NCBI GenBank assembly: GCA_016715795.1
Contig: JADJXP010000001.1
Location: 261,705-325,704, forward strand
Reading direction: 5' to 3'
DNA: 64,000 nucleotides
Origin: Chloracidobacterium sp.
GTDB taxonomy: Bacteria > Acidobacteriota > Blastocatellia > Pyrinomonadales > Pyrinomonadaceae
Shown piece after piece: positions 1 through 64,000 of this stretch. Under the pieces are notes generated by a model that made no database searches, had not been told where the DNA came from, and was given only the letters and a program-made list of their open reading frames with translations. Both the position numbers and the translations under genes were made by a program. Positions within the stretch are counted from its first letter, which is position 1. The number at the start of each line of letters is the position of its first letter.

Positions 1-310
1 TATTTGAGACAACACCAAAGGCTGCAAGCCCCGTAAAGAGATGGATCGCCATAAGCCCAAGATACACAGCCAATGCGATCACGAGCCCGTATCTCGCCAA
101 CGGCCGGCTTCCCCAGCGGATGAGAACAACGCCGGCCACCAAGCCGATGGCTATCTTCACGATCAGAAAAGGCCCATTGCCGATGTCCAGCAAGCTCGCC
201 ATCAATTGATTGCCCTCAGTCGCGACGCCGCTCCGGACCCAGACGATCGTGAGCAAGGCATCCAGAAGGTTCAGGGCGAAGAGCAAAAACGTTGGGGCGA
301 TCAGCTGCAT
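1..310 (-). CDS. Small multi-pass membrane protein (DUF5658-like), 3' end beyond window edge
   Basis: The reverse strand reads from the ATG (complement of 308-310) as MQLIAPTFLLFALNLLDALLTIVWVRSGVATEGNQLMASLLDIGNGPFLIVKIAIGLVAGVVLIRW... It stays open to position 1. It contains three hydrophobic helices and an N-L-L-D-x-x-x-T motif typical of DUF5658. The ORF is missing from the track because it is truncated at the window edge. Confidence 0.6.
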   Translation of the reverse strand, partial: MQLIAPTFLLFALNLLDALLTIVWVRSGVATEGNQLMASLLDIGNGPFLIVKIAIGLVAGVVLIRWGSRPLARYGLVIALAVYLGLMAIHLFTGLAAFGVVSN

Positions 311-450
311 ATTTTCTCCTGCAAAATCTTGTTTAACGTTGCTTCTAAACTGGTCGACCCCCGGTTTTTACGCCGGGGGCCGCCTCCAAAGGAGCTGTGA
401 AATTATGTTGTCGCTCAAATATATGTCTAATCTCGACGGATTTCAATAAA

Positions 451-479
451 TTGACATAACATTCCTAGCAACCTATTCT
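451..479 (+). promoter_or_regulatory. Putative sigma70-type promoter for the 564..1280 gene
   Basis: TTGACA (451-456), a 17-nt spacer, then TATTCT (474-479). A GAGGAG Shine-Dalgarno sequence lies just upstream of the ATG at 564. Confidence 0.4.
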
Positions 480-563
480 TCTGTCTTCGTGTCAAAAGCG
501 GCGCACGGCCATTCATCCTAGCCGTCCGCTCTTTGATCCCGTAACCTGAGGAGATAAAAACCA

Positions 564-1280
564 ATGAAACAATGGTCATATTCTAAGAACATCGTCGCGA
601 TGCTTTCGCTGCTTTTGTTGTGCGGCGTCGGCATCGTTTCTGCCCAAAAACCTGTGATCAAGAGAAAGCCGGTCGTACGGAAATCAGTGGCAAAACCGGT
701 CACACCCGTTTACTCGGTCGATACAGGCACAGTAATACGCGTACGCATCGAAAAAACGATCAGCTCAAAGACGGCGAAGGTCGGTAATACATTTTTTGTG
801 ACGGTTACGGAACCGGTCTATGCGAACAACGGAGTGGTCGTCATCCCGACCGGCAGCCGGATCACGGGCCGCGTCGACGCTGTCAAGCCCGCCGCGAAAG
901 GCGGCAAACCGGGCGAGATCGATGCCAGCTTTATCTCCGTAAAGCTGCCAAACGGCCGTGTCCGCACCATCAATGGCTCACTGACCGAACTCACCGAAGG
1001 CAAGTCTTCGAGCGATGACGAGGGAACCGTGAGCGGCGACAAGATGAAGCACCGCAAGATCATCTTTATCGGCAGCGGTGCGGCCGGTGGTGCTGTGCTC
1101 GGTGCAATGGTCGGCGGCGGGAAAGCTACTGCGATCGGAGCAGCGATCGGCGCCGGCGCCGGATTTCTCGGCGAAAGACTCTTAAAGGGCCCCGAAGCCG
1201 AGGTCAAATCAGGCACCGAATTCGGCGTCTACCTCAATCAACCGGTCTCGCTTCCCAGATTCGTTGAGGTTATGCCATAG
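564..1280 (+). CDS. Secreted protein with C-terminal glycine-zipper segment, function unknown
   Basis: N-terminal signal peptide (MLSLLLLCGVGIVSAQ). The C-terminus is Gly/Ala-rich and GxxxG-like (GSGAAGGAVLGAMVGGGKATAIGAAIGAGAGFLG). A terminator hairpin follows the gene. Confidence 0.7.
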   Translation: MKQWSYSKNIVAMLSLLLLCGVGIVSAQKPVIKRKPVVRKSVAKPVTPVYSVDTGTVIRVRIEKTISSKTAKVGNTFFVTVTEPVYANNGVVVIPTGSRITGRVDAVKPAAKGGKPGEIDASFISVKLPNGRVRTINGSLTELTEGKSSSDDEGTVSGDKMKHRKIIFIGSGAAGGAVLGAMVGGGKATAIGAAIGAGAGFLGERLLKGPEAEVKSGTEFGVYLNQPVSLPRFVEVMP

Positions 1281-1304
1281 TAAGTAACCTTGGTTCAAAC
1301 AAAA

Positions 1305-1333
1305 GGGCGGGGACATCGATCCCCGCCCTTTCT
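1305..1333 (+). terminator. Rho-independent terminator
   Basis: GGGCGGGGA (1305-1313) pairs with TCCCCGCCC (1320-1328) and is followed by TTTCT. It lies directly after the stop at 1280. Confidence 0.7.
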
Positions 1334-1337
1334 AATA

Positions 1338-1414
<77 letters not shown>

Positions 1415-1540
1415 CTGATGTAAATGCGGACGGCGTTGGGGGCCGAAACCGCAAGCGTTGATACTAGCAAATAGGCGTTTCTACGTGCAAACTCCGCAGG
1501 TGAGAGGGTTAGGCCTTCAGCGAGTATGTGTAAAAACTTG

Positions 1541-1570
1541 TTGACCAAAGCTCGATGAACATTCTACAAT
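1541..1570 (+). promoter_or_regulatory. Putative sigma70-type promoter for the 1634..2641 gene
   Basis: TTGACC (1541-1546), an 18-nt spacer, then TACAAT (1565-1570). Confidence 0.4.
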
Positions 1571-1633
1571 GATCTTGGCCCATTGGGTTTTTGAACGACC
1601 TTAGTACCGCGGCCCGTTCGGGCGATCTAAGCG

Positions 1634-2641
1634 GTGAAACCAAACACCAGGGAGATGACCGTGAACCTTCAAAAAACCGTGACCTTCCGTTTCGTATTGA
1701 TCTGCCTTTCGCTGCTTTGTTTTCCCGCCATATTGGCGGCACAGAATCCGAAGGGCAACCCGACACTTATTATCGACAAGGCAAAGCCCCGCATGGCGAC
1801 CGCCGACGGCAATAATCTCTATTGCGCCGGCTATATCCAGACGAGCGCCATCAGTACTGTGAACAGTATTGTCGGCGGCCAACATGAGGCCGATGGATAC
1901 TTCTATGCCGAGAATGATTTTGTCTATATAAATATGGGCCGAGACAAGGGTGTCAGCGTTGGCGATATGTTCGCCGTCGTCCGCCCGCGCGGTTCTGTCA
2001 AGAGCGCGTGGACCGATAAAGGGAACATCGGCTATTGGGTCCAGGAACTCGGGGCTCTCGAGGTAGTGAATGTCAAAGACACCGTATCGGTCGCCCGCGT
2101 CGCCTCGTCATGCGATAATTTCCTACTTGGCGATCTCGTCCAGCTTATCGAGAAGCGAGCCAGTCCGAAGCACGATCCTCAACCAGTATTGAATCTCTGG
2201 GCCGATCCGTCGGGTAAGGCAACCGGTCGCATCCTGATGTCTCGCGACGGTGCCGAGATGCTCTCGCGCGACTTTATCGCCTACGTCGATCTCGGGGCCG
2301 AAGACAGCGTCGAGGTCGGCAACAAGCTCACGATCTTTCGCCCGCTCGACGACGGTAACCTGATGAAACGGACGCAGAAGGAATATCCGACCGGCCGCGA
2401 TTACGGCTTCCAAAGCGACGAATACAAGGGCGGCAAGTTCTCAAATCAGTCGTCACGAAAGACCGGCGAACTGGCCCAAGGGAGCCACATTACCACCCGC
2501 GAAGCCAAGCAGGGCCGCCCGCCGCTCCGAAAGATCGTTGGCGAGGCTGTGGTGCTGAATGTTAAAGAACGAACAGCGACCGTCGTCATCACGCGCACGG
2601 GACAGGAGATCCACACCGGCGATTGGGTCGAGCTGCAGTAG
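1634..2641 (+). CDS. Exported protein of unknown function
   Basis: Long ORF with a signal-peptide-like N-terminus (FVLICLSLLCFPAILAAQ). The true start may be the internal ATG at 1655 or the GTG at 1661, which follow a GGGAG sequence. I recognise no family. Confidence 0.6.
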   Translation: MKPNTREMTVNLQKTVTFRFVLICLSLLCFPAILAAQNPKGNPTLIIDKAKPRMATADGNNLYCAGYIQTSAISTVNSIVGGQHEADGYFYAENDFVYINMGRDKGVSVGDMFAVVRPRGSVKSAWTDKGNIGYWVQELGALEVVNVKDTVSVARVASSCDNFLLGDLVQLIEKRASPKHDPQPVLNLWADPSGKATGRILMSRDGAEMLSRDFIAYVDLGAEDSVEVGNKLTIFRPLDDGNLMKRTQKEYPTGRDYGFQSDEYKGGKFSNQSSRKTGELAQGSHITTREAKQGRPPLRKIVGEAVVLNVKERTATVVITRTGQEIHTGDWVELQ

Positions 2642-2666
2642 AAAAGGACGCTAGAGTTCAGCAAAG

Positions 2667-2703
2667 GAAATGTCACTGGGGCGACGGTGACATTTCTTTT
2701 TTT
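2667..2703 (+). terminator. Rho-independent terminator overlapping the 3' end of the convergent gene
   Basis: GAAATGTCAC (2667-2676) pairs with GTGACATTTC (2687-2696), followed by a T7 run. Confidence 0.6.
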
Positions 2704-3638
2704 ATCTGGACAATGAACGAACGGACCGCTGTTGCCTCAGCCGAATCGGGGAAGATGCGGAGGAACTCCTCATAGTTTGCGATGGCTTCCTTCCAACGCT
2801 CTTGCCGCTCGTATATCAGGCCCAGCAGTTGGTAAATAACGATCGTATCCGGCGCTCCGGAGAGCTGTTTGAGTGACTGCTTGAGGTTCTTCGCGGAATC
2901 CGTGTAAGCTGCATCCTCAAGCTCAAAATCACCGCCGCCGCCGTAGCCCTCGGCCTTTTCCTTGTAGAGCAGCCCAAGCCCGGCGTATGCCTCCGGCTGA
3001 AATCCCCGGCCCTCGGTGATCGCACGTTTGAACGACGCGATGGCCTTTTCCTCTTCGCCGCCTTCCTTGTAGATGCGGCCAAGAACTGCCGAGGCCTCGG
3101 CATATCCGGGACGGTACTTGCGGGCCTGAGCAATTGCCTTTTGGGCCTCATCGAGGTCGCCCATATCGGCAAGGGTGCGGGCAAGGGCAAGGTATGCCTC
3201 GGGATAAGCGGGCCTCAGGCGGATCGCTTTGCGATAGGCGTCCTCGGCCTTTTCGCGATCGACGAGGGTCAGCCGTTCTGCCTCCTGGAAAGCCAATTCG
3301 GCGTCGTCGGTCGTCTTTACAAGCCCAATCGGCAGATCACCCCGCCTCGCCGCCGTTATCGGCTGTGTTCTCTCCTTAAAGCCGTCAGCCCGCACACGCA
3401 AGCTGTGAGCCCCCGTTGCGATCGTTTTGATATCGAGCCGGCCCGATGCGTCTGTCTTTCCAAATCGAACGCCGTCAACCCAAACAACCGCATTCGGCTC
3501 GGTAATGACCCTGATCGAGCGGAATTGTACCGACTGGCCGTGCGCATACGAACAAGCCGCAGCGATGAGACCGATCATCAATAAGTTGCGTAGCATATTC
3601 CGTTTTGACGGCCGCCGGGATCTATTAGTTGTGCGCAT
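2673..3638 (-). CDS. TPR-repeat protein with N-terminal PEGA-like beta-sandwich domain
   Basis: Signal/TM segment (LLMIGLIAAACSYAHG). PEGA-like stretch (IRVITEPNAVVWVDGVRFGKTDASGRLDI...HSLRVRADGFKE). Several TPR-like A-x-x-x-Y-x-x-A-I-x-L-x-P repeats follow. Confidence 0.75.
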   Translation of the reverse strand: MRTTNRSRRPSKRNMLRNLLMIGLIAAACSYAHGQSVQFRSIRVITEPNAVVWVDGVRFGKTDASGRLDIKTIATGAHSLRVRADGFKERTQPITAARRGDLPIGLVKTTDDAELAFQEAERLTLVDREKAEDAYRKAIRLRPAYPEAYLALARTLADMGDLDEAQKAIAQARKYRPGYAEASAVLGRIYKEGGEEEKAIASFKRAITEGRGFQPEAYAGLGLLYKEKAEGYGGGGDFELEDAAYTDSAKNLKQSLKQLSGAPDTIVIYQLLGLIYERQERWKEAIANYEEFLRIFPDSAEATAVRSFIVQIKKEMSPSPQ

Positions 3639-4849
3639 TACCCTATACGAGAAAACTCGTCCACCTCATTGCCTGCCTTCCTCGCCGTAAATAGCACCTT
3701 GATCAATGGCGGTGCGATCAGAGTCGTGGCTACCGCCATAAAGAGGACTGATGCAAAAAATGTCTGGCCGATAACGCCAAGGCCGAGTCCGATCTGCGCG
3801 ACGACGATGCCTACCTCGCCTCTTGGGACCATTCCGATACCGATCTGTGCCATCTCGCGGCGGCTCAGGCCCCAGCCGCCGAGCCCGCAGCCGACAAATT
3901 TCGTCGCCACAGCTACCAATGTCAGCACGGCCGCAAAGGCAACGACGGACGCATCTCGAAACACCGTCAGGCTCAACTGCATTCCGATATTTACTAGAAA
4001 GAACGGGATGAGAAACTCAGATACGCCGCTGGTCAGCCGGTGCATCTTTTCATTCTCCTCAGTGGCCTCGGCGAGGGCCATGCCCGCGAGAAAAGCGCCG
4101 ATGATAGCCGCGATGCCGACGTAGATCGACGCTACAGATAGGCCGAGGCACAGGATCAGTCCGAGGGTAAAGAACGGCTTGCCAAGCCGGAGCCGTTCGA
4201 TGAATGGGGCCAACCTGTTAATTACACGTGAACCGACCAACGCAACAAATCCCGTGAATAGCACGGCCGCGGCCGCCGTCTTGGCGAGCCCCGCGTAGCT
4301 CACGCTTCCCTGGCTGACCGTCGAGACGAGTGAAAGAATGATAAGGCCGAGAATGTCATCGATCACGGCCGCACCGAGTATTACCCTCGCCGTCGGTTCG
4401 TCGAGCAGGCCCATCGACCCGAGCACACGTGCCGTGATGCCGACCGATGTCGCGACTAGGGCAGCCCCGATGAACATTGATTCGGCAAATGAGCCACCCC
4501 ATGCTACGGCGAGAAAATAGCCGGCAACGAACGGGAGGACCACGCCCAACACGCCGACCATCGCCGCTCGCATACCGACGCTGAAGATCGCCTGCGGTTT
4601 TGTTTCGAGGCCAACGTTAAAGAGAAGGAAGATGACGCCGATCTCGGCGAGGACACCGATGACCTCACCTGGAGCGACCCATCCCAGCAGCGACGGGCCG
4701 ATAATGACGCCCGCAATTATCTCGCCTACCACTGCCGGCTGCCTGATCCGCTCAAAGATCTCGGCCATCACCTTCGCCGAGGCAAGGATAATGAAAAGAT
4801 CGAGCAGCACGGCTGCGTTCTCAATGCTGGCGGCCAGAAATATCGGCAT
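3638..4849 (-). CDS. Cation:proton antiporter (CPA2 / Na+-H+ exchanger family)
   Basis: 403 aa, polytopic. The N-terminus is typical of Kef/NapA-type antiporters (AEIFERIRQPAVVGEIIAGVIIGPSLLGW). Confidence 0.85.
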   Translation of the reverse strand: MPIFLAASIENAAVLLDLFIILASAKVMAEIFERIRQPAVVGEIIAGVIIGPSLLGWVAPGEVIGVLAEIGVIFLLFNVGLETKPQAIFSVGMRAAMVGVLGVVLPFVAGYFLAVAWGGSFAESMFIGAALVATSVGITARVLGSMGLLDEPTARVILGAAVIDDILGLIILSLVSTVSQGSVSYAGLAKTAAAAVLFTGFVALVGSRVINRLAPFIERLRLGKPFFTLGLILCLGLSVASIYVGIAAIIGAFLAGMALAEATEENEKMHRLTSGVSEFLIPFFLVNIGMQLSLTVFRDASVVAFAAVLTLVAVATKFVGCGLGGWGLSRREMAQIGIGMVPRGEVGIVVAQIGLGLGVIGQTFFASVLFMAVATTLIAPPLIKVLFTARKAGNEVDEFSRIG

Positions 4850-4930
4850 AATGTAAAGCTGATCCGTTAATTTTATCAGAAATCAACGACCTTGATTTTT
4901 CCCGGCACCCGACTATAATCAATAATTCGT

Positions 4931-5007
4931 GGCTGGGTAGCTCAGCTGGTTAGAGCGCGGGATTCATAACCCCGAGGTCGGGAGTTCAAGTCTCCCCCCC
5001 GCCACCA
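4931..5007 (+). tRNA. tRNA with CAU anticodon (Met, or Ile2 if lysidine-modified)
   Basis: 77-nt cloverleaf: GGCTGGG TA GCTC AGCTGGTTA GAGC G CGGGA TTCATAA CCCCG AGGTC GGGAG TTCAAGT CTCCC CCCCGCC A CCA. There is one acceptor-stem mismatch (T4:C69). Met and Ile2 cannot be told apart by eye. Confidence 0.8.
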
Positions 5008-5444
5008 CCGTTCACTTAATCCGTAGCTTCTAGTTCTTCCTCAAGCCGTTGCCGTTCGTAGAGATCGGCGTATTCGCCGTCTGCGGCAAGCAACTCGTCG
5101 TGGGTGCCGCGTTCGATGATGCGGCCATCGGCGAGGACGCAGATCAGGTCGGCGTCCTTGATGGTCGAGACGCGATGCGAGACGATGAGCGTCGTGCGGC
5201 CCGATCGAACGTCGCGCAGATTGTGAAGGATCTTTTCCTCGGTGTAGGTGTCGACGGCGCTTAGCGAATCGTCAAGGATCAATATCCGCGGATCGCGCAT
5301 CACCGCACGAGCGATGGCCGTTCGCTGTTTCTGCCCGCCGGACAATGTAATGCCGCGCTCGCCTACGAGTTGTTCATAACCGTCGGGGAAGGTCTCGATA
5401 TCGTCCGCGAGGCCGGCGATCGCCGCGGCGAACGCGACCGTCAT

Positions 5445-5547
5445 GTCAGTGCCACCTGCGGTAGCGGGTGGTTGAGTATCCGTTTTGCTCACCATCATGT
5501 TACTTCCACTCTGCGTTAAACCACCCGCTACCGCGGGTGGTACTGAC
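5445..5547. repeat. Nested palindromic element inside the ABC nucleotide-binding-domain coding sequence
   Basis: The 29-nt arms gtcagtgccacctgcggtagcgggtggtt (5445-5473) and aaccacccgctaccgcgggtggtactgac (5519-5547) are inverted repeats with 2 mismatches. Each arm contains its own hairpin, CCACC(C/T)GC-N4-GCGGGTGG. Confidence 0.85.
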
Positions 5548-5829
5548 ACGCCGAACGCTATATTGTTCGCCAGTGTATCGCTAAACAAGAAAGTCTCCTG
5601 TGGGACAAAGCCGATCGCGCGTCTCAATTGTGCCAGCGGATATTCGCGCACGCTCCGGCCGTCGATCAATACGCTGCCATCAGGAGCGTCCATCATCCGC
5701 GGGATGAGTGACACAAGCGTCGATTTGCCGCTTCCGGTCTTGCCGACGAACGCCACGGTCCGGCCGGCCGGAATGACGAGGTCGATATCCTTTAGAACAT
5801 CTCTTGAGCCAATTGCAGTTCGGAAGGGT

Positions 5830-5875
5830 GGCTTGCCCCCGCCGCCTTGTTGTTCCGAAAGGGCGGGGGCAAGCC
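5830..5875. repeat. Perfect 14-bp-stem palindrome inside the ABC nucleotide-binding-domain coding sequence
   Basis: ggcttgcccccgcc (5830-5843) and ggcgggggcaagcc (5862-5875) are exact reverse complements separated by an 18-nt loop. Confidence 0.85.
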
Positions 5876-6964
5876 CGCCTTCCTGACCACCATTCGACGA
5901 CGCACCGTGGTTTCCATTCGCAGCATATGAAAATGTCAGATCGCGAAACTCGACCGAGCCGCTGATCGGCCGCTGTTCGATCACGCCTTCGTCGTCGCGG
6001 ATCGCCGGTACGGCCTCGAGTATCGCATTGAATCGCTTAAGCGACGCCGTTCCGCGCTGATAAAGGTTGACGACATAGCCGAGCGCGATCAGATACCAGA
6101 TCATTCGCTGCAGATAAAGGATGAACGCCGTAAAGTCGCCCGCCGTGATCTCGGCGCGAACCGCCATCGGCACACCGACGGCAACGATGATGACAAAGCC
6201 GAGTCCGATGAAGAAGAACAGCATCGGCCGCATAGCGGCGGCATATTTTACGAGCCGCAGGTTTTGCGTTGCATATTCGCGGTTCAGCACCTGAAAACGC
6301 TCGATCTCGGCATCTTCCTGAGCGTAGGCACGCACGACGCGCACGCCGGTCAGATTCTCTTGCGCACGGGCGGTGATATCGGAGAAAAATTCCTGTATCT
6401 TCTCAAAGCGGGTGTGTATCTGGCCGCCGAGATACTTGACCGTAAGCGAGACCAGCGGCGCGGGATCAGCATCAGCAGCGTGAGCTTTGTTGAGATGCTG
6501 AGCAATATCGGCAGCGAGATGCACAGGGCGAAGATCGCCTGAAAGCTGTAAAGGATCATCGGGCCGACGATCTGGCGAACGGCGGCCAGGTCATTTGTTG
6601 CCCGTGCCATCAGGTCGCCGACGCGGTTCTGGCGGAAATATTCGAGTGGTTGATCGACAAGCGCCGCGTAAAAATCCTGCCGCATGTCGAATTCGATATG
6701 CCGCGACGTGTTGATCAGCAGCCGACGCTGCAGGAACAGAAAGACGCCGCTTCCAAGATTGATCGCCAGGATCACCAGCGGATAGTAAACGACCTTGTCC
6801 CAAGTCACGCCTGCGTGCAGATCGTCCACCGCCCGCCCGACCATGTAGGGCACGAACAGCCCGAACGACATCGACGCCAGAATGCAGCCGATGCCGACAA
6901 GGACGGTACCCTTGTAGGGTTTGAAATAACGGGCAAATTTGCGTAGCTGCTCCATTAAAAGGTC

Positions 6965-7034
6965 AACCACATAGAGACATAGAACACATCGGAAATGCTT
7001 TTATGTTCTATGTGCTCTATGTTCCTATGTGGTT
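6965..7034. terminator. Word-repeat hairpin downstream of the thioesterase gene
   Basis: aaccacatagagacatagaacacat (6965-6989) pairs imperfectly with atgttctatgtgctctatgttcctatgtggtt (7003-7034). Both arms are built from degenerate ~7-nt words (ATAGAAC / ATGTTCT). Confidence 0.55.
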
Positions 7035-7456
7035 CAGATCCTCGTGTAGGTAGAGATCGCAGTCGCGATCAGCTTGCCTTCCTCGTTATGCACCTCGGCC
7101 GAGACGGTAAAGATGCGTTTTCCGGCGCGGACGACGCGAGCCGTGCAGGCAATGGTCCCGCTCACGTGCGGCCGCACATAATGGACGGTAAGGTCGATCG
7201 TCGTCGTGGCCTCATCAATGCCGAGCCGCGTGCGCACGGCGAATGCCATTGCCGTATCGATCAGCGTCGCCGTCACGCCGCCGTGCAGCACGCCGTTCGC
7301 CTGTTTGAGGTCGTCGCGCATGTCGATGGCGACGGTGGCCTCGTCGGGCCGAAGCTCCAACAGCCGCATCCCTATCATCTGCGAGAGCGGCATGCTGCTG
7401 AGGGCCTTTTCCGCCAGCGAGCGCAGTTCGGGGCTTATCTCTTTCATGATCGTCAT
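7034..7456 (-). CDS. PaaI-family hotdog-fold thioesterase
   Basis: 140 aa, with the motif NGVLHGGVTATLIDTAMAFAV typical of PaaI/YbgC-like thioesterases. Its start overlaps the stop of the upstream gene by 4 nt. Confidence 0.8.
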   Translation of the reverse strand: MTIMKEISPELRSLAEKALSSMPLSQMIGMRLLELRPDEATVAIDMRDDLKQANGVLHGGVTATLIDTAMAFAVRTRLGIDEATTTIDLTVHYVRPHVSGTIACTARVVRAGKRIFTVSAEVHNEEGKLIATAISTYTRI

Positions 7457-8076
7457 TTGGTTACACGCCGGTAGCCGGCCGGGACTTGGAATACTGCATC
7501 GTCAACGTCAAGTTTTACATTTCGCAGCTCATAAACGAACAGCGTCTCGCCGTCCTCGCTAAATTCCTGCCGCACCATCAGGCCCGACGTTTCGTCGATT
7601 GACACGACAATGCCGGCGTCGCGGGCCTTGTATCGGATGACGCCGTCCTTGCGGTCAAGTTCGTCATAGCGAAAGGGCATGCCGCGCTGAAAAAAGTCTC
7701 TCGCGACGTCGTTTGCCACAGGCGGGCGGCCCGAGCCGGACGGTGTCATCTTATACGTCCGGGCGGTGTGATCGATGGTGTAGATCGCGTCGGTGCCGAG
7801 ACTCGTGGTCGCGAGCTTGCCGCCGCGATAGAGGTCGAGGCGCGAATACTCGCCCTTGCGAGCTACAAAGTAGTGCGTCTGTGTGCCGAGCGTGGTCACC
7901 ACGACGTCGGCCTGATAGACGTCGGGCTCGCTCGTCGGGAATGGAAACCTCTTTGACTCCTCGGCCGGTGTCGGCGCATTGACATTCTCGGCGGGCGGCG
8001 TCGCTGTGCAGCCTTGCAAAATGCCGGCACACAACAACGACAGGAGCAGGAGCACACGCGAATTTGACAAAGACAT
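7453..8076 (-). CDS. Lipoprotein of unknown function
   Basis: Lipobox-like N-terminus (LLLLSLLCAGILQGC). Co-oriented with and overlapping the thioesterase gene. Confidence 0.65.
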   Translation of the reverse strand: MSLSNSRVLLLLSLLCAGILQGCTATPPAENVNAPTPAEESKRFPFPTSEPDVYQADVVVTTLGTQTHYFVARKGEYSRLDLYRGGKLATTSLGTDAIYTIDHTARTYKMTPSGSGRPPVANDVARDFFQRGMPFRYDELDRKDGVIRYKARDAGIVVSIDETSGLMVRQEFSEDGETLFVYELRNVKLDVDDAVFQVPAGYRRVTK

Positions 8077-8108
8077 CCAGGTGAATCGATTCTAGCATAA
8101 CGCCCGAT

Positions 8109-8861
8109 ATGGACAATTTGGCGAGATTACAGAGGCGTTTTGTGCTTGGCGGGCTGGCGATATTGCCGTTTGCGCCGATGCTCTATATTCAGGGCCGCGT
8201 CACGCGGTGGAAGGTCGGCCTGCTGCCTGATGCCGGCGGCCCGACGCACGGCACGACGGGCGAAGGCACAGACGCCGCACGCCTGCTCGTCATCGGCGAA
8301 TCGACCGTTGCCGGATTAGGGGCACGCACACACGAAAAGGCGCTCGCCGGGCAGTTTGCCAAATGCCTCGCCGGGCATATCGGCCGCGCGGTCGAGTGGC
8401 ATGTAGTGGGGCGCAATGGCGTGACGGCCCGCCGCGTGATCGACGAGCTGATGCCGCTGGTGCCTGACATCGATTTTGACCACATACTGATCGGCATCGG
8501 CGGCAACGACGTGATGCGGCTCACCAGCCCGCGCGTCTGGCGGCGTGATATGACCGAGCTGCTCGGCATGCTTCGCGTGCGATGCCCCGAGGCGGCGATC
8601 TTTATCTCAAACTGCCCGATGATCATAATGTCGCCCGCCATTCCCGAGCCCGCCAAGTCCGTGCTCTGGCGGCTCTCGCAGATGCACAACGAGAACATCA
8701 TCGAATTCACACGCCCGATGCGCCGCGTAGTGTATTATCCTCAGCCGCCCGACATCACGCTCGAAGGCTTTTTTGCCGACGGCATTCACCCCTCAGAAAA
8801 AGGCTACGCCGACTGGGCCGCCGCCATGATGCGTTACTTCACGGAGAATCACAAATGGTGA
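8109..8861 (+). CDS. SGNH/GDSL-family hydrolase
   Basis: Block I GESTVAG, block III GIGGNDV and block V DGIHPS are all present. Confidence 0.8.
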   Translation: MDNLARLQRRFVLGGLAILPFAPMLYIQGRVTRWKVGLLPDAGGPTHGTTGEGTDAARLLVIGESTVAGLGARTHEKALAGQFAKCLAGHIGRAVEWHVVGRNGVTARRVIDELMPLVPDIDFDHILIGIGGNDVMRLTSPRVWRRDMTELLGMLRVRCPEAAIFISNCPMIIMSPAIPEPAKSVLWRLSQMHNENIIEFTRPMRRVVYYPQPPDITLEGFFADGIHPSEKGYADWAAAMMRYFTENHKW

Positions 8862-10324
8862 ACGCGGCCGAGCTGCGCGACCTCGTTGCTGAGCGGGCCG
8901 AATGGCTGCTGGTTCGCGAGACGGCGGGCACATTCCCGCTGCTAAGCGGTGAGATCGAAGTGGCCGAAGGGGACGGCAAGGCTCATTTTGGCTTTATTGA
9001 CGAGGGCGGCTTTCACTCGTGGCGGCTGAATGGTTTCGAACTCGATGGCAACGAAGTCTTGGTCGATGTTGCCGGCTCATTCAATCGCAACCGCGAAACC
9101 ATAAGGCTGATCCCACGCACGGCGGCGTCAGAGATCACAGCAGAGATCGAGATCGCGAGGCTGAAAAGGGCAAACGAGATCGCCGAACTGATCCGAACCA
9201 ATTACGCAACGGCCAATCTGCGTCGCGTCTCGCTCAATGTCGAAAACGGGCGCCTCGCTCAGATCGAACTCGACCTCGACAACACACACATGGCGGCAGT
9301 CGCCGATGTAACCGCGACACTGACGCCTGAGAGCATGCTGACTGCTGCCATTACATGGGCGGACAAGCTCTCGCTTCGTAAAAAAAGGCCGATCAACGAC
9401 CTCTGGATCATCTGCGAGAAACGCCGCTCGCGGCTCGCACAAAAACTGCATGCACTTTTGACCGAACGATGGCGGGCAAAGCTCACGATCTTCGAGATCG
9501 ATCGCCGAACCGAACCCGCACGGATAAAGGAATTACCAAAACGCCGCATTCGCGACCTTTGGCGTGAAAAGCCGCAGAAACTCATCTTGCCCGCCCGCTT
9601 CGAGCCGAGCAAGACTTCGCAAAGGATCATCAACCTCGTCCCCGACTCCATCGACATCGTTTACGCCCGTAACGGCGAGACGCTCAGGTTCAAAGGGCTG
9701 CCGTTCGCTCGTGTCCGGACGATCATGGGCGTCGAAAAAGCTTGGTTCGGCGTTGGCCGGGCGATGCGGGCCTTGAACAATGAAGACTGGGACGATCTTG
9801 TTACCTTTGTCGACGGGTTGCGTTTGATCCGCTCATTCGACAGCCCAAACAAGCGCCACGAATTATATCGCACGGCCGCCGAGGCATGGCTGGAATCGAT
9901 CCTTCGCTACAACATCAGATTGCTTGACGCAAACCTGATCCTGTCACCGATCTACAACCAATTCCGCTTCTCAAACGACAAGATCGACCTGCTCGCGATG
10001 CGTCGTGACGGCCGGCTAGTGATCATCGAGCTAAAAACACAGCCCGACCGCGAGATGGTCTTCCAATCGATCGATTACTGGCGAAAGATCGAATTGCAGC
10101 GCCGCCGCGGCATCCTTGCAGCCGCCGACCTATTTGACGGGCGCGAGATCGCCGACCGGCCGACGATCGTCTATCTGGCGGCACCTGCGTGGAGTTTTCA
10201 CCGCGATTTTGAGTATTTCGCTCGATGCGTCTCGCCCGACATCGAACTGTGGCGCTTCGACCTGCACCAGGATTGGCGAAACGATATTCGCGTCGTCGCC
10301 CGGCACAGCGTTGCCGATGGTTGA
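8855..10324 (+). CDS. Hypothetical protein with C-terminal PD-(D/E)xK (NucS/DUF91-like) nuclease motif
   Basis: The track ORF starts at 8582, but that part overlaps the SGNH gene. The likely start is the ATG at 8855, which overlaps the SGNH stop (ATGGTGA). The C-terminus has EAWLESIL...KIDLLAMRRDGRLVIIELKTQPDREMVFQSIDYW, resembling the D...ExK core and following Q..Y helix of NucS-type nucleases. Confidence 0.55.
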   Translation: MVNAAELRDLVAERAEWLLVRETAGTFPLLSGEIEVAEGDGKAHFGFIDEGGFHSWRLNGFELDGNEVLVDVAGSFNRNRETIRLIPRTAASEITAEIEIARLKRANEIAELIRTNYATANLRRVSLNVENGRLAQIELDLDNTHMAAVADVTATLTPESMLTAAITWADKLSLRKKRPINDLWIICEKRRSRLAQKLHALLTERWRAKLTIFEIDRRTEPARIKELPKRRIRDLWREKPQKLILPARFEPSKTSQRIINLVPDSIDIVYARNGETLRFKGLPFARVRTIMGVEKAWFGVGRAMRALNNEDWDDLVTFVDGLRLIRSFDSPNKRHELYRTAAEAWLESILRYNIRLLDANLILSPIYNQFRFSNDKIDLLAMRRDGRLVIIELKTQPDREMVFQSIDYWRKIELQRRRGILAAADLFDGREIADRPTIVYLAAPAWSFHRDFEYFARCVSPDIELWRFDLHQDWRNDIRVVARHSVADG

Positions 10325-10334
10325 ACGGGTGCCC

Positions 10335-11045
10335 TTACCCCGTACAGGCTTCCGCAACAAACCGGTAGCCGACGCCGCGGACGGTTTGGAGTATCTGCGG
10401 ATCGGCGGGGTCATCTTCGATATGGCGGCGCAGCCGGACGATAAAATTGTCGATGGCACGCGTGTCGGTGTCCACGTTTAGCTGCCAGACGTCGGTGAGT
10501 ATCTGTGCACGCGATACGGCGCGGCCCTCCTGCGAGATAAGGTAACCGAGCAGGCGCGATTCCATCAGCGTGAGCCGGATCACGGCGTCGCCGTGGCGGA
10601 GTTCGAGATTGTCGAGATCGATGGTGCGGCCGTTTACGGTGTAAATGGCGTCAGCCGGCGGCGTGCCGGCCTCGGTGGCGGCCCATTGGCGGCGGCGCAC
10701 GAGCGCCCTCACGCGGGCGATAAAGATAGCGAGGTCAAAGGGCTTTGCAAGATAATCGTCCGTCCCGGCCTCAAAGCCTTTGAGCACGTCTTCGGGCCGT
10801 CCTAACGCGGTGAGCATCAGCACGGGCGTGTGATCGCCCCGGCTGCGCATCTCGGCGGCCACCTCAAAGCCGTCCTTGTGCGGAAGCATCACGTCGAGCA
10901 CGACGGCGTCGTATCTATTCGCCCGGAGCACGTCGAGGGCCGACTGCCCGTCCTCGGCAACCTCGGCCTCAAAGCCCTCGGCCTCGAGATTGAATCGCAA
11001 TCCCTCGGCCAGATGCTGCTCGTCCTCTACGATGAGTATCTTCAT
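10335..11045 (-). CDS. OmpR/PhoB-family response regulator
   Basis: Receiver domain (MKILIVEDE...DAVVLDVMLP) followed by a winged-helix C-terminus (TVRGVGYRF). Confidence 0.9.
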   Translation of the reverse strand: MKILIVEDEQHLAEGLRFNLEAEGFEAEVAEDGQSALDVLRANRYDAVVLDVMLPHKDGFEVAAEMRSRGDHTPVLMLTALGRPEDVLKGFEAGTDDYLAKPFDLAIFIARVRALVRRRQWAATEAGTPPADAIYTVNGRTIDLDNLELRHGDAVIRLTLMESRLLGYLISQEGRAVSRAQILTDVWQLNVDTDTRAIDNFIVRLRRHIEDDPADPQILQTVRGVGYRFVAEACTG

Positions 11046-11923
11046 ACCTTTGGCAGCGTGACGATGAACGTGCTGCCTTTGCCCACTCCTTTGCTCTGGG
11101 TCGAAACGCGGCCGCCGTGCTTCTCTACGATCGAACGCACGATAGCCAGGCCGAGGCCAGTTCCCTTTACGCCGACGCCATCAGCGTGCGGCACGCGATA
11201 AAATCGCTTGAATACGCGCTTCAGATCGCCCCGAGCCAGCCCCACGCCGTTATCGCGAATGTAGATCTCAAAATTCGTCGGCGTAAACCGCAGCTTTACC
11301 GAGATGCGCGGGGCATCGGGCGAGTACTTGACGGCATTTTCGAGCAGGTTAGCAAACGCCGTCTGCAGCTCCGCGCGGTCGCCCGCCAACGTGCCGTCAC
11401 GCAGCGGCAGCGCGAACTTTATCGCCGTCTCATCCAGATGATGGCGGCTCCGCACGATGCCGATCGTCTCGCCCAATAGCTCACCTATCGCGATCTCAGA
11501 CAGATGCAGCTCGCGCCCTTTTTCACGCGCCCGGCTCGCCTGCAGCACCTGCTCGACCGTGCCCAGCAGACGGTCGCTGTCGGTGAGCATCACGTCGTAG
11601 AATTCGCGCTGCTTTTCGGGCCCCACGTCGCGCGTCTTGAGCGTTTCGAGATAAAGCCGGATCGACGCGATCGGAGTCTTGAGCTCGTGGGTCACGGCGT
11701 TGAGAAATGCGTCGTGCTGCTCATTGCGGCGTATCTCACGCACGAGAAAGATCGTATTCAGAATGAGCCCCGTGATAATGATCGCAAACAAGATCACGCC
11801 AAAAACAAGCAGCGCGACCTCACGAAGATTCAGCAGTATCCAGCCGATATTGAGCGCGATGGCAATAGCGGACAGGCAAATGCCCAGGACGAGGAAAAAG
11901 ATCGCTGTCTTGCGCCGACGCAC
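11042..11923 (-). CDS. Sensor histidine kinase (two TM helices, no extracytoplasmic or HAMP domain)
   Basis: H-box HELKTPIASI, N-box LLENAVKYS and G-box GTGLGLAIV are present. Two adjacent TM helices run directly into the H-box. The stop overlaps the response-regulator start (ATGA). Confidence 0.9.
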   Translation of the reverse strand: MRRRKTAIFFLVLGICLSAIAIALNIGWILLNLREVALLVFGVILFAIIITGLILNTIFLVREIRRNEQHDAFLNAVTHELKTPIASIRLYLETLKTRDVGPEKQREFYDVMLTDSDRLLGTVEQVLQASRAREKGRELHLSEIAIGELLGETIGIVRSRHHLDETAIKFALPLRDGTLAGDRAELQTAFANLLENAVKYSPDAPRISVKLRFTPTNFEIYIRDNGVGLARGDLKRVFKRFYRVPHADGVGVKGTGLGLAIVRSIVEKHGGRVSTQSKGVGKGSTFIVTLPKV

Positions 11924-11935
11924 AAGGTCAATTAG

Positions 11936-12015
11936 AAGTGAAAAAGCAAAAAAGTGAAAAGGTGAAAAAGCAAAACCCGCAGGTCCGGACTTTTCACCCT
12001 TTCACTCTTTCACTC
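11936..12015. terminator. Word-repeat hairpin downstream of the desaturase gene
   Basis: agtgaaaaggtgaaaag (11953-11969) pairs 16/17 with cttttcaccctttcact (11990-12006). The arms are tandem 8-nt words (AGTGAAAA / AGCAAAAA ; CTTTCACN). Confidence 0.55.
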
Positions 12016-12025
12016 GTCGCTTTTT

Positions 12026-12892
12026 CTAAGCCGCTTTTTTCAGTTCTCGCTCGCCGCCGTCAGCCTTCAGGTCATAGGCGTAAACGTCGCTGATAAGGCC
12101 GACCTTTTCGAGCAGGCGAAGCTGCACCCAGTTGATGTCGAATTCACTAGGCGCCAGCCCGTGGCGCGCCGAACGCGGGAAGGCGTGATGATTGTTGTGC
12201 CAGCCCTCGCCAAATGTCAGAGCGGCGATGAGGCCGTTGTTTCGCGAGTCGTCGCGGGTCTCAAACCGCCGGCTGCCCCACAGATGCGTCGCCGAATTCA
12301 CCAGCCACGTAAAATGCCAGCCGACGACCGTCCGCAGAATGACCGCCCACAGCACCATTGTCACGCCGCCGATGGCAAAGAGGACCGCTCCGGCGATGAT
12401 CGGCGTGACCCAATAGAACTTGTCGATAAATACGATGTATCGATCGCGGATAAGATCGGGCGAGTATTTCTCAATCGCCGACCTCGGCTGCACCTGCGCC
12501 GTGCCCTTGAATATCCAGCCGATGTGTGACCAGTAGGTACCGTGCCGCGGGCTGTGTGGGTCGCGCGCCTGATCGGTGAACGCATGATGTATGCGGTGCG
12601 TCGTCACCCACGAGATCGGGCCCGACTGCACGGCAAGTGTTCCGCACGTCGCAAGAAAGCGTTCCATCCACCTCGACGTCTTAAACCCGCGGTGCGTCAT
12701 CAGCCGATGATAGCCGATCCCTATTCCCCAGCTGCCCGCTATCCACCACGTGATGACCGCTGCCGCCAGGTTCTGCCAACTGAAGAAGAAAAGCGCGACC
12801 ACCGCGAGGGCGTGAAACAACGCCACAAAAATGATCGTGTTCCAATGCAGTCTTCCGGCTGCGTGAGGTTCAAAGGTAACGACGTTTTGCAT
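12026..12892 (-). CDS. Membrane acyl-CoA/acyl-lipid desaturase (delta-9-type fatty acid desaturase family)
   Basis: Three histidine boxes: HRLMTH, HRIHH and HNNHH. The track ORF extends to 13189 but overlaps pta. The likely start is MQNVVTF at 12892. Confidence 0.85.
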   Translation of the reverse strand: MQNVVTFEPHAAGRLHWNTIIFVALFHALAVVALFFFSWQNLAAAVITWWIAGSWGIGIGYHRLMTHRGFKTSRWMERFLATCGTLAVQSGPISWVTTHRIHHAFTDQARDPHSPRHGTYWSHIGWIFKGTAQVQPRSAIEKYSPDLIRDRYIVFIDKFYWVTPIIAGAVLFAIGGVTMVLWAVILRTVVGWHFTWLVNSATHLWGSRRFETRDDSRNNGLIAALTFGEGWHNNHHAFPRSARHGLAPSEFDINWVQLRLLEKVGLISDVYAYDLKADGGERELKKAA

Positions 12893-13010
12893 ACAATTAT
12901 TCGGTAGAATTTGAGAGTATGGCCAACAGAAGCGGCCGTATCTCATTACCGTAACAGCTTTTAGCGTCGTCGAATGTAAGAGTTTTGTAAGAGTATTTGT
13001 CGCCGCGCAG

Positions 13011-14042
13011 CTAACCGGAGCATCTCGCCTGCGACTGCACGGCCGTGATCGCGACGGCATCGACGATGTCCTCGGCCTTGCAGCCGCGTGAGAGGTCGTT
13101 GCAGGGTTTGTCGAGTCCTTGCAGGATAGGGCCGATGGCCGTGCCGCCGGTGAGGCGTTCGGTGAGTTTGTAGGCGATGTTGCCGGCATTGAGATCGGGA
13201 AAGATCATCACATTCGCCTTGCCGGCAACAGGCGAGCCGGGAGCTTTTGAATCGCCGACAGACTTGACCAAAGCAGCATCGGCTTGAAGTTCGCCGTCGA
13301 TGGCAAGTTCGGGCATCCTAGCGCGAACGGTCTTCGTCGCCTCGACAACTTTATCTATCAATTGATGCTTGGCGCTTCCTTTCGTCGAAAATGACAGCAT
13401 CGCGACACGCGGCTCGGCCTCTAGTAGAGCCTTGCACGAGTCCGCCGACGCGATCGCGATCTCGGCAAGCTGCCCGGCATCGGGATCGACGACGACGCCG
13501 CAGTCGGCGTAGATCATCGCGCCTTTCTCGCCAAAAGCCTTGTCCGGCACGACCATCAGAAAGAACGACGAGACAGTCTTCATGCCCGCACGCGGCCCGA
13601 CACAACGCAGTGCCGCCGCCACCGTTTGAGCGGTCGTATTCGTCGCACCAGCCACCGAACCGTCGGCTTTTCCCTCGCGAACGAGCAGATTGGCGTAATA
13701 AAGCGGATCTTTCACGGCCTGTTCGGCCTCCTCAAGTGTCACGCCTTTTGCTCGGCGAAGCTGATGATACAGCTCGGCCATCTTGCCCAGATCATGATGC
13801 GACGCACGGGTGTCGAGCACGTCAACGCCGTTCAGATTCGCTCCGGCTTGGGCCGCCAGCTCACGCACCTTTTCTTCGTTACCAATGACGGTGATCTTTG
13901 CGATCCGGTCGCGAGCACAGACAGCGGCAGCCTCGATGGTTCGGATATCGTCGCCCTCGGGCAGAATAATGTGCTGCGGGTTGGCCGCGGCTCGCTGACG
14001 GATGTTTTCGAGGATCATGAACGAATCGAATTTAGCATACAA
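13011..14042 (-). CDS. pta: Phosphate acetyltransferase
   Basis: The N-terminus ([30 protein letters not shown]) and overall length are typical of the PTA_PTB domain. The start may instead be the internal Met at 14018. Confidence 0.85.
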
Positions 14043-14105
14043 CGCACCCTAGCGAAACTTGCACAAAGCACGGGTTTGTCCTTAGACTGAGGAGAAATCA
14101 ACACG

Positions 14106-14633
14106 ATGGGTAAGAAACGCGAACTAAAACGGATCGAACGCCGCGAGCGATCGGAACTAAAAGGCCGCCTCCGCAGCTTTCTGATGTTCCTTCCGAACAT
14201 GGTCACGCTGCTCGCACGTCTCTTAAAGGACGGCCGCGTCCCGACGGCCGAAAAAGCGCTTTTTGTCGCCGCCATCGTTTATGTCATCTCACCGCTCGAT
14301 TTTATTCCTGATGTTTTCCCATTTATCGGCCAGGTCGATGACATTTATGTTGTTGCGTTAACACTTCTTAGGCTGATAAACCGCTCGGACGAGACGGTAG
14401 TTCGCCAACTGTGGCCGGGCGGCGGCGATATCGTCGCGTTGGCCGATTCTATTGCCAATATCGCCCCAAAATTCCTGCCGCGACGCATTTCTCGCGTCAT
14501 TACATCGCGTGTCGAGCTCGCCCCGGCGGGCAACATCCTCCGCGGCGTAACAAAACGCGACGAAGCGGTCGTTCGCGAGATCGTCGGCGAAGACGACTTG
14601 AACGTCGCTTCACGCTCCGCGATGACCAACTAG
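14106..14633 (+). CDS. DUF1232 (YkvA-like) membrane protein
   Basis: Contains the motif ISPLDFIPDVFPFIGQVDD, characteristic of DUF1232. Confidence 0.7.
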   Translation: MGKKRELKRIERRERSELKGRLRSFLMFLPNMVTLLARLLKDGRVPTAEKALFVAAIVYVISPLDFIPDVFPFIGQVDDIYVVALTLLRLINRSDETVVRQLWPGGGDIVALADSIANIAPKFLPRRISRVITSRVELAPAGNILRGVTKRDEAVVREIVGEDDLNVASRSAMTN

Positions 14634-14798
14634 TTTTTACACAAATACCAGCAAAAACGGCACTTTTTTGTGGATTCCGGGCGCTTTTCTAACTTTATCC
14701 ATTCAAGCTCGTAGTACTCAGAAAATTGAAATTCGGCGCAAGCCATGGGCTTTTCTGGTTATAATATCGTCAACCAGAGAGGCCGGATTCGGATTTTT

Positions 14799-17183
<2,385 letters not shown>

Positions 17184-17200
17184 CCAAATCACCAGGCAAA

Positions 17201-17301
17201 TTAGCCGCGGATTACGCGGATAAAACGGATCAGGACAAATAAGAGAAATGCCTTGCTAATATCATTTAATATCCGCGTTCATCCTTTTGATCCGCGGCTA
17301 A
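17201..17301. terminator. Word-repeat hairpin between convergent clpC and 17315..17701
   Basis: ttagccgcggat... (17201-17233) faces ...atccgcggctaa (17271-17301). The outer 12 nt are a perfect inverted repeat. The arms are made of GGAT/CGCGGAT-type words. Confidence 0.5.
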
Positions 17302-17314
17302 ATTTTTCTTCTCC

Positions 17315-17701
17315 TCACCTCGTGCCGCGTGTAACCCTCACCGAGTTTGCAATATCAAAAGCAATAGCTCCGTCGCGAGTCAACTCCACCTCATTGAACA
17401 ACACCGTCCCGTCGGCCTTGAGCCCGTAGTGCACGCAGAATGGCGCGGCGCGCAGCGTCCAGTGTGCCATTCCCTTTTTCTTGACCAGTGGAAATGCATT
17501 CTGCTGCGTAGCCTCGACCGCGCGAAACCCGACCATCCCGCGCCCCTTGTCAAACATCAGTTCCACCGCCTCAGGCGACCCCAAAGCCTCCACCGCCGGC
17601 CCATTCAACAAAAATATCCCCTTCCGCCCCAAAGTCACCCTCGGCCTCGACCGGTCAACCCCATTCGGCCTCCCCTGAAAAACCTCCCAACGCTCGATCA
17701 T
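17315..17701 (-). CDS. Hypothetical protein
   Basis: A 128-aa ORF with backbone-like GC content. I recognise no motif. Confidence 0.45.
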   Translation of the reverse strand: MIERWEVFQGRPNGVDRSRPRVTLGRKGIFLLNGPAVEALGSPEAVELMFDKGRGMVGFRAVEATQQNAFPLVKKKGMAHWTLRAAPFCVHYGLKADGTVLFNEVELTRDGAIAFDIANSVRVTRGTR

Positions 17702-17735
17702 GTGTATTTAGCTTCTCCTTATGTGTGATTCTTAT

Positions 17736-17767
17736 CTGACTTCTGAATTCTGACTTCTCACTTCTCA
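17736..17767. repeat. Heptad word tract (CTGACTT CTGAATT CTGACTT CTCACTT CTCA)
   Basis: Tandem degenerate 7-mers, read directly from the sequence. Confidence 0.8.
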
Positions 17768-17818
17768 TAGCTTATATCATAGATGCAACGTGCTGTCAAC
17801 TATCACCGGATTGTTGCT

Positions 17819-18097
17819 GTCCCTGAAAGGGACAAAGACAATAGCCCGGGGTGTAGGCCGCGTCGGCCGGAACCCTGGGTTACCGTTCCCTCAGCGATCC
17901 CGACCCTGAAGGGGTCGAACCTCTGACTCCCCTTCAGGGAGCGAATGACGTGGCTCACTGTTCCCGGGGGTTTCCCAAAACCTGCACCCCAGGCTATTAT
18001 CTTTGTCACCTTCAGCGACCCACAGGCGCAGCAGCCTCTGCCCGCACGCCATTCAACCCCGGAGCCCGGCTCCCGTCGCGTCTCTTCAGCGACGGGA
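17819..18097. other. Hairpin-dense non-coding element (candidate MITE or structured RNA)
   Basis: Long-range inverted repeat: gacaaagacaatagcccggggtg (17831-17853) against caccccaggctattatctttgtc (17985-18007), 21/23. It encloses the local hairpins GTCCC-TGAAA-GGGAC, CGACCC-TGAA-GGGGTCG and CTCCC-CTTCA-GGGAG. A terminal hairpin, TCCCGTCGC...GCGACGGGA, lies at 18071-18097. Confidence 0.5.
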
Positions 18098-18153
18098 GCA
18101 ACGGGCGACAAGTCGGTTCGCAGGCCGCAAGCCGCGTGATCTTCTACTGCCTA

Positions 18154-18183
18154 CTGACTTCTGAGTTCTGAATTCTGACTTCT
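18154..18183. repeat. Heptad word tract, direct repeat of 17736-17758
   Basis: CTGACTT CTGAGTT CTGAATT CTGACTT CT. Same strand and same words as the tract at 17736. Confidence 0.8.
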
Positions 18184-18207
18184 TTTCGCCACCGCCACCC
18201 CAAAACC

Positions 18208-18268
18208 CTCCAACCGCTTCCGCGTCCTGAGCCGACTGGTCGTGCTCAGGACGCGGAAGCGGTTGGAG
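18208..18268 (-). terminator. Perfect 25-bp hairpin downstream of the methyltransferase gene
   Basis: ctccaaccgcttccgcgtcctgagc (18208-18232) and gctcaggacgcggaagcggttggag (18244-18268) are exact reverse complements. Confidence 0.65.
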
Positions 18269-18286
18269 AAAGAACCGTGCCGGCTC

Positions 18287-20377
18287 CTAAAGGTCTATGA
18301 TCGTCTCGTCACCCGCAATGCTGCGGACCTTTAGTCGCAGAGGTTTCTTCTTGGAGGCGATCTTGCCGTCCCAGAAGTCTTTTGTTTTTTTGCCGTCGAG
18401 GATAACGAAGCTGTTCTTATCTATCTTTATCTCTGAGTCGGACTTCCACGAGGCTTCTTTGTTGGTGCAGTCGAGCGATACCATCTCGATAAGTTCGAGG
18501 CCGTTGTCGCTGATCTCGATCTTTGTAAAACCGCCTTCTGGCTCTTCTTCGACTTCTCCGACCTCGGCAACTTCAACCAGCAGATGGCGTTTCTTTTGCA
18601 TCTGAAGCTCGCGTTTCTGGTTGTATTCGTCGATCTTTTGCATCAGGCGGTCTGAGACAAAGCTCGTGAACTCAACCTCATAGCCGTCTTTAGTCTTTCG
18701 CAGTTCATATTCCGCTATGTCGTTGAGAACAATGTTGTCGAGGACCTCTTTCAGGTCGCGAAGTTCGATCGTGATATCGAGATCATTCTGCTTTGCGATG
18801 AACTCTTCGAGGGCAGACCGGTCATCGATATCGATATAATAGACGACCACCTTTCGGACGCCGTCGGGCAGGTCGGGCATAGCTTCGACAATGATGCGGT
18901 TCATCGTCACGTTATCGAGAACCTTTGTCGAATGGTCAAGCAGGTTCGGCACATATACCGGTATCATGCCCAGCTTGCTGTCTTCGATCGCCCCTTCCCA
19001 AAAACTGTCGAGCTTGTCTTCATTACGCAAACCGTGGATAAGTTCCTTTAGCTTATCCATAGTCTGCGCCGGATTGCGGAATAACGAAACGCCGTCTTGG
19101 ATGTCAAGGACAGTGAAATCGGCGTTTCGTTCCAGTAGCCCGTCGCGCGCGGTTTGAATTGAATTTGTGCCGGTATCCACATGAATAAACGACCGACCAA
19201 GATCATCGGCGACTTTTGAAGCAACGCCGCTTCCCCCAAAAAAGTCAGCAACGACCGTCTTGCGCCCATCCTCGCGTATTTCATTGGACGATGCTTTTAC
19301 AATGCGTTCGACTAATTCCGGAGGTTTCTGTGTGGCGTAGCCGGTTCTTTCTGGATGGTTACCGCGAAGAAATGGGATATCGCTCCAAACGTCGCTCAAT
19401 GCTTGCCCGTCCTCAATTATCTCGTCGAGATAACGCTTGTACGGCTCTTGGCCAGTGGCTTGTCCGCGCGTTTCCCAAACCCATTCTTTACCATCCTCAT
19501 CTTTATGAATCTTCCGCCGGAGAGATTTGATTCGAGCGTCTCGGTCATGTTCGATCGCAACCGCCGACATATCAATCCGCTTATCGACGGCCAAGCCATA
19601 TAGGAACAATGTGTCATGTTTCGCATTAAACTTATTGGAAATGTGCATCTCTCGTCCGGGATAATGCCATACGATCTCATTCATAAAGTTATCTTCACCA
19701 AAAACCTCATCCATCAATATCTTCACATAATGTCCAATATGCCAATCTAAATGAACGTAGATACTCGCCGTTTCGCTCATTACGGAGCGGATCGCGACGA
19801 GGTTTTCGTACATCCAGTTTAGGTATTGTTCCTTATGCCAGATGTCACCATACATCTTTTCTTCAAACGCCTTTAGTTCGTCGTCCTCAAGTTCCTCGCC
19901 TGCGGCCAACGCCTCGGCAATCTTTGGGTTTTTCCGCAGGTATATCTTTTTTGCGTAATCGGCTCCGCTCGCAAACGGCGGATCGATATAAACGAGATCG
20001 ACCTTTATCCCCTGATCCTTGAGATATGCACAAGCCGAGACGCATTCGCCGCGAATGACCAGATTATCGCCGCCGCCGTTTACCTTTTCGATCTCTTCGA
20101 CTTCATACAGCGGCATCCCGCGACGGATTCGCTCCTCGACCTTATCGGCATCGCGATAGGCAAGCATGCGCCTCGTGCGGACAAAGTTATTCAGTATCGC
20201 CTGTCCGTCGATGGTATTAGGAAAATAGGGAACGTACTTTATGGGCATATTGTCATGAATTGCCTCCAGCTTTAGCTGGAGGTCAGCGGGCAGAATGGTT
20301 CGGGCTTTAGCCCAACGTTTTTGGCTAAAGCCCAGAAACTTCTTTTCAAACAATCCACGCTCTAAAGTGCGTGGCAA
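18287..20377 (-). CDS. mod: N6/N4 DNA methyltransferase, Type III Mod-like (beta-class motif order)
   Basis: Motif IV DPPF (VDLVYIDPPFASGADY) comes before motif I FxGxG (ADFFGGSGVASKV), with a long region between them that is a candidate target-recognition domain. The composition is K/N/I/E/D-rich and AT-richer than the flanks. Confidence 0.85.
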   Translation of the reverse strand: MPRTLERGLFEKKFLGFSQKRWAKARTILPADLQLKLEAIHDNMPIKYVPYFPNTIDGQAILNNFVRTRRMLAYRDADKVEERIRRGMPLYEVEEIEKVNGGGDNLVIRGECVSACAYLKDQGIKVDLVYIDPPFASGADYAKKIYLRKNPKIAEALAAGEELEDDELKAFEEKMYGDIWHKEQYLNWMYENLVAIRSVMSETASIYVHLDWHIGHYVKILMDEVFGEDNFMNEIVWHYPGREMHISNKFNAKHDTLFLYGLAVDKRIDMSAVAIEHDRDARIKSLRRKIHKDEDGKEWVWETRGQATGQEPYKRYLDEIIEDGQALSDVWSDIPFLRGNHPERTGYATQKPPELVERIVKASSNEIREDGRKTVVADFFGGSGVASKVADDLGRSFIHVDTGTNSIQTARDGLLERNADFTVLDIQDGVSLFRNPAQTMDKLKELIHGLRNEDKLDSFWEGAIEDSKLGMIPVYVPNLLDHSTKVLDNVTMNRIIVEAMPDLPDGVRKVVVYYIDIDDRSALEEFIAKQNDLDITIELRDLKEVLDNIVLNDIAEYELRKTKDGYEVEFTSFVSDRLMQKIDEYNQKRELQMQKKRHLLVEVAEVGEVEEEPEGGFTKIEISDNGLELIEMVSLDCTNKEASWKSDSEIKIDKNSFVILDGKKTKDFWDGKIASKKKPLRLKVRSIAGDETIIDL

Positions 20378-20395
20378 CTCATTAGACCGAGGCCG

Positions 20396-23272
20396 CTACG
20401 CGGCGAAAAACTGGTCGATCTTGTTGCTCAACTTCACCAGATTTTCATTCGCATCATCAGCATCGGTCAAATAAAGATAATCAAATTTCTTATAATCGAA
20501 CTTCTCGTTGTTCAGTTTCAAAAACTCTGTCTCGACAAATTTTCGTCTCAAAATAAAAGCCTTTTGATCCGCGAAACCCGAGCCCTTTGTTTCGAGTATC
20601 AACACTCGAAATATCTTGTCGTCCTGTCGCTCAATGATAAGGAAGTCGGGTGTGTAAAGGCCGATCCGCTTTCTATCCTTGGCCTCTCCCGAATAACAAA
20701 CGATACGGAAATCCGTAACGTCTCTATCGCCATTAAAGTAAACTTCCAGGTTCCTATCGCGCACCGACTGAAGGCCGAGGATAGTTTCAAGAAAGTCTTT
20801 CTCAAAGCCGCTGTCGAACTTGTACGGAAGATAATGGAATGTTCGGTCCTTGTTCGTGACCGGCATCGAATAACCATTAGGAACGTTTGGCAGCATATTT
20901 TCGAGCCCTTGCGAACGCAGCAACTCGACAGCTTTGTCATAATCCGACCGACGTTTAGCTATTTCTTCCTCAACGCTCACGCCCTTTGCATCAAGGGCCA
21001 GGATCTCATCAACATCCTTTTCGATAGGCAGATAGTTTCTTGGTTTGGCGATCTCCGACAACTTTTCAACGAGTAACATCTGGGCGCTTGCCGGGATGAT
21101 CTCTTCGCGAGTCAAAAGATCGCGGTGGCTATGAAACGCGAGCCTGATATGCGAATTTATTGCCGCTATATCGTGAAGGTCATTGAAAAACCGCTGTCCG
21201 TCCGTTTCGACGGTGACGCTCTCGAATATTTCCCGAAGCTGGTCGGTAAAGGGCCGCAACTCATCCAATGAGACGGCTTGGAAACCGTCCCGAAAGATCG
21301 AAAATCGCCAGCGATCAAAATTTGCGGCCGCGCCTTTCCATTGTGAAACAACCGATGTTGTCACACCTTCGCCGTCAGCAAGGTTTCGAGTGGCGATGAT
21401 CGCGGCGTTATGAAAATCCTTGGCGTCTATCGCCGCTATCTTAGCGGCAGGGTCGGCATCAGACTCCGTAACCACGGTCTCGTATTCGACATTGAGTTGA
21501 TAAAACTCGACCTTTGGTAGTTTCAAATGGTCTATCCGTGAATAACGCTCAAGCGAATCTCCAACTTTTACCTTTCCGGCGGAATTGAGTTCGGCAATTG
21601 AGGTCTTTTGCTTCTTGCCAAGCTCGTCGTTTAGGGTCTTTGCATTGTCATGGCTAAGCCATACGAGCGCCGTCTGCTCGGTGTCGTTCCCGACTTGCCG
21701 CAAACAGCGACAACTCGTCTGCAAGACCATGTTCTTTGGGCAATCGCCGGACTGAGAGAGAATAACGCCCGTCAAGCTGCGGCAATCCCAGCCCTCTTTA
21801 CCGATCTGGGCGAGTAGGACTATCTGCTTTTTCGACGACGGATCGTCGAGCATCTTGAATTCCAGTGCGGCGTCGGGCGGCGTCGGATGTTTCTTGTTCC
21901 CGATATGGAATCTAAGGATCGATTCCGGATCGATGCCCATCTCGCCGGTCAGAAAAGGAAAGACCTCATCTTCAAGCCGGTCGATCAGTCCACAATAGAT
22001 CGCAAGCTTTGCCATGGTTCCGTCCTCATATCTCGTTTTGCCGTATTTCTCACAAAACTCTTTGACACCCTTTTCAACTATCTGTAGCGAGTTTAGCCCC
22101 TGCTCCTCAAATTTGATCTGCGGCGTTTTCAGGAAGGTTCGAACCGCGTCAATGAGCGGATAGTAATAGATCGTGTTGGTTATCTGTTCGGACTGTAGGG
22201 TTATCTTGTCGTCAAGGACGATCTTTTCGCGTTTTTCCAAATATGGCGTGCCGGAATAACCAAGGACGCTGTTGGTATTCCCTGTTTCATTCCATCCGTT
22301 TACCACCTGACGAAGCTTGATGTCTGAGTCAGTTGCGTGGTGGACCTCATCAATGTGTATCTGTAGGTTTGGGATTTTTCCGATGAAAGAACGCAACTCA
22401 TTGGCAAGTTCATCCTTCTCCGTTTCACCCTCGAGGAAGAGATGGCCTTGCTTGTCGATCTTGAGCCGGTCAAGGATTACTTTTTCCGCATTGACGACCA
22501 TGACTAAGCCCATCAAGTCGTCGAATGGTTGGTGTCTCGCTATCTTCTGAACATTTGGGTTCTTCGCCTTATTGCTCTTGGTCGCAGATTTGGCCTCGTC
22601 AAGGACTTCGAACTTTATTTGGCGTTTCAAATTGGACGCCGCCGGTTCTGGGATCACCCAGGACGGGTCGAAACGCTCTATGGTTTTCAGACTCGGCACG
22701 ATCGAGGATTTCAGCCCCGAAGGCACCAGGACAAGAAAGTTGTGAGCAAACAGCCTGTTCTCGGGTTCGGTCTGAGCAAAATAAAGGTCGAGATACATGA
22801 TCGCGGCCATCAAGAACGTTTTCCCGGCTCCCATCGGCAACGAAAGCAAATAATCGGCGTATTCGACACCGTAGAAAACCTCTTTTGCAGCTCCCGCAAA
22901 ATCAAACGTATCGATGCTGTTCGCGACAAGGTTCTCTTCCTTTGACGGCGTCCGCGTCGTATTGCCGGCCTGTTTTCGGACAAACTCATAGATAGAGCGA
23001 GCGGCAACAGAATCCGAGAGTTTCTGACGAGCATCCTCCGTTAATTGCAGGTTAGCGAGGTCCAACCCGTGCGAAAAGAATCCTTCGACCAGTAGTTGCC
23101 ACAGAGGTTTGTTTTCGCCCTTGAGTTTCAGGAAGAGATACACTTCAATCGCTTCGACCTGCGGTTCCCGAAGAAAGCCACGGGCTCGAATGTATGAAAT
23201 GACCTCTTTGACCTTGCAATCGGGACTATCGATCCACGATTTGGCCTTTTGGAAAATGATCTCGTTGAGCAT
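20396..23272 (-). CDS. res: Type III restriction enzyme Res-like helicase-nuclease
   Basis: Helicase motif I (LSLPMGAGKTF), motif II DExH (IHIDEVHHAT), motif III (SGTP) and a motif VI-like QTSCRCLR. The C-terminus has a PD-(D/E)xK signature (LYTPDFLII...VLILETKG). The gene ends 18 nt upstream of the methyltransferase ORF. Confidence 0.8.
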   Translation of the reverse strand: MLNEIIFQKAKSWIDSPDCKVKEVISYIRARGFLREPQVEAIEVYLFLKLKGENKPLWQLLVEGFFSHGLDLANLQLTEDARQKLSDSVAARSIYEFVRKQAGNTTRTPSKEENLVANSIDTFDFAGAAKEVFYGVEYADYLLSLPMGAGKTFLMAAIMYLDLYFAQTEPENRLFAHNFLVLVPSGLKSSIVPSLKTIERFDPSWVIPEPAASNLKRQIKFEVLDEAKSATKSNKAKNPNVQKIARHQPFDDLMGLVMVVNAEKVILDRLKIDKQGHLFLEGETEKDELANELRSFIGKIPNLQIHIDEVHHATDSDIKLRQVVNGWNETGNTNSVLGYSGTPYLEKREKIVLDDKITLQSEQITNTIYYYPLIDAVRTFLKTPQIKFEEQGLNSLQIVEKGVKEFCEKYGKTRYEDGTMAKLAIYCGLIDRLEDEVFPFLTGEMGIDPESILRFHIGNKKHPTPPDAALEFKMLDDPSSKKQIVLLAQIGKEGWDCRSLTGVILSQSGDCPKNMVLQTSCRCLRQVGNDTEQTALVWLSHDNAKTLNDELGKKQKTSIAELNSAGKVKVGDSLERYSRIDHLKLPKVEFYQLNVEYETVVTESDADPAAKIAAIDAKDFHNAAIIATRNLADGEGVTTSVVSQWKGAAANFDRWRFSIFRDGFQAVSLDELRPFTDQLREIFESVTVETDGQRFFNDLHDIAAINSHIRLAFHSHRDLLTREEIIPASAQMLLVEKLSEIAKPRNYLPIEKDVDEILALDAKGVSVEEEIAKRRSDYDKAVELLRSQGLENMLPNVPNGYSMPVTNKDRTFHYLPYKFDSGFEKDFLETILGLQSVRDRNLEVYFNGDRDVTDFRIVCYSGEAKDRKRIGLYTPDFLIIERQDDKIFRVLILETKGSGFADQKAFILRRKFVETEFLKLNNEKFDYKKFDYLYLTDADDANENLVKLSNKIDQFFAA

Positions 23273-23315
23273 TAGGGAATTTAACTAGGGCATTATACAA
23301 CCGAACGCCCTTTAA

Positions 23316-23520
23316 CGAACAACGAACAATGAACAGTGAACCCTGAATGGAAGTGGAGAACGGGGAAATGGGTTGTGGGGAATCGAGAATTGGGAATGAG
23401 GACAAGGGTGACATCAACGGATAACGGATAGTGAATAACGGACAGTTGCGGAGAGGGACAAGGGAGAGACGCGGAGAGGTGGGGCCGGGAAATGAGAAGT
23501 GAGAAATGAGAATTGAAAAA
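23316..23520. repeat. ~210-nt degenerate heptanucleotide-periodic tract
   Basis: The sequence parses into about 30 consecutive 7-mers: CGAACAA CGAACAA TGAACAG TGAACCC TGAATGG ... TCAACGG ATAACGG ATAGTGA ATAACGG ... AATGAGA AGTGAGA AATGAGA ATTGAAA. Confidence 0.8.
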
Positions 23521-23533
23521 GACGTGGGGCAGA

Positions 23534-23599
23534 TTTTGTCGATACAGTGCGGTGTTTTTGTCGATACAAAACGATAAAAGCGGGCCTTTTGTCGATACA
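23534..23599 (+). promoter_or_regulatory. Three direct copies of TTTTGTCGATACA (candidate protein-binding sites)
   Basis: Exact 13-mers at 23534-23546, 23556-23568 and 23587-23599. The start-to-start spacings are 22 and 31 nt, roughly 2 and 3 helical turns. Confidence 0.45.
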
Positions 23600-23732
23600 G
23601 AAAATGGCAAAATGGACCTTCAGCCGATCGGGCATTTACTTTCGACCGACCAGGGGTGTTTGGCGTGGACAGAGGGCAAAAACGGCGGACAGTGACCGGC
23701 GAATTTGCTCCGTGTCGTTTTTTCTATGTTAA

Positions 23733-23760
23733 CCGTTCACCATTCACCGTTCACCACTGA
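23733..23760. repeat. Heptad word tract inverted relative to 23327-23350
   Basis: CCGTTCA CCATTCA CCGTTCA CCACTGA. Its reverse complement (TGAACGG TGAATGG TGAACGG) matches the word family TGAACAG TGAACCC TGAATGG at 23327-23350. Confidence 0.7.
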
Positions 23761-23928
23761 CAAAGCAACCTCGCAAAACGGCGCAGAATCATAGAGGCAA
23801 GTCATTATTCGGCTTTGAAATGCACCCTCTGTTGGGTATCCTAATAGTTCGCTTTTTGGGGCGGCGGCAGATGTGGCTTTTCGAGGCCTTTTGCGTGCCC
23901 TGCGGGCGGGCGGTCCAAGCGGTTTTGT

Positions 23929-26900
23929 ATGGTAAAGTTCAGCGTTCCGGCCCTGTGTCTATTGCTCTTATCGGTGTTTGCGGCCGCGCCCGTCTCGGCC
24001 GCCTCTGACGAGCGGCCGCCGGCCCGCGCCGCAGCCGCACAGCAGGTCGTCGAGAGCGTCGATATCCAGGGAAACCGACGCCTCCGCGACGAAGACCTCT
24101 TGTATTACGTCAAGACCCGCGCGGGCGACGTCTTCGATCCTGCAGCCCTCGAACGCGACCTTAAGGAGCTGCTCTCGCTAAACTTTTTTGATAAGACCGC
24201 CACGCGCGTCCTCGTCGAGGACGGCATCCGCGGCGGCGTCAACGTCATCTTCTCGGTCCGCGAACTGCCCATCATACGCGATCTGCAATTCAAGGGATCA
24301 AAGGCCATCAGCGAATCGGACATCCTCAAGAACTTTCGCGAAAAACGCGTCGGCATCTCAAAGGAATCCGTTTATGACCCTGTAAAAGCCCGCGGCGCAA
24401 CGCGCGTCCTGCGCGAGCTGCTGGCCGCAAAAGGCTATCCGAACGCCACGATCACCGTCCAGGAAGAAGAGGTCTCGGCCACCTCGATCGCCCTGATATT
24501 CAATATCGATCAGGGCAATCGCTCGCGTATCGTCAAGATCGAGTTTGAGGGCAATGACCACTTCAGCGACGGCGAACTGCGTGGCTCGATGCAATACGTC
24601 AAGCCGACCGGCCTCATCTCGCGTGTCAAAGGGATGGACATCCTTCATCTCGAAAAGCTCCAGGCCGACCTCCAGCGCAACGTCCGCGCCCATATGTGGT
24701 CAAAGGGCTATTTTCAGGCCCGCATCGGCGAACCGCGCGTCGAGGGCCTAGGCTATAAACGCACGGGATTCCCCATTCTAAAAGCGTTTCCCTTGCCGCT
24801 CGTCACGTCAAAGGACGACACGCTGCGTATCATCGTCCCCGTCACCGAGGGTAAGGTCTTTCGCGTCGGCGAGCTAAAGGTCGAGGGCAATTCTATCTTT
24901 TCCGAGCAGCAGATCCTCGGCTACGTCGGCCTCAAACAAGGCGAGATCGCCGACGGCAAACGCCTGCAGGACGCAGTCTTTGAAGACCTAAAGAAAGTTT
25001 ACGGCTCGCAGGGATTCGTGCAGTACACGGCCGAGTTTGACCCGCAGTTCAAGGACAATCCCGCAAAACCCGACGAAGGCATCGTTGACATCACTATCAC
25101 CATCGAGGAGGGCAAACAGTTCCAACTGCGGCGACTCGAGTTTACGGGAAATACGTTCACGCGCGACAAGGTGCTGCGGCGCGAATTCTTACTAAACGAA
25201 GGTGATACATATAACCAGAACTTCCTCGAGATATCGCTGGCTAGACTGAATCAGACGCAGTATTTTGACCCGATCGACAAGGACCAGGACGTTGAGATCC
25301 GGACCGATGAAGAAAAAGGTGATGTTGACCTCGTCGTTAAGGTTAAAGAAAAAGGCCGACAGCAAATCTCATTCAACGGTGGCCTCGCCGGTATCGGCGG
25401 ATCGTTCTTTGGGCTGGAATACTCGACAAACAACCTCGCCGGCCGCGGTGAGGTGCTCTCATTCAGCCTCGGCTATGGCAATCGGCAGCGGAGCATTCAA
25501 TTCAGTTATCAAGAACCGTATTTTCGTGACCGCCCGATAGCTGTTGGACTTTCGGTATTTGCCAGCAGATATAAGTTCTTTGGCGAGGGCACATTCCTGA
25601 CTCAGAATCCGGACGTGCTCAACGACCTATTCAATCCCTTAGGCTCGGTCGTGACGGATGAGGCCAACCTGTTTACGCAGAGCACCTATGGTGCGAATGT
25701 TTTCGCAACAGCACCGTTGTCTGAGTTCTTTTTTAAGAAACGTCGCTTCACACAATTCTCTCGTATCGGCCTGACGTACCAGTTCACGGCCACGAGCATC
25801 GAAGATCCCGAAGTAAATTCGCTCGGCGACCCCGCTGCGACGATACCGGTCATTTACCGTCAGCCAAACATTCTTACAAGCCGCATCGTTGGGACCTTTG
25901 CTTACGACACTCGGCAGCCAGCAGCAAACGGTATCGATACGGTCGGCGGAAGACAACTGTCGCTCTCGTTCGGTTTTGCAGGCCTTGGCGGAGACGTACG
26001 GACCTACCAGCCGAATGTTCAATATTCGCAGTTCATTCCGGTAAGGAACAAGAAGTCGAAAACTCCGGACGTGTTAGCTTTTCGCGTTCTGGCGGGAACG
26101 ATCGGCACATGGTCAGTCAAGGACAAGATCCGTAACGCTAACTCGCTCTCGTTCGTGGGCGGTGTCCCGATCTATGAACGCTATTTCCTGGGCAGCGAGA
26201 ATGATATTCGCGGATATGATTCCCGGTCGATCGGTCCGATCTCACCGTTCGACACCTATGTGACGAGCCGTAACGTGGTCGTAAGCGCGAACGCAGCCGG
26301 AACCGCAAACACTCAGACCGGCCTCGACGACCGCACGCGAGACGAGATCATAGCGATAGGTATGCTGACCGGTGCAGGCGGCACCAATCCCGCTCTCTAC
26401 ACACGCAACTTCCGATTCATCGGCGGTGACACCGAGTTCCTTGCGAATGTCGAATACCGTCGGCCGCTGTTCGGGCCCGCAACGATGGCGATCTTCGCGG
26501 ACGTCGGCTCTGTATTCAACCTACGAAAGTCGGGAACGCAGATGATCAACAGCGAGTTCCTACCTGACGAGCAGTTGATCGGTGCCGGCCGCTTGACCGC
26601 GTTGGCATTGATCAATACGCCGGTTCTCGAGAGCAGCTTTGGCAGTCTTTTGTATTACCGCGACCGCGTGATGACAAAGACGGATTTCATCAATGAGTTT
26701 TGTCGAGGAAACCGCTTCGGCTGTCCGACAGCCCTTTCGCCGCAGGTTCAGCAACTGTTTCTTCGCGGCGAAGTTCAGCAGAACTCATTGTTGAGGGTAG
26801 ACGACGCAAAGTTTGGCAAGCTCAATGATTTCAAGTCTAGTGTCGGTGTAGAGCTCCGCGTGCAAGTCCCAATTGTCAATGTGCCGTTTCGCCTGATCTA

Positions 26901-27006
26901 CTATTTCAACCCTAATGGCAAGTTCGGCCTTACAGAAGAATTGCCCGGAATTTATCTCCCCGGAAAACGCAATGGATTCCGTTTCACGGTGGGAAGGACA
27001 TTTTAG
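23929..27006 (+). CDS. bamA: Outer membrane protein assembly factor BamA (Omp85 family)
   Basis: Signal peptide, several POTRA-like repeats (IESVDIQGNRR..., IRDLQFKGSKAISE..., IVKIEFEGNDHFSD..., VGELKVEGNSIFSE..., LRRLEFTGNTFTRD...) and a C-terminal beta-barrel ending in ...FRFTVGRTF. Confidence 0.9.
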   Translation: MVKFSVPALCLLLLSVFAAAPVSAASDERPPARAAAAQQVVESVDIQGNRRLRDEDLLYYVKTRAGDVFDPAALERDLKELLSLNFFDKTATRVLVEDGIRGGVNVIFSVRELPIIRDLQFKGSKAISESDILKNFREKRVGISKESVYDPVKARGATRVLRELLAAKGYPNATITVQEEEVSATSIALIFNIDQGNRSRIVKIEFEGNDHFSDGELRGSMQYVKPTGLISRVKGMDILHLEKLQADLQRNVRAHMWSKGYFQARIGEPRVEGLGYKRTGFPILKAFPLPLVTSKDDTLRIIVPVTEGKVFRVGELKVEGNSIFSEQQILGYVGLKQGEIADGKRLQDAVFEDLKKVYGSQGFVQYTAEFDPQFKDNPAKPDEGIVDITITIEEGKQFQLRRLEFTGNTFTRDKVLRREFLLNEGDTYNQNFLEISLARLNQTQYFDPIDKDQDVEIRTDEEKGDVDLVVKVKEKGRQQISFNGGLAGIGGSFFGLEYSTNNLAGRGEVLSFSLGYGNRQRSIQFSYQEPYFRDRPIAVGLSVFASRYKFFGEGTFLTQNPDVLNDLFNPLGSVVTDEANLFTQSTYGANVFATAPLSEFFFKKRRFTQFSRIGLTYQFTATSIEDPEVNSLGDPAATIPVIYRQPNILTSRIVGTFAYDTRQPAANGIDTVGGRQLSLSFGFAGLGGDVRTYQPNVQYSQFIPVRNKKSKTPDVLAFRVLAGTIGTWSVKDKIRNANSLSFVGGVPIYERYFLGSENDIRGYDSRSIGPISPFDTYVTSRNVVVSANAAGTANTQTGLDDRTRDEIIAIGMLTGAGGTNPALYTRNFRFIGGDTEFLANVEYRRPLFGPATMAIFADVGSVFNLRKSGTQMINSEFLPDEQLIGAGRLTALALINTPVLESSFGSLLYYRDRVMTKTDFINEFCRGNRFGCPTALSPQVQQLFLRGEVQQNSLLRVDDAKFGKLNDFKSSVGVELRVQVPIVNVPFRLIYYFNPNGKFGLTEELPGIYLPGKRNGFRFTVGRTF

Positions 27007-27014
27007 TATGAAGA

Positions 27015-27043
27015 TTGACAATGAATACCCATTTAATTACCAT
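27015..27043 (+). promoter_or_regulatory. Possible sigma70-type promoter for skp
   Basis: TTGACA (27015-27020), a 17-nt spacer, then TACCAT (27038-27043). The -10 element is weak. Confidence 0.3.
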
Positions 27044-27156
27044 TGCGTTTCTTTTTTCGAGACCGAAAGCAACATTAGCCAGTAAATAGGTTTCAAAGAT
27101 TCAGACAGCACTGATTAAAGTGTTTCGTTTACGGAGTAAGGAGTTTTAAGAGAAGA

Positions 27157-27768
27157 ATGAACAGGATAAAATATTTTGCTGCCGGCGGTGTCTTTACGGC
27201 CCTCTTCGCTGTTTCGGCGTTCGCTCAGGGTGGAAATACTACGACGACCAAGATCGGCTGGATAATCACGGCTGCGTTTGGCGATGATAAAGAAGGGATA
27301 ACTAAGTATGTGAATGCGGAAAAGGCCCTTGACGCCGAGATGAAGCCTCGTTTGACGGAACTGCAGACCCTGCAGACGAGGATGCAGTCGCTGTCGGAGG
27401 AGATCAAGAAGATGAGCGGCAATCCTGCCGTTCCCGTTGACCAGAAGACGATCGCTGCTAAACAGGACGAGGGACAGCGGCTCCAGCGTGAGTATGAGTT
27501 CAAGCAAAAGGAAGCCCAAGCCGCCTACGGAAAGCGCAGGGAAGAGGTAATGGCCCCGATATCGACTAACATCTTTCAGGCACTCCAGGAGTATGCCAAA
27601 AAGAATGGCTACACGGCCGTTATCGATATCAGTACGCTTGGGGCGGCGGACCAGCCGAGCCCCTTATTGTTTCTTGAACCGGCGGCGGATATTACCAAGG
27701 CATTCATAGCCTATTACAACACGCGTCCCGCCACTACGGCATCGACGACGCCGGCCAGACAGCCATAA
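27157..27768 (+). CDS. skp: OmpH/Skp-family periplasmic chaperone
   Basis: Signal peptide plus a coiled-coil-rich body (LQTLQTRMQSLSEEIKK...). It sits directly after bamA, as in many Gram-negative bacteria. Confidence 0.8.
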   Translation: MNRIKYFAAGGVFTALFAVSAFAQGGNTTTTKIGWIITAAFGDDKEGITKYVNAEKALDAEMKPRLTELQTLQTRMQSLSEEIKKMSGNPAVPVDQKTIAAKQDEGQRLQREYEFKQKEAQAAYGKRREEVMAPISTNIFQALQEYAKKNGYTAVIDISTLGAADQPSPLLFLEPAADITKAFIAYYNTRPATTASTTPARQP

Positions 27769-27850
27769 GGCACGATCAAGCTAGCTACGAACGAGCCGGT
27801 GAAATTGCCTTTTGCCGGCTTTTCGCATATATGTGGTTATTTATTCTGCC

Positions 27851-28294
27851 ATGATCATTCTTGATTCGATCGCCATTCAGGAAATAATCCCGCATCGATA
27901 CCCGTTTCTGCTGGTCGATCGCATCGTCGAGCTTGAAGCGCGCAAGCGCATAGTGGGAGTCAAGCAGGTCACGACGAACGAATATTTTTTCCAAGGCCAC
28001 TTTCCGGGTGCTCCGGTCATGCCGGGGGTCCTGCAGATCGAGGCCCTTGCGCAGGTCGGAGCGATCCTGGTCCTGCGCGAGTTTGATGACCGTAACCAGA
28101 AGATACCGTTCTTCAGCGGCATTGAAAATGCCCGCTTTCGCCGTCCAGTAGTTCCCGGCGACACGCTGACGCTGACGGTAGAGGCCCTGAGAGTCGGAAG
28201 CAAGGTCCAGAAGATGCGAGGTGTAGCAAGCGTTGACGGCCAAGTGACCGCCGAGGCTGAGATAATGTGCATTGTGGCGAATCGAGGAGGCTAG
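27851..28294 (+). CDS. fabZ: 3-hydroxyacyl-ACP dehydratase FabZ
   Basis: IQEIIPHRYPFLLVDRIVELE...GHFPGAPVMPGVLQIEALAQ. The start is taken at MIILDS (27851); the track ORF begins at 27812. Confidence 0.9.
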   Translation: MIILDSIAIQEIIPHRYPFLLVDRIVELEARKRIVGVKQVTTNEYFFQGHFPGAPVMPGVLQIEALAQVGAILVLREFDDRNQKIPFFSGIENARFRRPVVPGDTLTLTVEALRVGSKVQKMRGVASVDGQVTAEAEIMCIVANRGG

Positions 28295-28297
28295 GCC

Positions 28298-28570
28298 ATG
28301 GATCCTGTACAAGCAAGAGAGTTCTTCGACAACTACTTCTATTACATCATTGCCGGGAGCCTAATCTTTGGGGCTTTGATTGGCTTGGTTCCGCTCCTGA
28401 TCGGCCGTAGGCGAGGCCGTCGGAATCTGGGCATCCTCGGCTTTGTCGTAACGATTGTTGATTCCGGCATTTCACCGATACTCGGGTTCATAACCGCGGT
28501 TGTATTCACGTTGGTGCTAATTTTTGGCTCGAATACGAAAGGCGCCGACAATAAGGCCGGCCAGGAGTGA
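28298..28570 (+). CDS. Small two-TM membrane protein
   Basis: 90 aa, with two hydrophobic helices separated by RRRGRR. It lies between fabZ and lpxA, 3 nt after the fabZ stop. Confidence 0.5.
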   Translation: MDPVQAREFFDNYFYYIIAGSLIFGALIGLVPLLIGRRRGRRNLGILGFVVTIVDSGISPILGFITAVVFTLVLIFGSNTKGADNKAGQE

Positions 28571-28583
28571 TCTAACGGCCCCA

Positions 28584-29363
28584 ATGGCTACTTTTATCCA
28601 CGAGACCGCGATAGTTAGTGACACCGCGCAGGTCGGCCCGGACTGCGTTGTCGGTCCGTTTTGTACGGTTGGGCCTGAGGTGTCGCTCGGCAGAGGCGTA
28701 CGGTTGGATTCGCACGTTGCGATTGACGGACAGACGGTCATTGGCGACGACACGCACATATATCCTTTTGTGTCGATAGGCTACGCTCCGCAGGACCTCA
28801 AATACTCGGGTGAACCGACCTCTACCAAGATCGGCAAGAGAAATCAGATACGCGAATTTGTGACTATCCATCGTGGGACCGCCGCGGGCGGTGGCGTTAC
28901 CCGCATCGGCGACGACAACTTGCTAATGGCGCAGGCCCACGTCGCACACGATTGCCGGCTTGGCAACGAGATAATCATGGCGAACGCAGCTACGCTCGCC
29001 GGCCATGTCGACATCGCGGATCGGGCAAGCATCGGTGCCTATTCAGGCGTACATCAATTCTGCAGGATCGGGCTTGAAGCCTTTGTAGGAGGCTATTCCG
29101 TAGTTGTTAAAGACGCCATGCCGTATGCGATCATTCAAGGAAACCACGCCAAATGCTACGGCCTCAACCGACTGGGGATGAAGAGACGTTCCTATCCGCG
29201 TGAGACGATCGAGCATCTGAATCACGCTTTCCATCTCCTTCTTTCGTCAAAACTCAACACATCGCAGGCGCTCGAACAAATCCGCCGCGAGATCTCGAAA
29301 TGCAACGAGGTCGACGTACTAACGAACTTTATTGAGACATCGAAGCGCGGGGTCGTTAAATAG
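28584..29363 (+). CDS. lpxA: Acyl-ACP--UDP-N-acetylglucosamine O-acyltransferase LpxA
   Basis: MATFIHETAIVSDTAQVGPDCVVGPFCTVGPEVSLG is a run of hexapeptide repeats. The C-terminal helical domain is typical of LpxA. The start is taken at 28584. Confidence 0.88.
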   Translation: MATFIHETAIVSDTAQVGPDCVVGPFCTVGPEVSLGRGVRLDSHVAIDGQTVIGDDTHIYPFVSIGYAPQDLKYSGEPTSTKIGKRNQIREFVTIHRGTAAGGGVTRIGDDNLLMAQAHVAHDCRLGNEIIMANAATLAGHVDIADRASIGAYSGVHQFCRIGLEAFVGGYSVVVKDAMPYAIIQGNHAKCYGLNRLGMKRRSYPRETIEHLNHAFHLLLSSKLNTSQALEQIRREISKCNEVDVLTNFIETSKRGVVK

Positions 29364-29364
29364 T

Positions 29365-29583
29365 ATGATTAGCGATCAATCGGTGATCATGCGTTTTGGT
29401 TCTCGTGTGCAGCGCTGCTACGGCTGCTTCGTTGCCTACCACCTTAAGGATATGTACTTGGGTGAGGACGTTACCTTCTTCTGCGAGCACTGTAGGGACG
29501 ATTCAATGTTCCATTTTGACGATTTCTCTAAGCTAATTGATGTATCAAAGCTCGATGCTGCCGAGGATGAGCACCATCACTAG
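29365..29583 (+). CDS. Small CxxC...CxxC zinc-ribbon-like protein
   Basis: MISDQSVIMRFGSRVQRCYGCFVAYHL...FFCEHCRDD, with an acidic tail ending in HHH. The start lies 2 nt after the lpxA stop. Confidence 0.45.
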   Translation: MISDQSVIMRFGSRVQRCYGCFVAYHLKDMYLGEDVTFFCEHCRDDSMFHFDDFSKLIDVSKLDAAEDEHHH

Positions 29584-29626
29584 GCTTGCATTTTTCCATC
29601 CGACGGCTTTCTCGTAAAATTATCGC

Positions 29627-32600
29627 GTGGCCAAGAGACGAACTGGACCCAAACCGACGCTGACCGGCTTGGCTCGCAAGCTCGGCGAATTGACCGCAGA
29701 AAAAAAGCGGGTAGCGTTGGAGCAAAGTGCCTCCCTGGCGGCAGTGTCTTTAAAGGCGAGCCGTGCTTTTGTCGGGTCAGTACCAGAGGCCGCCGAGGTG
29801 ATGTCGTCCGAGGATCTGCGCGGTTGGAGTGAATTCGGCCGCCGTGTGGCAATGGCTGATACGGGTTCGGCTATCCGTTTCTTCACGGAAAGCTATCAGA
29901 AGCTGCCGGAGATTCCTGACGAGTGCCGAAGCAAGGTATTCGCGATCTGTACTCGGCAGTTGGTGCTTTCGAGTTCGGCCGCGTTGGCATCGTACGACCG
30001 CATGCCCGAGATAGCAGGCTCATTTGCCGCTCCCGTCCTACTCGGCGATGTCCTTGACGTAGCCCTGGAAATTGCCGGTCGTTCAGCGCGGCACAGCGCC
30101 GAATTTCTCGAAAATGCACCGGCTGTTGGCCGTTCGCTCAGTGCGTTCAGAGATGAGAACGTGACCCAAGCGGTCCTGTCTCTTGCTGCTGACTTTGCCA
30201 AGCGAACCGGCGGCCTTACAGCCGAACTCTGGAAAGGCCTACCTGAGGCCCTGGACGGCCTTTCGGCGAACAATGCGGTTAGGCTGCTGCGAGCAACAAG
30301 AGCGTTCTTAGACCACGGCGGCAGCGTCACGCTTCACTTTCTGGCGTCAGGAAGTGTTGTGTTGAGGAGGTCTGAGCAGGCTTTTGATGAATGGGATGCT
30401 GCCGCCAAGGTGATGGCCCGAAATGGTAATGCGGTTGTGATTTCATTTCTTAGGGCAGCACCGCGATTTTTTTCGCATTTTACGTCCCCTGGCAGTAAGC
30501 TCACGATCCGGCGCGTGATGCATCTGACGTCCACAATTGCCGAAATTGACGCTGAGGGTGCTCTTGCCGCATTTAGGTCAAGTGGGTCGGCATTGCAGCG
30601 AGTGTCAATAGCGCAATTCGAAGACTGGGTCGCGAACGGCCTTTCCGCCCATGCAAAGGATTCAACAAAAGTACGCCGGAGCTACTTCGCCCTTGAAACG
30701 CGTGAGTCAAATGACCGGCTTCAGCGATCCCGTTCGGGCCTGCCTCTCGATAGGATCCAGCAGGTACTACGCCTGTATGTGGAAGGCCTTACGGGCAAGG
30801 AGATCGATATCCGGCCATCGAACGCAATGTCTCAGGAGGCACGTATCGGCGATGGTAAGACTATCTACCTGCCTTCGTCAGTTGCGGAATTCTCCGATGA
30901 CGAGCAGGACTTTCGGCTTTACAAAGTGCTTGCAGCCCATGCCGCCGGACAGATCGAATTTGGCACGTTTGAGGTGGACACGAGAGAGCTACGGGCCGCC
31001 TATACGGACCTTTCAATACTCTATTCGATGACCGATGAAGATCGGGATGCTTTCTCTCTGGGTGGGTACCTGAATACGAGGAGATCTGAGATCGGGGATC
31101 TGAAGGAGGAAATTGGAGATCTGCCGACAGGTTCCGGTTATCGCGAAGTTCTGAAGGCATTTCCCGATCCGCACCTTGCTCGCAAGATCTTCACGACCAT
31201 GGAGAATGCCCGTATCGACTACTGTCTGCGACGGACCTATCGCGGCCTCGTCAAAGATCTCGACTTGATGCGATCCCTACTTCGCTCCAACCGGCCATAC
31301 ATATTCGACCTTCCCATGTATCAGGTGCCATTCGAGTTGTTGTTCCAAATCACCCTATGTGGCGGGGCGACAGACGATGCGCGGAAGTTCTATGGCCAGA
31401 TCGTGTCCGAGATCGAAGCGGTAATTGAGACATATTTAGCACCGCCGTCGGGAGCCCCAGCGTCAGCCCATAACCGTCTTGCCCGTAAGAACAGCACAAC
31501 AGCAAGACGCGGAACGGCAGCTACCGACTTAGCCCCAACCTGTGCGGACGCTTCGGCCCTGCCTACCGTCGGCGATGCATTAATAGCGACGTCGCGTGTC
31601 TATACTCTGTTTCAAAACATCGCCCCCGAAAAGCAGCAGGAAGCTGAGTCGGACAACACGGAGGAAGAGGACCAGTTTGCCTATGAAGATAAACACTCTG
31701 TCGAATCTGTGGCCGAGGACCATGTGAAACGCGAATCGCAGGATCGGATGCAGGACGTTAGCGATCTGTTCAATGCCTGGAACAGCCTCGATAATGATGG
31801 GGAACCTGACGATCTGAGCGGCTCCGAGTCTTGGGGTCAAACCGAGTTGCCTGAACAACAGCTCGAGCCCGAGGAAATTGCCTTTGCCTATGATGAGTGG
31901 GACCGTGAACTCAACGACTACCGTGTTGGCTGGAGCCGCGTAATCGAGAAACGGGTAAAGCAAGGCGACCGCTCATTCGTCGAGATGACGCGAGCTCGAT
32001 ATCGCGGCGTGATCTCATCGATACGGCACCAGTTCCAGTTGATGAAGCCCGAGAACCTCACACGAGTCAACCGTGAGATCGATGGCGAGGATTATGATCT
32101 GAACGCGCTTGTGGATCTTGTGATAGATCGCAAGGCTGACGGCAGGCAGTCCGAGAATATCTACACCAAGCGACTGCGAAAGCAGCGCGATGTGGCCGTC
32201 TCGCTCCTGCTTGACCAATCGTCGTCAACGGCTCGCACCATTACGCGAAATCCGCTCCAGCCCTATACGCATCCCGGCCGGCGCATCATCGAGATAGAAA
32301 AAGAAGGCCTCGTCCTGATGAGTGAGGCTCTTGAGGCCGTTGGCGATGCATATTCGATCAGTGGGTTTACAAGCGAGGGGCGCAGGAATGTTAAGTTCTA
32401 TGTTGTAAAAGATTTCGATGAGCAATATTCCGACGAGACAGAAAGACGCATTGGCGGGATAACATTCCAGAACAATACTCGCTTGGGCGCCGCCATCCGC
32501 CATGCGTCACACACGCTGCTCCGTCAGGACACCCGCACAAAGCTCCTCATCATCCTGACCGACGGCCGTCCATACGATCACGATTACGGCGACGCACGCT

Positions 32601-32794
32601 ACGCCCGTGAAGATGTCCGCGAAGCTCTTATCGAAGCTAAAACTAATGGCGTCACGCCATTCTGTATCACCATCGACCGCGAATCCGAGGCCGAACTGAA
32701 AGATCTATACGGGGATGTCGGCTACACGATCATCGACGATGTTCTCTCGCTCCCGGAGCGGATGCCGAATATCTACCGACGGCTAACCAGTTGA
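29627..32794 (+). CDS. Large protein with C-terminal NorD/CbbO-type von Willebrand factor A domain
   Basis: The C-terminal ~230 aa carry a MIDAS motif, DxSxS (LLLDQSSST), then ...[11 protein letters not shown]...[12 protein letters not shown]...PFCITID. This is the pattern of NorD/CbbO vWA proteins. About 800 aa of upstream sequence are unassigned and include an acidic stretch. Confidence 0.7.
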
Positions 32795-32838
32795 TCCCAG
32801 ATCAACCGCTCTATTCCCATTACGGTCAAGAAAAAAAA

Positions 32839-32862
32839 CCGCCTCGCACATTGGCGAGGCGG
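32839..32862. terminator. Bidirectional terminator hairpin between convergent genes
   Basis: CCGCCTCGC (32839-32847) pairs with GCGAGGCGG (32854-32862), preceded by an A8 run. Confidence 0.65.
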
Positions 32863-32894
32863 CATGTTCGATCTAACTGAACTATTCTCCTGTC

Positions 32895-33437
32895 TTACTG
32901 CGCTGAAAATACTTGCACCGTTCGGCGGCCGAATTTCCGGGCCTCACCACAGCCGGGCACCCAGATGTCGATCTTCTTGCCTTTGATCGCAGTGCCGGTG
33001 TCGGAGACGAGATACGTCCCGCTCCACTGCCCGGCGTTCACATAAACGCGGGAGCCGAGTCTGAGAACACGTGGGTCGGCCGCGATCAATCCACGGCGAA
33101 CACCATGTCCCATAGCGGTCCGGCCCTTAAGGCAGTAGGCAGTGGCGGAAAATGAGCCACGGCTGCCACCGGCACCGGCGGCCTTTGTCGAGGCCGTCGT
33201 CTTAACCAGTTTCTTATCGTCAGTCGCGGGAGCGGTTTCGATCACGGAAGCACTATCACTAACTAAATTATTATTAAGTATATTATCTTCTGCGATTGTC
33301 GGTTGCGATTCCTTCGCTATAATGAGGTCGCCGACCGGCTTGCTCGTCTGCGCGTAGATAAAAGCCACGAGCAGGCTCGCAAGGACGGCTATTGAGCCTC
33401 CTCTAACGAGTTTCTTCATTATAAATTCTCCTGTCAT
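32895..33437 (-). CDS. 3D-domain (MltA-like double-psi beta-barrel) protein
   Basis: Signal/TM N-terminus. The C-terminus reads ATAYCLKGRTAMGHGVRRGLIAADPRVLRLGSRVYV...YLVSDTGTAIKGKKIDIWV, typical of the 3D domain. The start may be MKKLV at 33419. Confidence 0.75.
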   Translation of the reverse strand: MTGEFIMKKLVRGGSIAVLASLLVAFIYAQTSKPVGDLIIAKESQPTIAEDNILNNNLVSDSASVIETAPATDDKKLVKTTASTKAAGAGGSRGSFSATAYCLKGRTAMGHGVRRGLIAADPRVLRLGSRVYVNAGQWSGTYLVSDTGTAIKGKKIDIWVPGCGEARKFGRRTVQVFSAQ

Positions 33438-33759
33438 AATTAATCGGAGTCCAAACGCAAAAATAGTGTCTGAGATTTGATTCTTCAGCCACTATTTGCC
33501 GGTAAAGGCGTCGCCTGGACTGTTTTCGGACGGCCATTCGCCGCCGAGTTTCAACCCATAGATGTTGAAACTGTGAACAACTTTACCACTTGCGACCAGA
33601 TGTGTCCACCCGTCGACAGCCGCAAGTCCTTGTAATATATGCAATTGCTGTGTTTTCAGTGGTTTACAAGTGGCATTTTTTTTTGGATTTGTTAGACTTT
33701 TGGGGCGAGATTCTTCTTGGATTCTCGCCAGAAGCAGCCCATTTCTTGTGAGGAAACCT

Positions 33760-34125
33760 ATGCGTGAGAGACGCGGCGGCGAACGCTTTGCCATCTCATT
33801 TCCGATCCGTGTCAGGTGGAAAGGCGAGGACGGAAAAGAAGTCGTTCAGGAAGGATTGACCGAGAACGTCGGCCCGCACGGCACTCTGATCTATCTGCCG
33901 CGAAATCTGCCGAGCGTCGGCGGCAGGGTTCGCATCACCGTCACCGAGAACCCGGACGACGAGGTAACCGCCGCAGCCGAGGTCATCCGCCTTGAACGCA
34001 ATGCCGCCCACCCTCAGGCGGCGCTCATGCTGACCGACAACCTGCGCGAGTGGAAAAAGAAGGTATGGCAACTTGCCGCAACCACGATCGCCGAACAGGA
34101 ACCGGAAGAGTTTGACGATTGGTAG
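33760..34125 (+). CDS. PilZ-domain-like protein
   Basis: MRERRGGERF contains RxxxR, and TENVGPHG resembles the (D/N)xSxxG motif. A GAGGA Shine-Dalgarno sequence lies before 33760. The track ORF begins at 33670. Confidence 0.5.
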   Translation: MRERRGGERFAISFPIRVRWKGEDGKEVVQEGLTENVGPHGTLIYLPRNLPSVGGRVRITVTENPDDEVTAAAEVIRLERNAAHPQAALMLTDNLREWKKKVWQLAATTIAEQEPEEFDDW

Positions 34126-34131
34126 AGCGAA

Positions 34132-35292
34132 ATGAAAGTTCTGGTTCTCGGCGCCGGGCGTATGGGCCATGGTGCTGTTTTTGACCTCATCCACAACTCA
34201 CCCGATGTCGAGACGGTCACCGTCGCTGACAACGATCTCAAGAAGGCCGAGGCCGTCGCCGACTCGGTCGGGACGTCACGTGTAGATCCGCATCACATCG
34301 ACGTCTCGAATTATTCTGATGTCGTCTCGCTCCTGCGCGGGCACGATTCAGTGATCTCGTGCGTAAACTACTGGTACAACGTCGCTCTTTCAAAGGCCGC
34401 GATCGAAACGCGTGCCAACTTCTGCGACCTCGGTGGTAACAATTACGTAGTTGACGAGCAACTCAATCTCGATGACGAAGCAAAAGCCGCGGGCATTAAT
34501 ATCATTCCCGACTGCGGCCTTGCACCGGGAATGGTCTCGATCCTGGCGATGCACGGCACGACGCGGTTTGATCGCGTCGATGAGATACACATCCGCGTCG
34601 GCGGTCTCCCTCAAGACCCGCAGCCGCCCCTCGATTATCAGCTTGTGTTCTCGGTCGAAGGACTGATAAATGAATATATCGAGACCGCCCGCGTGATCCG
34701 CGACGGCAAGATCACCGAGGTCGCATCAATGACCGAGCTCGAGAACTTGTGGTTCGATGGTTTTCCTCGACTCGAGGCGTTTCAAACGAGCGGCGGCACG
34801 TCGACGTTGCCGGACACTTTTGCAGGCAAGGTCAAAGAGCTCGATTACAAAACGATCCGCTACGCAGGCCATTGTGACAAATTCAAGGCAATGATCGATC
34901 TCGGTCTCTGTTCGAGCGAGAAAACCGTGGTTGATTTTCAGGACGTCATACCGCGAAAAGTGTTTGGGAAACTCCTGCAGGAGAACCTCCCCGCTGTTGG
35001 CCCCGATTACGTTCTCATCCGATTGGACTTTATCGGAACCAATAATGGTGAGAACCGCAAGCTCCGCTACGACATTGTGGACCGCTTCGACACTACGACA
35101 GGAATGTCCGCGATGATGCGAACGACCGCCTTTCCGGCATCTATCATTGCCCAGATGATGGCCCGCGGTGATGTCAACCTACGCGGAGCTACACCACAAG
35201 AACTTGCCATCGATCCGGATACATTTGTCGTCGAGCTTAACCAACGCGGAATCACCATCAACTCTATTGACAGTCTCGTTTCACTAAGCTAG
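34132..35292 (+). CDS. Saccharopine dehydrogenase-family NAD(P)-binding oxidoreductase
   Basis: N-terminal Rossmann motif MKVLVLGAGRMG. The length and central region are typical of Sacchrp_dh proteins. Confidence 0.75.
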   Translation: MKVLVLGAGRMGHGAVFDLIHNSPDVETVTVADNDLKKAEAVADSVGTSRVDPHHIDVSNYSDVVSLLRGHDSVISCVNYWYNVALSKAAIETRANFCDLGGNNYVVDEQLNLDDEAKAAGINIIPDCGLAPGMVSILAMHGTTRFDRVDEIHIRVGGLPQDPQPPLDYQLVFSVEGLINEYIETARVIRDGKITEVASMTELENLWFDGFPRLEAFQTSGGTSTLPDTFAGKVKELDYKTIRYAGHCDKFKAMIDLGLCSSEKTVVDFQDVIPRKVFGKLLQENLPAVGPDYVLIRLDFIGTNNGENRKLRYDIVDRFDTTTGMSAMMRTTAFPASIIAQMMARGDVNLRGATPQELAIDPDTFVVELNQRGITINSIDSLVSLS

Positions 35293-35441
35293 AATTCGTC
35301 CGTTCTAACGAAAGCTAACCGGCTCATTGCCGAGAGTTAAGTGAACCGTACGAGGGGAAGGTATGTGTCACGATGTTGGCGAATTCTGCCACCACGCGCT
35401 CCTTTCACATCAAAATCCAAAACAACCAAAGGAGATCTGTC

Positions 35442-38432
35442 ATGTTAAATTGCTGGAGTATTGCCTGTGTCCACCGTTCCACTGCCTCGCGTTTCTTTCA
35501 CATCGCCCTCTTTCTAACGATCCTCTCAATGTCCACACTGGCCGGCCTCGCCGGTACAAGGGGTAAGAGCGGAGATCAACTCTGGTCTCAAGTCGATGAA
35601 GCGACCGCATCGATCCGCGGACAGCGGTCGATAACACCAGACAGATATCTTGTTTATCGTGTAAACATCTCAGAGCTAAAACGGATCCTCGCTTCGGCAC
35701 CGCTTGAATTCACGGTCGCTGCACGGGCCAGGCAGATAATCCTTGAAGTTCCGACACCCGATGGCCGGATGGAACGATTCAGGCTTGAGGAATCGCCTGT
35801 CCTCGCTGCAAATGTCGCCAGCCAGTTTCCGACCTGGAAGACATTTAGCGGTCAAGGTATCGACGATCCGACGGCAACGGCTCGGTTTGACATCAACATC
35901 AACGGCTTTCACGGATACGTATCGGGCATCAACGGCACCTACCTGGTCGATCCTTATTCCACTGATGACCGTGCCCACTACATCGTATATTACAAAGGAA
36001 GTGTGCGATCCGATGACCCGTTCTCCTGCGGTGTGGACGACAGCAGCATCGATGGATCGGATATTGGCTCAGGGAGCACTCCCGAGTACAGCAACGGCGA
36101 AAACTTGCGAACGCTGCGGATCGCTTTTTCGGCGACAAAGGAATACACCACCTTTCACGGGAATAATACGACCACCGCCTTCGCAGCGATCACAACCACG
36201 ACCAACCGCATGATCCTGATCTATCGACGCGAGCTTGCGGTAACATTTACGATCGTTTCGAACTTAAGCACGGTATTCAGCGTCGGCAATGACGGCGGGT
36301 TTCCTGATGCATCGAACCCGAACGTCGCGGACCTATCTGTTACTCGCAATCAAGTCGTGCTCGACACCGCCTACGGTGATGCGAATTACGATATCGGCCA
36401 CGCCCTGTCACGAACTGGCAATCCTAACGGCTTGGCCGCCAGCCCGAGCATCTGCTCTACGGGCAATAAGGCCCAGGGGTTCACGGGCGCGCCCGTTCCA
36501 CAGGGCGATGGATATGATGTGGATTATGTGGCACACGAGATCGGACATCAGTTCGGTATGAGCCATACCTTCAACAACAGCGTCGACGGCAGTTGCACTA
36601 CTCGCTCGACAAACTCTGCTTACGAGCCGGCAAGCGGCGTAACGATCATGGGCTACGCTGGCATCTGCGCCCCACGGAATCTGTCTTCGAACTCGATAGA
36701 TGTATTCCATGCCCGGAGCCTCGAGCAAAGTCTGGCCGAGATGGGGACGAATCCGCCTAGCCCTGGCGGCACGTGCGGCACAACGGCGGCTACGGCCAAC
36801 GTAGCACCCGTCCCAAATGCGGGGGCGAATTTTACGATTCCCAAGCTTACGCCGTTCATGCTAACCGGCAGTGCCACCGACGCTACCAATAATGGACTTA
36901 CATACTCGTGGGAGGAGTATGACCTGGGTAATCCGACCGGCTCAACCGGTGACCCTGACACGGATGCAAATGGGCCACGTCCGATCTTCCGGTCATTCAA
37001 CCCGTCAGCGTCGCCTTCGCGAACATTCCCGAGCCTGACCTATATTCTCAATAACGCAAACAATCCGCCGGCAACATACACAACAATGCTCCCAAACGCC
37101 CCGACCTCAGGTTCGACCAATGGCTACAATTGCGCCGCGGGCGAGAACTGCATTACGGGTGAATCGCTGCCATCAATAGCCAGAACAATGAACTTTCGAC
37201 TGACCGTGCGTGATAATTTTGCGGCAGGCGGCGGTGTAGCGGATGCGACGATGCAGGTAACTGTAGCTGGGACGGGTCCGTTTGCGGTCACGTCGCCGAA
37301 CACGAATGTGACTTATGCGGGAAACTCGACGCAGACGGTGACGTGGGATGTCGGCGGATCGTCAGGTGCTCCTGTCAACACCGCAAACGTGAAGATATCG
37401 TTCTCGTCCGACGGCGGAAATACGTTTCCAAATGTGCTGCTGGCAAACACGGCAAACGACGGCTCCGAGAGCGTGACTATTCCGAATGTCGCGACGACCA
37501 CGGCGAGGATCAAGGTCGAGGCAGTCGGCAATATCTTTTTCGATATTTCGGACGTGAATTTTACGACGACTGGGGCCGCGGTTCCGGTCCGCTCAAGAGC
37601 TGATTTTGACGGGGACGGCAGGACCGATCTTTCGGTATTTCGGCCGGCTGAGGGAAATTGGTATCTGAACCGTTCGACTGCCGGCCTGTCAACTCAAGCT
37701 TTTGGCTCAAACGGCGACATACCGGTTCCCGGGGATTTTGATAACGACGGCAAAACGGACCTTGCTGTTTTTCGTCCGGCAAACGACCCGCTCGAAGTGG
37801 ACTTCTATGTCCTGCAGAGCGCGACCAGCACCTTCACTTCTGCCTCGTGGGGCCTCCCCGCTGACATACCGCAACCGGGTGATTACGACGGGGATGGAAA
37901 GGCGGACTATGCAGTTTATCGCCCGGCAAACAATTTCTGGTACGTGCTAAAGAGCACCGGCGGGTTCTCGGCCGACCAATTTGGAACCGCAGGCGATGTC
38001 CCGATCGCGATGGACTTTGAAGGTGATGCTAAGACAAACTTTTCCGTCTTCAGGCCATCCGAAGGCCAATGGTATATCGCGAAACCGACGGGCGTTCCGG
38101 CGCAAAACTTTGACGCTATACCGTTCGGGACGGCCGGCGACTTGCCCGTCGCGGCGGATTATGACAACGATAATAAGGACGATGTTGCTGTATTTCGACC
38201 CGGCACCGGGATCTGGTATGTGCTCCGCAGTACTAACGGATCGGTAACGACAACATCGTTTGGAGTAACCGGAGATATTCCTGTCCCGGGTGACTATGAT
38301 GGCGACGGAGCCGACGACATCGCGGTATACCGCGACGGAACTTGGCATCTGAACCGTTCGACTGCCGGCCTCGTTCAGTCGCAGTTTGGCATCGCGACCG
38401 ACATACCGATCCCTGCGAAATATCTCCCCTAA
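35442..38432 (+). CDS. Secreted metzincin (reprolysin/M12B-like) metalloprotease with C-terminal FG-GAP/VCBS-like repeats
   Basis: AAGGAG Shine-Dalgarno sequence 8 nt before the ATG at 35442. Zinc motif HEIGHQFGMSH (HExxHxxGxxH). About eight C-terminal repeats of D(F/Y)DGDGxxDxxV(F/Y)RPxxxxWY. Confidence 0.85.
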   Translation: MLNCWSIACVHRSTASRFFHIALFLTILSMSTLAGLAGTRGKSGDQLWSQVDEATASIRGQRSITPDRYLVYRVNISELKRILASAPLEFTVAARARQIILEVPTPDGRMERFRLEESPVLAANVASQFPTWKTFSGQGIDDPTATARFDININGFHGYVSGINGTYLVDPYSTDDRAHYIVYYKGSVRSDDPFSCGVDDSSIDGSDIGSGSTPEYSNGENLRTLRIAFSATKEYTTFHGNNTTTAFAAITTTTNRMILIYRRELAVTFTIVSNLSTVFSVGNDGGFPDASNPNVADLSVTRNQVVLDTAYGDANYDIGHALSRTGNPNGLAASPSICSTGNKAQGFTGAPVPQGDGYDVDYVAHEIGHQFGMSHTFNNSVDGSCTTRSTNSAYEPASGVTIMGYAGICAPRNLSSNSIDVFHARSLEQSLAEMGTNPPSPGGTCGTTAATANVAPVPNAGANFTIPKLTPFMLTGSATDATNNGLTYSWEEYDLGNPTGSTGDPDTDANGPRPIFRSFNPSASPSRTFPSLTYILNNANNPPATYTTMLPNAPTSGSTNGYNCAAGENCITGESLPSIARTMNFRLTVRDNFAAGGGVADATMQVTVAGTGPFAVTSPNTNVTYAGNSTQTVTWDVGGSSGAPVNTANVKISFSSDGGNTFPNVLLANTANDGSESVTIPNVATTTARIKVEAVGNIFFDISDVNFTTTGAAVPVRSRADFDGDGRTDLSVFRPAEGNWYLNRSTAGLSTQAFGSNGDIPVPGDFDNDGKTDLAVFRPANDPLEVDFYVLQSATSTFTSASWGLPADIPQPGDYDGDGKADYAVYRPANNFWYVLKSTGGFSADQFGTAGDVPIAMDFEGDAKTNFSVFRPSEGQWYIAKPTGVPAQNFDAIPFGTAGDLPVAADYDNDNKDDVAVFRPGTGIWYVLRSTNGSVTTTSFGVTGDIPVPGDYDGDGADDIAVYRDGTWHLNRSTAGLVQSQFGIATDIPIPAKYLP

Positions 38433-38464
38433 AGCAAGGGTCGGATCAACACTGTAAGGCAAGA

Positions 38465-38496
38465 AATAGCCGGTTGTCTCTCGACAACCGGCTATT
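38465..38496. terminator. Bidirectional terminator hairpin
   Basis: AATAGCCGGTTGTC (38465-38478), loop tctc, then GACAACCGGCTATT (38483-38496). A perfect 14-bp stem between convergent genes. Confidence 0.7.
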
Positions 38497-38523
38497 CTGT
38501 TGCTTGCGTTCTCTCGACTGCGG

Positions 38524-39033
38524 CTAGCCGATGAACATTTCCTCTTCCTCGTAAACGCGGTCGATCTGTTTGGGTGCGGGGGCAAACAGGACCTCGAGGC
38601 CTTTTTTAACGCCGGCCATGATGGCGGCGATCTCGCGGGCGGGCACGACGATCTTTTGTTGGACAAATTGCGTTGTATCGAGCACCTCGGCGTGCGTGCG
38701 GTCGATCGAGCGGCTGACCATAGCGACCTTGTCCTTGGCGGTGACGGCGGTGTCGCTGACGAGCATTTTTAATTCGGCGACCTCTTCTTTAATAAGCTGG
38801 GTCGACTCGGCGAGGTGTTTGGTCGCCGTAGAGAGGTTGGCCGAGACCTCGGTAAAGTGCACCGACATCTCGCGTCCCTGCGCGCTTATCAGATCGATCT
38901 TATAGAGCAGCGGTTCGACGCGTTCCTCGACATTCTTGACGGTCGCGACGACCTTTCGCACCGTGAGCGCGATCCACAGCAACGCGATTGCCATGAAGAT
39001 AAAGCACACGGCAATCACGATCGACGAGACCAT
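38524..39033 (-). CDS. DUF948-like membrane-anchored coiled-coil protein
   Basis: The likely start is MVSSIVIAVCFIFMAIALLWIALTV (39033), which avoids overlap with the upstream gene. It has a single N-terminal TM helix followed by a helical region. Confidence 0.6.
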   Translation of the reverse strand: MVSSIVIAVCFIFMAIALLWIALTVRKVVATVKNVEERVEPLLYKIDLISAQGREMSVHFTEVSANLSTATKHLAESTQLIKEEVAELKMLVSDTAVTAKDKVAMVSRSIDRTHAEVLDTTQFVQQKIVVPAREIAAIMAGVKKGLEVLFAPAPKQIDRVYEEEEMFIG

Positions 39034-39064
39034 TTGCCAGGATTGTGGGTCGCTGGTATTCACG

Positions 39065-39523
39065 TTAAGACTTGTCTTCCTTGGCGTCCTCGACGGTGTA
39101 GGTCGGGCGGCCGTCGGTGATGCCTTTCGACTCGTTCTTACGCTTTTCGGCGGTGTAGGCATCCTTGCCGGCCTCGATAGCGGCAGTGAAAGGATTTGCC
39201 GTGCGGGCCGCGGCAGCCTTTGCCTTGTCGGCTATCTCCTCGGCCTTGTCACCGGCAGCAGCGTAAAGCTCGCCGGCCTTTTCCTTTGATACCTCGTAGT
39301 ATTCGCCGGCTTTCTCGCCGATCTGAGCGGCAGCCTCTTTGCCCTTCTCGATGCCCTTGCGCGTTGCGTCGGCTATGTCTCCCCGAAGCTCCTCGCCCGA
39401 TTTCGGTGCAAAAAGTAGCGCGAGGATCGCGCCGATGCCGCCGCCAATCAGCAAATACGTTAACTTCGTCGAAGCCCCTGATTCTTCCCTGTCGTAATTT
39501 CGTCCCATAGTTTCCTCCCGCAC
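39065..39523 (-). CDS. YtxH-domain protein
   Basis: LIGGGIGAILALLFAPKSGEELRGDIAD is the YtxH signature. The rest is rich in A/K/E helices. Confidence 0.7.
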   Translation of the reverse strand: MREETMGRNYDREESGASTKLTYLLIGGGIGAILALLFAPKSGEELRGDIADATRKGIEKGKEAAAQIGEKAGEYYEVSKEKAGELYAAAGDKAEEIADKAKAAAARTANPFTAAIEAGKDAYTAEKRKNESKGITDGRPTYTVEDAKEDKS

Positions 39524-39652
39524 AAATTCGTGTGCGAATGAGCGTAAAACATCACTCGGCTATAGGTTCACTATAGCAAATGCGCTGTGAGCGCAGCAAA
39601 GGATTATTTAATCGATGGCGATTTGTTACAATCACAGTTTGTCTTTTTGGCT

Positions 39653-41458
39653 ATGAACCGCGACCGCATCAGGAATTTTTCGATCATTGCCCACATCGAT
39701 CATGGCAAATCGACGCTGGCCGACCGCATATTGCAGTTGACAGGTGCGGTATCCGAACGTGAGATGGAGGATCAGTTACTCGACGACATGGACCTCGAAC
39801 GCGAGCGCGGTATCACCATCAAGGCCCACGCCGTCAGGCTCGATTACAAGGCAAAGGACGGCAAGGATTACGTTCTCAACCTGATCGATACGCCGGGGCA
39901 TGTGGATTTTTCGTATGAGGTTTCGCGTTCGCTGTCGGCGTGCGAGGGTGCTTTGTTGGTGGTCGATGCCTCGCAGGGCGTCGAGGCACAGACGCTGGCG
40001 AATACGTATCTCGCCATCGAGAACGACCTTGAGTTGGTCCCTGTATTAAATAAGATCGACCTGCCGTCTGCCGAGCCAGACCGCATCAAGGAACAGATCG
40101 AGACGATCATCGGCCTCGATACGACGCACACAGTGCTCGCCTCCGCCAAGACTGGCGAAGGCGTCGGTGACATTATCGAGGAGCTGATCAAGGACATCCC
40201 GCCGCCTGAGGGCGACGCTACGGCGCCGCTGAAGGCGTTGATATTCGACAGTTGGTACGATTCGTATCGCGGCGTGATCGTGCTGTTTCGCGTGATCGAC
40301 GGTGTGATAAAGAAGGGCATGAAGCTGCGCTTCTTTAATACCGGCCGCGAGTATCTGGTTGAAACGATTGGAGTTAACCGTCCAAAGGCGACGCCGATCA
40401 CCGAGCTTGGACCCGGCGAGGTGGGCTTTCTTACCGCGTCGATCAAGACCGTTGCAGACGTTCAGATCGGCGACACGATCACGGACGCCGCAAGGCCCGC
40501 GAGCGAACCGCTGCCCGGATTCCAGGAAGTCAAGCCGATGGTGTTTGCCGGGCTGTACCCGACCGATTCGGCGCAATACGAGGATCTGCGCGACGCGATG
40601 GACAAGCTCCGGCTTAACGACGCGTCGTTCTTTTACGAGCCGGAATCGTCGACGGCGTTGGGCTTCGGGTTCCGCTGCGGCTTTCTCGGGCTGCTCCATA
40701 TGGAGATCATTCAGGAGCGGCTTGAGCGAGAGTTCAATCTGGAATTGATCACGACGGCGCCGGGCGTTCGTTACCGCGTGACGACGACCGACAACGCCGT
40801 TCACGAGATCGACAGTCCGTCGCAGATGCCCGAGCCGGGCCGCATTTTGAAGATCGAGGAACCGTATATCGAGGCGACGATCCTGACGAATGACGAGTTT
40901 CTCGGCGGTATTCTGCCGTTGCTCGATGAGAAGCGCGGTGTGCAGAAGAGGTTTGAGTACGTGACCAAGGACCGCGTGATGCTAGTCTATGAGCTGCCGT
41001 TGAACGAGATCGTGCTAGATTTTTACGACCGGTTAAAGAGCGTCTCGCGCGGCTACGCGTCACTCGATTATCACCTGTCCGGCTACAGTGAATCGAAGCT
41101 CGTCAAGCTCGACATTCTCGTATCGGGCGAGCCGGTGGACGCCTTATCCCTTATTCTGCATACAGATACGGCCGCGGCAAAAGGCCGCCTACTAACCGCG
41201 AAGATGAAAGAACTCATCCCGAGGCAGCTATTCGAAGTTCCCATCCAGGCAGCGATCGGCAACAAGGTCATCGCCCGCGAGACCGTCAAGGCCATGGGCA
41301 AAAACGTCATCGCTAAATGCTACGGCGGCGACATCTCGCGCAAACGCAAGCTGCTCGAAAAGCAAAAAGAAGGCAAAAAGCGAATGAAAAAGGTCGGACG
41401 TGTGGAGATACCGCAGGAGGCATTCCTCGCGGTGCTAAAGGTGAATGAAGGATCATGA
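39653..41458 (+). CDS. lepA: Elongation factor 4 (LepA)
   Basis: [25 protein letters not shown]...DTPGHVDF...NKID, and the C-terminal LepA-specific domain ending in ...[12 protein letters not shown]. The start is taken at 39653. Confidence 0.95.
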
Positions 41459-43099
41459 CGCGCTCGCGTAAACCGAGGCGTCGATCTCGCTGAAGATGTT
41501 GTCTCGTGATTCGATCTCGGTAAGAAGTTCATCATCAACCTGACCTGAGTCCAGCATCTTCGCCAGCATATCGAACCGCTGAATGTGCGATTGGAATCGG
41601 CGTGACGAGTATTGCACGGTGGTGCCTTGATATATCTGGAATGCCCAGTCCGACGATTGGGCGAGCAGGAGTTCGCGGGCGGCCTGATTCAAAAGCCGAG
41701 TTCCAGATTCCAAGTCCCAGATTCCAGATTCTTTGTTCGAAATTTGAAATCTGGAATCTGAAATTTGAAATTGCTTCGCGAGTTCGGTCATTCGCCGTTC
41801 CGCGTCGTGCTGATACGGGTACATCCACGAATTTCCTTCGTTTATCCAAACTTTGTAATAGCCGCTCTCGCCCCAGCTTGAGGCGGTCGGGCGTTGTTCC
41901 TGGATCGATAGGCCGGCGTCGAGAAAATCGCCGGGCGTGACGCACGCGATCTCGTCCTGGTCGAAGTGCATCTTCTTGAAGAAGAAGTCGAGAAACTGTG
42001 GCCCCTCATACCACCAATGGCCGTAAAGCTCTGCATCATAGGGGCTTATGACTAGCGGCGGATGGCCTTCAAACGTCTCACGTAGCTGGTGTGCCTGCTT
42101 GATGCGCTCATTGATAAAGTTCGATGCGTTTTCAGCCGCCTTGTCGCGCGCAAGCGCGGGAATGTACGGCTCCTTGCGGTTTTGCGGCACGTCGCGGCCT
42201 GTGATGCGGTGGTATTTCAGGCCGAGGTGGCGGCGTTCGCCGGACGAGTGCAGGTGCGGTTTGACGTATTCGTAATCCGCGTCCCAGCCGATGTCACGGT
42301 AGAACTCGCGATACAGGGCGTTGCCCGGATAGCCGATCTCGGCCGACCAGACCTGCTGGCTCGTCTCGACGTCGCGGGCAAATACGGCGACGCCGTTCGG
42401 AGTGACAACCGGAGCGTGAACGCCATAACGCGGCCTCGGATCGCCGTAAAGGATCGCGTGCGTGTCGGAGATGAAGTATTCGATGCCGGCATCTTTTAAC
42501 AGGTCCTCGACGCCCGGCTCGTACGCACACTCGGCGAGCCAGATGCCGCGGGGCTGGCGGCCGAAGTGCTTTTTGTAATTCGTGACCGCGATCTCGACCT
42601 GCGCACGCCGCGATTCGCGGGTCGAGATGAGCGGCAAAAAGCCGTGCGTCGCGCAGCAGGTGATGACCTCGACGACGCCCTCGTCCTGCAGTTCGCGGAA
42701 TGCGTTGACGAGATTGCGTTTGTAGCGGTTGTTCCACAGCTCGAGCGAGGCGGTCAGGTTATCGACGTACATCTTTGCGACGTCGTGAAAGTTGGCGGCC
42801 TCGTTTCGCGTGCGGTGTTCCTCTTTGTGGGCGAGATCGATGAGGTTTTCGAGGTGGCGTGTGTAACGTTCCTGCAGCAGCGGGTCGGCGAGCATTTCAC
42901 ACAGCGGCGGCGAGACGTTCATGGCAAGCCGCGGCGACGCACCGGCCTCGTGCAGCGATTGAAAAATGAAAATTAGCGGAAGATAGACCTCGGTTATCGC
43001 CTCGTAGAGCCAGTCTTCCTCAAGGAATTCGGGATATTCGGGATGCCGGACAAACGGCAGATGGGCGTGGAGGATGAGGCTGAAATAACCGAGCGGCAT
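41453..43099 (-). CDS. GH57-family glycoside hydrolase (1,4-alpha-glucan branching enzyme type, with DUF1957-like C-terminus)
   Basis: The N-terminus [35 protein letters not shown] is characteristic of GH57 branching enzymes. Confidence 0.85.
41696..41775. repeat. Heptad-word palindrome inside the GH57 coding sequence
   Basis: cagattccagatt (41718-41730) is the exact reverse complement of aatctggaatctg (41748-41760). The arms are tandem 7-mers, (CCAGATT)n and (TGAAATY)n. Translated, the element gives ...[25 protein letters not shown]... Confidence 0.85.
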
Positions 43100-43115
43100 T
43101 GCAGGTATATTAAAA

Positions 43116-43175
43116 CAGGATGGCGAGGATAGACAGGATAAACTATTAAATCCTGTCTATCCTGTCTAATCTGTT
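43116..43175. terminator. Word-repeat hairpin downstream of the DUF4912 gene
   Basis: acaggatggcgaggatagacaggat (43116-43140) faces atcctgtctatcctgtctaatctgt (43151-43175). The inner 13 nt pair perfectly. The arms are tandem 9-nt words (AGGATAGAC / ATCCTGTCT). Confidence 0.55.
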
Positions 43176-43183
43176 TGAAGAAA

Positions 43184-44413
43184 CTAGCCGACCGAGTGTG
43201 AACTGACCGGATTATATCGTGCCGACGTTACTCGTCGCGTTTTCAGCGTTTTGGGGAAATGCACGAGGCTCACGCCGTAGACCGCGGCTGAGAATTCCTC
43301 CTCGGTCCATTCGGCCTCGTCGATGTCGAAATGTTCCTTAAGTGCGACCTGCGCTTTGGCAGCTGTCAGCTTACCAACATTTGCCTGTAGAATCGCGAAT
43401 AACGCAGGGCCGACGCGCCATCGAATCTCCTCCAGCGTAAAGCCGCTTGCGAGGGCAAGCATCGCGTAGCGAATGTCATCGGCGGCGATGCCGTCGAGGG
43501 CATATTCACTCGTGCCGATGAATTTTGAGAACGCGATCTGCGAAGCGTTATCGGCCGTGATCGGATCGTCACCTGCCATAGCAACATCAAAGGCGTCGCG
43601 CGAAAATCCCGACACATCAAGCACCTCGGCAAATTTCGTGGCCGAAACTGTCCACCGCGAATCTGTAGAAGGCCGCGGACTTGGGCTGCGGCGCGGCGTC
43701 GCGATCGAGTTGGAGTACATGACTCTAAAATAAGGTCGATTCACCGCATAGAACCCGATCTCGGCCCGGTATTCGCCATCAGGCTCGACTGCGAACCACC
43801 AGTTACCCGTGCTGTCACAAGGGTTGATCTCTTCAGTCTCGCGCTTGAGGTCAACCAGTTTTACAACCAGGGCGTAACTGCCGAGATCATCACCGAATAT
43901 TCGTTTCAGCTGATGCCATGGGTTGTCCTTCAGCGACCAATAAAAATAGAGCCGCGTTGGCGACTGCATTAGCAGCCGTGCACGATTCTCGCGATCAAGT
44001 TCAGGAAGGGAAACGTCTGAAAGGGCCTTAAACGCCGGTGAAAGTTCAACTTCCGGTTCCACCGAAACAAGCTCGGATGTGAGTTCGAGATCAGCCTTTG
44101 CTCGCTTCGCCGCTTTCTTCCGGACCGGTTTTGTACTGGCCATCTTAGGGCCATCCGCAGTCGATTGGCCCGTCCCTTCCGCCTTTTTCCTCCTCGACGC
44201 TTTTTTTACCTGCGATGTCGCAACGGCAACCTCTGCGAAGGCGTCTGCCGAAGGCTCAGTCGTCTTCTTCGAGGAGCGAGTGTTCCGCTTCCTAACGACT
44301 TTCGGCGGCATCGCTGATCCGACAACACGTGGATCGACAACGTCTGCGAACGGATCGGTTACGGTCGTTCTCTGCTTAGGTACCTTCCTTTTTGTAACTC
44401 CCTCTTTTGCCAC
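43184..44413 (-). CDS. DUF4912-like protein with basic, disordered N-terminus
   Basis: Core sequence LLMQSPTRLYFYWSLKDNPWHQLKRIFGDD...WWFAVEPDGEYRAEIGFY resembles DUF4912. It lies immediately upstream of the GH57 gene on the same strand. Confidence 0.55.
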   Translation of the reverse strand: MAKEGVTKRKVPKQRTTVTDPFADVVDPRVVGSAMPPKVVRKRNTRSSKKTTEPSADAFAEVAVATSQVKKASRRKKAEGTGQSTADGPKMASTKPVRKKAAKRAKADLELTSELVSVEPEVELSPAFKALSDVSLPELDRENRARLLMQSPTRLYFYWSLKDNPWHQLKRIFGDDLGSYALVVKLVDLKRETEEINPCDSTGNWWFAVEPDGEYRAEIGFYAVNRPYFRVMYSNSIATPRRSPSPRPSTDSRWTVSATKFAEVLDVSGFSRDAFDVAMAGDDPITADNASQIAFSKFIGTSEYALDGIAADDIRYAMLALASGFTLEEIRWRVGPALFAILQANVGKLTAAKAQVALKEHFDIDEAEWTEEEFSAAVYGVSLVHFPKTLKTRRVTSARYNPVSSHSVG

Positions 44414-44418
44414 GTCAT

Positions 44419-44438
44419 TAAAAAGCGGTCAAAACCGC
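44419..44438 (-). terminator. Weak rho-independent terminator
   Basis: On the minus strand: GCGGT-TTTG-ACCGC followed by a T5 run, downstream of the 44515..45396 gene. Confidence 0.3.
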
Positions 44439-44514
44439 AAACAATTAGTATGCGGCTTTTCTGACCGGCTGACAAGGTGAGCACGTTGGCAGAGGTGGGC
44501 AGATGTGGCGAGGT

Positions 44515-45396
44515 TCAATCTTTCTTGTATGACTCGAGCTTAATGTTTACCTTGCCGAACTGAGTGGTGACCTCAGCTCGGACAGGAACATGCCGTGGAT
44601 CATCCGTCAACCAAATGACCATTTTGCCCTTTTGCTCGATCAGGCGTCCGGGGCCGAATATGTCAGGCTCGACACGTAGGCAGGTGACCTTGCCGAATGT
44701 CGCAGTTGGTTGGCGCTCACGCTTTGTCACGGCAAATGGGACGCTGTATACAAGGCCCGAATCACTGACGTCAAACCTGCCTCGCGTACCGACATCGAGC
44801 GGCATCAAGCGCACTGCGTAGATAGCGGAGACCATGTCCAGAACGTCGGGAGCGATCTCTGACGCAATTCGGCGTGGCGGCCGCGTCGCATCCTTAGGGT
44901 CGGTCTCGACATACGTGACGCTGCGAGCCCCGTAGTCGAATACCGCCTCGCTGTCGCGGACCCGCTGTTTCTGGACGTCGTGTTTTGTCGTTTTCAGTAT
45001 TCGGAAATCACCCATCGACAACAGCGATTCGTACTCCTGAACAAAGCTGAAACGGAGCAATTTCAAGAGGGTGCCCTGCGAAACAGCCTCGCCGCGAATG
45101 ACCAGCCGCCCGGTATCGGGTTGCGCGGTCGTCTTGAACACAAGGTCAGCGATAGACCAGCCGATCTTGAGTCGGCTGAGTTTCCCATCATATGTCAGTG
45201 TCTCGCCAACAAACATCTGCCCCGACCCACGACCCGTTTGGGCCAAGGGCTGAGCATGTGCATCCACACCGGCAATAATCAGGAGCGCGGCAAGGACAAA
45301 ACCCAAGCGAAGCACTTTCGGAACCGGTTTACGACAAGACATATGCCTTAACAGCGAGCAAGGCGAAAGCGAGGGCCGCACCAATAGCCGCCTCAT
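44515..45396 (-). CDS. Exported protein, DUF3108-like
   Basis: Signal peptide (LAALLIIAGVDAHAQ). The pattern is beta-rich (GETLTYDGKLSRLKIGWSIADLVFK...). The family assignment is from memory only. The start may be MSCRK at 45342. Confidence 0.45.
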   Translation of the reverse strand: MRRLLVRPSLSPCSLLRHMSCRKPVPKVLRLGFVLAALLIIAGVDAHAQPLAQTGRGSGQMFVGETLTYDGKLSRLKIGWSIADLVFKTTAQPDTGRLVIRGEAVSQGTLLKLLRFSFVQEYESLLSMGDFRILKTTKHDVQKQRVRDSEAVFDYGARSVTYVETDPKDATRPPRRIASEIAPDVLDMVSAIYAVRLMPLDVGTRGRFDVSDSGLVYSVPFAVTKRERQPTATFGKVTCLRVEPDIFGPGRLIEQKGKMVIWLTDDPRHVPVRAEVTTQFGKVNIKLESYKKD

Positions 45397-45868
45397 ACTC
45401 GCGATGCTTCAAGTATAGACCACTTTCCCATTCGATGCTCTTACGACGCCAGGGCGTGAAGCGGGGAATGAACATCGGCACATGATTTGAGTACTCGTTG
45501 TATTCGGAACCGAACATCTCACGCATATCGTCTGCTTCGATTCTCATTACGGGCAAATAGAGGCCTAGAAACAGCGCGGCAAATACAACGGCGAGCCACC
45601 ATACACCGGTCGCTATTGAAAATCCGGCACCTATCAGGAAGCTGCCTACATAGAGTGGATTTCTTGTATATGCATAAGGTCCCGTCGAGGCTAATTCCCG
45701 CGCCTTGCGGATATGACCTGATGCCCATGCCCGAATGGCTAGCCCGATGGCCGTTATGCCGCCGCCGATCACGATGCTCATCGTCGTCGGATCGGCAAAT
45801 ACCATAAACACGACAGCAAAGATCAGACCGAGCGGAACGCGGATCCGTTGGAGGGTGCGTTTATTCAT
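45329..45868 (-). CDS. Isoprenylcysteine carboxyl methyltransferase (ICMT)/phospholipid methyltransferase-family membrane protein
   Basis: Multi-TM protein with the motif GPYAYTRNPLYVGSFLIGAG. Confidence 0.7.
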   Translation of the reverse strand: MNKRTLQRIRVPLGLIFAVVFMVFADPTTMSIVIGGGITAIGLAIRAWASGHIRKARELASTGPYAYTRNPLYVGSFLIGAGFSIATGVWWLAVVFAALFLGLYLPVMRIEADDMREMFGSEYNEYSNHVPMFIPRFTPWRRKSIEWESGLYLKHREYEAAIGAALAFALLAVKAYVLS

Positions 45869-46983
45869 CGAAGACTCGTGTTAGTAGCAAGGCTCTTGCC
45901 GACCGCATCAAGCACAACATCGACCCCGATGTCCATACATATCCATTTGCCGCATGTGCGGCGATGGCAATCGACGCGGCAGGCTATGTCATTACGTTCG
46001 ATGCAGATGTCGTCGGGGTTCAGACTGCCATTCCGCCACCATTCTGTGGGGCCGAACAGACCTACAACGGGCGTCCCGGCGGCGACCGCCAAGTGGGTCG
46101 GGCCCGTGTCGCCGCCGACATATAGCTTCGCAAGCTTCGCCAATTCATAAAAGCCCTTGAGGCTTAGTTTTGCATTGACCAGCTTGCCCGACGTGCTCTT
46201 CTCAGTAGCCCTCTCTGCCAAACCGTCCTCGTTCGGCCCTGTCGTGACGACAGAGGTCAACCTGTGTTCGAGCCACAGCCTATCGGCCAAAGTCCCGAAA
46301 TTCTCCGCAGGCCATAGTTTCGTAACCCAGCCTCCGCCGGGATTGAGTATCGCAAAGTCGCCGTCTGTTTGTCGCGCGACGGCATCTGCTTCGGCCCTGT
46401 TCTCGTCATTTGTTGCGATCGGAAAGTCCAGATCCGTATCCGCCATTTCAATCCCAAGAGCACCAGCCAGGAGGGCGAGATTCTTGCGGATTACGTGGAC
46501 GTGCTTCGGGACCGCAACGGTATCGGTCAGAAAATAGCGACCCGCGGGCTCGCGTAAGCTCTCGCGAGCAAAGCCCCATCGCCGCGGCGCACCGGACAGC
46601 CGAGCAATTACTGCGGACTTGAGTAGGCCCTGAAAGTCGATCGCTACATCGAACGTATATTCGCGCAGCTTTCTGATCTGCCTGCCGGTATCAAGGAATA
46701 TCTCTTCGATGATCTTGCCGCCCCGCAATGATCGCGTGTCGACCTCGATCAGGTTATCAATCAACGGATTGCCGCGAAGTATCTCGGCCGATCTCTCCTC
46801 AACGACCCAAGATATCTCGGCATTCGGCAATGCCCGCCGCATCGCCGACAACGACGGTAGCGTGTGGATTATATCGCCTATCGAGCCAAGTTTTACGATC
46901 AGAACTCGCACAAGGCTATATGTTAATTGCCCGACAACTTTTTTACACGCCGTGGCGCATTTCTGAGCCATTTCCTGTCTCAT
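45865..46983 (-). CDS. Glycosyltransferase family 9 (LPS heptosyltransferase-like)
   Basis: RVLIVKLGSIGDIIHTLPSLSAMRRALP...GGDTGPTHLAVAAGTPVVGLFGPT. The stop overlaps the start of the ICMT-like gene. Confidence 0.8.
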   Translation of the reverse strand: MRQEMAQKCATACKKVVGQLTYSLVRVLIVKLGSIGDIIHTLPSLSAMRRALPNAEISWVVEERSAEILRGNPLIDNLIEVDTRSLRGGKIIEEIFLDTGRQIRKLREYTFDVAIDFQGLLKSAVIARLSGAPRRWGFARESLREPAGRYFLTDTVAVPKHVHVIRKNLALLAGALGIEMADTDLDFPIATNDENRAEADAVARQTDGDFAILNPGGGWVTKLWPAENFGTLADRLWLEHRLTSVVTTGPNEDGLAERATEKSTSGKLVNAKLSLKGFYELAKLAKLYVGGDTGPTHLAVAAGTPVVGLFGPTEWWRNGSLNPDDICIERNDIACRVDCHRRTCGKWICMDIGVDVVLDAVGKSLATNTSLR

Positions 46984-47061
46984 TTTCGCCTTGTAGACTG
47001 AATGAGAAAGGTCTACTCTGCCCGAAGAGGATCTTGCTCGCTTTCAGGAGGTTGATGAGGT

Positions 47062-50000
47062 ATGAAAGGCATTGTCAAGGCAACGTTCAAAAACAGCTAT
47101 GGGGTCGCCGCAATTGCCCTGTTTACAGTGCTTTCGGCATCAGCCCTTGCCGCTTCAACAAACACCATGCCGAGCGCCATGTCGCTCGAGGCGATCACCT
47201 CATTCCTCGGCCTCACCGCGCCCGATCTCTCGTCCGAAGCCCCATCTGCATGCACGACCCCCAGCTTTGGGACCGCGACGGTCTATGGTCCGGCTCCGAA
47301 CGCGATCGGCGAGGTCGTAGCGGATTTCAACAACGACGGGAATCCTGACGTTGCCGCATCGTTGCTCAATGCGAGCTCCGTCGCTCTTTTTCTCGGGAAC
47401 GGGAGTGGCGAGCTCGGATCGCCCACCACGTTTGCGGTTGCGAGCCAGGCGCGTTCTATGGTCACGGGTGACTTTAATCAGGACGGCAATGCGGACATAG
47501 CAACGGCAAACAACCATCCCTCGAATAGTGTTTCCGTCATATTGGGGAACGGAACCGGAGGTTTTGGGGCGGCGGCAAACTTTACCGCGGTCAACCCCGA
47601 TTCTATCACCGTGGTGGATCTTAACCTTGACGGCAAGGCCGATCTGGCCACCTTCGGCTCTAATACCATAAGTATACTGCTGGGAACTGGTACCGGAAGT
47701 TTTACGGTACAGTCTCCGTTCTTCCTGGGCGGTGGGATTGGTGGCATTGCATCGGGCGACATTAACCTGGACGGCAAGCCCGATCTGGTCACCGCAAATC
47801 AGGGATCTTCGGTCTCTCTGCTTTTGGGCAATGGCATGGGCGGATTCGGTGCGCCATCGCACACTTCGGTAGGTATCCCACTGACATCCGTCGCCATTGG
47901 TGACGTAAATCTCGACAACAAACCGGACTTGGTCGCGGGCAGCATAGGAAATAATCTGTTCGTCCTGATCGGCAACGGCGTCGGTGGATTCACGGCCGGC
48001 CCTAATGTACAGGTGGGATTCGCGCAGACGTCAGTAACCCTAAACGACTTCAACGGCGACGGAAAACTCGATCTGGCTGCGACCGGGAACCTTGATGACG
48101 CCATTGCTGTAGCGTTCGGCAATGGGAATGGCAGTTTCGGTACATCAGCCAGTTTCGGGACCGGCAGAGACAATCCGCTGACCGTCGTTGCAGGCGACCT
48201 CAACGGTGACCGTAGGCCGGACCTCGCGGCGACGAATTATACATCTGGGAACATTTCCGTTTTGCTCAATACGTGTGCCGCCGCTACGCCGACGCCGACG
48301 CCATCGCCAAGCTGCCCGCCGGCCGGTTCGCTTGATACGACGTTTGACGGTGATGGCAAGGTCACTACGTCATTTGGCAACATTGACCGCGGAGCAGGGC
48401 TCGCTCTTCAAGGTGACAGCCGCATCGTGACCGTTGGCTCAACCTGGAACGGGACCGACTATGATTTTGGACTGACACGTCATAATCCTGACGGCAGCCT
48501 CGACACGTCATTCGACTCTGACGGTAGGGTCGTCACTCAATTTAGTGGTGGCGCCGATCATGGAGATGCGGTAGCAATCCAGTCGGACGGCCGAATCGTT
48601 GTAGTGGGCATCGCGTCGTCGCCGGGATTTCATTTTGGCATAGCTCGTTACAATACTGACGGTAGCCTTGATACGTCCTTCAACGGGTCTGGGAAGGTCA
48701 TCACGGTGATCGGCAGCACGGATATCGCTTCATCTGTCGCCATTCAAGCTGACGGGAAGATAGTCGTCGGTGGTGGCTGTACCGATACAAACTACGATTT
48801 TTGCGTTGTACGCTACAACACGGATGGCTCGCTCGACACGACCTTTAACGGAACGGGAATCGTCCGGACACCGATAGGGCCCGCAGGCGAACTCATCCAA
48901 TCCATCGCGGTACAGTCCGATGGCAAGATAGTTGCGGCGGGTTACGTGCCGCGGACCCTGGCTGCCGGCGGCCCGATCGATTTTGGGGTTGTTCGATACA
49001 ACACGAACGGAACACTCGACACGACGTTTGGCGGAACTGGAAAAGTCGTTACGCCTATCGGCTTTTCCGCCGAGGCATATGGGCTCGGCATTCAGTCTGA
49101 TGGGAAGATCGTCGTCGGTGGGTCGAGCTCGAGCGGCTTAGGCATCGGTTCGGATTTTGCACTTGCACGCTATCACACCGATGGATCGTTGGACACGACA
49201 CTCAACGGAACCGGTACTGTGGTGACGCCGATAGGTCCGGGCTCGGAACGGGACATTGCGTACGATCTGGCCATCCAGCCCGACGGTAAGATAGTTCTGG
49301 TCGGTGACGTCTCTGACATCGTGTCAGCGTCAGACTTTGCTGTTGCGAGATATCTGCCGAACGGTTCCCTGGATACGTCGTTTAATGGAACCGGAAAAGT
49401 CATAACACCGATCCAGACCGTCAACGACATCGCGTACGGTGTCGCCATCCAATCCGACGGCCGGATCGTTGTCAGCGGGATGACATCGACCGGACTGGAT
49501 GACGATTTCGCGTTGGTCAGGTACAACGGTTCGTCGTCTTGCGCGTCGCCGACACCGACGCAAACACCGACCCCAACGCCAAGTCCGAGCCCGACGTGCC
49601 AGCCTGCCCCGAGCGGCATGTTCGCTTGGTATAAGGGCGAAGGGAATGCGAATGACAGCGCTGGAGCGAGTCACGGTACTCTCCAGAACGGGACGGCATT
49701 TACCGCGGGGCAAGTTGGACAGGCGTTTAGTTTTGACGGTGTGGACGACCAGGTGGTCGTGCCTCATGCGGCAAATCAAAATGCCGGGAGCAATATCTCG
49801 ATCGCGGCGTGGATCAAGCAAGACACACTCGGGCACGGACGTTCGATCGCGCAAAAGCGCACTTCCGGCAACGTCGGAGGGTACGTGTTCGAAACGGTGC
49901 ATTCACCGTTCGGCGCTGACGGATCACTACAGTGGGTGATCATGATCGGCGGGGTTTACCAGCACCTTCAAACGCCGGCGAATGTCCTGCAAACGGGTGT

Positions 50001-53000
50001 GTGGCAGCACGTTGCTGCGACCTACGACGGCTCGTTCATGAAGGTATATGTTGACGGCGTAGAGGTTGCGAGCCGCGCCCAAACCGGTACTGTTGACAAT
50101 TCGACCGAGCCGATCGTTTTGGGCCGGAATGTTGTGTTTCCCGTCAACGCATTTGACGGCAATATCGACGAGCTGCAGTTCTATAACCGCGGTTTGACGG
50201 CGGGCGAGGTTGCGGGGATCCACGCTTCGGGTACCAGTGGAGTATGCGGCAGCAACTGCCTGCCGGGCTCGGCGACGTACAACGATACTTTTACTAATGG
50301 CCTCGATCCGGCGTATTGGTCGGTCATCCAGACTACGCCGGGATTGTTCTCGGTCGATACTACGCAGGGCGACGTGCGGCTTGCCAAGACTGCGATGAAC
50401 AGCCCAGGCGGGCAGCAGAATGTAGCCGTGCAGTTGAATCTGGCGGCATTGGGCGGACAGATCAGCGGCGATTTTTCAACACAGGTCGATTTTCGTAATG
50501 CCGTGATCGGCCCCGCGATCGACCAGGTCGAACTGCACACGACATTTGCCAACAACTCATTTATGTTCGACGTGTATGACAATGCCTGCGCAAATCCGAA
50601 CGTCCACGTCTGGAACGGCTCATTGCAGGGCTGCACGCCGACGGCCGCTACGGGCGGGACATTCAAGATCTCGCGCGTCGGATCGACGCTCAGCGGCTAT
50701 TTCAACAACAACCTGATATTCTCGCAAAGCAGCTCATCACCGCTAACGCGGCTCGAATTCCTGCTCCAGCTTCAGCCCGGGTCGAACGACATGACCTCGG
50801 TAGCGTTCGATAATTTCTCGCTCACCGGCGGTTCGTGCGGATGCCCGATCACCTCGCCCGACAACAAGATCAGCTGGTGGCGCGGTGAGGGCAACCCCAG
50901 CGACAGCGTAGGTACGAACAACGGAACTCTTGTCGGCGGAACGACATATACCACTGGAAAAGTCGGGCAGGCATTCAACCTCAACGGAACGAATGCCGGT
51001 GTCACGATACCGCACAACACAGATCTCAACATCAACCCCGGTGGATTCTCAGCCGAGTTCTGGATGAAGTCGAACGGCCCACAGGGCGGACAAGCTCTGG
51101 TAATGGATAAATCTCACGGTTTTGTCGATTCCGCAGGCTGGGCGTTTCAATCGACGAGTGGAGCATCGGATCGCATAGCGTTCTTCATCGGCGCGGGCGG
51201 CGGCGGTGCAAGCAACTTTATCGGCGTTGGTTCGAATGTAAATCCCTTCGACGGCAATTTTCACCACGTCGCCGGAACGTGGGACGGCTCGGCTGTTCGA
51301 CTATACATTGACGGCATACTGCAGGGAACGACCCCGTTCGCGTCGCCCGTGAATAACACACGGGCCGTCAATATCGGATACGCGTGGGGAGGCGGTTCAA
51401 ACACCCGATGGTTCAACGGGATCGTTGACGAAGCCGCGATCTACGGCCGCGCGTTAACCCAAGCTGAAATATTTGCTGCGGCTGGCGTGTGCCCGACGGG
51501 ACAGTGTGCCGGTGGGTGGCCCCTTGGCGAATGGCAGCAGGGGACCAATGGCCATTACTACTCCGTTCAGGAGATCACGGGGGGCACCTATAGCTGGCTC
51601 GCCGCTCGCAGCCAGGCTCGGACTCTAACTGCCCCTAACGGTGCCCGCGTTGATCTGGCGGCTCTCACGACAGAGGCTGAAAATACCTTCGTATTCAATG
51701 GGATCAACTGCCCAACCTACTGGGCGATAGACACGGCGAACAATAATGAAGGCCCGAATACAGGCGGCTATCAGTATGACAAGCTCTCTGAACCGGGTGG
51801 ACATTGGGCCTGGGTAACCGGTGAGCCGTTCACCTACACAGCCTGGTCGCCCGGTGAGCCAAATAACTCTGGTGGAACCGAGGACATATCCTCCTTCTTC
51901 GCTCCGGGCAATAACCGGGCTGCTACCTGGAATGACATCGGCTTAGGGTCACCTTCGATCGTCCATTACTACATTGCTGAGTCCGTCGCACCGCAAACGT
52001 GCGCGACCCCGCCGCCGTCCATGGTCTCGTGGTGGCCCGGGAACGGGAACGCGAACGACGTTCAGGGTGGCCACACCGGCACGCTTCAAAACGGAGCGAC
52101 ATTTGCCGCGGGCTTTGTAAGTCAGGCTTTCTCTCTCGACGGGGCCGACGATCATGTGAGCGTGCCGGATGATCCTGCGTGGGCATTTGGGAGTAATGCC
52201 TTCACGATCGATGCGTGGGTGAAACTCGACGCGGTGAACGATTCGAATCCGATCCTCGCCAGCAACACAGGCAGCGGCCCACTGAACAAATGGATATTCG
52301 GCCTTACGAGCAACCGCCTGAACTTTCACATCAACAGTCCGTCGATCGGGGATCCGGGCATTAACGTTCAGTCATCTGAGTTGCTCATCGCTCCGAACAC
52401 TTGGTATCACGTTGCGGTAACGAGGTCCGGTGCGACGTATATCTTCTACGTCGACGGAGTGCCTATCTCATCCGCCACGCAAGGAGCAAACATTCCTGAT
52501 GCTGCGGCACCGCTTACGATCGGTTATAACGGCGAGACGACGGGTGGCGGTTCAGCCAGATACCTTGATGGCCTGATCGATGAGGTGGAGATCTTCAACC
52601 GAGCCATCTCTCCGCAGGAGCTAGCGTCGATCGTCATTGCCGGCCCCTCGGGCAAGTGCCTGCCCGCCGGCCCGACACCCACACCGACACCTTCAGCGAC
52701 ACCGACGCCAACACCGACGCCAACTCCTACGCCGATGCCGACGCCAACACCAACACCGACACCAACGCCTACTCCGACGCCGACTCCTACGCCGACTCCT
52801 ACGCCGACACCTTCACCGACGCCGACTCCAACGCCGACTCCTACGCCGACTCCTACGCCGACACCTTCACCGACGCCGGAGCATCGTGTGGCATTCGATT
52901 ACGACGGCGACGGGCGTGCGGACGTGTCGGTATTCAGGCCATCGGAGACGTTCTGGTATCTGGAGCAATCGGCGGCGGGATTCAAGGCAATGCAATGGGG

Positions 53001-53724
53001 ACTTGCTACCGACAAGATCGCCCCCGCCGATTATGACGGCGACGGTAAGACCGACGTTGCAGTTTATCGCCCCGATGAAGGTATCTGGTACGTGCTCCGC
53101 AGTTCTGACGGCACATTCCAGATCGTGAAGTTTGGCCTGCCCGACGACCTGCCGACTCCGGCTGACTTCAACGGCGACGGCGTCGCTGATATTGCGGTGT
53201 TCCGCGCGGCCGATGGGATCTGGTGGATCGAGTACAGCAGTTCTAACAACGATGGCCGCAGTGAGGGCGCGATCGAATTCGGACAACCCGGCGACGTGCC
53301 GGCCGTTGCAGATTACGACGGCGACGGAACAGCCGACATAGGGATATTCCGTCCGTCAGACGGCGTCTGGTACATGTTGCAGTCGACCGAAGGCCTGCTC
53401 GGCCTCAAATTCGGCCAGGATGGCGACCTGCCGACCCAAGGCGATTACAACGGGGACCGCCGTGCTGATGTAGCGGTCTATCGGCCATCAACGACGTATT
53501 GGTATATCGATGATCCGGTGATCGATTATTACTTCTTTAAGTGGGGCCTCCCGGGCGATATCCCCGTCCCCGCAGACTACGATGGCGACACGGTGAACGA
53601 TATATCTGTGTTCCGGCCCGATGGCGGCATCTGGTTCATCCGTAGCAGCATCGACGGCTCATTCACGATCACGCGGTTCGGTAAGGACGGCGATATTCCG
53701 ACGCCGAGTGCATTCATCCGATAA
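47062..53724 (+). CDS. Giant secreted multidomain protein (FG-GAP repeats, ~60-aa beta-propeller repeats, three LamG-like modules, C-type lectin-like domain, PT linker, FG-GAP/VCBS-like tail)
   Basis: - Signal peptide.
- N-terminal repeats (D)(F/L)N(G/L)DGxxDL.
- About 10 repeats of RYNxDGSLDTxFxGxGKV.
- Three modules beginning W(Y/W)xGEGNxxD...G(Q/K)(V/A)GQAFxF(D/N)G.
- C-type lectin-like segment with GEPNN and WND.
- (PT)n linker.
- About eight C-terminal repeats DYDGDGxxDxxVYRP...WY. Confidence 0.85.
52675..52880. repeat. Pro-Thr linker-encoding tandem repeat with a ~48-bp internal duplication
   Basis: (ACN CCN)n run. actcctacgccgactcctacgccgacaccttcaccgacgccg occurs twice in tandem (about 52786-52830 and 52834-52878). 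Confidence 0.8.
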
Positions 53725-53727
53725 GCA

Positions 53728-53762
53728 GAAACGGCGGCCCTAAAACGACCGCCGTTCTTTGC
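53728..53762 (+). terminator. Rho-independent terminator
   Basis: AACGGCGG (53730-53737) pairs with CCGCCGTT (53749-53756), followed by CTTT. It lies just after the stop at 53724. Confidence 0.55.
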
Positions 53763-53789
53763 TCTTTAATAACCTTAGGGTTATTCGCT

Positions 53790-54515
53790 CTAGTCGGGAA
53801 TGATCTGCACGTTCGCGGTGAAGTGCCCTGAGTTGTCTTCAAGGTTCCCTTCGTTTATTCCGAGAAAAAGAGCCCCGTCGCGGGTTGCGACAAACTCACG
53901 CTCGGCTCCGATGTAGATAAAATCGTTATTGTCGTCCCCGATCACGGCTACAAGAGCGCCGGTCGCAACATTCTTGAGCAGCTTTTGCTCGTCGGCTATC
54001 GAAGGCACACCCGCGGGCGGCGACGACTTGCCTTTGCCCAGCGACACCTTGCCATCACCGCTGATGCGGATCCGCTGGCCCTTCTTTACGACCCAGCCTG
54101 TGTTAGTCCAGCCATTCGCCGTATTATCGGCCAACACTTTGACGCGCCATTCGATAGGCTTCATCTTTTCGACGGAGGATGACGACGTTCTGACAGGCGG
54201 ATTTAACACAACCTTTGCGGGCGGCTCGGAATCCTGCCGGTACGAGGCGTTCTGGTTGACGGTCGAGCCGGACGTTGACCCGGATTGTGTGTCAAATTGG
54301 ATCGATTCGATCTCGCTCGCCAGGAACGTCAACTCTCGCCGACGCGAGCCCTCGCCCATCACGACGATGAACTTGCCGCCGCCGAAACTGACGATACTTC
54401 CTTTAATGATGCTGCCGTCCTTAAGTCTGATCGTGTCCGCAAACGCAAACGCCGACATGGCAAGAACGACCACCGAAACAGCGAGAAAGCGGGCTGCCAT
54501 TCTGAAAAACAACAT
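53790..54515 (-). CDS. Secreted protein with C-terminal PA-IL (LecA)-like lectin fold
   Basis: Signal peptide (start taken at MLFFRMAARFLAVSVVVLAMSAFAFA). The C-terminal pattern W.VKVLA...G.RI.ISG.G....P.G.......GALVAVIG......IG....F.A..G.LFLGINE....DNSGHFTANVQI parallels PA-IL-like proteins. Confidence 0.5.
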   Translation of the reverse strand: MLFFRMAARFLAVSVVVLAMSAFAFADTIRLKDGSIIKGSIVSFGGGKFIVVMGEGSRRRELTFLASEIESIQFDTQSGSTSGSTVNQNASYRQDSEPPAKVVLNPPVRTSSSSVEKMKPIEWRVKVLADNTANGWTNTGWVVKKGQRIRISGDGKVSLGKGKSSPPAGVPSIADEQKLLKNVATGALVAVIGDDNNDFIYIGAEREFVATRDGALFLGINEGNLEDNSGHFTANVQIIPD

Positions 54516-54679
54516 ATTTCCTCCGTACGGGCACCGGCGATAGCCGTCCATGCCGACAGACCTTCATCAGGCACAAACTACGGCCTGAGGATTGATGTTA
54601 CCGATATTGGTTGAGTTGCAAAATTTGCTGTGAAGGGCAAATTCAATTGCGATGATACACAATAGGCTGTTCGATGTAA

Positions 54680-54697
54680 ATCAGTTTATTTGCAGCC
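54680..54697. repeat. Left copy of 18-bp direct repeat flanking the IS (candidate target-site duplication)
   Basis: atcagtttatttgcagcc, identical to 56071-56088. Confidence 0.75.
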
Positions 54698-56070
54698 TGT
54701 AGTTAGCACATCATATGTCCGGATGTAGTAGCAGGTGATATGTCCGCTTTCGGCGGCGAGGGGTGAGGAGAGAATAGCTTCTTGGAAAGAGAAGCTATGA
54801 CAGAACACGCTGGAGCCGCCTTGGAGAAGGCGATGACAAGACAGGAGATCATATTGAGGGCATACGCGAAGAAGGTCAGTTGGATAGAGGCGGCAGAGAT
54901 ACTTGGGATGAGCTGCCGGAACCTGAGACGGCTCAGAAACGGTTATGAGAAGCACGGATATGGAGCATTGTTCGACAAGCGAGTGGGCAAGGCATCTCCG
55001 AAGCGGATAAGCGTGGAGATAGTTGAGCAGGTATTGGGCTGTATCGGGAGAAGTACTTTGACCTTAACGTGAGGCATTACCACGAGAAGCTGCGAGAAGA
55101 GCACTCGATAGAGGTGAGCTATACATGGGTAAAAGGGCTGCTGCAGGGGGCCGGCCTTGTGGCCAAGGAGAAAGCCCGCCGCAAGCACCGGCGAAAGCGG
55201 GAGAGAAAGCCGTTAAAGGGGATGATGCTGCACATAGACGGCAGCAAGCACCAGTGGTTCGGCGACGAGAGGTGGCATGACCTGATAGTGATACTCGACG
55301 ATGCGACAAGCGAGATCTATCACGCCTCTCTGGTCGAAGCCGAATCGACGGCCAGCGTTATGAGGGCAATAAGGCAAGTGGTTGAAAGAGAAGGTGTTTT
55401 CTGCAGTTTGTATTCTGACCGGGCGAGCCATTTCTGGACGACGCCAAAGGCCGGCGAGCCGGTTGACCGCCAGGCATTGACGCAGGTGGGACGCTCACTT
55501 CGGAACCTCGGCATAAGGCTTATCCCGGCCTACAGCCCACAGGCACGCGGCCGCAGCGAACGCAGCTTCCGCACCTGGCAGGGACGGCTCCCGCAGGAGA
55601 TCAGGCTCAGAGGCATATCGACCCTCGAAGAGGCCAATCGATTCTTAAAGCGATATATCAGGGAGTTCAACCGCAAGTTTACCGTCGATGCGGCTGAATC
55701 GGAGGCGAGTGCTTTTGTCCCCTGCACCCGCACCGACCTCGATCGCGTCTTCTCGGTCCAGACCGAACGCACCGTCAACCGCGACAATACCATCAGATAC
55801 AACAATCTTACCCTCCAGATCGACCGCCAGAGCTGGCGACGCTCGATGGACGGCTGCCGCGTCACCGTCTATCAGCACCTCGACCGCACAATCTCCATCG
55901 GCTTCGGCCCCCAGGAGATCGGCAGTTATAACCCGGACGGCAGGCCCCTTAAGCCTTCCGTCACCAAACGACGTGGTTTGGGACCGGAGCGGCTCGCCGC
56001 TCCGCTCCCAAACCTCCAAACCGGACATTTGATGTGCTAACAAAACCGGACATCTTCATTTGCTATTAAC
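54698..56070 (+). mobile_element. Insertion sequence (~1.37 kb) encoding an HTH + rve/DDE transposase (ISNCY-like by recollection)
   Basis: Bounded by the identical 18-bp direct repeats. The imperfect terminal/subterminal inverted repeats share GTTA..GCA..AT..ATGTCCGG: left GTTAGCACATCATATGTCCGG, right reverse complement GTTAATAGCAAATGAAGATGTCCGG, with a further copy, CCGGACATTTGATGTGCTAAC, at 56020-56040. Confidence 0.75.
54782..56040 (+). pseudogene. IS transposase split by a frameshift in a G-run
   Basis: The ORFs 54782..55072 (HTH part) and 55069..56040 (DDE part: LHIDGS, LYSDRASHF, PQARGRSER) are in different frames. Reading ...EQVLG then LYREKYFDLNVRHYHEKL needs one extra G at GGG 55036-55038. 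Confidence 0.7.
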
Positions 56071-56088
56071 ATCAGTTTATTTGCAGCC
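56071..56088. repeat. Right copy of 18-bp direct repeat flanking the IS
   Basis: atcagtttatttgcagcc, identical to 54680-54697. It lies 3 nt from the stop of the permease gene. Confidence 0.75.
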
Positions 56089-56091
56089 GGA

Positions 56092-57150
56092 TCACGAGCT
56101 TGGCAGGCCTTTGGTGCGATGCCAGCCGATCAACCTGACACCTAGAACAAACAGGAATATAGCGAATGCGGGCGAGAGAGTAAGCAATGGCGACCCGGCA
56201 AGCTGCGTAAGGTCGCCTGCCGCCACGAGCATGTTGCCAAGGCTCGGCTCAGGCTCTTGCAGGCCGACACCCAGGAAAGACAGAGCAACCTCGGCAAGCA
56301 GAAACGCCGGCAGGATCAATGTTGCCTGTATCACGAGCGGCATAGCGATATTTGGCAGGATGTGCCGGCGCAAAATTGCCGCCTCGCTTGCCCCGATCGA
56401 TCTGGCCGCCGTAACATACTCCCGTTCCTTTACCGCAAGAACGAGTCCCCTTGTAAGTCGTGCGACCTCGGCCCAGCCTGTCAGCGCAAAAATGCCGACC
56501 AGCAATAAACCGGCGGTGAACGGTGGTAATTCGAGCGGAAAGGCCGCCCTCACGGCCAGGATCATGATCAGCGTAGGCAGTGATATCATCGTGTCCGTAA
56601 CCGCCATCAAGAGGGCATCGATGCGCCGGCCGGCATAACCCGACATGCAGCCGACGAGAATACCGATCATACATGCCAGCAGCATCCCCAAGGGACTAAC
56701 GATGAGGGAGAATCGGACGGCGTATAGAAGGCGTGAGAACCGGTCGCGGCCAAGTTGGTCGGTGCCTAGGAGCCGGATCTTTGGCCCGTCTGCACCTGTT
56801 CCAAAAAGGTGGATGTTCGAATCCGCCAGGCCAAACAGTGAGTAGCTGCTGCCGCGTGTAAAAAACTCGATCGGGAAAGGATGTTGATCATCCTCCTTGT
56901 ACTCCATGTCGCGCGTGTCGACCAGACGGCGCGCATAAATAAATGGCCTAATATGGAACGAACTCGTCCTGTCAAAAAAGCGCACTGCGGTCGGTGGTGC
57001 TGATGGTTCAAGCCTGGCCTGTTCGCGATGGTCGTACGGCGACAGGAACCCTGCTAAAACTGCCACAATGCCAAAGGCAAACAGGAGCGCCATGCCGGCC
57101 GTCATCGCCTTGCTCATATTTGGTCGATACGGTCCGGCGGCAGTCCTCAT
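56092..57150 (-). CDS. ABC transporter permease, DppC/OppC-like
   Basis: Six-TM BPD_transp_1-type permease (GTDQLGRDRFSRLLYA... motif region). Confidence 0.85.
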   Translation of the reverse strand: MRTAAGPYRPNMSKAMTAGMALLFAFGIVAVLAGFLSPYDHREQARLEPSAPPTAVRFFDRTSSFHIRPFIYARRLVDTRDMEYKEDDQHPFPIEFFTRGSSYSLFGLADSNIHLFGTGADGPKIRLLGTDQLGRDRFSRLLYAVRFSLIVSPLGMLLACMIGILVGCMSGYAGRRIDALLMAVTDTMISLPTLIMILAVRAAFPLELPPFTAGLLLVGIFALTGWAEVARLTRGLVLAVKEREYVTAARSIGASEAAILRRHILPNIAMPLVIQATLILPAFLLAEVALSFLGVGLQEPEPSLGNMLVAAGDLTQLAGSPLLTLSPAFAIFLFVLGVRLIGWHRTKGLPSS

Positions 57151-58106
57151 TTGGTTCGATGCGGCTGAATACGTGGATCATTGACGACCTGCAACACCTC
57201 TGCGAGAGTATTGCCAACCCAGACTGCGGCGCTGGCAACTACCACGATCCCCATTACAAGCGGAACATCCCGGCCGCGCACCGCTGACACCATAAGTGCA
57301 CCGATGCCCGGCCAGCTTAGGACCGTCTCGACAATGACGGATCCGCCAAGCAAAGCGCCGAATGCAAGACCAAAGAGTGTCAGGAATGGATTGAGCGCGA
57401 CGCGCATGGCATGCTTTGCGATGACGGTCCATTCGCTCAGCCCCTTAGCACGTGCAAGACGGACAAAATCCTCGTTCATCGCTTCTTTCAGACCGTCATG
57501 GGCCTGTGCGAGAAACAAAGATATCAGTGGTATCGCCAGCACTATCGCGCCTGAAAAGAGCAAAAAAGGGCTGGTCTCGCCCGCCACCGGTGCAGCGATC
57601 GACAGCCGGAGTGATATTACGAGCACGATGAATGAGAGCACGACCCGCGGCGTTGACGCCGCAACGAGGATCATGATATCGATCGCTCCTTCCAGCAGAC
57701 GACTGCGATAGCGAGCGGATATGAGGGCCAGGCCAAGAGAAACCACAACGCTGATCGCCAAGCCTAATAGGCCGATCATCAGCGTGTTCTTTAGTCTGGC
57801 CCAGACAAGTGCGCTTACAGGCAGTTTGAACATGAACGACTCGCCCAGATCGCCCTGCGCGGCCGACCCCAGCCACGAACCGTAGCGGACAATGAATGGG
57901 CGATCAAGCCCGTAAACTTGGCGCAGTTTGTCGATGGTCTGCTCCGATATCTGAGGATTCTCTCGAAGGCCGGAGAGAGCATCTCCGCCGGCCGCCGACA
58001 AAAGAGCAAACGTAATGATCGACACGCCAATGATCATGAACAGGCCGTGAAGCAGTTTCTTGATGAAAAATCGAAGCATCGGTCGCGGACGCGAACTCTC
58101 GAACAT
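57147..58106 (-). CDS. ABC transporter permease, DppB/OppB-like
   Basis: The N-terminus MLRFFIKKLLHGLFMIIGVSIITFAL and overall layout are typical of DppB/OppB. The stop overlaps the start of the downstream permease. Confidence 0.85.
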   Translation of the reverse strand: MFESSRPRPMLRFFIKKLLHGLFMIIGVSIITFALLSAAGGDALSGLRENPQISEQTIDKLRQVYGLDRPFIVRYGSWLGSAAQGDLGESFMFKLPVSALVWARLKNTLMIGLLGLAISVVVSLGLALISARYRSRLLEGAIDIMILVAASTPRVVLSFIVLVISLRLSIAAPVAGETSPFLLFSGAIVLAIPLISLFLAQAHDGLKEAMNEDFVRLARAKGLSEWTVIAKHAMRVALNPFLTLFGLAFGALLGGSVIVETVLSWPGIGALMVSAVRGRDVPLVMGIVVVASAAVWVGNTLAEVLQVVNDPRIQPHRTK

Positions 58107-58171
58107 TTTTTACCATCGCTCGCGGAATTGCAAAAACACAGGCTCAAAACCCGGCATCCATTCAAACGATC

Positions 58172-58204
58172 AAAAAAAAGGGGGCGAGGTGGTGAGCCTC
58201 GCCC
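58172..58204 (-). terminator. Rho-independent terminator of the giant protease gene
   Basis: On the minus strand: GGGCGAGG-ctcacca-CCTCGCCC followed by a T8 run (the A8 at 58172-58179 on the plus strand). Confidence 0.75.
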
Positions 58205-58237
58205 TCTTCAGTCATGTCCGCTTGTTGCGGAGCGTGT

Positions 58238-61200
58238 CTAGTTGTTCGTGGCCCCCGTGTCGATCGCGACAAAGTCGAGATCGGCGACGTTATCGGTCAG
58301 CGACAACACCTGTGTCGGAACAGCAAAGATGTACCGCCTCGAATTGACCGTCACCATGTAGGTCTGGCCGGTCTGCAGGCCTTCGAAGTTGTAGTATCCA
58401 AAGCTGCCCGTCTGGACCCTCATCGGCTCCGTCAGAGTGCCGCCAGAGATCACCACCTCAGCATTCCGGATGCCGTGGCCTCCGGCCGTTAGGACGCGAC
58501 CTGAAACGGACGCGTTCGCTGCCGTCGATGCCAGGAACTCGATGCCCCAGCCGCCGTTGAGGCAGCCTGTCACGACCTCAGGATTACCCAAAGGTGTTCC
58601 CGCATCGTCACGAACATAGAGGTTCCATACACCGTTGGCATTCGTCAGGCCAAAGTTGCCGAAGAACGTCTGTGTTCCCGTTCCGCCAACCGTGCTGCCG
58701 GGCTCGTTATACGGCCCTGCCGGAGCGGCACCCGGGAAGTTGGTCACAGGCGTCTCCCAGTTCGTCGGCTCGAAGTTGCCCGTTGTGAGCGGCCCTGAGT
58801 TGGGCAGCACACCAGGCCCTGCGTCACGGAGGCTAAGCGTTACAGTGTTATTGCTCGGTATCGCTATTGCTCCGCCCGCATCGCCCATCAGCACATACTT
58901 CTGGCCTCCCGGGCCGACCAATAGTACATCGAGATTGTCGGGCAGTACGTGCTCCAGATCATAGAGTGTCACACGCATATTGCCGATCTGGACAGGCCCA
59001 CCGGCGACGGGGATCGGTGCCGGATAAACATCAGCCGCACCGCCGAGGTTGCTGCATATGGCCCCTGTGAAGCGGAACGCAGTTGCCGTGTCATTAATAT
59101 TAAGCACGGCATTCTGCACCTCAGGTGCCAGCGTCCCCCATCCTGTAAGGGTGAGGTTAACCGTCTCCGTCGGTTCCGACAAGAGATCGGCGAAGATCGG
59201 CACATTGACCGTCTTCAGCGTCTCGTTCGGGTTGAATGTGACGTTAGTGGTTACATTCTGATAGTCGAGGCCCGGTCCGGGAGCGGCCCCGCCCGTCGCA
59301 GTCCCATTCGACGTGGTGAACGTCACCGTGTTAGTACCAGAAAGGTCACCGCTACGTGCTATACCGATCACAGCCGTCTGTGACTCGTCTTCAGTATACG
59401 GGTTCTGGACGAACGTGATACTGAATGGAGCCGGCGTCGGCGTTACCGACGGTGTTGGTGTCGGTATCGGCGACGGTGTTGGAGTTGGCGTCGGTGTCGG
59501 AGTCGGTGTCGGTGTCGGAGTCGCCGGCGGAGGTGTCGGCGTCGGCGACGCGGTCGGGCATGGGCCCGACAACAGTTCGACCGTACTGAGAGCCGTCGTC
59601 GACGTGGTTAGACCGTCAACAACCATCACTCGGCCATCCGGCAAGGTGCCTTGTGCGTGTCCCGCACGGGCAGCGCCCAGGGTCGGCCCCACAGCAAACG
59701 TACCGCTGCTAATCGTGAAGATGTGCGTGGTAGCACTCGGAGCGAAGCTGCCGTTCGCTCCATCTGTGATCAGCAGTTGTCCCGAGCCCAGAGGCGAAAT
59801 GCCGCCGTAATTGCCACGGGCCCCGACAGTGCCGGCCGAACCTAGATTGGTCCACGAGTTCGCGACCGGGTCGTAACGAAGCAGCGTATCGGTCGCAGTG
59901 TTGAACGCGGGTCCTAGCAAGCCGCCGTAAACATAGACGAACCCGCCCGAGGCCGTGGCATAGAGGTTAGTTCGCAGGTCAGGCAACGTTGCTCCGGTAC
60001 TCCACGAGTCGGTGGCAATGTCATAGATTAATGTTGTATTCACCGCATTGTTGAAGTCATCGCCGCCTATGACATAAAACTTGCCCCCGACGACCGCCCC
60101 TGCAGCTGCCTCCCTGAAAGCAGGAAGATTCGCGCCGCTCGACCATGTGTCGGTAGCAATGTCGTATATCCTAAGCGTATTGACCACGCCCGCGGCGGTC
60201 GTGCCGCCCAGCCAACCGCCCGCGACATATATCTTGCCGCCGGCCGCTCCCAAAGCCGTCTGGCTAAGGCCAACCGGCAACGGAGCGACATTGCTCCAGG
60301 TGTTCGTTACCGGGTCAAAGCGCGAGACCTGATTATATATGGTCAGATTATCGCCACTCGATCCACCAACCACATACAGCTTGTTGTCCGTGCCGAGCGC
60401 GGACTGGAGAGCATAGCGTGCCGGAGTCTGAGCCGGGCCTGCCTGCCATACGCCGGGCGTACAACTCGGTGAAGGTGAAGGCGGCGGTGTCGGCGTCGGT
60501 GTCGGTGTTGCCGGTGGAGGTGTCGGCGTCGGTGTCGGCGATGGCCCGCCGATCGGCGCGGCTACCGCACGAACAAACATCGACCGATAAGCCGTGAATG
60601 ACGACTGTATCGTTCCCCAGGCAGCCGGGCCTGACGAGGTATCGAACCGTGCATAGCCGCCCGCAAACCCGACAGGATTTCCTGTAGATTCATCCGAGGC
60701 TACAAACACGTTCGTCGTCATCGGTACATACCGCACTCCGAGATACACGCTTCCCGAACCAATATTCAGGTTCATCGGAGCAATATTCACAGTCTGCCAG
60801 ACCGGCACGCCGAGACCGCCCGGGATGCCCGTGGCCGTCGCGGCTATCGTGCCCAGCTGCGTTCCCGGTGCTCCGCCCGCTCCGTCGTCGTCGTATGCAA
60901 TCACGTTGAAGTTCAGCGTCGTCGGCGTGCCGGCGATCGTGATGAAGGCCACGCAAACTGACGTGAATGTCGACGGGTAACTTGATGGTGTAAACTTGTC
61001 CACCGCGTTGAACATCGTAATAGTCGATGGGTTGGCGCTGTAGCCATTCTCCATAGTTCCGTCATCGTGAATGATGATACCGGGCTGCGTGTTGCAATTT
61101 ACTCCCGGTCCCGGTGTTGGCGTCGGGCTCGGCGTCGAAGGCGGTGTCGGAGTCGGCGTAGGCCCACCGGCACCCGCCACGAGGCAGAGGTTCACGGCCG

Positions 61201-63865
61201 ATACCGTTCCCGTATCGCCACCGGCGTTGTCGCTGATGTTCAGCGTCCAGTTGCCGTTTGCAGCCTCAGGCGACATGCCGTCGAAGATATCCATTCCGCG
61301 TTCCTCGCCGCCCGGCCGAACCGGCCCGCCGAATACCGTGTTAAGGAATACCTGCTCGCCCGGCGTCGATACGCACTGGCTGGCAGCATAGTCTCCCGCA
61401 GGTACCGGATTGCCCGCTACCGTGTGGAACGTGTTCGGGAACCCGTCGCCAAAGTTGTACGGCCCGACAAGATCATTCGATGACCCAAATCCAGTCGGCG
61501 GACACACCGTATTGCCGCGCCGCTCGACGATCGTCGCCGTCGGTCCGCCGCTCGGTGCCTGCAGCGTCATCTTGATGTCGCCGCCCCATGAGTGCGCCGG
61601 ATTCCACACCCAGTTCCTCACCTGAGCCGAGGTTAATGTGCCCGTAAGTCCGGATACCGGAATAGTCAGGCTCACGCCGCCCGGCGAATTGTCAGGTATA
61701 ACGGCCGGCAGACCGCCCGACGGGACAAATGTCTGCCCCGCACATCCCGGAGGAGGCGTGGGCGTCGGTGTCGGCGTTGCCGGTGGTGGTGTCGGACTCG
61801 GCGTCGGCGTCGGCACGGGGCCGCTCGTCAACGTAAAGTTCGTGTTCGAAATGTCGAAATAGATATTACCGACCGCCTCGACCTTGATCCTCGCGGTAGT
61901 CGTCGGCGTTCCCGGCATGGTAACCGTTTCGGAACCGTCATTAGCCGTACCCGCCGCAAGAACGGTCGGGAACGTATTTCCGCCATCCGAAGAATACAGA
62001 ATATTCACAGTCGCCGTATTGATCGGTGCCCCGGTAGTGCCGGCAACGTCCCAAGTGATCGCCTGCGAACTTCCGGTTCCCCAAATGACCGGTGAATTCG
62101 GCGATGTGACCTGAAACGGCCCAGCCGCATTGCTGACCGTAACGACCATGTCCTGAAACTGTGTCTGACCGATGGTCGAACCCGGGACATACGGTTTGTT
62201 GTCTTTAGCCGTAAATCTAAAATTCAAGGTCCTTGATACAGAGCTAAGCGCTTCGGTATTTACATTCCCGCCAGGGTTCGGCCCCGTAACAGCCAGTCCC
62301 GCAAGGATGGTCGAGAGCTTTGGCATGAAGCGAGTCGGCGACGTGGAATTCGGCTGCGTGAGCCAATTCGGGCCGCTCGCTTTTGTCGGAAATGCCGGGC
62401 TGTTAGCTCCCGTTGTCCCCGAGTTAGCACTATCGTTCTGCTCCCAGTTATAGGTCAGCGGATCGCTCTCAGGATCCGTCGCCGAGCCGGTCAGAGCAAA
62501 AGGTGTCGTGATCGGGATAGTGTAGTTGGTCAACGGAGCGACGACCGGTGGCGTGTTTAGCGTCATCGTGGTCGTTCCGGCGGCCGGACACGGCCTCAAC
62601 GGCAGATTCGTCTGGATCTGCTGGATCGAGCGTTGGTGCCATACATCGATCGAGTGATCATCGACATCGAAGCTCGTGATGCCTGCGTAACCCATTATCG
62701 TTACGCCCGACCCGACCTCAACGTTGTTGACTCCCCCGGCCTCAAGGCCGTGTGAGAACGTGTGATTTCCGCCCATTTGGTGGCCAACCTCGTGTGCGAC
62801 ATAGTCGATATCGAAGTTATCACCCTGCGGAATGCCATCGGCCGGTGAAGTGATTCCGCGGCCCTTGGTATTGTCGGCACTGCAAACGCAGCCGATGCAG
62901 CCGGCGTTGCCGCCGCCGCCCGAAGCTCCAAACAGATGGCCGATATCGTAGTTAGCCGCCCCGATCACCGAGCCGAGCGTATTCATCAACTCGTTGTTCC
63001 AGTTGCCGAGAGTGGTGTAAGGATCGGTCGTTGGATTGTAATAGAAAACATCCGTCGTGTTCGCGATCAGATTCAGGTGAACCGCAAGATCCTTCTCATA
63101 GGTTCCGTTCGTTCTCGTCAGCGTCGCATTGACAGCAGCAAGGACTAGCGCAACCTGAGCCGGAGCGGTCGCCCCAAAGAAGTTGGAGTATTCACCATTG
63201 ACGGACTGGGCAAGCCGCATCGTCCTGATGGTTCCGGTATTCGCTTCCGGCAGCCTGAGGCTCGACACCTGAGAGTGAATGCTCGACATCAGGTTTCGCT
63301 CTTCGGTCGTGCATGCCCACGGCATTTCGCCGCGTCGCTGACTCCGCTCGAATACCGCGTACACCATCCGATCTTGTGAGTAAGGCTCGATGTATTCGTT
63401 GACCCTTCCCACACGAAAGACCGTTGTTTGGATCCCCTGCGGCGACAGGCTCAACTTGAGCACCGCGTAGCGGTCGTCAAGACCGCGGCCTGAAAAGGCC
63501 CTGATGTTCGGGAATTCCTCCTGCAATGCCGGCTCGAAGTTAGAGGCCTCGAAAACCTCAAACCTCTCGAGCACGCCGTCGGCGTTCGGCAGCAGGATCA
63601 CAGTCGACGCCGGGCTGTTGCCCGTAAGGGCAACAGGTTGATCCGTGATCGACATTAACTGAGCTTTCAGCGGTTCAACATTAAGGTTGAACAGCTTGAA
63701 CTCGGTGGGAAATGACTGCCGCGCAACAGCCTTGTCTTTGACGATGCTGTCCGTGCTGTCGTTATTTGCACTCCAAATATTCTCCTGCGCCGTTACCGTC
63801 AGCGTCGACAATGCGATCGCGGCAATAACGAAGAGAACCAATCTACGGCTCAACTTGGTAAACAT
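58238..63865 (-). CDS. Giant secreted metzincin metalloprotease paralog with P-domain-like, Kelch-like, Calx-beta-like and CarboxypepD_reg-like modules
   Basis: - AAGGAG Shine-Dalgarno sequence 8 nt before the ATG at 63865, and a signal peptide (LVLFVIAAIALSTLTVTAQ).
- Zinc motif HEVGHQMGGNH.
- The N-terminal ~700 aa are collinear with the 35442..38432 protein.
- Downstream: two proprotein-convertase P-like segments (WGGDIKMTLQAPSG; DVLLVGPGGQKYVLM), Kelch-like GGKIYVAGG/GGKFYVIGG repeats, a Calx-beta-like segment and a C-terminal SVSGRVLTAGGHGIRNAEV segment.
- The modules are joined by PT linkers. Confidence 0.85.
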   Translation of the reverse strand: MFTKLSRRLVLFVIAAIALSTLTVTAQENIWSANNDSTDSIVKDKAVARQSFPTEFKLFNLNVEPLKAQLMSITDQPVALTGNSPASTVILLPNADGVLERFEVFEASNFEPALQEEFPNIRAFSGRGLDDRYAVLKLSLSPQGIQTTVFRVGRVNEYIEPYSQDRMVYAVFERSQRRGEMPWACTTEERNLMSSIHSQVSSLRLPEANTGTIRTMRLAQSVNGEYSNFFGATAPAQVALVLAAVNATLTRTNGTYEKDLAVHLNLIANTTDVFYYNPTTDPYTTLGNWNNELMNTLGSVIGAANYDIGHLFGASGGGGNAGCIGCVCSADNTKGRGITSPADGIPQGDNFDIDYVAHEVGHQMGGNHTFSHGLEAGGVNNVEVGSGVTIMGYAGITSFDVDDHSIDVWHQRSIQQIQTNLPLRPCPAAGTTTMTLNTPPVVAPLTNYTIPITTPFALTGSATDPESDPLTYNWEQNDSANSGTTGANSPAFPTKASGPNWLTQPNSTSPTRFMPKLSTILAGLAVTGPNPGGNVNTEALSSVSRTLNFRFTAKDNKPYVPGSTIGQTQFQDMVVTVSNAAGPFQVTSPNSPVIWGTGSSQAITWDVAGTTGAPINTATVNILYSSDGGNTFPTVLAAGTANDGSETVTMPGTPTTTARIKVEAVGNIYFDISNTNFTLTSGPVPTPTPSPTPPPATPTPTPTPPPGCAGQTFVPSGGLPAVIPDNSPGGVSLTIPVSGLTGTLTSAQVRNWVWNPAHSWGGDIKMTLQAPSGGPTATIVERRGNTVCPPTGFGSSNDLVGPYNFGDGFPNTFHTVAGNPVPAGDYAASQCVSTPGEQVFLNTVFGGPVRPGGEERGMDIFDGMSPEAANGNWTLNISDNAGGDTGTVSAVNLCLVAGAGGPTPTPTPPSTPSPTPTPGPGVNCNTQPGIIIHDDGTMENGYSANPSTITMFNAVDKFTPSSYPSTFTSVCVAFITIAGTPTTLNFNVIAYDDDGAGGAPGTQLGTIAATATGIPGGLGVPVWQTVNIAPMNLNIGSGSVYLGVRYVPMTTNVFVASDESTGNPVGFAGGYARFDTSSGPAAWGTIQSSFTAYRSMFVRAVAAPIGGPSPTPTPTPPPATPTPTPTPPPSPSPSCTPGVWQAGPAQTPARYALQSALGTDNKLYVVGGSSGDNLTIYNQVSRFDPVTNTWSNVAPLPVGLSQTALGAAGGKIYVAGGWLGGTTAAGVVNTLRIYDIATDTWSSGANLPAFREAAAGAVVGGKFYVIGGDDFNNAVNTTLIYDIATDSWSTGATLPDLRTNLYATASGGFVYVYGGLLGPAFNTATDTLLRYDPVANSWTNLGSAGTVGARGNYGGISPLGSGQLLITDGANGSFAPSATTHIFTISSGTFAVGPTLGAARAGHAQGTLPDGRVMVVDGLTTSTTALSTVELLSGPCPTASPTPTPPPATPTPTPTPTPTPTPTPSPIPTPTPSVTPTPAPFSITFVQNPYTEDESQTAVIGIARSGDLSGTNTVTFTTSNGTATGGAAPGPGLDYQNVTTNVTFNPNETLKTVNVPIFADLLSEPTETVNLTLTGWGTLAPEVQNAVLNINDTATAFRFTGAICSNLGGAADVYPAPIPVAGGPVQIGNMRVTLYDLEHVLPDNLDVLLVGPGGQKYVLMGDAGGAIAIPSNNTVTLSLRDAGPGVLPNSGPLTTGNFEPTNWETPVTNFPGAAPAGPYNEPGSTVGGTGTQTFFGNFGLTNANGVWNLYVRDDAGTPLGNPEVVTGCLNGGWGIEFLASTAANASVSGRVLTAGGHGIRNAEVVISGGTLTEPMRVQTGSFGYYNFEGLQTGQTYMVTVNSRRYIFAVPTQVLSLTDNVADLDFVAIDTGATNN

Positions 63866-64000
63866 AATCTCGCTCCTTGTTTGGGTCAATTGCATTCGCT
63901 TGCCCCGCGACACCCGGGGGCAAAAGCGTAGAAAACTCACACTCAGGTCCTTTCTTCTTCTTCAAACTGCAAAGTTTAGAATGTTAATCCGTATCTTAAG

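Follow-up and report, generated by a model that had tools for sequence, protein, structure and literature searches.

An in-frame REP-like hairpin dimer in an ABC exporter gene belongs to a dispersed repeat family of Acidobacteriota associated with a class 3-like Y1 HuH gene

In Rickettsia, palindromic repeats of about 100–150 bp (RPEs) lie in frame in many unrelated housekeeping genes, where they add a peptide and leave the open reading frame intact. Intragenic REPs have also been described, including copies in uvrA and uvrD and dimers encoding 20–30 residues (Di Nocera et al. 2013, PMC3733652); the same study reports REP dimers with variable spacers and gives the tetranucleotide GTAG or CGTC as the canonical REP tag. 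The third related system is class 3 TnpA-Y1 of Acidobacteria and Planctomycetes. According to Quentin et al. 2018 (PMC6006769), its proteins of ~178 aa have the motifs NHVH, a conserved W and Y----Q and show extended N-terminal conservation; the genes are flanked by atypical hairpins with a CnGA foot, of which a single genome can have up to ~600. With all three systems already in the literature, the element described below is not of a new kind. Our literature search found no paper on the Acidobacteriota repeat family to which it belongs.

We analysed a 64-kb stretch of DNA, hereafter the window, in which a 103-nt palindromic element lies within the nucleotide-binding domain (NBD) of an ABC exporter (Table 1). 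The initial annotation had described two 29-nt inverted-repeat arms with 2 mismatches, a hairpin within each arm and a reading frame without stops, and recomputation gave the same picture. The segments 5445–5473 and 5519–5547 are complementary at 27 of 29 positions, and at a setting of 85 % complementarity the inverted repeat grows to 5434–5473 and 5519–5558, 40 nt per arm. Each arm holds its own hairpin with an 8-bp stem, CCACCYGC-N4-GCGGGTGG (5452–5471 and 5521–5540), a pattern that did not occur in any of 100 dinucleotide shuffles of the window. The translation of the downstream exporter ORF stays open through the element, which contributes ~35 extra residues reading PPAVAGG...PPATAGG. The 143-nt region folds with −70.2 kcal/mol as RNA (z = −7.5), the z-score for DNA folding is −7.9, and none of 200 shuffles folds as well. 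An Rfam scan of positions 5000–7100 returned just far sub-threshold microRNA-like hairpin matches, and no known RNA family fits. Readings as an intein, an intron or an integron attC site were set aside, since the element is too small, lacks the corresponding features and is translated in every orthologue.

Table 1. Coordinates of the exporter gene, the palindromic inserts and the loci of the Y1 gene; positions refer to the window or to the locus named in the first column.
Locus	Feature	Position	Strand	Remarks
Window	ABCB/MsbA-type exporter, transmembrane domain + NBD	5016..6970	-	two ORFs: 6350..6970, 5016..6524
Window	missing base in exporter gene	6459..6460	-	CCGC-GCCG in window vs CCGCTGCCG, CCGATGCCG, CCGTTGCCG in orthologues
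Window	REP-like dimer: two inverted hairpin arms + interior	5445..5547	.	103 nt; read on minus strand
Window	arm 1 of dimer	5445..5471	+	tag GTCAGTG, then hairpin CCACCTGC-GGTA-GCGGGTGG
Window	interior of dimer	5472..5520	.	49 nt; unconserved among family members and among distant orthologues
Window	arm 2 of dimer, inverted copy	5521..5547	+	CCACCCGC-TACC-GCGGGTGG, then TACTGAC
Window	second in-frame palindromic insert, different family, loop site 1	5811..5894	.	33-nt arms, 79 % complementary
L126	insert at loop site 2			GAGACGCGGAGACGCAGAG-type palindrome
L127	insert at loop site 2			nested-hairpin CCCCTCCTTACGAAGGAGGGG type, 26-nt perfect arms
L127	insert at loop site 1			CCACAGAGAACACAGA-type palindrome
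L039	Y1 gene	1828-2313		direct flanking: arm A 1680, arm B 1790 before the gene; arm A 2315... after it
L054	Y1 gene			flanked by arms; array downstream
L075	Y1 gene			flanked by diverged arms
L129, L130, L131	Y1 gene			A arm ~20-50 nt upstream; B arm or dimer starting ≤~30 nt downstream
L032	dimer enclosing 29-aa N-terminal remnant of Y1 gene	173-372
L024	Y1 gene copy	821-1318		internal stop, no adjacent arm

The host gene has the NBD motifs in its translation (Walker A, Q-loop, LSGGQ, Walker B and the H-loop SHR), and its orthologues carry PF00664 (ABC_membrane) and PF00005 (ABC_tran). The best solved-structure matches are ABCB4, ABCB1 and MsbA. The protein is 100 % identical to an NCBI entry of 383 aa, which comes from a 1.05-Mb contig of a MAG with the label Chloracidobacterium sp.; the close relatives all come from Acidobacteriota of the Pyrinomonadaceae/Blastocatellia type, and the closest locus fetched (L001/L002) has about 85 % nucleotide identity to the window. 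The in-frame insertion into the exporter stands as first annotated, but the picture of the gene itself had to be amended: it is read on the minus strand, and further upstream a 1-nt deletion, judged against three orthologues, splits it by a frameshift. As the rest of the gene looks strongly constrained, the frameshift is either a sequencing error or the mark of a very recent pseudogene. Another palindrome, of the CATAGAGACATAGAACACAT type with 32-nt arms (81 % complementary), lies at 6965–7034, where it overlaps the exporter start codon (6968–6970) and continues into the intergenic spacer that precedes the neighbouring gene. A relationship to the CCACAGAGAACACAGA-type inserts, which are read as TENTE...SVxSV in orthologues, is possible.

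Solved NBDs of the ABCB type (ABCB4, ABCB1, MsbA) align on both sides of the insert and have 9 residues in its place, compared with 36 in the window, which bears out the earlier remark that the connection at this point is normally short. The insert probably lies in a tolerant surface loop, a placement based on the general architecture of ABC domains and on the gap in the solved homologues. An AlphaFold2 model of the NBD built from 53 orthologues was poor (mean pLDDT 55, pTM 0.35) and adds nothing to this placement; both inserts of the domain are its lowest-confidence stretches (pLDDT 27–33).

We aligned 21 orthologues with 72–88 % identity and found the domain almost invariant apart from two loops, one after FRDLxFxY (site 1) and one after NIAFG (site 2). 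The latter holds the 103-nt element, in agreement with its annotated position behind the conserved NIAFG. The limits of site 2 could be placed in 105 of the 120 closest orthologues, and in these it was never empty, with 12–55 extra residues; at least 63 of the 120 have an insert of the PPAxAGG...PPAxAGG type. Site 1, delimited in 88 of the 120, is empty in 45 and holds recognisable palindrome-type peptides in the rest. At the DNA level the same arms were found in the orthologues L001/L002, L003 and L004/L005, and L004 has this element type at site 1 as well. As to whether homologues carry a comparable segment without palindromic DNA, a question raised in the initial annotation, the distant solved homologues lack the segment, and those close orthologues that carry it have the same palindromic DNA. 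The occupants of the two loops are diverse (Table 1). The second insert of the window recurs at the same site in L128 (2153–2228), and several of the palindrome types outside the family of the 103-nt element recur in other loci. Taken together, the two loops of this one conserved domain harbour six or more palindrome families. Two orthologues with 88 % nucleotide identity (L135/P0020 and L134/P0072) carry different site-2 elements between identical junctions, GTCGA on one side and AAGATGACC on the other (L135 1799–1880, L134 1802–1892): one is a family-1 element, the other an unrelated palindrome with 35-nt arms. This suggests either that one element took the place of another or that the identical position was hit independently.

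The window, L001 and L003 have the junctions of the site-2 element in common (GG-GT before GTCAG and ATGA after CTGAC) as well as its length of 103 nt, and could be compared position by position. In the flanking coding sequence, codon positions 1 and 2 show an identity of 0.89–0.94 and third positions one of 0.48–0.59. Within the arms, 16–18 of the 18 third positions are identical, whereas the 49-nt interior retains an identity of just 0.43–0.45 when the window or L001 is compared with L003. The conservation of the arms exceeds synonymous expectation. As arm third positions are kept while about half of the flanking ones have changed, the arms are maintained at the nucleic-acid level, with selection, conversion from other copies and re-insertion as the possible causes.

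Pattern and inverted-repeat searches found no further arm copy within the 64-kb window. As for uniqueness of the arm, which the initial annotation had named as a point against its reading, in related genomes the arm is a dispersed multi-copy repeat. Scanning a sample with one genome per species for the exact arm CCACCYGCGGTAGCRGGTGG, we obtained at least 120 stretches, and among the matches listed all record titles refer to Acidobacteriota MAGs (Pyrinomonadaceae, Blastocatellia and similar labels). Several arm loci can lie on one contig, as the matches listed include three on CAVTYF010000001.1, and four DATMVD01 contigs carry arms. Viral contigs gave 2 family matches in 2.9 million, and we thus discarded the idea of a phage-borne family. 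A fuzzy search allowing up to 4 mismatches recovered 261 arms, forming 83 inverted dimers and 95 single arms. The logo of 79 dimers has sharp ends, GTCAG(A/T)A-CCACCYGCGGTAGCGGGTGG ... CCACCCGCTACCGCRGGTGG-T(T/A)CTGAC, which coincide with the ends of the element in the window, and outside the terminal GTCAG and CTGAC conservation is absent. The family arm of 27 nt consists of the 7-nt tag GTCAG(A/T)A and the hairpin CCACCYGC-GGTA-GCGGGTGG, with an 8-bp stem and a 4-nt loop; a conserved T·G wobble in the stem makes the two strands unequal. The stem is paired in 96.4 % of cells and covaries, with 35 double-sided changes compared with 11.1 in shuffles (0 of 500 shuffles reach 35), while slid controls stay near zero. 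Among the compensatory changes, A-U to G-C at stem position 3 was seen most often.

The interior of the family elements is variable in sequence and length, the span from GTCAG to CTGAC being 66–253 nt. In an 89-nt subfamily the interior is palindromic and partly conserved, and members of the 103-nt type have in common just the arms and TTGAA/TTAAA. No target duplication is visible in the flanks of the 79 dimers, which were compared without an empty-site allele, as none was found; some of these flanks are inverted repeats themselves. The inserted unit cannot be exactly GTCAG..CTGAC, because in 11 of the 17 intragenic dimers the length of this string equals 1 mod 3.

To see how often copies lie inside genes, we used the loci L006–L125 as an unbiased sample and counted a copy as intragenic when it lay in an open frame of ≥200 aa that continued for ≥20 aa on both sides of it. 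This was the case for 17 of 75 dimers and 23 of 91 single arms, while random 100-nt segments are inside open frames in 68 % of cases by the same rule. Genes thus contain about three times fewer copies than random placement would give, although roughly one copy in four (~24 %) is intragenic. The hosts are real proteins, and the inserts sit mostly between Pfam domains or at domain edges. They include a CopA-type P-type ATPase (insert between the YHS and HMBD domains), MetH (between the B12-binding and activation domains), a beta-lactamase/NamZ fusion, an M1 peptidase with three elements, UvrA, UvrD, a radical-SAM/DUF512 protein and a CO-dehydrogenase flavoprotein fusion. Of the 17 intragenic dimers, eleven give PPAVAGG...PPATAGG, and the remainder use other frames without stops (TTCGSGW, HPLPQVV); a TAG is present in one frame of the arm.

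Two arm-rich loci drew our attention to an ORF of 161–170 aa that starts with MWNDTD.PLAY and encodes a Y1 HuH protein. In these two loci it scored 27.7 and 24.8 bits with the Pfam model Y1_Tnp (IS200-like), where the cut-off is 23. With the curated NCBIfam models the scores remained far under the cut-offs, namely 20.5 and 22.9 bits for the RAYT model NF047646 (cut-off 80) and 26–29 bits for IS200 (cut-off 55). Relatives of the protein are labelled 'REP element-mobilizing transposase RayT' by JGI. In an alignment of 27 members, T93-N94-H95-x-H97 and P134-W135 (part of an SPW motif) are invariant and Y156 and Q161, forming Y-x4-Q, nearly so, and the N-terminus is conserved as MWNDTD.PLAY.ITFR.YGTWLHGD.RGS. 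Searches of solved structures with the protein and with the 27-sequence profile gave no meaningful match. Against two other Y1 proteins from L003, the profile lines up in the HuH and Tyr regions with low probability.

Inverted arms surround the Y1 gene in 7 of 8 loci (Table 1), and three of these (L129, L130 and L131) were fetched by protein homology only, as an independent test of the flanking. The dimer in L032 has the appearance of a gene-plus-arms unit shortened by deletion, and the gene in L024 is possibly a decayed copy. Neighbouring genes are common to L039, L129 and L131, which suggests that the Y1 gene is a vertically inherited chromosomal gene. Directly downstream of the gene in L054 there is a tandem array of six arms in the same orientation, ~166 nt apart (2466–3328). 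Two other candidate partners in L003 were rejected. The IS200-like gene at 1553–2005 is flanked by a different repeat family (GTCCCTGAAGGGGAC...), and the flanks of a bona fide RAYT gene at 9363–9959 contain no inverted repeats of ≥14 nt. The latter gene lies directly upstream of the ABC gene and scores 86.8 bits with the NCBIfam model REP_Tyr_transpos (cut-off 80). On both sides of the IS200-like gene (1320–1547 and 2016–2318) we noticed the REP family TGTCCCTGAAGGGGACG..., which also occurs three times in the window, at ~17818, 17901 (+) and 52685 (-).

Judged from its motifs rather than from the published profile, the Y1 gene matches the class 3 group. The protein has NH(V/A)H, the conserved W, Y-x4-Q, a conserved N-terminus and ~170 aa, and the gene is likewise flanked by multi-copy hairpins. 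Their foot, CAGA or CGGA (GTCAGAA/GTCGGAA), fits CnGA in about half of the arms (131 of 276), but nearly half (106) have CAGT or CGGT instead. The accessible part of PMC6006769 does not mention intragenic copies and does not name Pyrinomonadaceae or Blastocatellia. Like REP/REPIN/BIME elements and their RAYTs ('REPtrons'), the family has a short, imperfectly palindromic unit whose 5′ tag is conserved, and with its 27 nt this unit lies within the 20–40 nt of REPs. Also shared are frequent inverted dimers able to form long hairpins, variable spacers, copies in uvrA and uvrD, and a Y1 gene between inverted repeats, here in the same neighbourhood in three genomes. However, its tag is GTCAG(A/T)A and not GTAG or CGTC, with GTAG found inside the loop only, and its Y1 protein is under the curated RAYT cut-off. 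REPs are, as their name says, mostly extragenic, whereas ~24 % of the present family is intragenic. PATEs derived from IS200/IS605 are similar in their subterminal hairpins, their Y1 HuH enzyme and the lack of a visible target duplication, and the L032 dimer with its enzyme-gene remnant is a further likeness. They differ in having distinct left and right ends, while ours are near-perfect inverted copies, and our Y1 gene is found in one conserved chromosomal context (three genomes) and not as a multi-copy insertion sequence. The resemblance to RPEs proposed in the initial annotation holds by behaviour only: about a quarter of the copies lie in frame in unrelated housekeeping genes and leave the ORF open. 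The phylum is another one, a relationship in sequence is not to be expected, the hosts are free-living with large genomes, and a candidate enzyme gene flanked by the repeats is present here.

Enzymes of the IS200/IS605 and RAYT type recognise a hairpin with a short foot on single-stranded DNA, and they cut and rejoin it without duplication. The tag and the 8-bp hairpin with its GGTA loop appear to be of the type recognised by Y1 HuH enzymes of the IS200/RAYT superfamily, and because of this known chemistry the Y1 protein flanked by the arms is the presumable enzyme that mobilises or maintains them, acting on single-stranded DNA. One dimer would have landed in the exporter NBD between the Q-loop/NIAFG stretch and the helix before the LSGGQ signature. 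Its stop-free frame would add a Pro/Ala/Gly-rich peptide, PPAVAGG...PPATAGG, to a probably tolerant surface loop, where the peptide may well be neutral, so that the ORF stayed open and the copy was inherited. Intragenic copies in general would survive only where the peptide meets a tolerant loop or linker and the frame is free of stops. We give a probability of roughly 80 % to the reading that the 103-nt element is a REP-like hairpin dimer of a family tied to a class 3-like Y1 gene, which landed in an ABC NBD loop and was inherited. A more far-reaching proposal, which we regard as tentative and rather doubtful, is that the NBD loops are landing pads from which Y1 HuH enzymes precisely excise and into which they insert hairpin elements, that families were swapped at one junction (P0020/P0072) and that the arms within genes are kept 'fresh' by ongoing enzyme activity or conversion. 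If this were true, enzymes would generate loops that are hypervariable in a lineage-specific manner, within proteins that are highly conserved elsewhere.

The maintenance of the arms at the orthologous site could also mean that the hairpin has been co-opted and is kept for a local role in DNA or mRNA, such as translational pausing between NBD subdomains, a site for RNase III or mRNA stability, or protein binding. This is compatible with a mobile origin. It would explain why 16–18 of 18 third positions are retained in the arms against ~50 % synonymous identity in the flanks while the interior is randomised, and it agrees with the very stable predicted structure and the stem covariation. We nevertheless consider it improbable, since the arms are equally conserved in intergenic copies and in unrelated genes, which is not locus-specific, unrelated palindromes occupy the same site in relatives, and gene conversion or re-insertion accounts for the conservation equally well. 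Even less is to be expected from an explanation in which the segment is an old lineage-specific linker, retained for its PPAVAGG peptide with incidental palindromy of the DNA. Extra residues are indeed found at site 2 in the closest orthologues, at least 63 of 120 of them of the PPAxAGG type. However, identical DNA arms occur in intergenic DNA and around the Y1 gene, third codon positions are conserved, the arms are read in other frames too, and close relatives swap in unrelated palindromes; taken together, this makes such a linker hardly credible.

The dimer-like structure, with a size of 52–239 nt, inverted ends and a variable interior, would also suit an ordinary MITE, derived by deletion from an insertion sequence with a DDE transposase and bearing terminal inverted repeats as well as target-site duplications. 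Three observations make this very unlikely, though slightly less so than the linker: the 79 dimers show no duplicated or conserved flank, the sole gene found between arms is the Y1 HuH gene, of which one dimer holds a remnant, and the ends are hairpins with a conserved asymmetric wobble, like those of IS200/REP systems. As for an artefact of assembly or sequencing, the 1-nt frameshift in the same gene indicates that the MAG may contain errors, but independent assemblies from JGI, NCBI and ENA have the element at this very site, and the chance of an artefact is negligible.

The REP-like family with its Y1 gene extends the behaviour of in-gene repeats to abundant free-living soil Acidobacteria and links it to the little-studied class 3 group of Y1 HuH proteins. 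The repeat family itself is new, as is the large proportion of its copies that lie inside genes in a major soil lineage. It is also new that several palindrome families have repeatedly come to occupy two loops of one conserved domain, and that the arms are conserved within a coding site shared by orthologues. With many orthologous filled sites, a saturated synonymous background and a junction-identical swap, the dataset lends itself to asking whether such elements are tolerated or are maintained or targeted. In practical terms, the inserts inflate and diversify proteins, break assemblies and can mislead the annotation and alignment of Acidobacteriota MAGs.

Several distinct palindrome families are present within the 64-kb window. 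Further hairpin-forming inverted repeats were noticed at 43105–43184, 18208–18268, 17198–17304 and 41707–41771, one of them with perfect 25-nt arms. The segment 18001–24000 has a GC content of ~0.50, compared with 0.55–0.60 elsewhere in the window, and may be a foreign or mobile segment.

Follow-up and report, generated by a model that had tools for sequence, protein, structure and literature searches.

A perfect DNA palindrome lies within the nucleotide-binding domain of an ABC transporter gene, and the question that this locus raises is how such a sequence came to stand in a conserved ATPase and whether the gene that carries it still works. The analysis covered the 64,000-nucleotide stretch as a whole (hereafter the window) together with orthologous loci, related genomes and public sequencing runs. 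The two arms, GGCTTGCCCCCGCC and GGCGGGGGCAAGCC, are exact reverse complements of each other, and the stem, the loop length and the minus-strand translation of the surrounding stretch were all recovered as the original prediction had described them (Table 1). Beyond the perfect stem, imperfect pairing reaches 33-nt arms (5811-5843 and 5862-5894, 79% complementary); the whole element is ordered as unit, loop and inverted unit.

Table 1. Features of the ABC transporter gene and its palindromic inserts; positions are those of the window.
Feature	Position	Strand	Description	Basis
ABCB-type half-transporter gene (ABC_membrane and ABC_tran)	5016-6955	-		Pfam, orthologues, neighbourhood, corrected translation
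Apparent frameshift site	6459-6460		one A (+ strand) missing from the window assembly	eight runs
Everything between A-loop FSY and VLKDIDL	5799-5924	-	126 nt, 42 codons; in uninserted orthologues 12 nt, 4 codons
Perfect 14-bp stem with 18-nt loop	5830-5843 / 5862-5875, loop 5844-5861			sequence, inverted-repeat search
Whole hairpin element	5810-5895		~86-nt imperfect palindrome; two inverted copies of the ~32-nt type A unit and decayed outer arms	inverted repeats, unit HMM, fold
Second in-frame palindromic insert, type B (PPAVAGG...PPATAGG)	5434-5558		40-nt arms, 85% complementary; separate repeat family

When the window was simulated 200 times under an order-1 Markov model, hairpins with perfect stems of 14 bp or longer and loops of 3 to 50 nt were expected by chance at 0.025 per 64 kb and appeared in 3 of the 200 simulations, versus five observed in the window, two of them within the ABC gene. 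Folding of positions 5806-5899 gave -59.8 kcal/mol for the sense-strand RNA (z = -6.6) and -26.7 kcal/mol for the DNA (z = -4.1). Logan contigs from four independent activated-sludge or wastewater runs span 5790-5915 without a substitution, an indel or a joint, and this identity of the hairpin across runs disposes of the assembly artefact that had been entertained for this region. When the runs were compared with the element by itself at 85% likeness, each gave just the host contig, a comparison that does not count diverged copies. Given the simulations, the folds and the independently assembled run contigs, the palindrome is real, non-random and no product of assembly. One further run (X26) holds a strain variant with C>T both at 5843, the innermost base of the left arm, and at 5846 in the adjoining loop; the change at 5843 gives the family-consensus ...CGCT. 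The hairpin was also considered as an intrinsic terminator, a reading that was dropped because no T-run follows it. A search of Rfam at the gathering score matched no family to the elements in 15 loci, and in the window it returned just sub-threshold microRNA-precursor look-alikes, that is, generic hairpins. As for transcription through the hairpin, the contig from the lone cDNA-labelled run spans just 5114-5369, off the element.

The host gene encodes an N-terminal ABC_membrane domain (PF00664) followed by an ABC_tran domain (PF00005) with Walker A, Q-loop, LSGGQ, Walker B and H-loop, which places the protein among the ABCB-type (type IV fold) exporters. The catalytic motifs, SHR included, are invariant across an alignment of 69 orthologues, and the top PDB matches are ABCB4, ABCB1, MsbA and TmrAB-like proteins, with E values down to 1e-101. 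The closest relatives are ABC exporters annotated as Pyrinomonadaceae, Blastocatellia or Chloracidobacterium (Acidobacteriota) with 72-88% identity. The gene neighborhood is conserved in relatives, with a GDSL lipase, an unnamed ORF and a 4HBT thioesterase upstream, and in the closest of them a Na+/H+ exchanger lies downstream of the ABC gene. A tRNA gene at 4931-5004 (+ strand; RF00005, 62 bits) lies 12 nt from the ABC stop codon in convergent orientation.

The insert stands in frame directly after the tyrosine of FSY (codon 5925-5927), and the valine codon of VLKDIDL follows it at 5796-5798; these codon positions bear out the proposed placement of the palindrome between the two motifs. We take the tyrosine of this F-x-Y motif to be the A-loop aromatic, which stacks against the adenine ring, and the turn that follows presumably joins the first two β strands of the nucleotide-binding domain (β1-β2). 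In 73 of 119 orthologues just four residues (NGK/H-P/A) separate F-x-Y from VL, relative to which the window adds about 38 residues. Solved ABCB structures have one to two residues where the window carries 36 extra, and phmmer alignments to the ABCB4 and plant ABCB1 structures break off after query residue 48 and pick up again at 85, a gap over which the PDB chain moves on by just two residues. The insertion that the original prediction had expected a homologue alignment to reveal is thus present: at the level of sequence comparison, these alignments show the copy in the ABC gene to be inserted sequence that most orthologues and the solved structures lack. An AlphaFold2 model of the domain, built on 69 sequences, has a mean pLDDT of 72.7; blocks of ten residues mostly score 72-97, with exceptions in the N-terminal ~20 residues and in block 231-240, and pLDDT drops under 50, with almost no secondary structure, in residues 46-81, which make up the FSY insert, and in 155-195, the surroundings of the second insert. 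The pN/pS of the insert is 0.44-0.80 vs 0.10-0.19 in the rest of the gene, and the insert is relaxed at the protein level.

The palindrome has many relatives outside this gene. Alignment of 162 copies gave a type A unit with a consensus of ~32 nt, cAGGTcaGGAAGGnnGGCTTGCCCCCGCTCTT, and its arm motif, GGAAGGNNGGCTTGCCCCCGC (a 19-base pattern), served as the query for a scan of GTDB in which each species was represented by one genome. At least 120 stretches matched, and 117 of the matches listed belong to Pyrinomonadaceae, Blastocatellia, Chloracidobacterium or unclassified Acidobacteriota, with several genomes contributing four to five stretches each among the matches listed. This dispersal shows that the palindrome, as read from its sequence, is a copy of a dispersed, lineage-restricted repeat and is not peculiar to the ABC gene, a point that the original prediction had missed. 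The sole match from another phylum among those listed, L097, is labelled uncultured Clostridia and may reflect chance, mis-binning of the contig or horizontal transfer; L015 and L094 are labelled just "bacterium". Within the window itself, an HMM of the unit built from 169 dispersed copies matched 5812-5848 (+ strand, E = 2.6e-7) and 5857-5893 (- strand, E = 2.5e-9) and nowhere else, and in run X1 just one other contig, of similar depth, carries a unit; for these reasons the type A family seems sparse in the window's own genome. At the peptide level, a search with a 51-residue composite query produced 23 word candidates and none with E <= 10, and a HMMER scan of the 36-residue window peptide against 1.84 billion representatives gave 0 matches, short low-complexity queries evidently being below the reach of such a scan. 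Full-text literature searches returned no paper linking Blastocatellia or Pyrinomonadaceae to such repeats and, within the literature searched, the type A family appears to be undescribed.

Among the matches listed, 124 elements were delimited, with 76 singlets, 16 "+-" hairpins and 31 "-+" pairs. The arms of the "+-" hairpins are spaced 31-128 nt apart (40 in the window copy, the same as in L047), and the "-+" pairs, in which an inverted unit, a center and a unit follow one another, are spaced ~110-116 nt apart, are ~135 nt long and share a conserved center around TTGAAAGCCTTTCAA. Most of these 124 copies are intergenic or overlap the ends of genes, and none of them lies clearly inside another gene. 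An aldehyde dehydrogenase-like ORF of L025 has a "-+" element on either side, and a 6-phosphogluconate dehydrogenase-like ORF of L069 is flanked by a "-+" element and a singlet; the two ORFs were identified from their translations. A single unit is not self-complementary, the consensus units folding no better than shuffles (z = +1.36 and -0.32), and the complementarity lies between units and extends, within each pair, to positions at which the copies vary: 17 hairpin-type copies showed 62 both-side changes vs 23.5 +/- 3.8 in shuffled sets (0 of 500 shuffles reached 62), with slid controls at no more than 24. In the "+-" copies 91.8% of the cells are paired, 12 pairs are changed on both sides and covariation is 0.257 vs 0.087 when shuffled. 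Such both-side complementarity fits elements that depend on a hairpin; inverted duplication would give the same signal.

The FSY turn of this gene has received other sequences as well. In total, 46 of the 119 orthologues carry inserts there, and these derive from at least four unrelated palindromic families: type A (EGGLAPAL...GGKPPFRT) in the window and in P0001, P0002, P0004 and P0081; type B, the family of the second insert, in 9 orthologues; type C (SPPYEGG...DGVVLS) in 7 orthologues and in one composite with type D; and type D (ATESTE...SVSSVA) in 18 orthologues and in the same C/D composite, with inserts in a further 7 orthologues left unclassified. One DNA example each of types B, C and D at the FSY turn was examined and every one is a hairpin, the type B example (L127) folding at -86.7 kcal/mol over 159 nt. 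Orthologues ~80% identical to the window show three states at the turn, namely type A, type D or no insert. The type A inserts are co-linear and 126 nt long in the window, L001/L002 and L004, and the insert of L005 is 165 nt long with different flanks; because of this difference in length and flanks, at least two gains of type A at the turn, or one gain and a rearrangement, are likely from the sequences compared. In L126 (11051-11179, P0070) a type D and a type C element are adjacent in the same FSY turn, and the second loop of some orthologues combines two or three families; from these composites it follows that the repeats accumulate in clusters, as in BIMEs. The second loop (5445-5547) is extended in all 119 orthologues, and the extensions measure 17-60 residues; type B accounts for at least 67 orthologues and several other peptide types for the rest; palindromic peptide types seen there include PQRR...SASPRL, KIENG...LNSQF, SKGV...TPPLPHSS and INADD...RKSAA. 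The arms of the second insert are multi-copy in the same metagenomes, in extra contigs at 3-6x depth. Since inserts of at least four unrelated palindromic families occur at the FSY turn in 46 of 119 orthologues, its interpretation as a tolerated hotspot is supported.

Two alternatives would remove either the repeat or the working gene from this account. According to one, the palindrome arose by chance or locally, through replication slippage or fold-back synthesis in a low-complexity linker, or is an assembly artefact, with no repeat family behind it. The sequence is indeed GC-rich and of low complexity, and the 14-mer GGCTTGCCCCCGCC has no other occurrence within the window; on the other side stand the simulated expectation given above, a 21-32-nt unit that at least 120 further stretches in related genomes share and a hairpin that is identical in four runs. 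The dispersed copies and the run contigs refute this origin, and the probability that we leave to it is close to nil. The other alternative takes two palindromic inserts and a frameshift as the marks of a pseudogene, and in the window sequence as given the ABC gene is split into two ORFs (6350-6970 and 5016-6524). However, the host-genome contig has an extra A after 6459 in eight of eight independent public runs, accounting for 100% of the depth in seven of them and for 12.9 of 16 in X2, where the remaining depth belongs to an unrelated short contig ending at 6459. With the A restored, the gene has an open frame of 651 codons (646 residues counted from the ATG of the orthologues) that reads ...LMLIPLPLVSL... 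and matches P0001, which is 88% identical. Moreover, pN/pS outside both inserts is 0.10-0.19 against four orthologues, and both inserts are multiples of 3 nt and stop-free in every orthologue examined. Because the extra A in the runs restores the frame, pN/pS is low and the catalytic motifs are invariant, the ABC gene is intact and, outside its inserts, constrained by strong purifying selection, and the frameshift is an error or a private variant of the window assembly. There is no homopolymer at 6459-6460, and further single-base errors may exist elsewhere in the window. The original prediction had offered a tolerated hotspot or a decaying gene; the hotspot has gained support from the inserts in other orthologues, whereas decay is refuted for the population by the frame restored in eight runs and a pN/pS of 0.10, and is in our judgment highly improbable. 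A false pseudogene call is thereby removed, and the odd low-complexity stretch in a conserved ATPase is accounted for.

The arms have changed less than expected. We set the two 22-nt arm cores of orthologous copies against the gene's own four-fold degenerate sites. For the window and L001, 8 of 44 arm-core positions differ vs 117 of 283 four-fold sites (p = 0.004); between the window and L004, 7 of 44 vs 141 of 273 (p = 7e-6); and between L001 and L004, 3 of 44 vs 135 of 267 (p = 7e-9). The window and L005 differ at 4 of 44 arm positions though their proteins are 74% identical, and the rest of the insert, outside the arm cores, differs at 0.35-0.65. Since the arm cores diverge 2-7 times less than four-fold sites, a neutral passenger would be an incomplete description of the element. 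In each arm the family consensus is preserved while the stems carry two to three mismatches, and for this reason we favor homogenization by other copies or a sequence-specific constraint over pure structural selection. These data also bear on the idea that the element has been exapted, the DNA or mRNA hairpin or the encoded loop having gained a function for which it is kept by selection, such as slowed translation, mRNA stabilization, protein binding or a regulatory disordered loop beside the ATP site. The conservation of the arm cores beyond the neutral level would suit this idea, as would the low synonymous divergence of the second insert (pS 0.137 vs 0.451, window vs L001), the very stable RNA structure and the position of the insert directly after the A-loop tyrosine. 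However, 61% of the orthologues have no insert at the FSY turn and others hold unrelated sequences there; the consensus sequence of the arms is conserved and not just their pairing, which homogenization by other copies fits at least as well; the peptide is modeled at low confidence without secondary structure and has a pN/pS of 0.44-0.80; and the hairpin has no T-run behind it that would make it a terminator and matches no Rfam family. We consider exaptation quite improbable. Less improbable, but still unlikely, is a stronger form of the hotspot, namely that both loops of the nucleotide-binding domain are true target hotspots and not just permissive places, to whose few codons many unrelated families would home and where the arms would be kept near consensus by continuing conversion or selection. 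Such homing could arise if a palindrome already in place were extruded as a hairpin and served as the landing pad for the next. If this were true, the gene would be a natural record of selfish hairpin DNA building and renewing protein segments in free-living bacteria.

Very probably, the palindrome in the ABC gene represents an in-frame copy of a hairpin repeat. The repeat would be non-autonomous, is made of two inverted ~32-nt units and belongs to a family dispersed in Pyrinomonadaceae and Blastocatellia. On this account a hairpin-forming repeat would have arrived by transposition or recombination and landed in the codons of the β1-β2 turn, directly after the A-loop tyrosine. It would have survived because its frame stayed open and the turn is probably solvent-exposed, a Gly/Pro/Gln-rich and probably disordered loop being tolerable there without disturbing ATP binding or dimerization. 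Such permissiveness, possibly together with palindromes attracting palindromes, may have made the FSY turn and the second loop (5445-5547) recurrent landing sites. The peptide encoded by the insert is probably no functional module but a passenger. With type A, type D or no insert at the first site and a second loop that is always extended, the ABC gene offers a convenient system for the study of site choice, survival and gain of function.

We looked for an enzyme that might move the unit. No Y1 transposase gene lies beside any of the 124 copies among the matches listed, and no recurrent protein family emerged among 673 clustered ORFs within 1.5 kb of the units. Two Y1_Tnp (IS200/RAYT-like) genes are present in L003, the orthologous locus of a relative, at 1400-2340 and 9300-10010, one of them directly upstream of the ABC gene. 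The first lies amid arrays of GTCCC(N4-5)GGGAC and CGTCGGGTTTCACCCGACG hairpins, the latter beginning with CGTC, and the second is flanked by GGAGCG...GCGAGCA-type hairpins; both loci look like REPtron or TIRtron arrangements, without the type A unit. When the two Y1_Tnp proteins were searched against all loci by tblastn, no enzyme associated with the type A unit was found. No target-site duplication is visible at the type A copies, the flanks being inverted (AAGA...TCTT) and not direct.

The window holds further hairpins outside the ABC gene. A perfect hairpin with 25-bp arms (CTCCAACCGCTTCCGCGTCCTGAGC and its reverse complement) and an 11-nt loop occupies 18208-18268, intergenic and 19 nt beyond the stop of a 696-residue ORF (18287-20377, minus strand) whose DPPF motif suggests a putative DNA methyltransferase; this hairpin may represent another repeat family or a terminator. 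Others lie at 17198-17304, 38465-38496, 41707-41771 and 43105-43184, and perfect 14-bp stems occur among them at 38465-38496 and 43126-43163.

Several known repeat systems resemble the type A family in part. The MITEs with in-frame intragenic copies (ERIC/RU, Correia and Nezha; PMC2759123, PMC10969869) share with it a length of ~80-170 bp and terminal inverted repeats; they too code for nothing themselves and are occasionally read through and translated within a host protein. The "-+" copies have the form of such elements, being ~135 nt long with ~32-nt inverted ends and a conserved center; in contrast to MITEs, neither a target-site duplication nor a parent IS sharing the ends was found for the type A copies listed, so that only half of the MITE description applies.

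The REP, BIME and REPIN sequences and the TIR repeats linked to tyrosine transposases (RAYT and TIRYT; PMC3116915, PMC3337134, PMC3733652) are likewise built from a short unit, which is found alone or in head-to-head and tail-to-tail dimers, mostly at gene ends. Two paired units make up a long hairpin, and their complementarity persists even where copies vary. The organization of type A is REP/BIME-like in that singlets and both types of dimer occur, up to five stretches per genome among the matches listed and mostly at gene ends. The window element also has the architecture of a REPIN, with two inverted units, a short spacer and conserved pairing (PMC3116915), a signal that inverted duplication would give as well. 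In contrast, the type A consensus has neither the GTAG nor the CGTC tag, and the REP unit (20-40 nt) is itself a stem-loop (PMC3733652), which the type A unit is not, so it does not belong to the classical REPs. As to the cognate RAYT of a REPIN, scanning of the surroundings of the 124 listed copies found no Y1 gene beside them, those of L003 being flanked by unrelated hairpins; likewise, no RAYT or TIRYT gene flanked by the type A unit was found near the copies. Intragenic REPs have been reported in several species (PMC10969869, PMC3733652), and Acidobacteria carry TIRYT genes with associated TIR repeat families (PMC3733652).

The closest functional analogy is with the Rickettsia palindromic elements (RPEs; Ogata et al. 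2000, 2002), which PMC10969869 and PMC3733652 describe as dispersed palindromic repeats lying in frame in functional Rickettsia genes. In both cases dispersed palindromes of ~100-150 bp lie in frame in functional housekeeping genes, the added peptide is judged compatible with the fold, several families coexist and some genes have been struck twice. The sequences are probably unrelated, to judge from the near restriction of the type A unit to Acidobacteriota among the matches listed; some RPEs end in CGTC (PMC3733652), which the type A unit does not. The hosts differ too, obligate intracellular Alphaproteobacteria in one case and free-living Acidobacteriota in the other, and here most sampled copies are intergenic and intragenic ones exceptional. 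The ABC-gene copy, a dispersed palindrome in frame in a functional gene at a permissive place, is RPE-like in the sense of functional analogy only. With it, the Pyrinomonadaceae, free-living and abundant bacteria of soil and activated sludge, join the few cases of dispersed palindromic DNA translated in housekeeping proteins, and annotation pipelines may have to reckon with Gly/Pro-rich "linkers" in Acidobacteriota proteins that may be translated repeats.

Follow-up and report, generated by a model that had tools for sequence, protein, structure and literature searches.

A heptad-repeat hairpin read in frame in a GH57 branching-enzyme gene of Pyrinomonadaceae

Introduction

Why does a hairpin of tandem 7-nt repeats lie within the open reading frame of a glycogen-branching enzyme? 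The question is raised by a 64,000-nt stretch of Chloracidobacterium DNA (hereafter the window), whose source lineage is the Pyrinomonadaceae (Acidobacteriota). An imperfect hairpin with arms of tandem heptads is found in frame in a GH57 gene at positions 41696..41775. Here, we describe the host gene, the hairpin and its evolution among relatives, place it within a repeat class of the family, and weigh the possible reasons for its persistence.

Results

Host gene and locus

The gene occupies positions 41453..43099 of the minus strand, with an uninterrupted ORF of 548 aa. The protein contains the Glyco_hydro_57 and BE_C domains (PF03065 at 1.2e-47 and PF09210 at 7.7e-31, respectively) and matches the PDB entries 2b5d (2.9e-147), 5wu7, 3n8t, and 3p0b over its full length. 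Residues E190 (WLAECAY) and D355 (in a DAELFGHWW-type motif), the presumed nucleophile and acid/base of GH57 enzymes, are invariant in 67 homologues. This is an intact housekeeping gene for a 1,4-alpha-glucan (glycogen) branching enzyme.

On the opposite strand, lepA (39587..41458, plus) converges on the GH57 gene and the stop codons of the two ORFs overlap by 6 nt, which places the hairpin ~240 nt past the lepA stop. Among the loci compared, convergence with overlapping stops is found only in the window and in one related locus, L001; in another, L002, the gap is 466 nt. Upstream, a DUF4912-type gene has its stop at 43184 and GH57 starts at 43099. The spacer contains an inverted repeat with period-9 words (43105..43184, minus strand; TRF period 9). 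Related genomes have heptad hairpins at the equivalent position, and upstream hairpins are present in 24 of 123 loci.

Sequence and fold of the hairpin

The element is roughly 70 nt long and has two arrays in inverted orientation, each with about five units of 7 nt. At its center is a perfect 13-bp core, formed by CAGATTCCAGATT at 41718..41730 and its exact reverse complement AATCTGGAATCTG at 41748..41760. The 5' arm of the coding strand (41739..41772, minus; TRF period 7 x 4.9) encodes 12 aa and has the units CAATTTC, AAATTTC, AGATTCC, AGATTTC, and AAATTTC, derived from the GTTCC-core heptad of the clade. The 3' arm (41701..41731, minus; period 7 x 4.4) encodes 11 aa, with the units GAATCTG, GAATCTG, GGACTTG, GAATCTG, and GAAC (core GGAAY). 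Clade-wide, the unit core is GTTCC/GGAAC plus two variable bases, and this genome has drifted to ATTYC/GRAAT. The preliminary description of this DNA had reported the heptad arms and the 13-bp core, 25 aa read through the hairpin on the minus strand with no stop, and a position directly upstream of a conserved 14-aa segment of GH57; the sequence bears out all of these.

An inverted-repeat search returned 24-nt arms with 83% complementarity. The coding-strand RNA of the hairpin folds at -33.3 kcal/mol, compared with -22.9 +/- 3.3 for shuffles (z = -3.2), and only 2 of 200 shuffles fold as well. The stem is AU-rich, mostly A-T and G-T pairs, and encloses a loop of 15–17 nt. A search allowing up to three mismatches gave a single match in the 64-kb window, so that the hairpin is unique there and a multi-copy mobile element within the window was rejected. 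Perfection of the palindrome is limited by the open reading frame, since stop codons must be avoided: the first base after the 13-bp core is a G (TGG, W461), where the perfect complement A would give an in-frame TGA, and the stem of locus L015 is broken exactly where CTCTGAA would read as TGA.

A -1 programmed frameshift signal was also considered and rejected. The two AAATTTC units are read as xAA ATT TCx, not as A AAT TTC, and lie within the stem, not upstream of it. At the gathering threshold, Rfam reports only two tRNAs over the window and assigns the hairpin to no known RNA family; a permissive search of 17650–18300 yielded just sub-threshold miRNA-like matches to a perfect hairpin.

A variable loop in the C-terminal domain

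The hairpin falls within a hypervariable loop of the GH57 C-terminal domain, loop 1 (41681..41785, minus), which comprises 35 codons (E439–A473) where the ancestral form has 20. We extracted and measured this loop, which runs from RMT to ARELL, in 74+ loci. With 35 aa it exceeds its counterpart in the PDB homologues 2b5d and 5wu7 by 14–15 aa. An insertion of ~25 aa had been proposed, to be checked by alignment. The alignment agrees that there is extra sequence relative to the orthologues but corrects its size: the net gain is ~15 aa, with ~8 ancestral residues overwritten, and the insertion is not a clean one.

In an AlphaFold2 model of moderate quality (mean pLDDT 68), the insert is located between helices 426–446 and 463–489, and residues 448–460 have pLDDT < 50. 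Indels of at least 5 aa in 119 GH57 genes fall in loop 1 (45 sequences), in a second C-domain loop (~25), or in the C-terminal tail, and none was found within residues 1–440. Many clade members retain the 20-aa loop, and the inserted peptides differ completely between relatives. According to the model and the indel map, loop 1 is probably a permissive, disordered surface segment between two helices.

Evolution among ten species

Orthologous 105-nt loops with identical length and boundaries were compared in ten species. Across their alignment, 76% of the cells are paired, against at most 53% in slid controls, and 18 of the 35 stem pairs are altered on both sides by compensatory double changes. 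The covariation score is 0.277 versus 0.197 for shuffles, with none of 500 shuffles reaching 0.277. RNAalifold gives an alternative +7 register, where 12 of 22 pairs are compensatory. These results indicate that base pairing is preserved by compensatory change in an old element, shared by at least ten species.

Identity at the three codon positions is 0.63/0.63/0.61 in the hairpin and 0.73/0.74/0.74 in its core columns, compared with 0.86/0.92/0.53 for the remaining codons of GH57. At the amino-acid level, identity reaches 0.435 in the hairpin and 0.83 elsewhere in GH57. Fourfold sites in the rest of the gene have a mean identity of 0.47, with a saturation expectation of 0.32, and we estimate a neutral divergence among the ten species of about one substitution per site. 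Conservation in the hairpin thus tracks the 7-nt period, not the codon. Pairing is kept among relatives but the peptide is not, and we therefore regard the hairpin as a nucleic-acid element within the gene, not as a protein feature.

Repeat units within a species are more alike (identity 0.69) than orthologous units between species (0.64), most clearly at unit position 2 (0.81 versus 0.62). The window and locus L161 have an A where L001 has a G in every unit, and the partner arm follows. The units thus evolve in concert. For an element that is old, of the same length in at least ten species and internally turned over, the term 'inserted', used previously, is too simple.

Mismatches in the mRNA sense comprise 22 G.U and 39 A.C, and in many cases the antisense strand gives the more stable fold of the two. 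With no excess of G.U over A.C, an RNA structure specific to the mRNA sense was rejected. In several close relatives the hairpin has decayed or been replaced and the gene retained (L004, at -17.5 kcal/mol, L002, L003, and L007).

All heptad alleles have the outer stem CGCAGTYC...GRACTCGCG in common, from which we argue for a single origin. Neighbour-joining trees on the very conserved GH57 protein interleave hairpin alleles with ancestral-type 20-aa alleles. Such a topology calls for recombination, or else for several gains or several precise losses; monophyly of the hairpin alleles was not upheld by these trees, which do not fix how often the hairpin was gained or lost. A 5-bp TTCC/GGAA seed and quasi-heptads are present in some loops of ancestral type, such as that of L032 (...TTTCC GGGCGAAAT GGAAC...). 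Growth in situ from such a mini-palindrome is set aside as an idea only, the seed not being general among ancestral-type loops.

A family-wide class of heptad repeats

Period-7 arrays are a distinctive component of Pyrinomonadaceae DNA. We counted 161 in 1.68 Mb of Pyrinomonadaceae loci, where every other period has at most 12, and 121 in 1.34 Mb, where other periods between 5 and 13 have at most 8; distant loci have 2 in 152 kb. Outside the GH57 loop, an inverted partner lies within 150 nt in 89 of 130 arrays (about two thirds). By gene calls that are crude, being based on ORFs and GC3, ORFs cover ~83% of the DNA, yet only ~6 of 130 arrays fall inside a putative one. With the same crude calls, convergent (terminator-only) spacers in the 1.68 Mb account for 21% of the intergenic sequence and for only 8% of the arrays, and divergent (promoter-only) spacers are near expectation (17% of bases, 14% of arrays). 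Many arrays end 0–8 nt before a start codon (ATG).

GTTCC-type words were seen in this census only in the GH57 loop. Other loci of the same genome have different heptad words, and no consensus is shared between loci; the word GAAATYTG is also intergenic in L080 and L166. The heptad hairpins form a family-wide class that is almost always non-coding and often abuts start codons, with the GH57 copy as the exception. Among the papers searched, none links heptanucleotide repeats with Pyrinomonadaceae, Blastocatellia or Chloracidobacterium.

The remaining heptad arrays of the window (17734–17769, 18143–18184, and 23312–23756) are direct arrays in 5' or divergent intergenic positions and are not terminator hairpins. 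The word hairpins of the window located just past stop codons, at gene 3' ends (6965–7034 and 43105–43184), have period 9. The likeness to intergenic hairpins noted in the preliminary description therefore holds for the repeat class of the lineage and fails for the gene-3'-end hairpins of the window itself, whose period is not 7.

Other in-frame palindromes

Palindromic families unrelated to the heptads are also found in loops 1 and 2 of GH57. In the window, an ABC exporter ORF (5016–6524) hosts two in-frame palindromes, seen as alignment gaps against ABCB4. One (5434..5558, minus), in the nucleotide-binding domain, is made of two inverted copies of the CCACCTGCGGTAGCGGGTGG family and adds ~36 aa after NIAFGV. 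The other (5811..5894, minus) adds ~36 aa between FSYAANGN and VLKDIDL, at query residues 205 to 242. The CCACCTGCGGTAGCGGGTGG family is also present in GH57 loop 2 of L166, L168, L015, and L162. The GC-rich families 'SSPPYEGGVAA..ADGVVL', 'KSDA..VTLT', and 'PPAVAGG' are dispersed over loop 1, loop 2, and other genes of different genomes; unlike the heptad hairpin, they are multi-copy, with conserved sequence or peptide.

Discussion

With a probability of roughly 0.55, we favor the view that the element is a heptanucleotide-repeat hairpin lying in frame in a permissive, predicted-disordered GH57 loop, a nucleic-acid entity carried as a passenger and homogenised by mutation. It would have arisen by insertion or local expansion at loop 1 and persisted as selfish or neutral DNA. 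Its shape would be maintained mainly by replication slippage among units, together with template switching between the arms of the hairpin, and selection would remove only frameshifts and stop codons, and perhaps stems with mispairs. The GH57 protein would simply tolerate the 15 extra residues, and transcription termination would be no part of the hairpin's role. Neither a slippage nor a template-switch event was seen directly among the compared loops. A counterpoint is the GTTCC/GGAAC core, whose identity between species is ~0.73, third positions included, against 0.53 at neutral third positions. Such conservation hints at selection on sequence or structure and is not obviously given by mutational homogenisation alone.

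It is possible, then, that the hairpin is a selected cis-acting element, such as a site of RNA processing or stability, a pause signal, or, at the DNA level, a protein-binding site or cruciform. Its persistence in the gene would then be due to selection on pairing and not to homogenisation by mutation. The strong covariation, a core whose conservation exceeds that of neutral sites at every codon position, and persistence over about one substitution per neutral site point in this direction. Placement next to start codons and depletion from convergent spacers further suggest that the intergenic members do something, and in Nostoc (bioRxiv 10.1101/2022.06.06.494920) and Beggiatoaceae (PMC4679880) a regulatory role is suspected for heptamer repeats close to start codons. 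A stronger version, which we regard as doubtful, has the heptad hairpins as functional, lineage-specific cis-acting signals of Pyrinomonadaceae (such as modules at start codons for translation initiation, mRNA processing, or protein binding), with selection maintaining the GH57 copy as a regulatory structure within the mRNA or DNA. However, the strand signature is inconsistent, the hairpin decays or is replaced in four relatives without loss of the gene, and many clade members keep the 20-aa loop. Change concerted over all units is not predicted by pairwise selection, and the unrelated palindromes in the same loop fit tolerance better than a specific function. Intrinsic termination, which the preliminary description had suggested by calling the repeat terminator-like, is a very improbable explanation, for example as a bidirectional terminator halting read-through from lepA, which has no spacer before GH57. 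L001 combines the same arrangement with a strong hairpin, and L002, with its 466-nt spacer, has no heptad hairpin. Like an intrinsic terminator, the element would form a stem-loop in the transcript, and the two period-9 hairpins of the window do sit just past stop codons. Yet a consensus scan calls the hairpin on neither strand, and it is absent from the 11 terminator-like sites in 38500–45000. It differs from intrinsic terminators in its AU-rich stem, its long loop, and the lack of a U-tract; the 'CTTTTG' that follows is read as Leu codons and varies among orthologues, with no conserved T-run. At eight other loci with the hairpin, the genes downstream are co-directional or unrelated, and the class is depleted in convergent spacers. 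We therefore rejected a terminator for convergent lepA, an arrangement confined to the window and L001; the intact gene and its in-frame palindrome stand.

Repeated, independent insertion of a mobile palindromic element (MITE-, REP-, or RPE-like) at the loop would explain the interleaving of hairpin and ancestral alleles on the trees, and the GC-rich families are clearly dispersed across loops, genes, and genomes; the intergenic GAAATYTG words of L080 and L166 also fit. We nevertheless consider it unlikely for the heptad hairpin. The window's heptad word occurs just once in the 64 kb, the census met GTTCC-type words nowhere but in the GH57 loop, and different loci of one genome have different words. 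The exact length and boundaries are common to ten species, and neither a target-site duplication nor a transposase was identified. Least credible of all is a role of the inserted peptide itself, for example as a surface loop modulating oligomerisation or substrate binding. The frame has long been kept open and the insert is on the surface of domain C, but amino-acid identity is about half that of the rest of the protein, conservation is blind to codon position, and the segment is predicted to be disordered, with peptides wholly different between relatives, many of which have no insert.

The hairpin offers an unusually clean natural experiment, in which one 105-nt stretch has to serve as codons and as a stem at once, conservation with period 7 outweighs that with period 3, and the need to avoid stop codons caps the perfection of the palindrome. 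The GH57 loop is thus a test bed for hairpin persistence by selection versus template switching plus slippage. If the class is functional, the locus would represent a conserved, covarying structured element that overlaps housekeeping coding sequence in a free-living bacterium. In practice, in-frame inserts inflate protein-length variation and yield spurious 'hypothetical' peptides, and in-frame hairpins can mislead terminator or ncRNA predictors in Pyrinomonadaceae genomes.

The element shares features with several known systems. Heptamer repeats of cyanobacteria were called STRRs in the older literature. The Pyrinomonadaceae class resembles such heptanucleotide simple sequence repeats (SSRs) in its tandem 7-nt units (3–8 copies; 4.4 and 4.9 in the arms of the hairpin), its many words, the over-representation of period 7, and its strongly non-coding distribution, often directly 5' of start codons, with occasional ORF-internal copies when the word is stop-free. 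Heptamers near start codons are described in Nostoc (bioRxiv 10.1101/2022.06.06.494920) and TAACTGA repeats in Beggiatoaceae (PMC4679880). Heptads, the commonest long SSR class, are attributed to polymerase slippage, for which Mrazek and colleagues, as cited in PMC4679880, proposed a 7-nt bias. Descriptions of the cyanobacterial and Beggiatoa repeats are of direct arrays (in Beggiatoa, 169 sets are direct and one is inverted), whereas about two thirds of the Pyrinomonadaceae arrays are inverted pairs able to fold into long hairpins. For neither is there a known case of an ancient copy that covaries at constant length within a conserved enzyme.

REP/BIME sequences, with their RAYT transposases (PMC3333891), are likewise short imperfect palindromes, intergenically abundant and able to form stem-loops. 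REPs, however, are by definition extragenic; each is a single palindrome of 20–40 nt whose head is conserved, and their families are genome-wide. The GH57 element has arms built of period-7 repeats and lacks a consensus across the family, and no RAYT was identified in the 64-kb window or in the flanks of relatives, of 20 kb or less. Hairpins can arise and be maintained through template switching, with compensatory changes of several bases (PMC8794818; PMC5453318). Copying of one arm onto the other in a single multi-base step gives perfect stems and apparent compensation without selection. Such hairpins are described for rRNA, other non-coding RNA, and human mutation clusters; the tandem heptads of GH57 would need slippage as well.

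The in-frame palindromes of the GH57 loops and of the ABC exporter are paralleled by the Rickettsia palindromic elements (RPEs), the 'protein-coding palindromes' of Ogata et al. 2000 and 2002, as summarised in PMC10969869. In that summary, as here, palindromic repeat DNA lies in frame in unrelated housekeeping genes and adds a fold-compatible peptide that leaves the gene intact, and several families recur in one lineage. The GH57 hairpin is, likewise, an in-frame palindrome absent from orthologues, at a position that AlphaFold2 and the indel map suggest to be permissive and on the surface. RPEs are there given as dispersed families of ~100–150 bp with a conserved encoded peptide, regarded as mobile, in a reduced intracellular genome. 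The GH57 element, in contrast, is ~70 nt of tandem 7-nt units in free-living soil Acidobacteriota, with a locus-specific word, one copy in the window, no dispersed family of conserved sequence or peptide among the loci covered, concerted evolution, and conservation confined to the nucleotide level. The hairpin widens the range of protein-coding palindromes, known classically as peculiar to Rickettsia, to abundant free-living soil Acidobacteriota and to a different sort of repeat, tandem heptads paired as hairpins.

The heptad hairpin and its host gene

The hairpin at 41696–41775 consists of two inverted arrays of 7-nt units, which Tandem Repeats Finder (TRF) reports as period-7 arrays at 41701–41731 and 41739–41772. 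The left half of its perfect core (CAGATTCCAGATT, 41718–41730, + strand) is the exact reverse complement of 41748–41760, confirming the heptad arms and 13-bp core of the preliminary description. An inverted-repeat search gives arms of 24 nt with 83% complementarity, and the coding-strand RNA has a folding energy of -33.3 kcal/mol, compared with -22.9 ± 3.3 in dinucleotide shuffles (z = -3.2). No other copy of this heptad word occurs in the 64 kb. As previously proposed, the hairpin is read in frame, being translated as 25 aa within a 548-aa ORF (41453–43099, minus strand).

Pfam matches to Glyco_hydro_57 and BE_C identify the host as a GH57 branching enzyme, with full-length PDB matches to 2b5d, 5wu7, 3n8t, and 3p0b. 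E190 (WLAECAY motif) and D355 (in a second conserved motif of 10 aa) are invariant across 67 homologues; in GH57 enzymes these motifs bear the catalytic pair. The closest 120 proteins (77–85% identity, 529–581 aa, annotated as Pyrinomonadaceae/Blastocatellia) vary in length mostly at loop 1, the C-domain loop that holds the hairpin. For comparison, 168 related loci (L001–L168) were fetched, and loop 1 was delimited by the WMYP...RMT motif and a conserved 12-aa motif downstream. The loop has 20 aa (ELANRFEHPNEMERRVLNQL-like) in all distant relatives and in several close ones, and 35 aa in the window, exceeding the crystallised enzymes by 14–15 aa. Relative to the ancestral loop this is a net gain of 15 aa with about 8 residues overwritten; the earlier claim of a ~25-aa insertion is thus right about extra residues relative to orthologues, but too large. 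In the AlphaFold2 model (mean pLDDT 68, C-domain good), the insert lies between helices 426–446 and 463–489 with pLDDT < 50. Among 119 Pyrinomonadaceae GH57 genes, indels of at least 5 aa occur solely in loop 1 (45 sequences), loop 2 (near residue 516–520, about 25 sequences), and the C-terminal tail, and none falls within residues 1–440.

Constraint on nucleotides

Ten species (the window, L161, L001, L162, L164, L166, L163, L165, L082, and L167) share a 105-nt loop 1 that aligns without gaps. Each arm comprises five units, with a core of GTTCC (5' arm) or GGAAC (3' arm) and two variable bases. In the register i + j = 101, 76% of cells are paired, against at most 53% in slid-register controls, and in 18 of 35 pairs (32 cells) both sides have changed. 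Covariation scores 0.277, compared with 0.197 ± 0.019 in shuffles, none of which (0/500) reaches the observed value. RNAalifold independently selects a register displaced by one unit, in which 12 of the 22 pairs are compensatory, indicating that the stem is able to pair in more than one register.

Outside the hairpin, fourfold-degenerate sites of the gene have a mean identity of 47%, against 32% expected at saturation, corresponding to roughly one substitution per site. By codon position, pairwise identity is 0.63/0.63/0.61 in the hairpin (0.73/0.74/0.74 in core columns) and 0.86/0.92/0.53 in the remainder of the gene; the insert has an amino-acid identity of 0.435, versus 0.83 elsewhere. Since 7 is not divisible by 3, successive units fall into the three reading frames in turn, and conservation tracks the 7-nt period. 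The constraint acts on nucleotides rather than on the peptide. There is no mRNA-sense wobble bias (22 G·U versus 39 A·C), and the antisense fold is often stabler than the mRNA-sense fold.

Units are more alike within a species (0.69) than orthologous units are between species (0.64), most strongly at unit positions 2 (0.81 versus 0.62) and 7 (0.53 versus 0.40). Position 2 is A in essentially all units of the window and L161, with T in the partner arm; in L001, a closer relative, it is G, with C in the partner arm. These all-unit changes point to slippage or template switching that homogenises units and arms, not to independent pairwise compensation. Palindrome perfection is restricted by the reading frame. 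On the coding strand, the base after the perfect core is G (TGG, W461), where the perfect complement, A, gives an in-frame TGA; likewise, the L015 stem is broken exactly where CTCTGAA would read TGA. This limit accounts for the use of different words in the window's two arms, and for a hairpin of lower stability there (-31 kcal/mol) than in L001 (-52).

Position relative to transcription ends

The terminator-like reading offered earlier is not sustained, leaving an in-frame repeat hairpin. A consensus terminator scan of both strands did not call the hairpin, whose loop is 15–17 nt and whose stem is AU-rich; the bases 3' of it are Leu codons that vary between orthologues. The stop codons of lepA (+) and GH57 (-) overlap by 6 nt (41453–41458), leaving no spacer between the genes. 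Only L001 shares this overlap, and the neighbouring genes of other hairpin-bearing loci differ. Class-wide, by crude ORF- and GC3-based gene calls, convergent spacers hold too few arrays for their size (8% of arrays versus 21% of intergenic bases), with 14% versus 17% in divergent spacers. The supposed likeness to hairpins at terminator positions needs correcting: the two at gene 3' ends, 6965–7034 and 43105–43184, have period 9, and the remaining heptad arrays of the window are direct arrays in 5' or divergent regions.

A lineage-wide heptad class

Period-7 arrays number 121 across the window and 1.34 Mb of loci, against at most 8 for any other period between 5 and 13; the full set of Pyrinomonadaceae loci (1.68 Mb) holds 161, compared with 2 in the distant loci (152 kb). 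Outside the GH57 loop, 89 of 130 arrays are accompanied within 150 nt by an inverted partner and are therefore hairpins. Their words are varied yet recurring (AAAGTTC, AAAATCC, AAATCCG, AAATTTC, ACTCATC, AAGTGAC, ACCACTG, and others). About 6 of the 130 lie in putative ORFs, despite ~83% of the DNA being ORF, and inspection leaves as truly in frame those in GH57 loop 2 (L007, L012) and in a terminase-like ORF of L078. In 24 of 123 loci, the 150 nt preceding the GH57 ATG contain a heptad array. These hairpins or arrays (0–90 nt upstream in L021, L022, L040, L049, L058, L083, L163, and others) frequently stop 0–8 nt short of the start codon, leaving no space for a Shine–Dalgarno sequence; the window equivalent is the period-9 hairpin at 43105–43184.

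Other repeats are present in the window. The 585-nt spacer 17702–18286 contains two direct arrays of the same heptad word (17734–17769 and 18143–18184) flanking ~375 nt of GC-rich, self-complementary sequence. Directly past the upstream gene's stop is a perfect 25-bp hairpin (18208–18268), for which Rfam returned only sub-threshold miRNA-like matches. The divergent region 23273–23928 holds four arrays of different words (23312, 23416, 23487, and 23727), those at 23312 and 23727 being mutually inverted ~400 nt apart, and three copies of TTTGTCGATACA (23536–23610). Long period-6/12/18/54 arrays (52672–52878, 59432–59550, and 60480–60540; CCGACxCC-type, GGTGTCGG on the opposite strand) lie inside two giant ORFs, 47062–53724 (+) and 58238–63940 (-), and probably encode low-complexity Asp/Thr/Pro-rich repeats.

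Other in-frame palindromes

Loop 1 of other relatives contains unrelated GC-rich hairpins (L021, -70.5 kcal/mol; L027, L016, L081, L045/L078, and others). Families labelled by the peptides SSPPYEGGVAA..ADGVVL, KSDA..VTLT, and PPAVAGG are found repeatedly in loop 1, loop 2, and other genes. In an MsbA/ABCB-like ABC exporter of the window (ORF 5016–6524, minus strand), GC-rich palindromes at 5811–5894 and 5434–5558 each encode an in-frame insert of ~36 aa within the nucleotide-binding domain. One of the two, a doublet, belongs to the CCACCTGCGGTAGCGGGTGG (PPAVAGG) family, whose members are likewise inserted into GH57 loop 2 in other genomes. Both the loop 1 site and the genome are prone to in-frame palindromes.

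Loop 2 (window ~41540–41555, residues ~516–520) is a second C-domain insertion hot spot. Ancestrally 16 aa, it is expanded in 25 of 112 loci, up to 49 aa, by heptad arrays or by the GC-rich palindrome families of loop 1 (L007 10473–10506; L012 11563–11598; L161 6040–6060; L011 2316–2364). The terminase-large-subunit-like ORF of L078 (12285–14469, 727 aa) carries several in-frame repeat insertions, namely AATCCGC heptads (IRNPQSEI) and PPASAGGF/PPYEGG palindrome families.

Origin and maintenance

All heptad alleles have the outer stem CGCAGTYC...GRACTCGCG in common, which, together with the identical length in ten species, suggests a single ancient event, after which alleles turned over internally, expanded (up to 43 aa), decayed (L004), or were replaced (L002, L003, and L007). 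On neighbour-joining trees, heptad alleles are interleaved with ancestral-type 20-aa alleles, and their history may instead have involved multiple gains, precise losses, or recombination. The 21-aa loop 1 of L005 (GCGTCGGAACTGCAAGTTCTTATT) keeps a mini-palindrome, GGAACT GCA AGTTC, that looks like a collapsed heptad-hairpin remnant, suggesting deletion through the stem.

The best-supported reading is that the window hairpin is a passenger nucleic-acid hairpin of a heptanucleotide-SSR class. The disordered loop would tolerate it, selection on the reading frame would keep it open, and slippage and template switching would be the main keepers of pairing. Template switching is a documented mechanism (PMC8794818), and a 7-nt slippage bias has been proposed, as summarised in PMC4679880. 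The main rival is that the structure itself is under selection; core conservation between species above the neutral level (core columns 0.73/0.74/0.74) and the non-random placement of the heptad class at start codons argue for it.

A search of the literature library consulted found no prior description for Acidobacteriota. The hairpin's nearest known parallels are the Rickettsia palindromic elements (PMC10969869) and the heptamer repeats of cyanobacteria (bioRxiv 10.1101/2022.06.06.494920) and Beggiatoaceae (PMC4679880). The heptads preceding the GH57 start codon recall Beggiatoaceae TAACTGA repeats and the heptamer repeats known from Nostoc.
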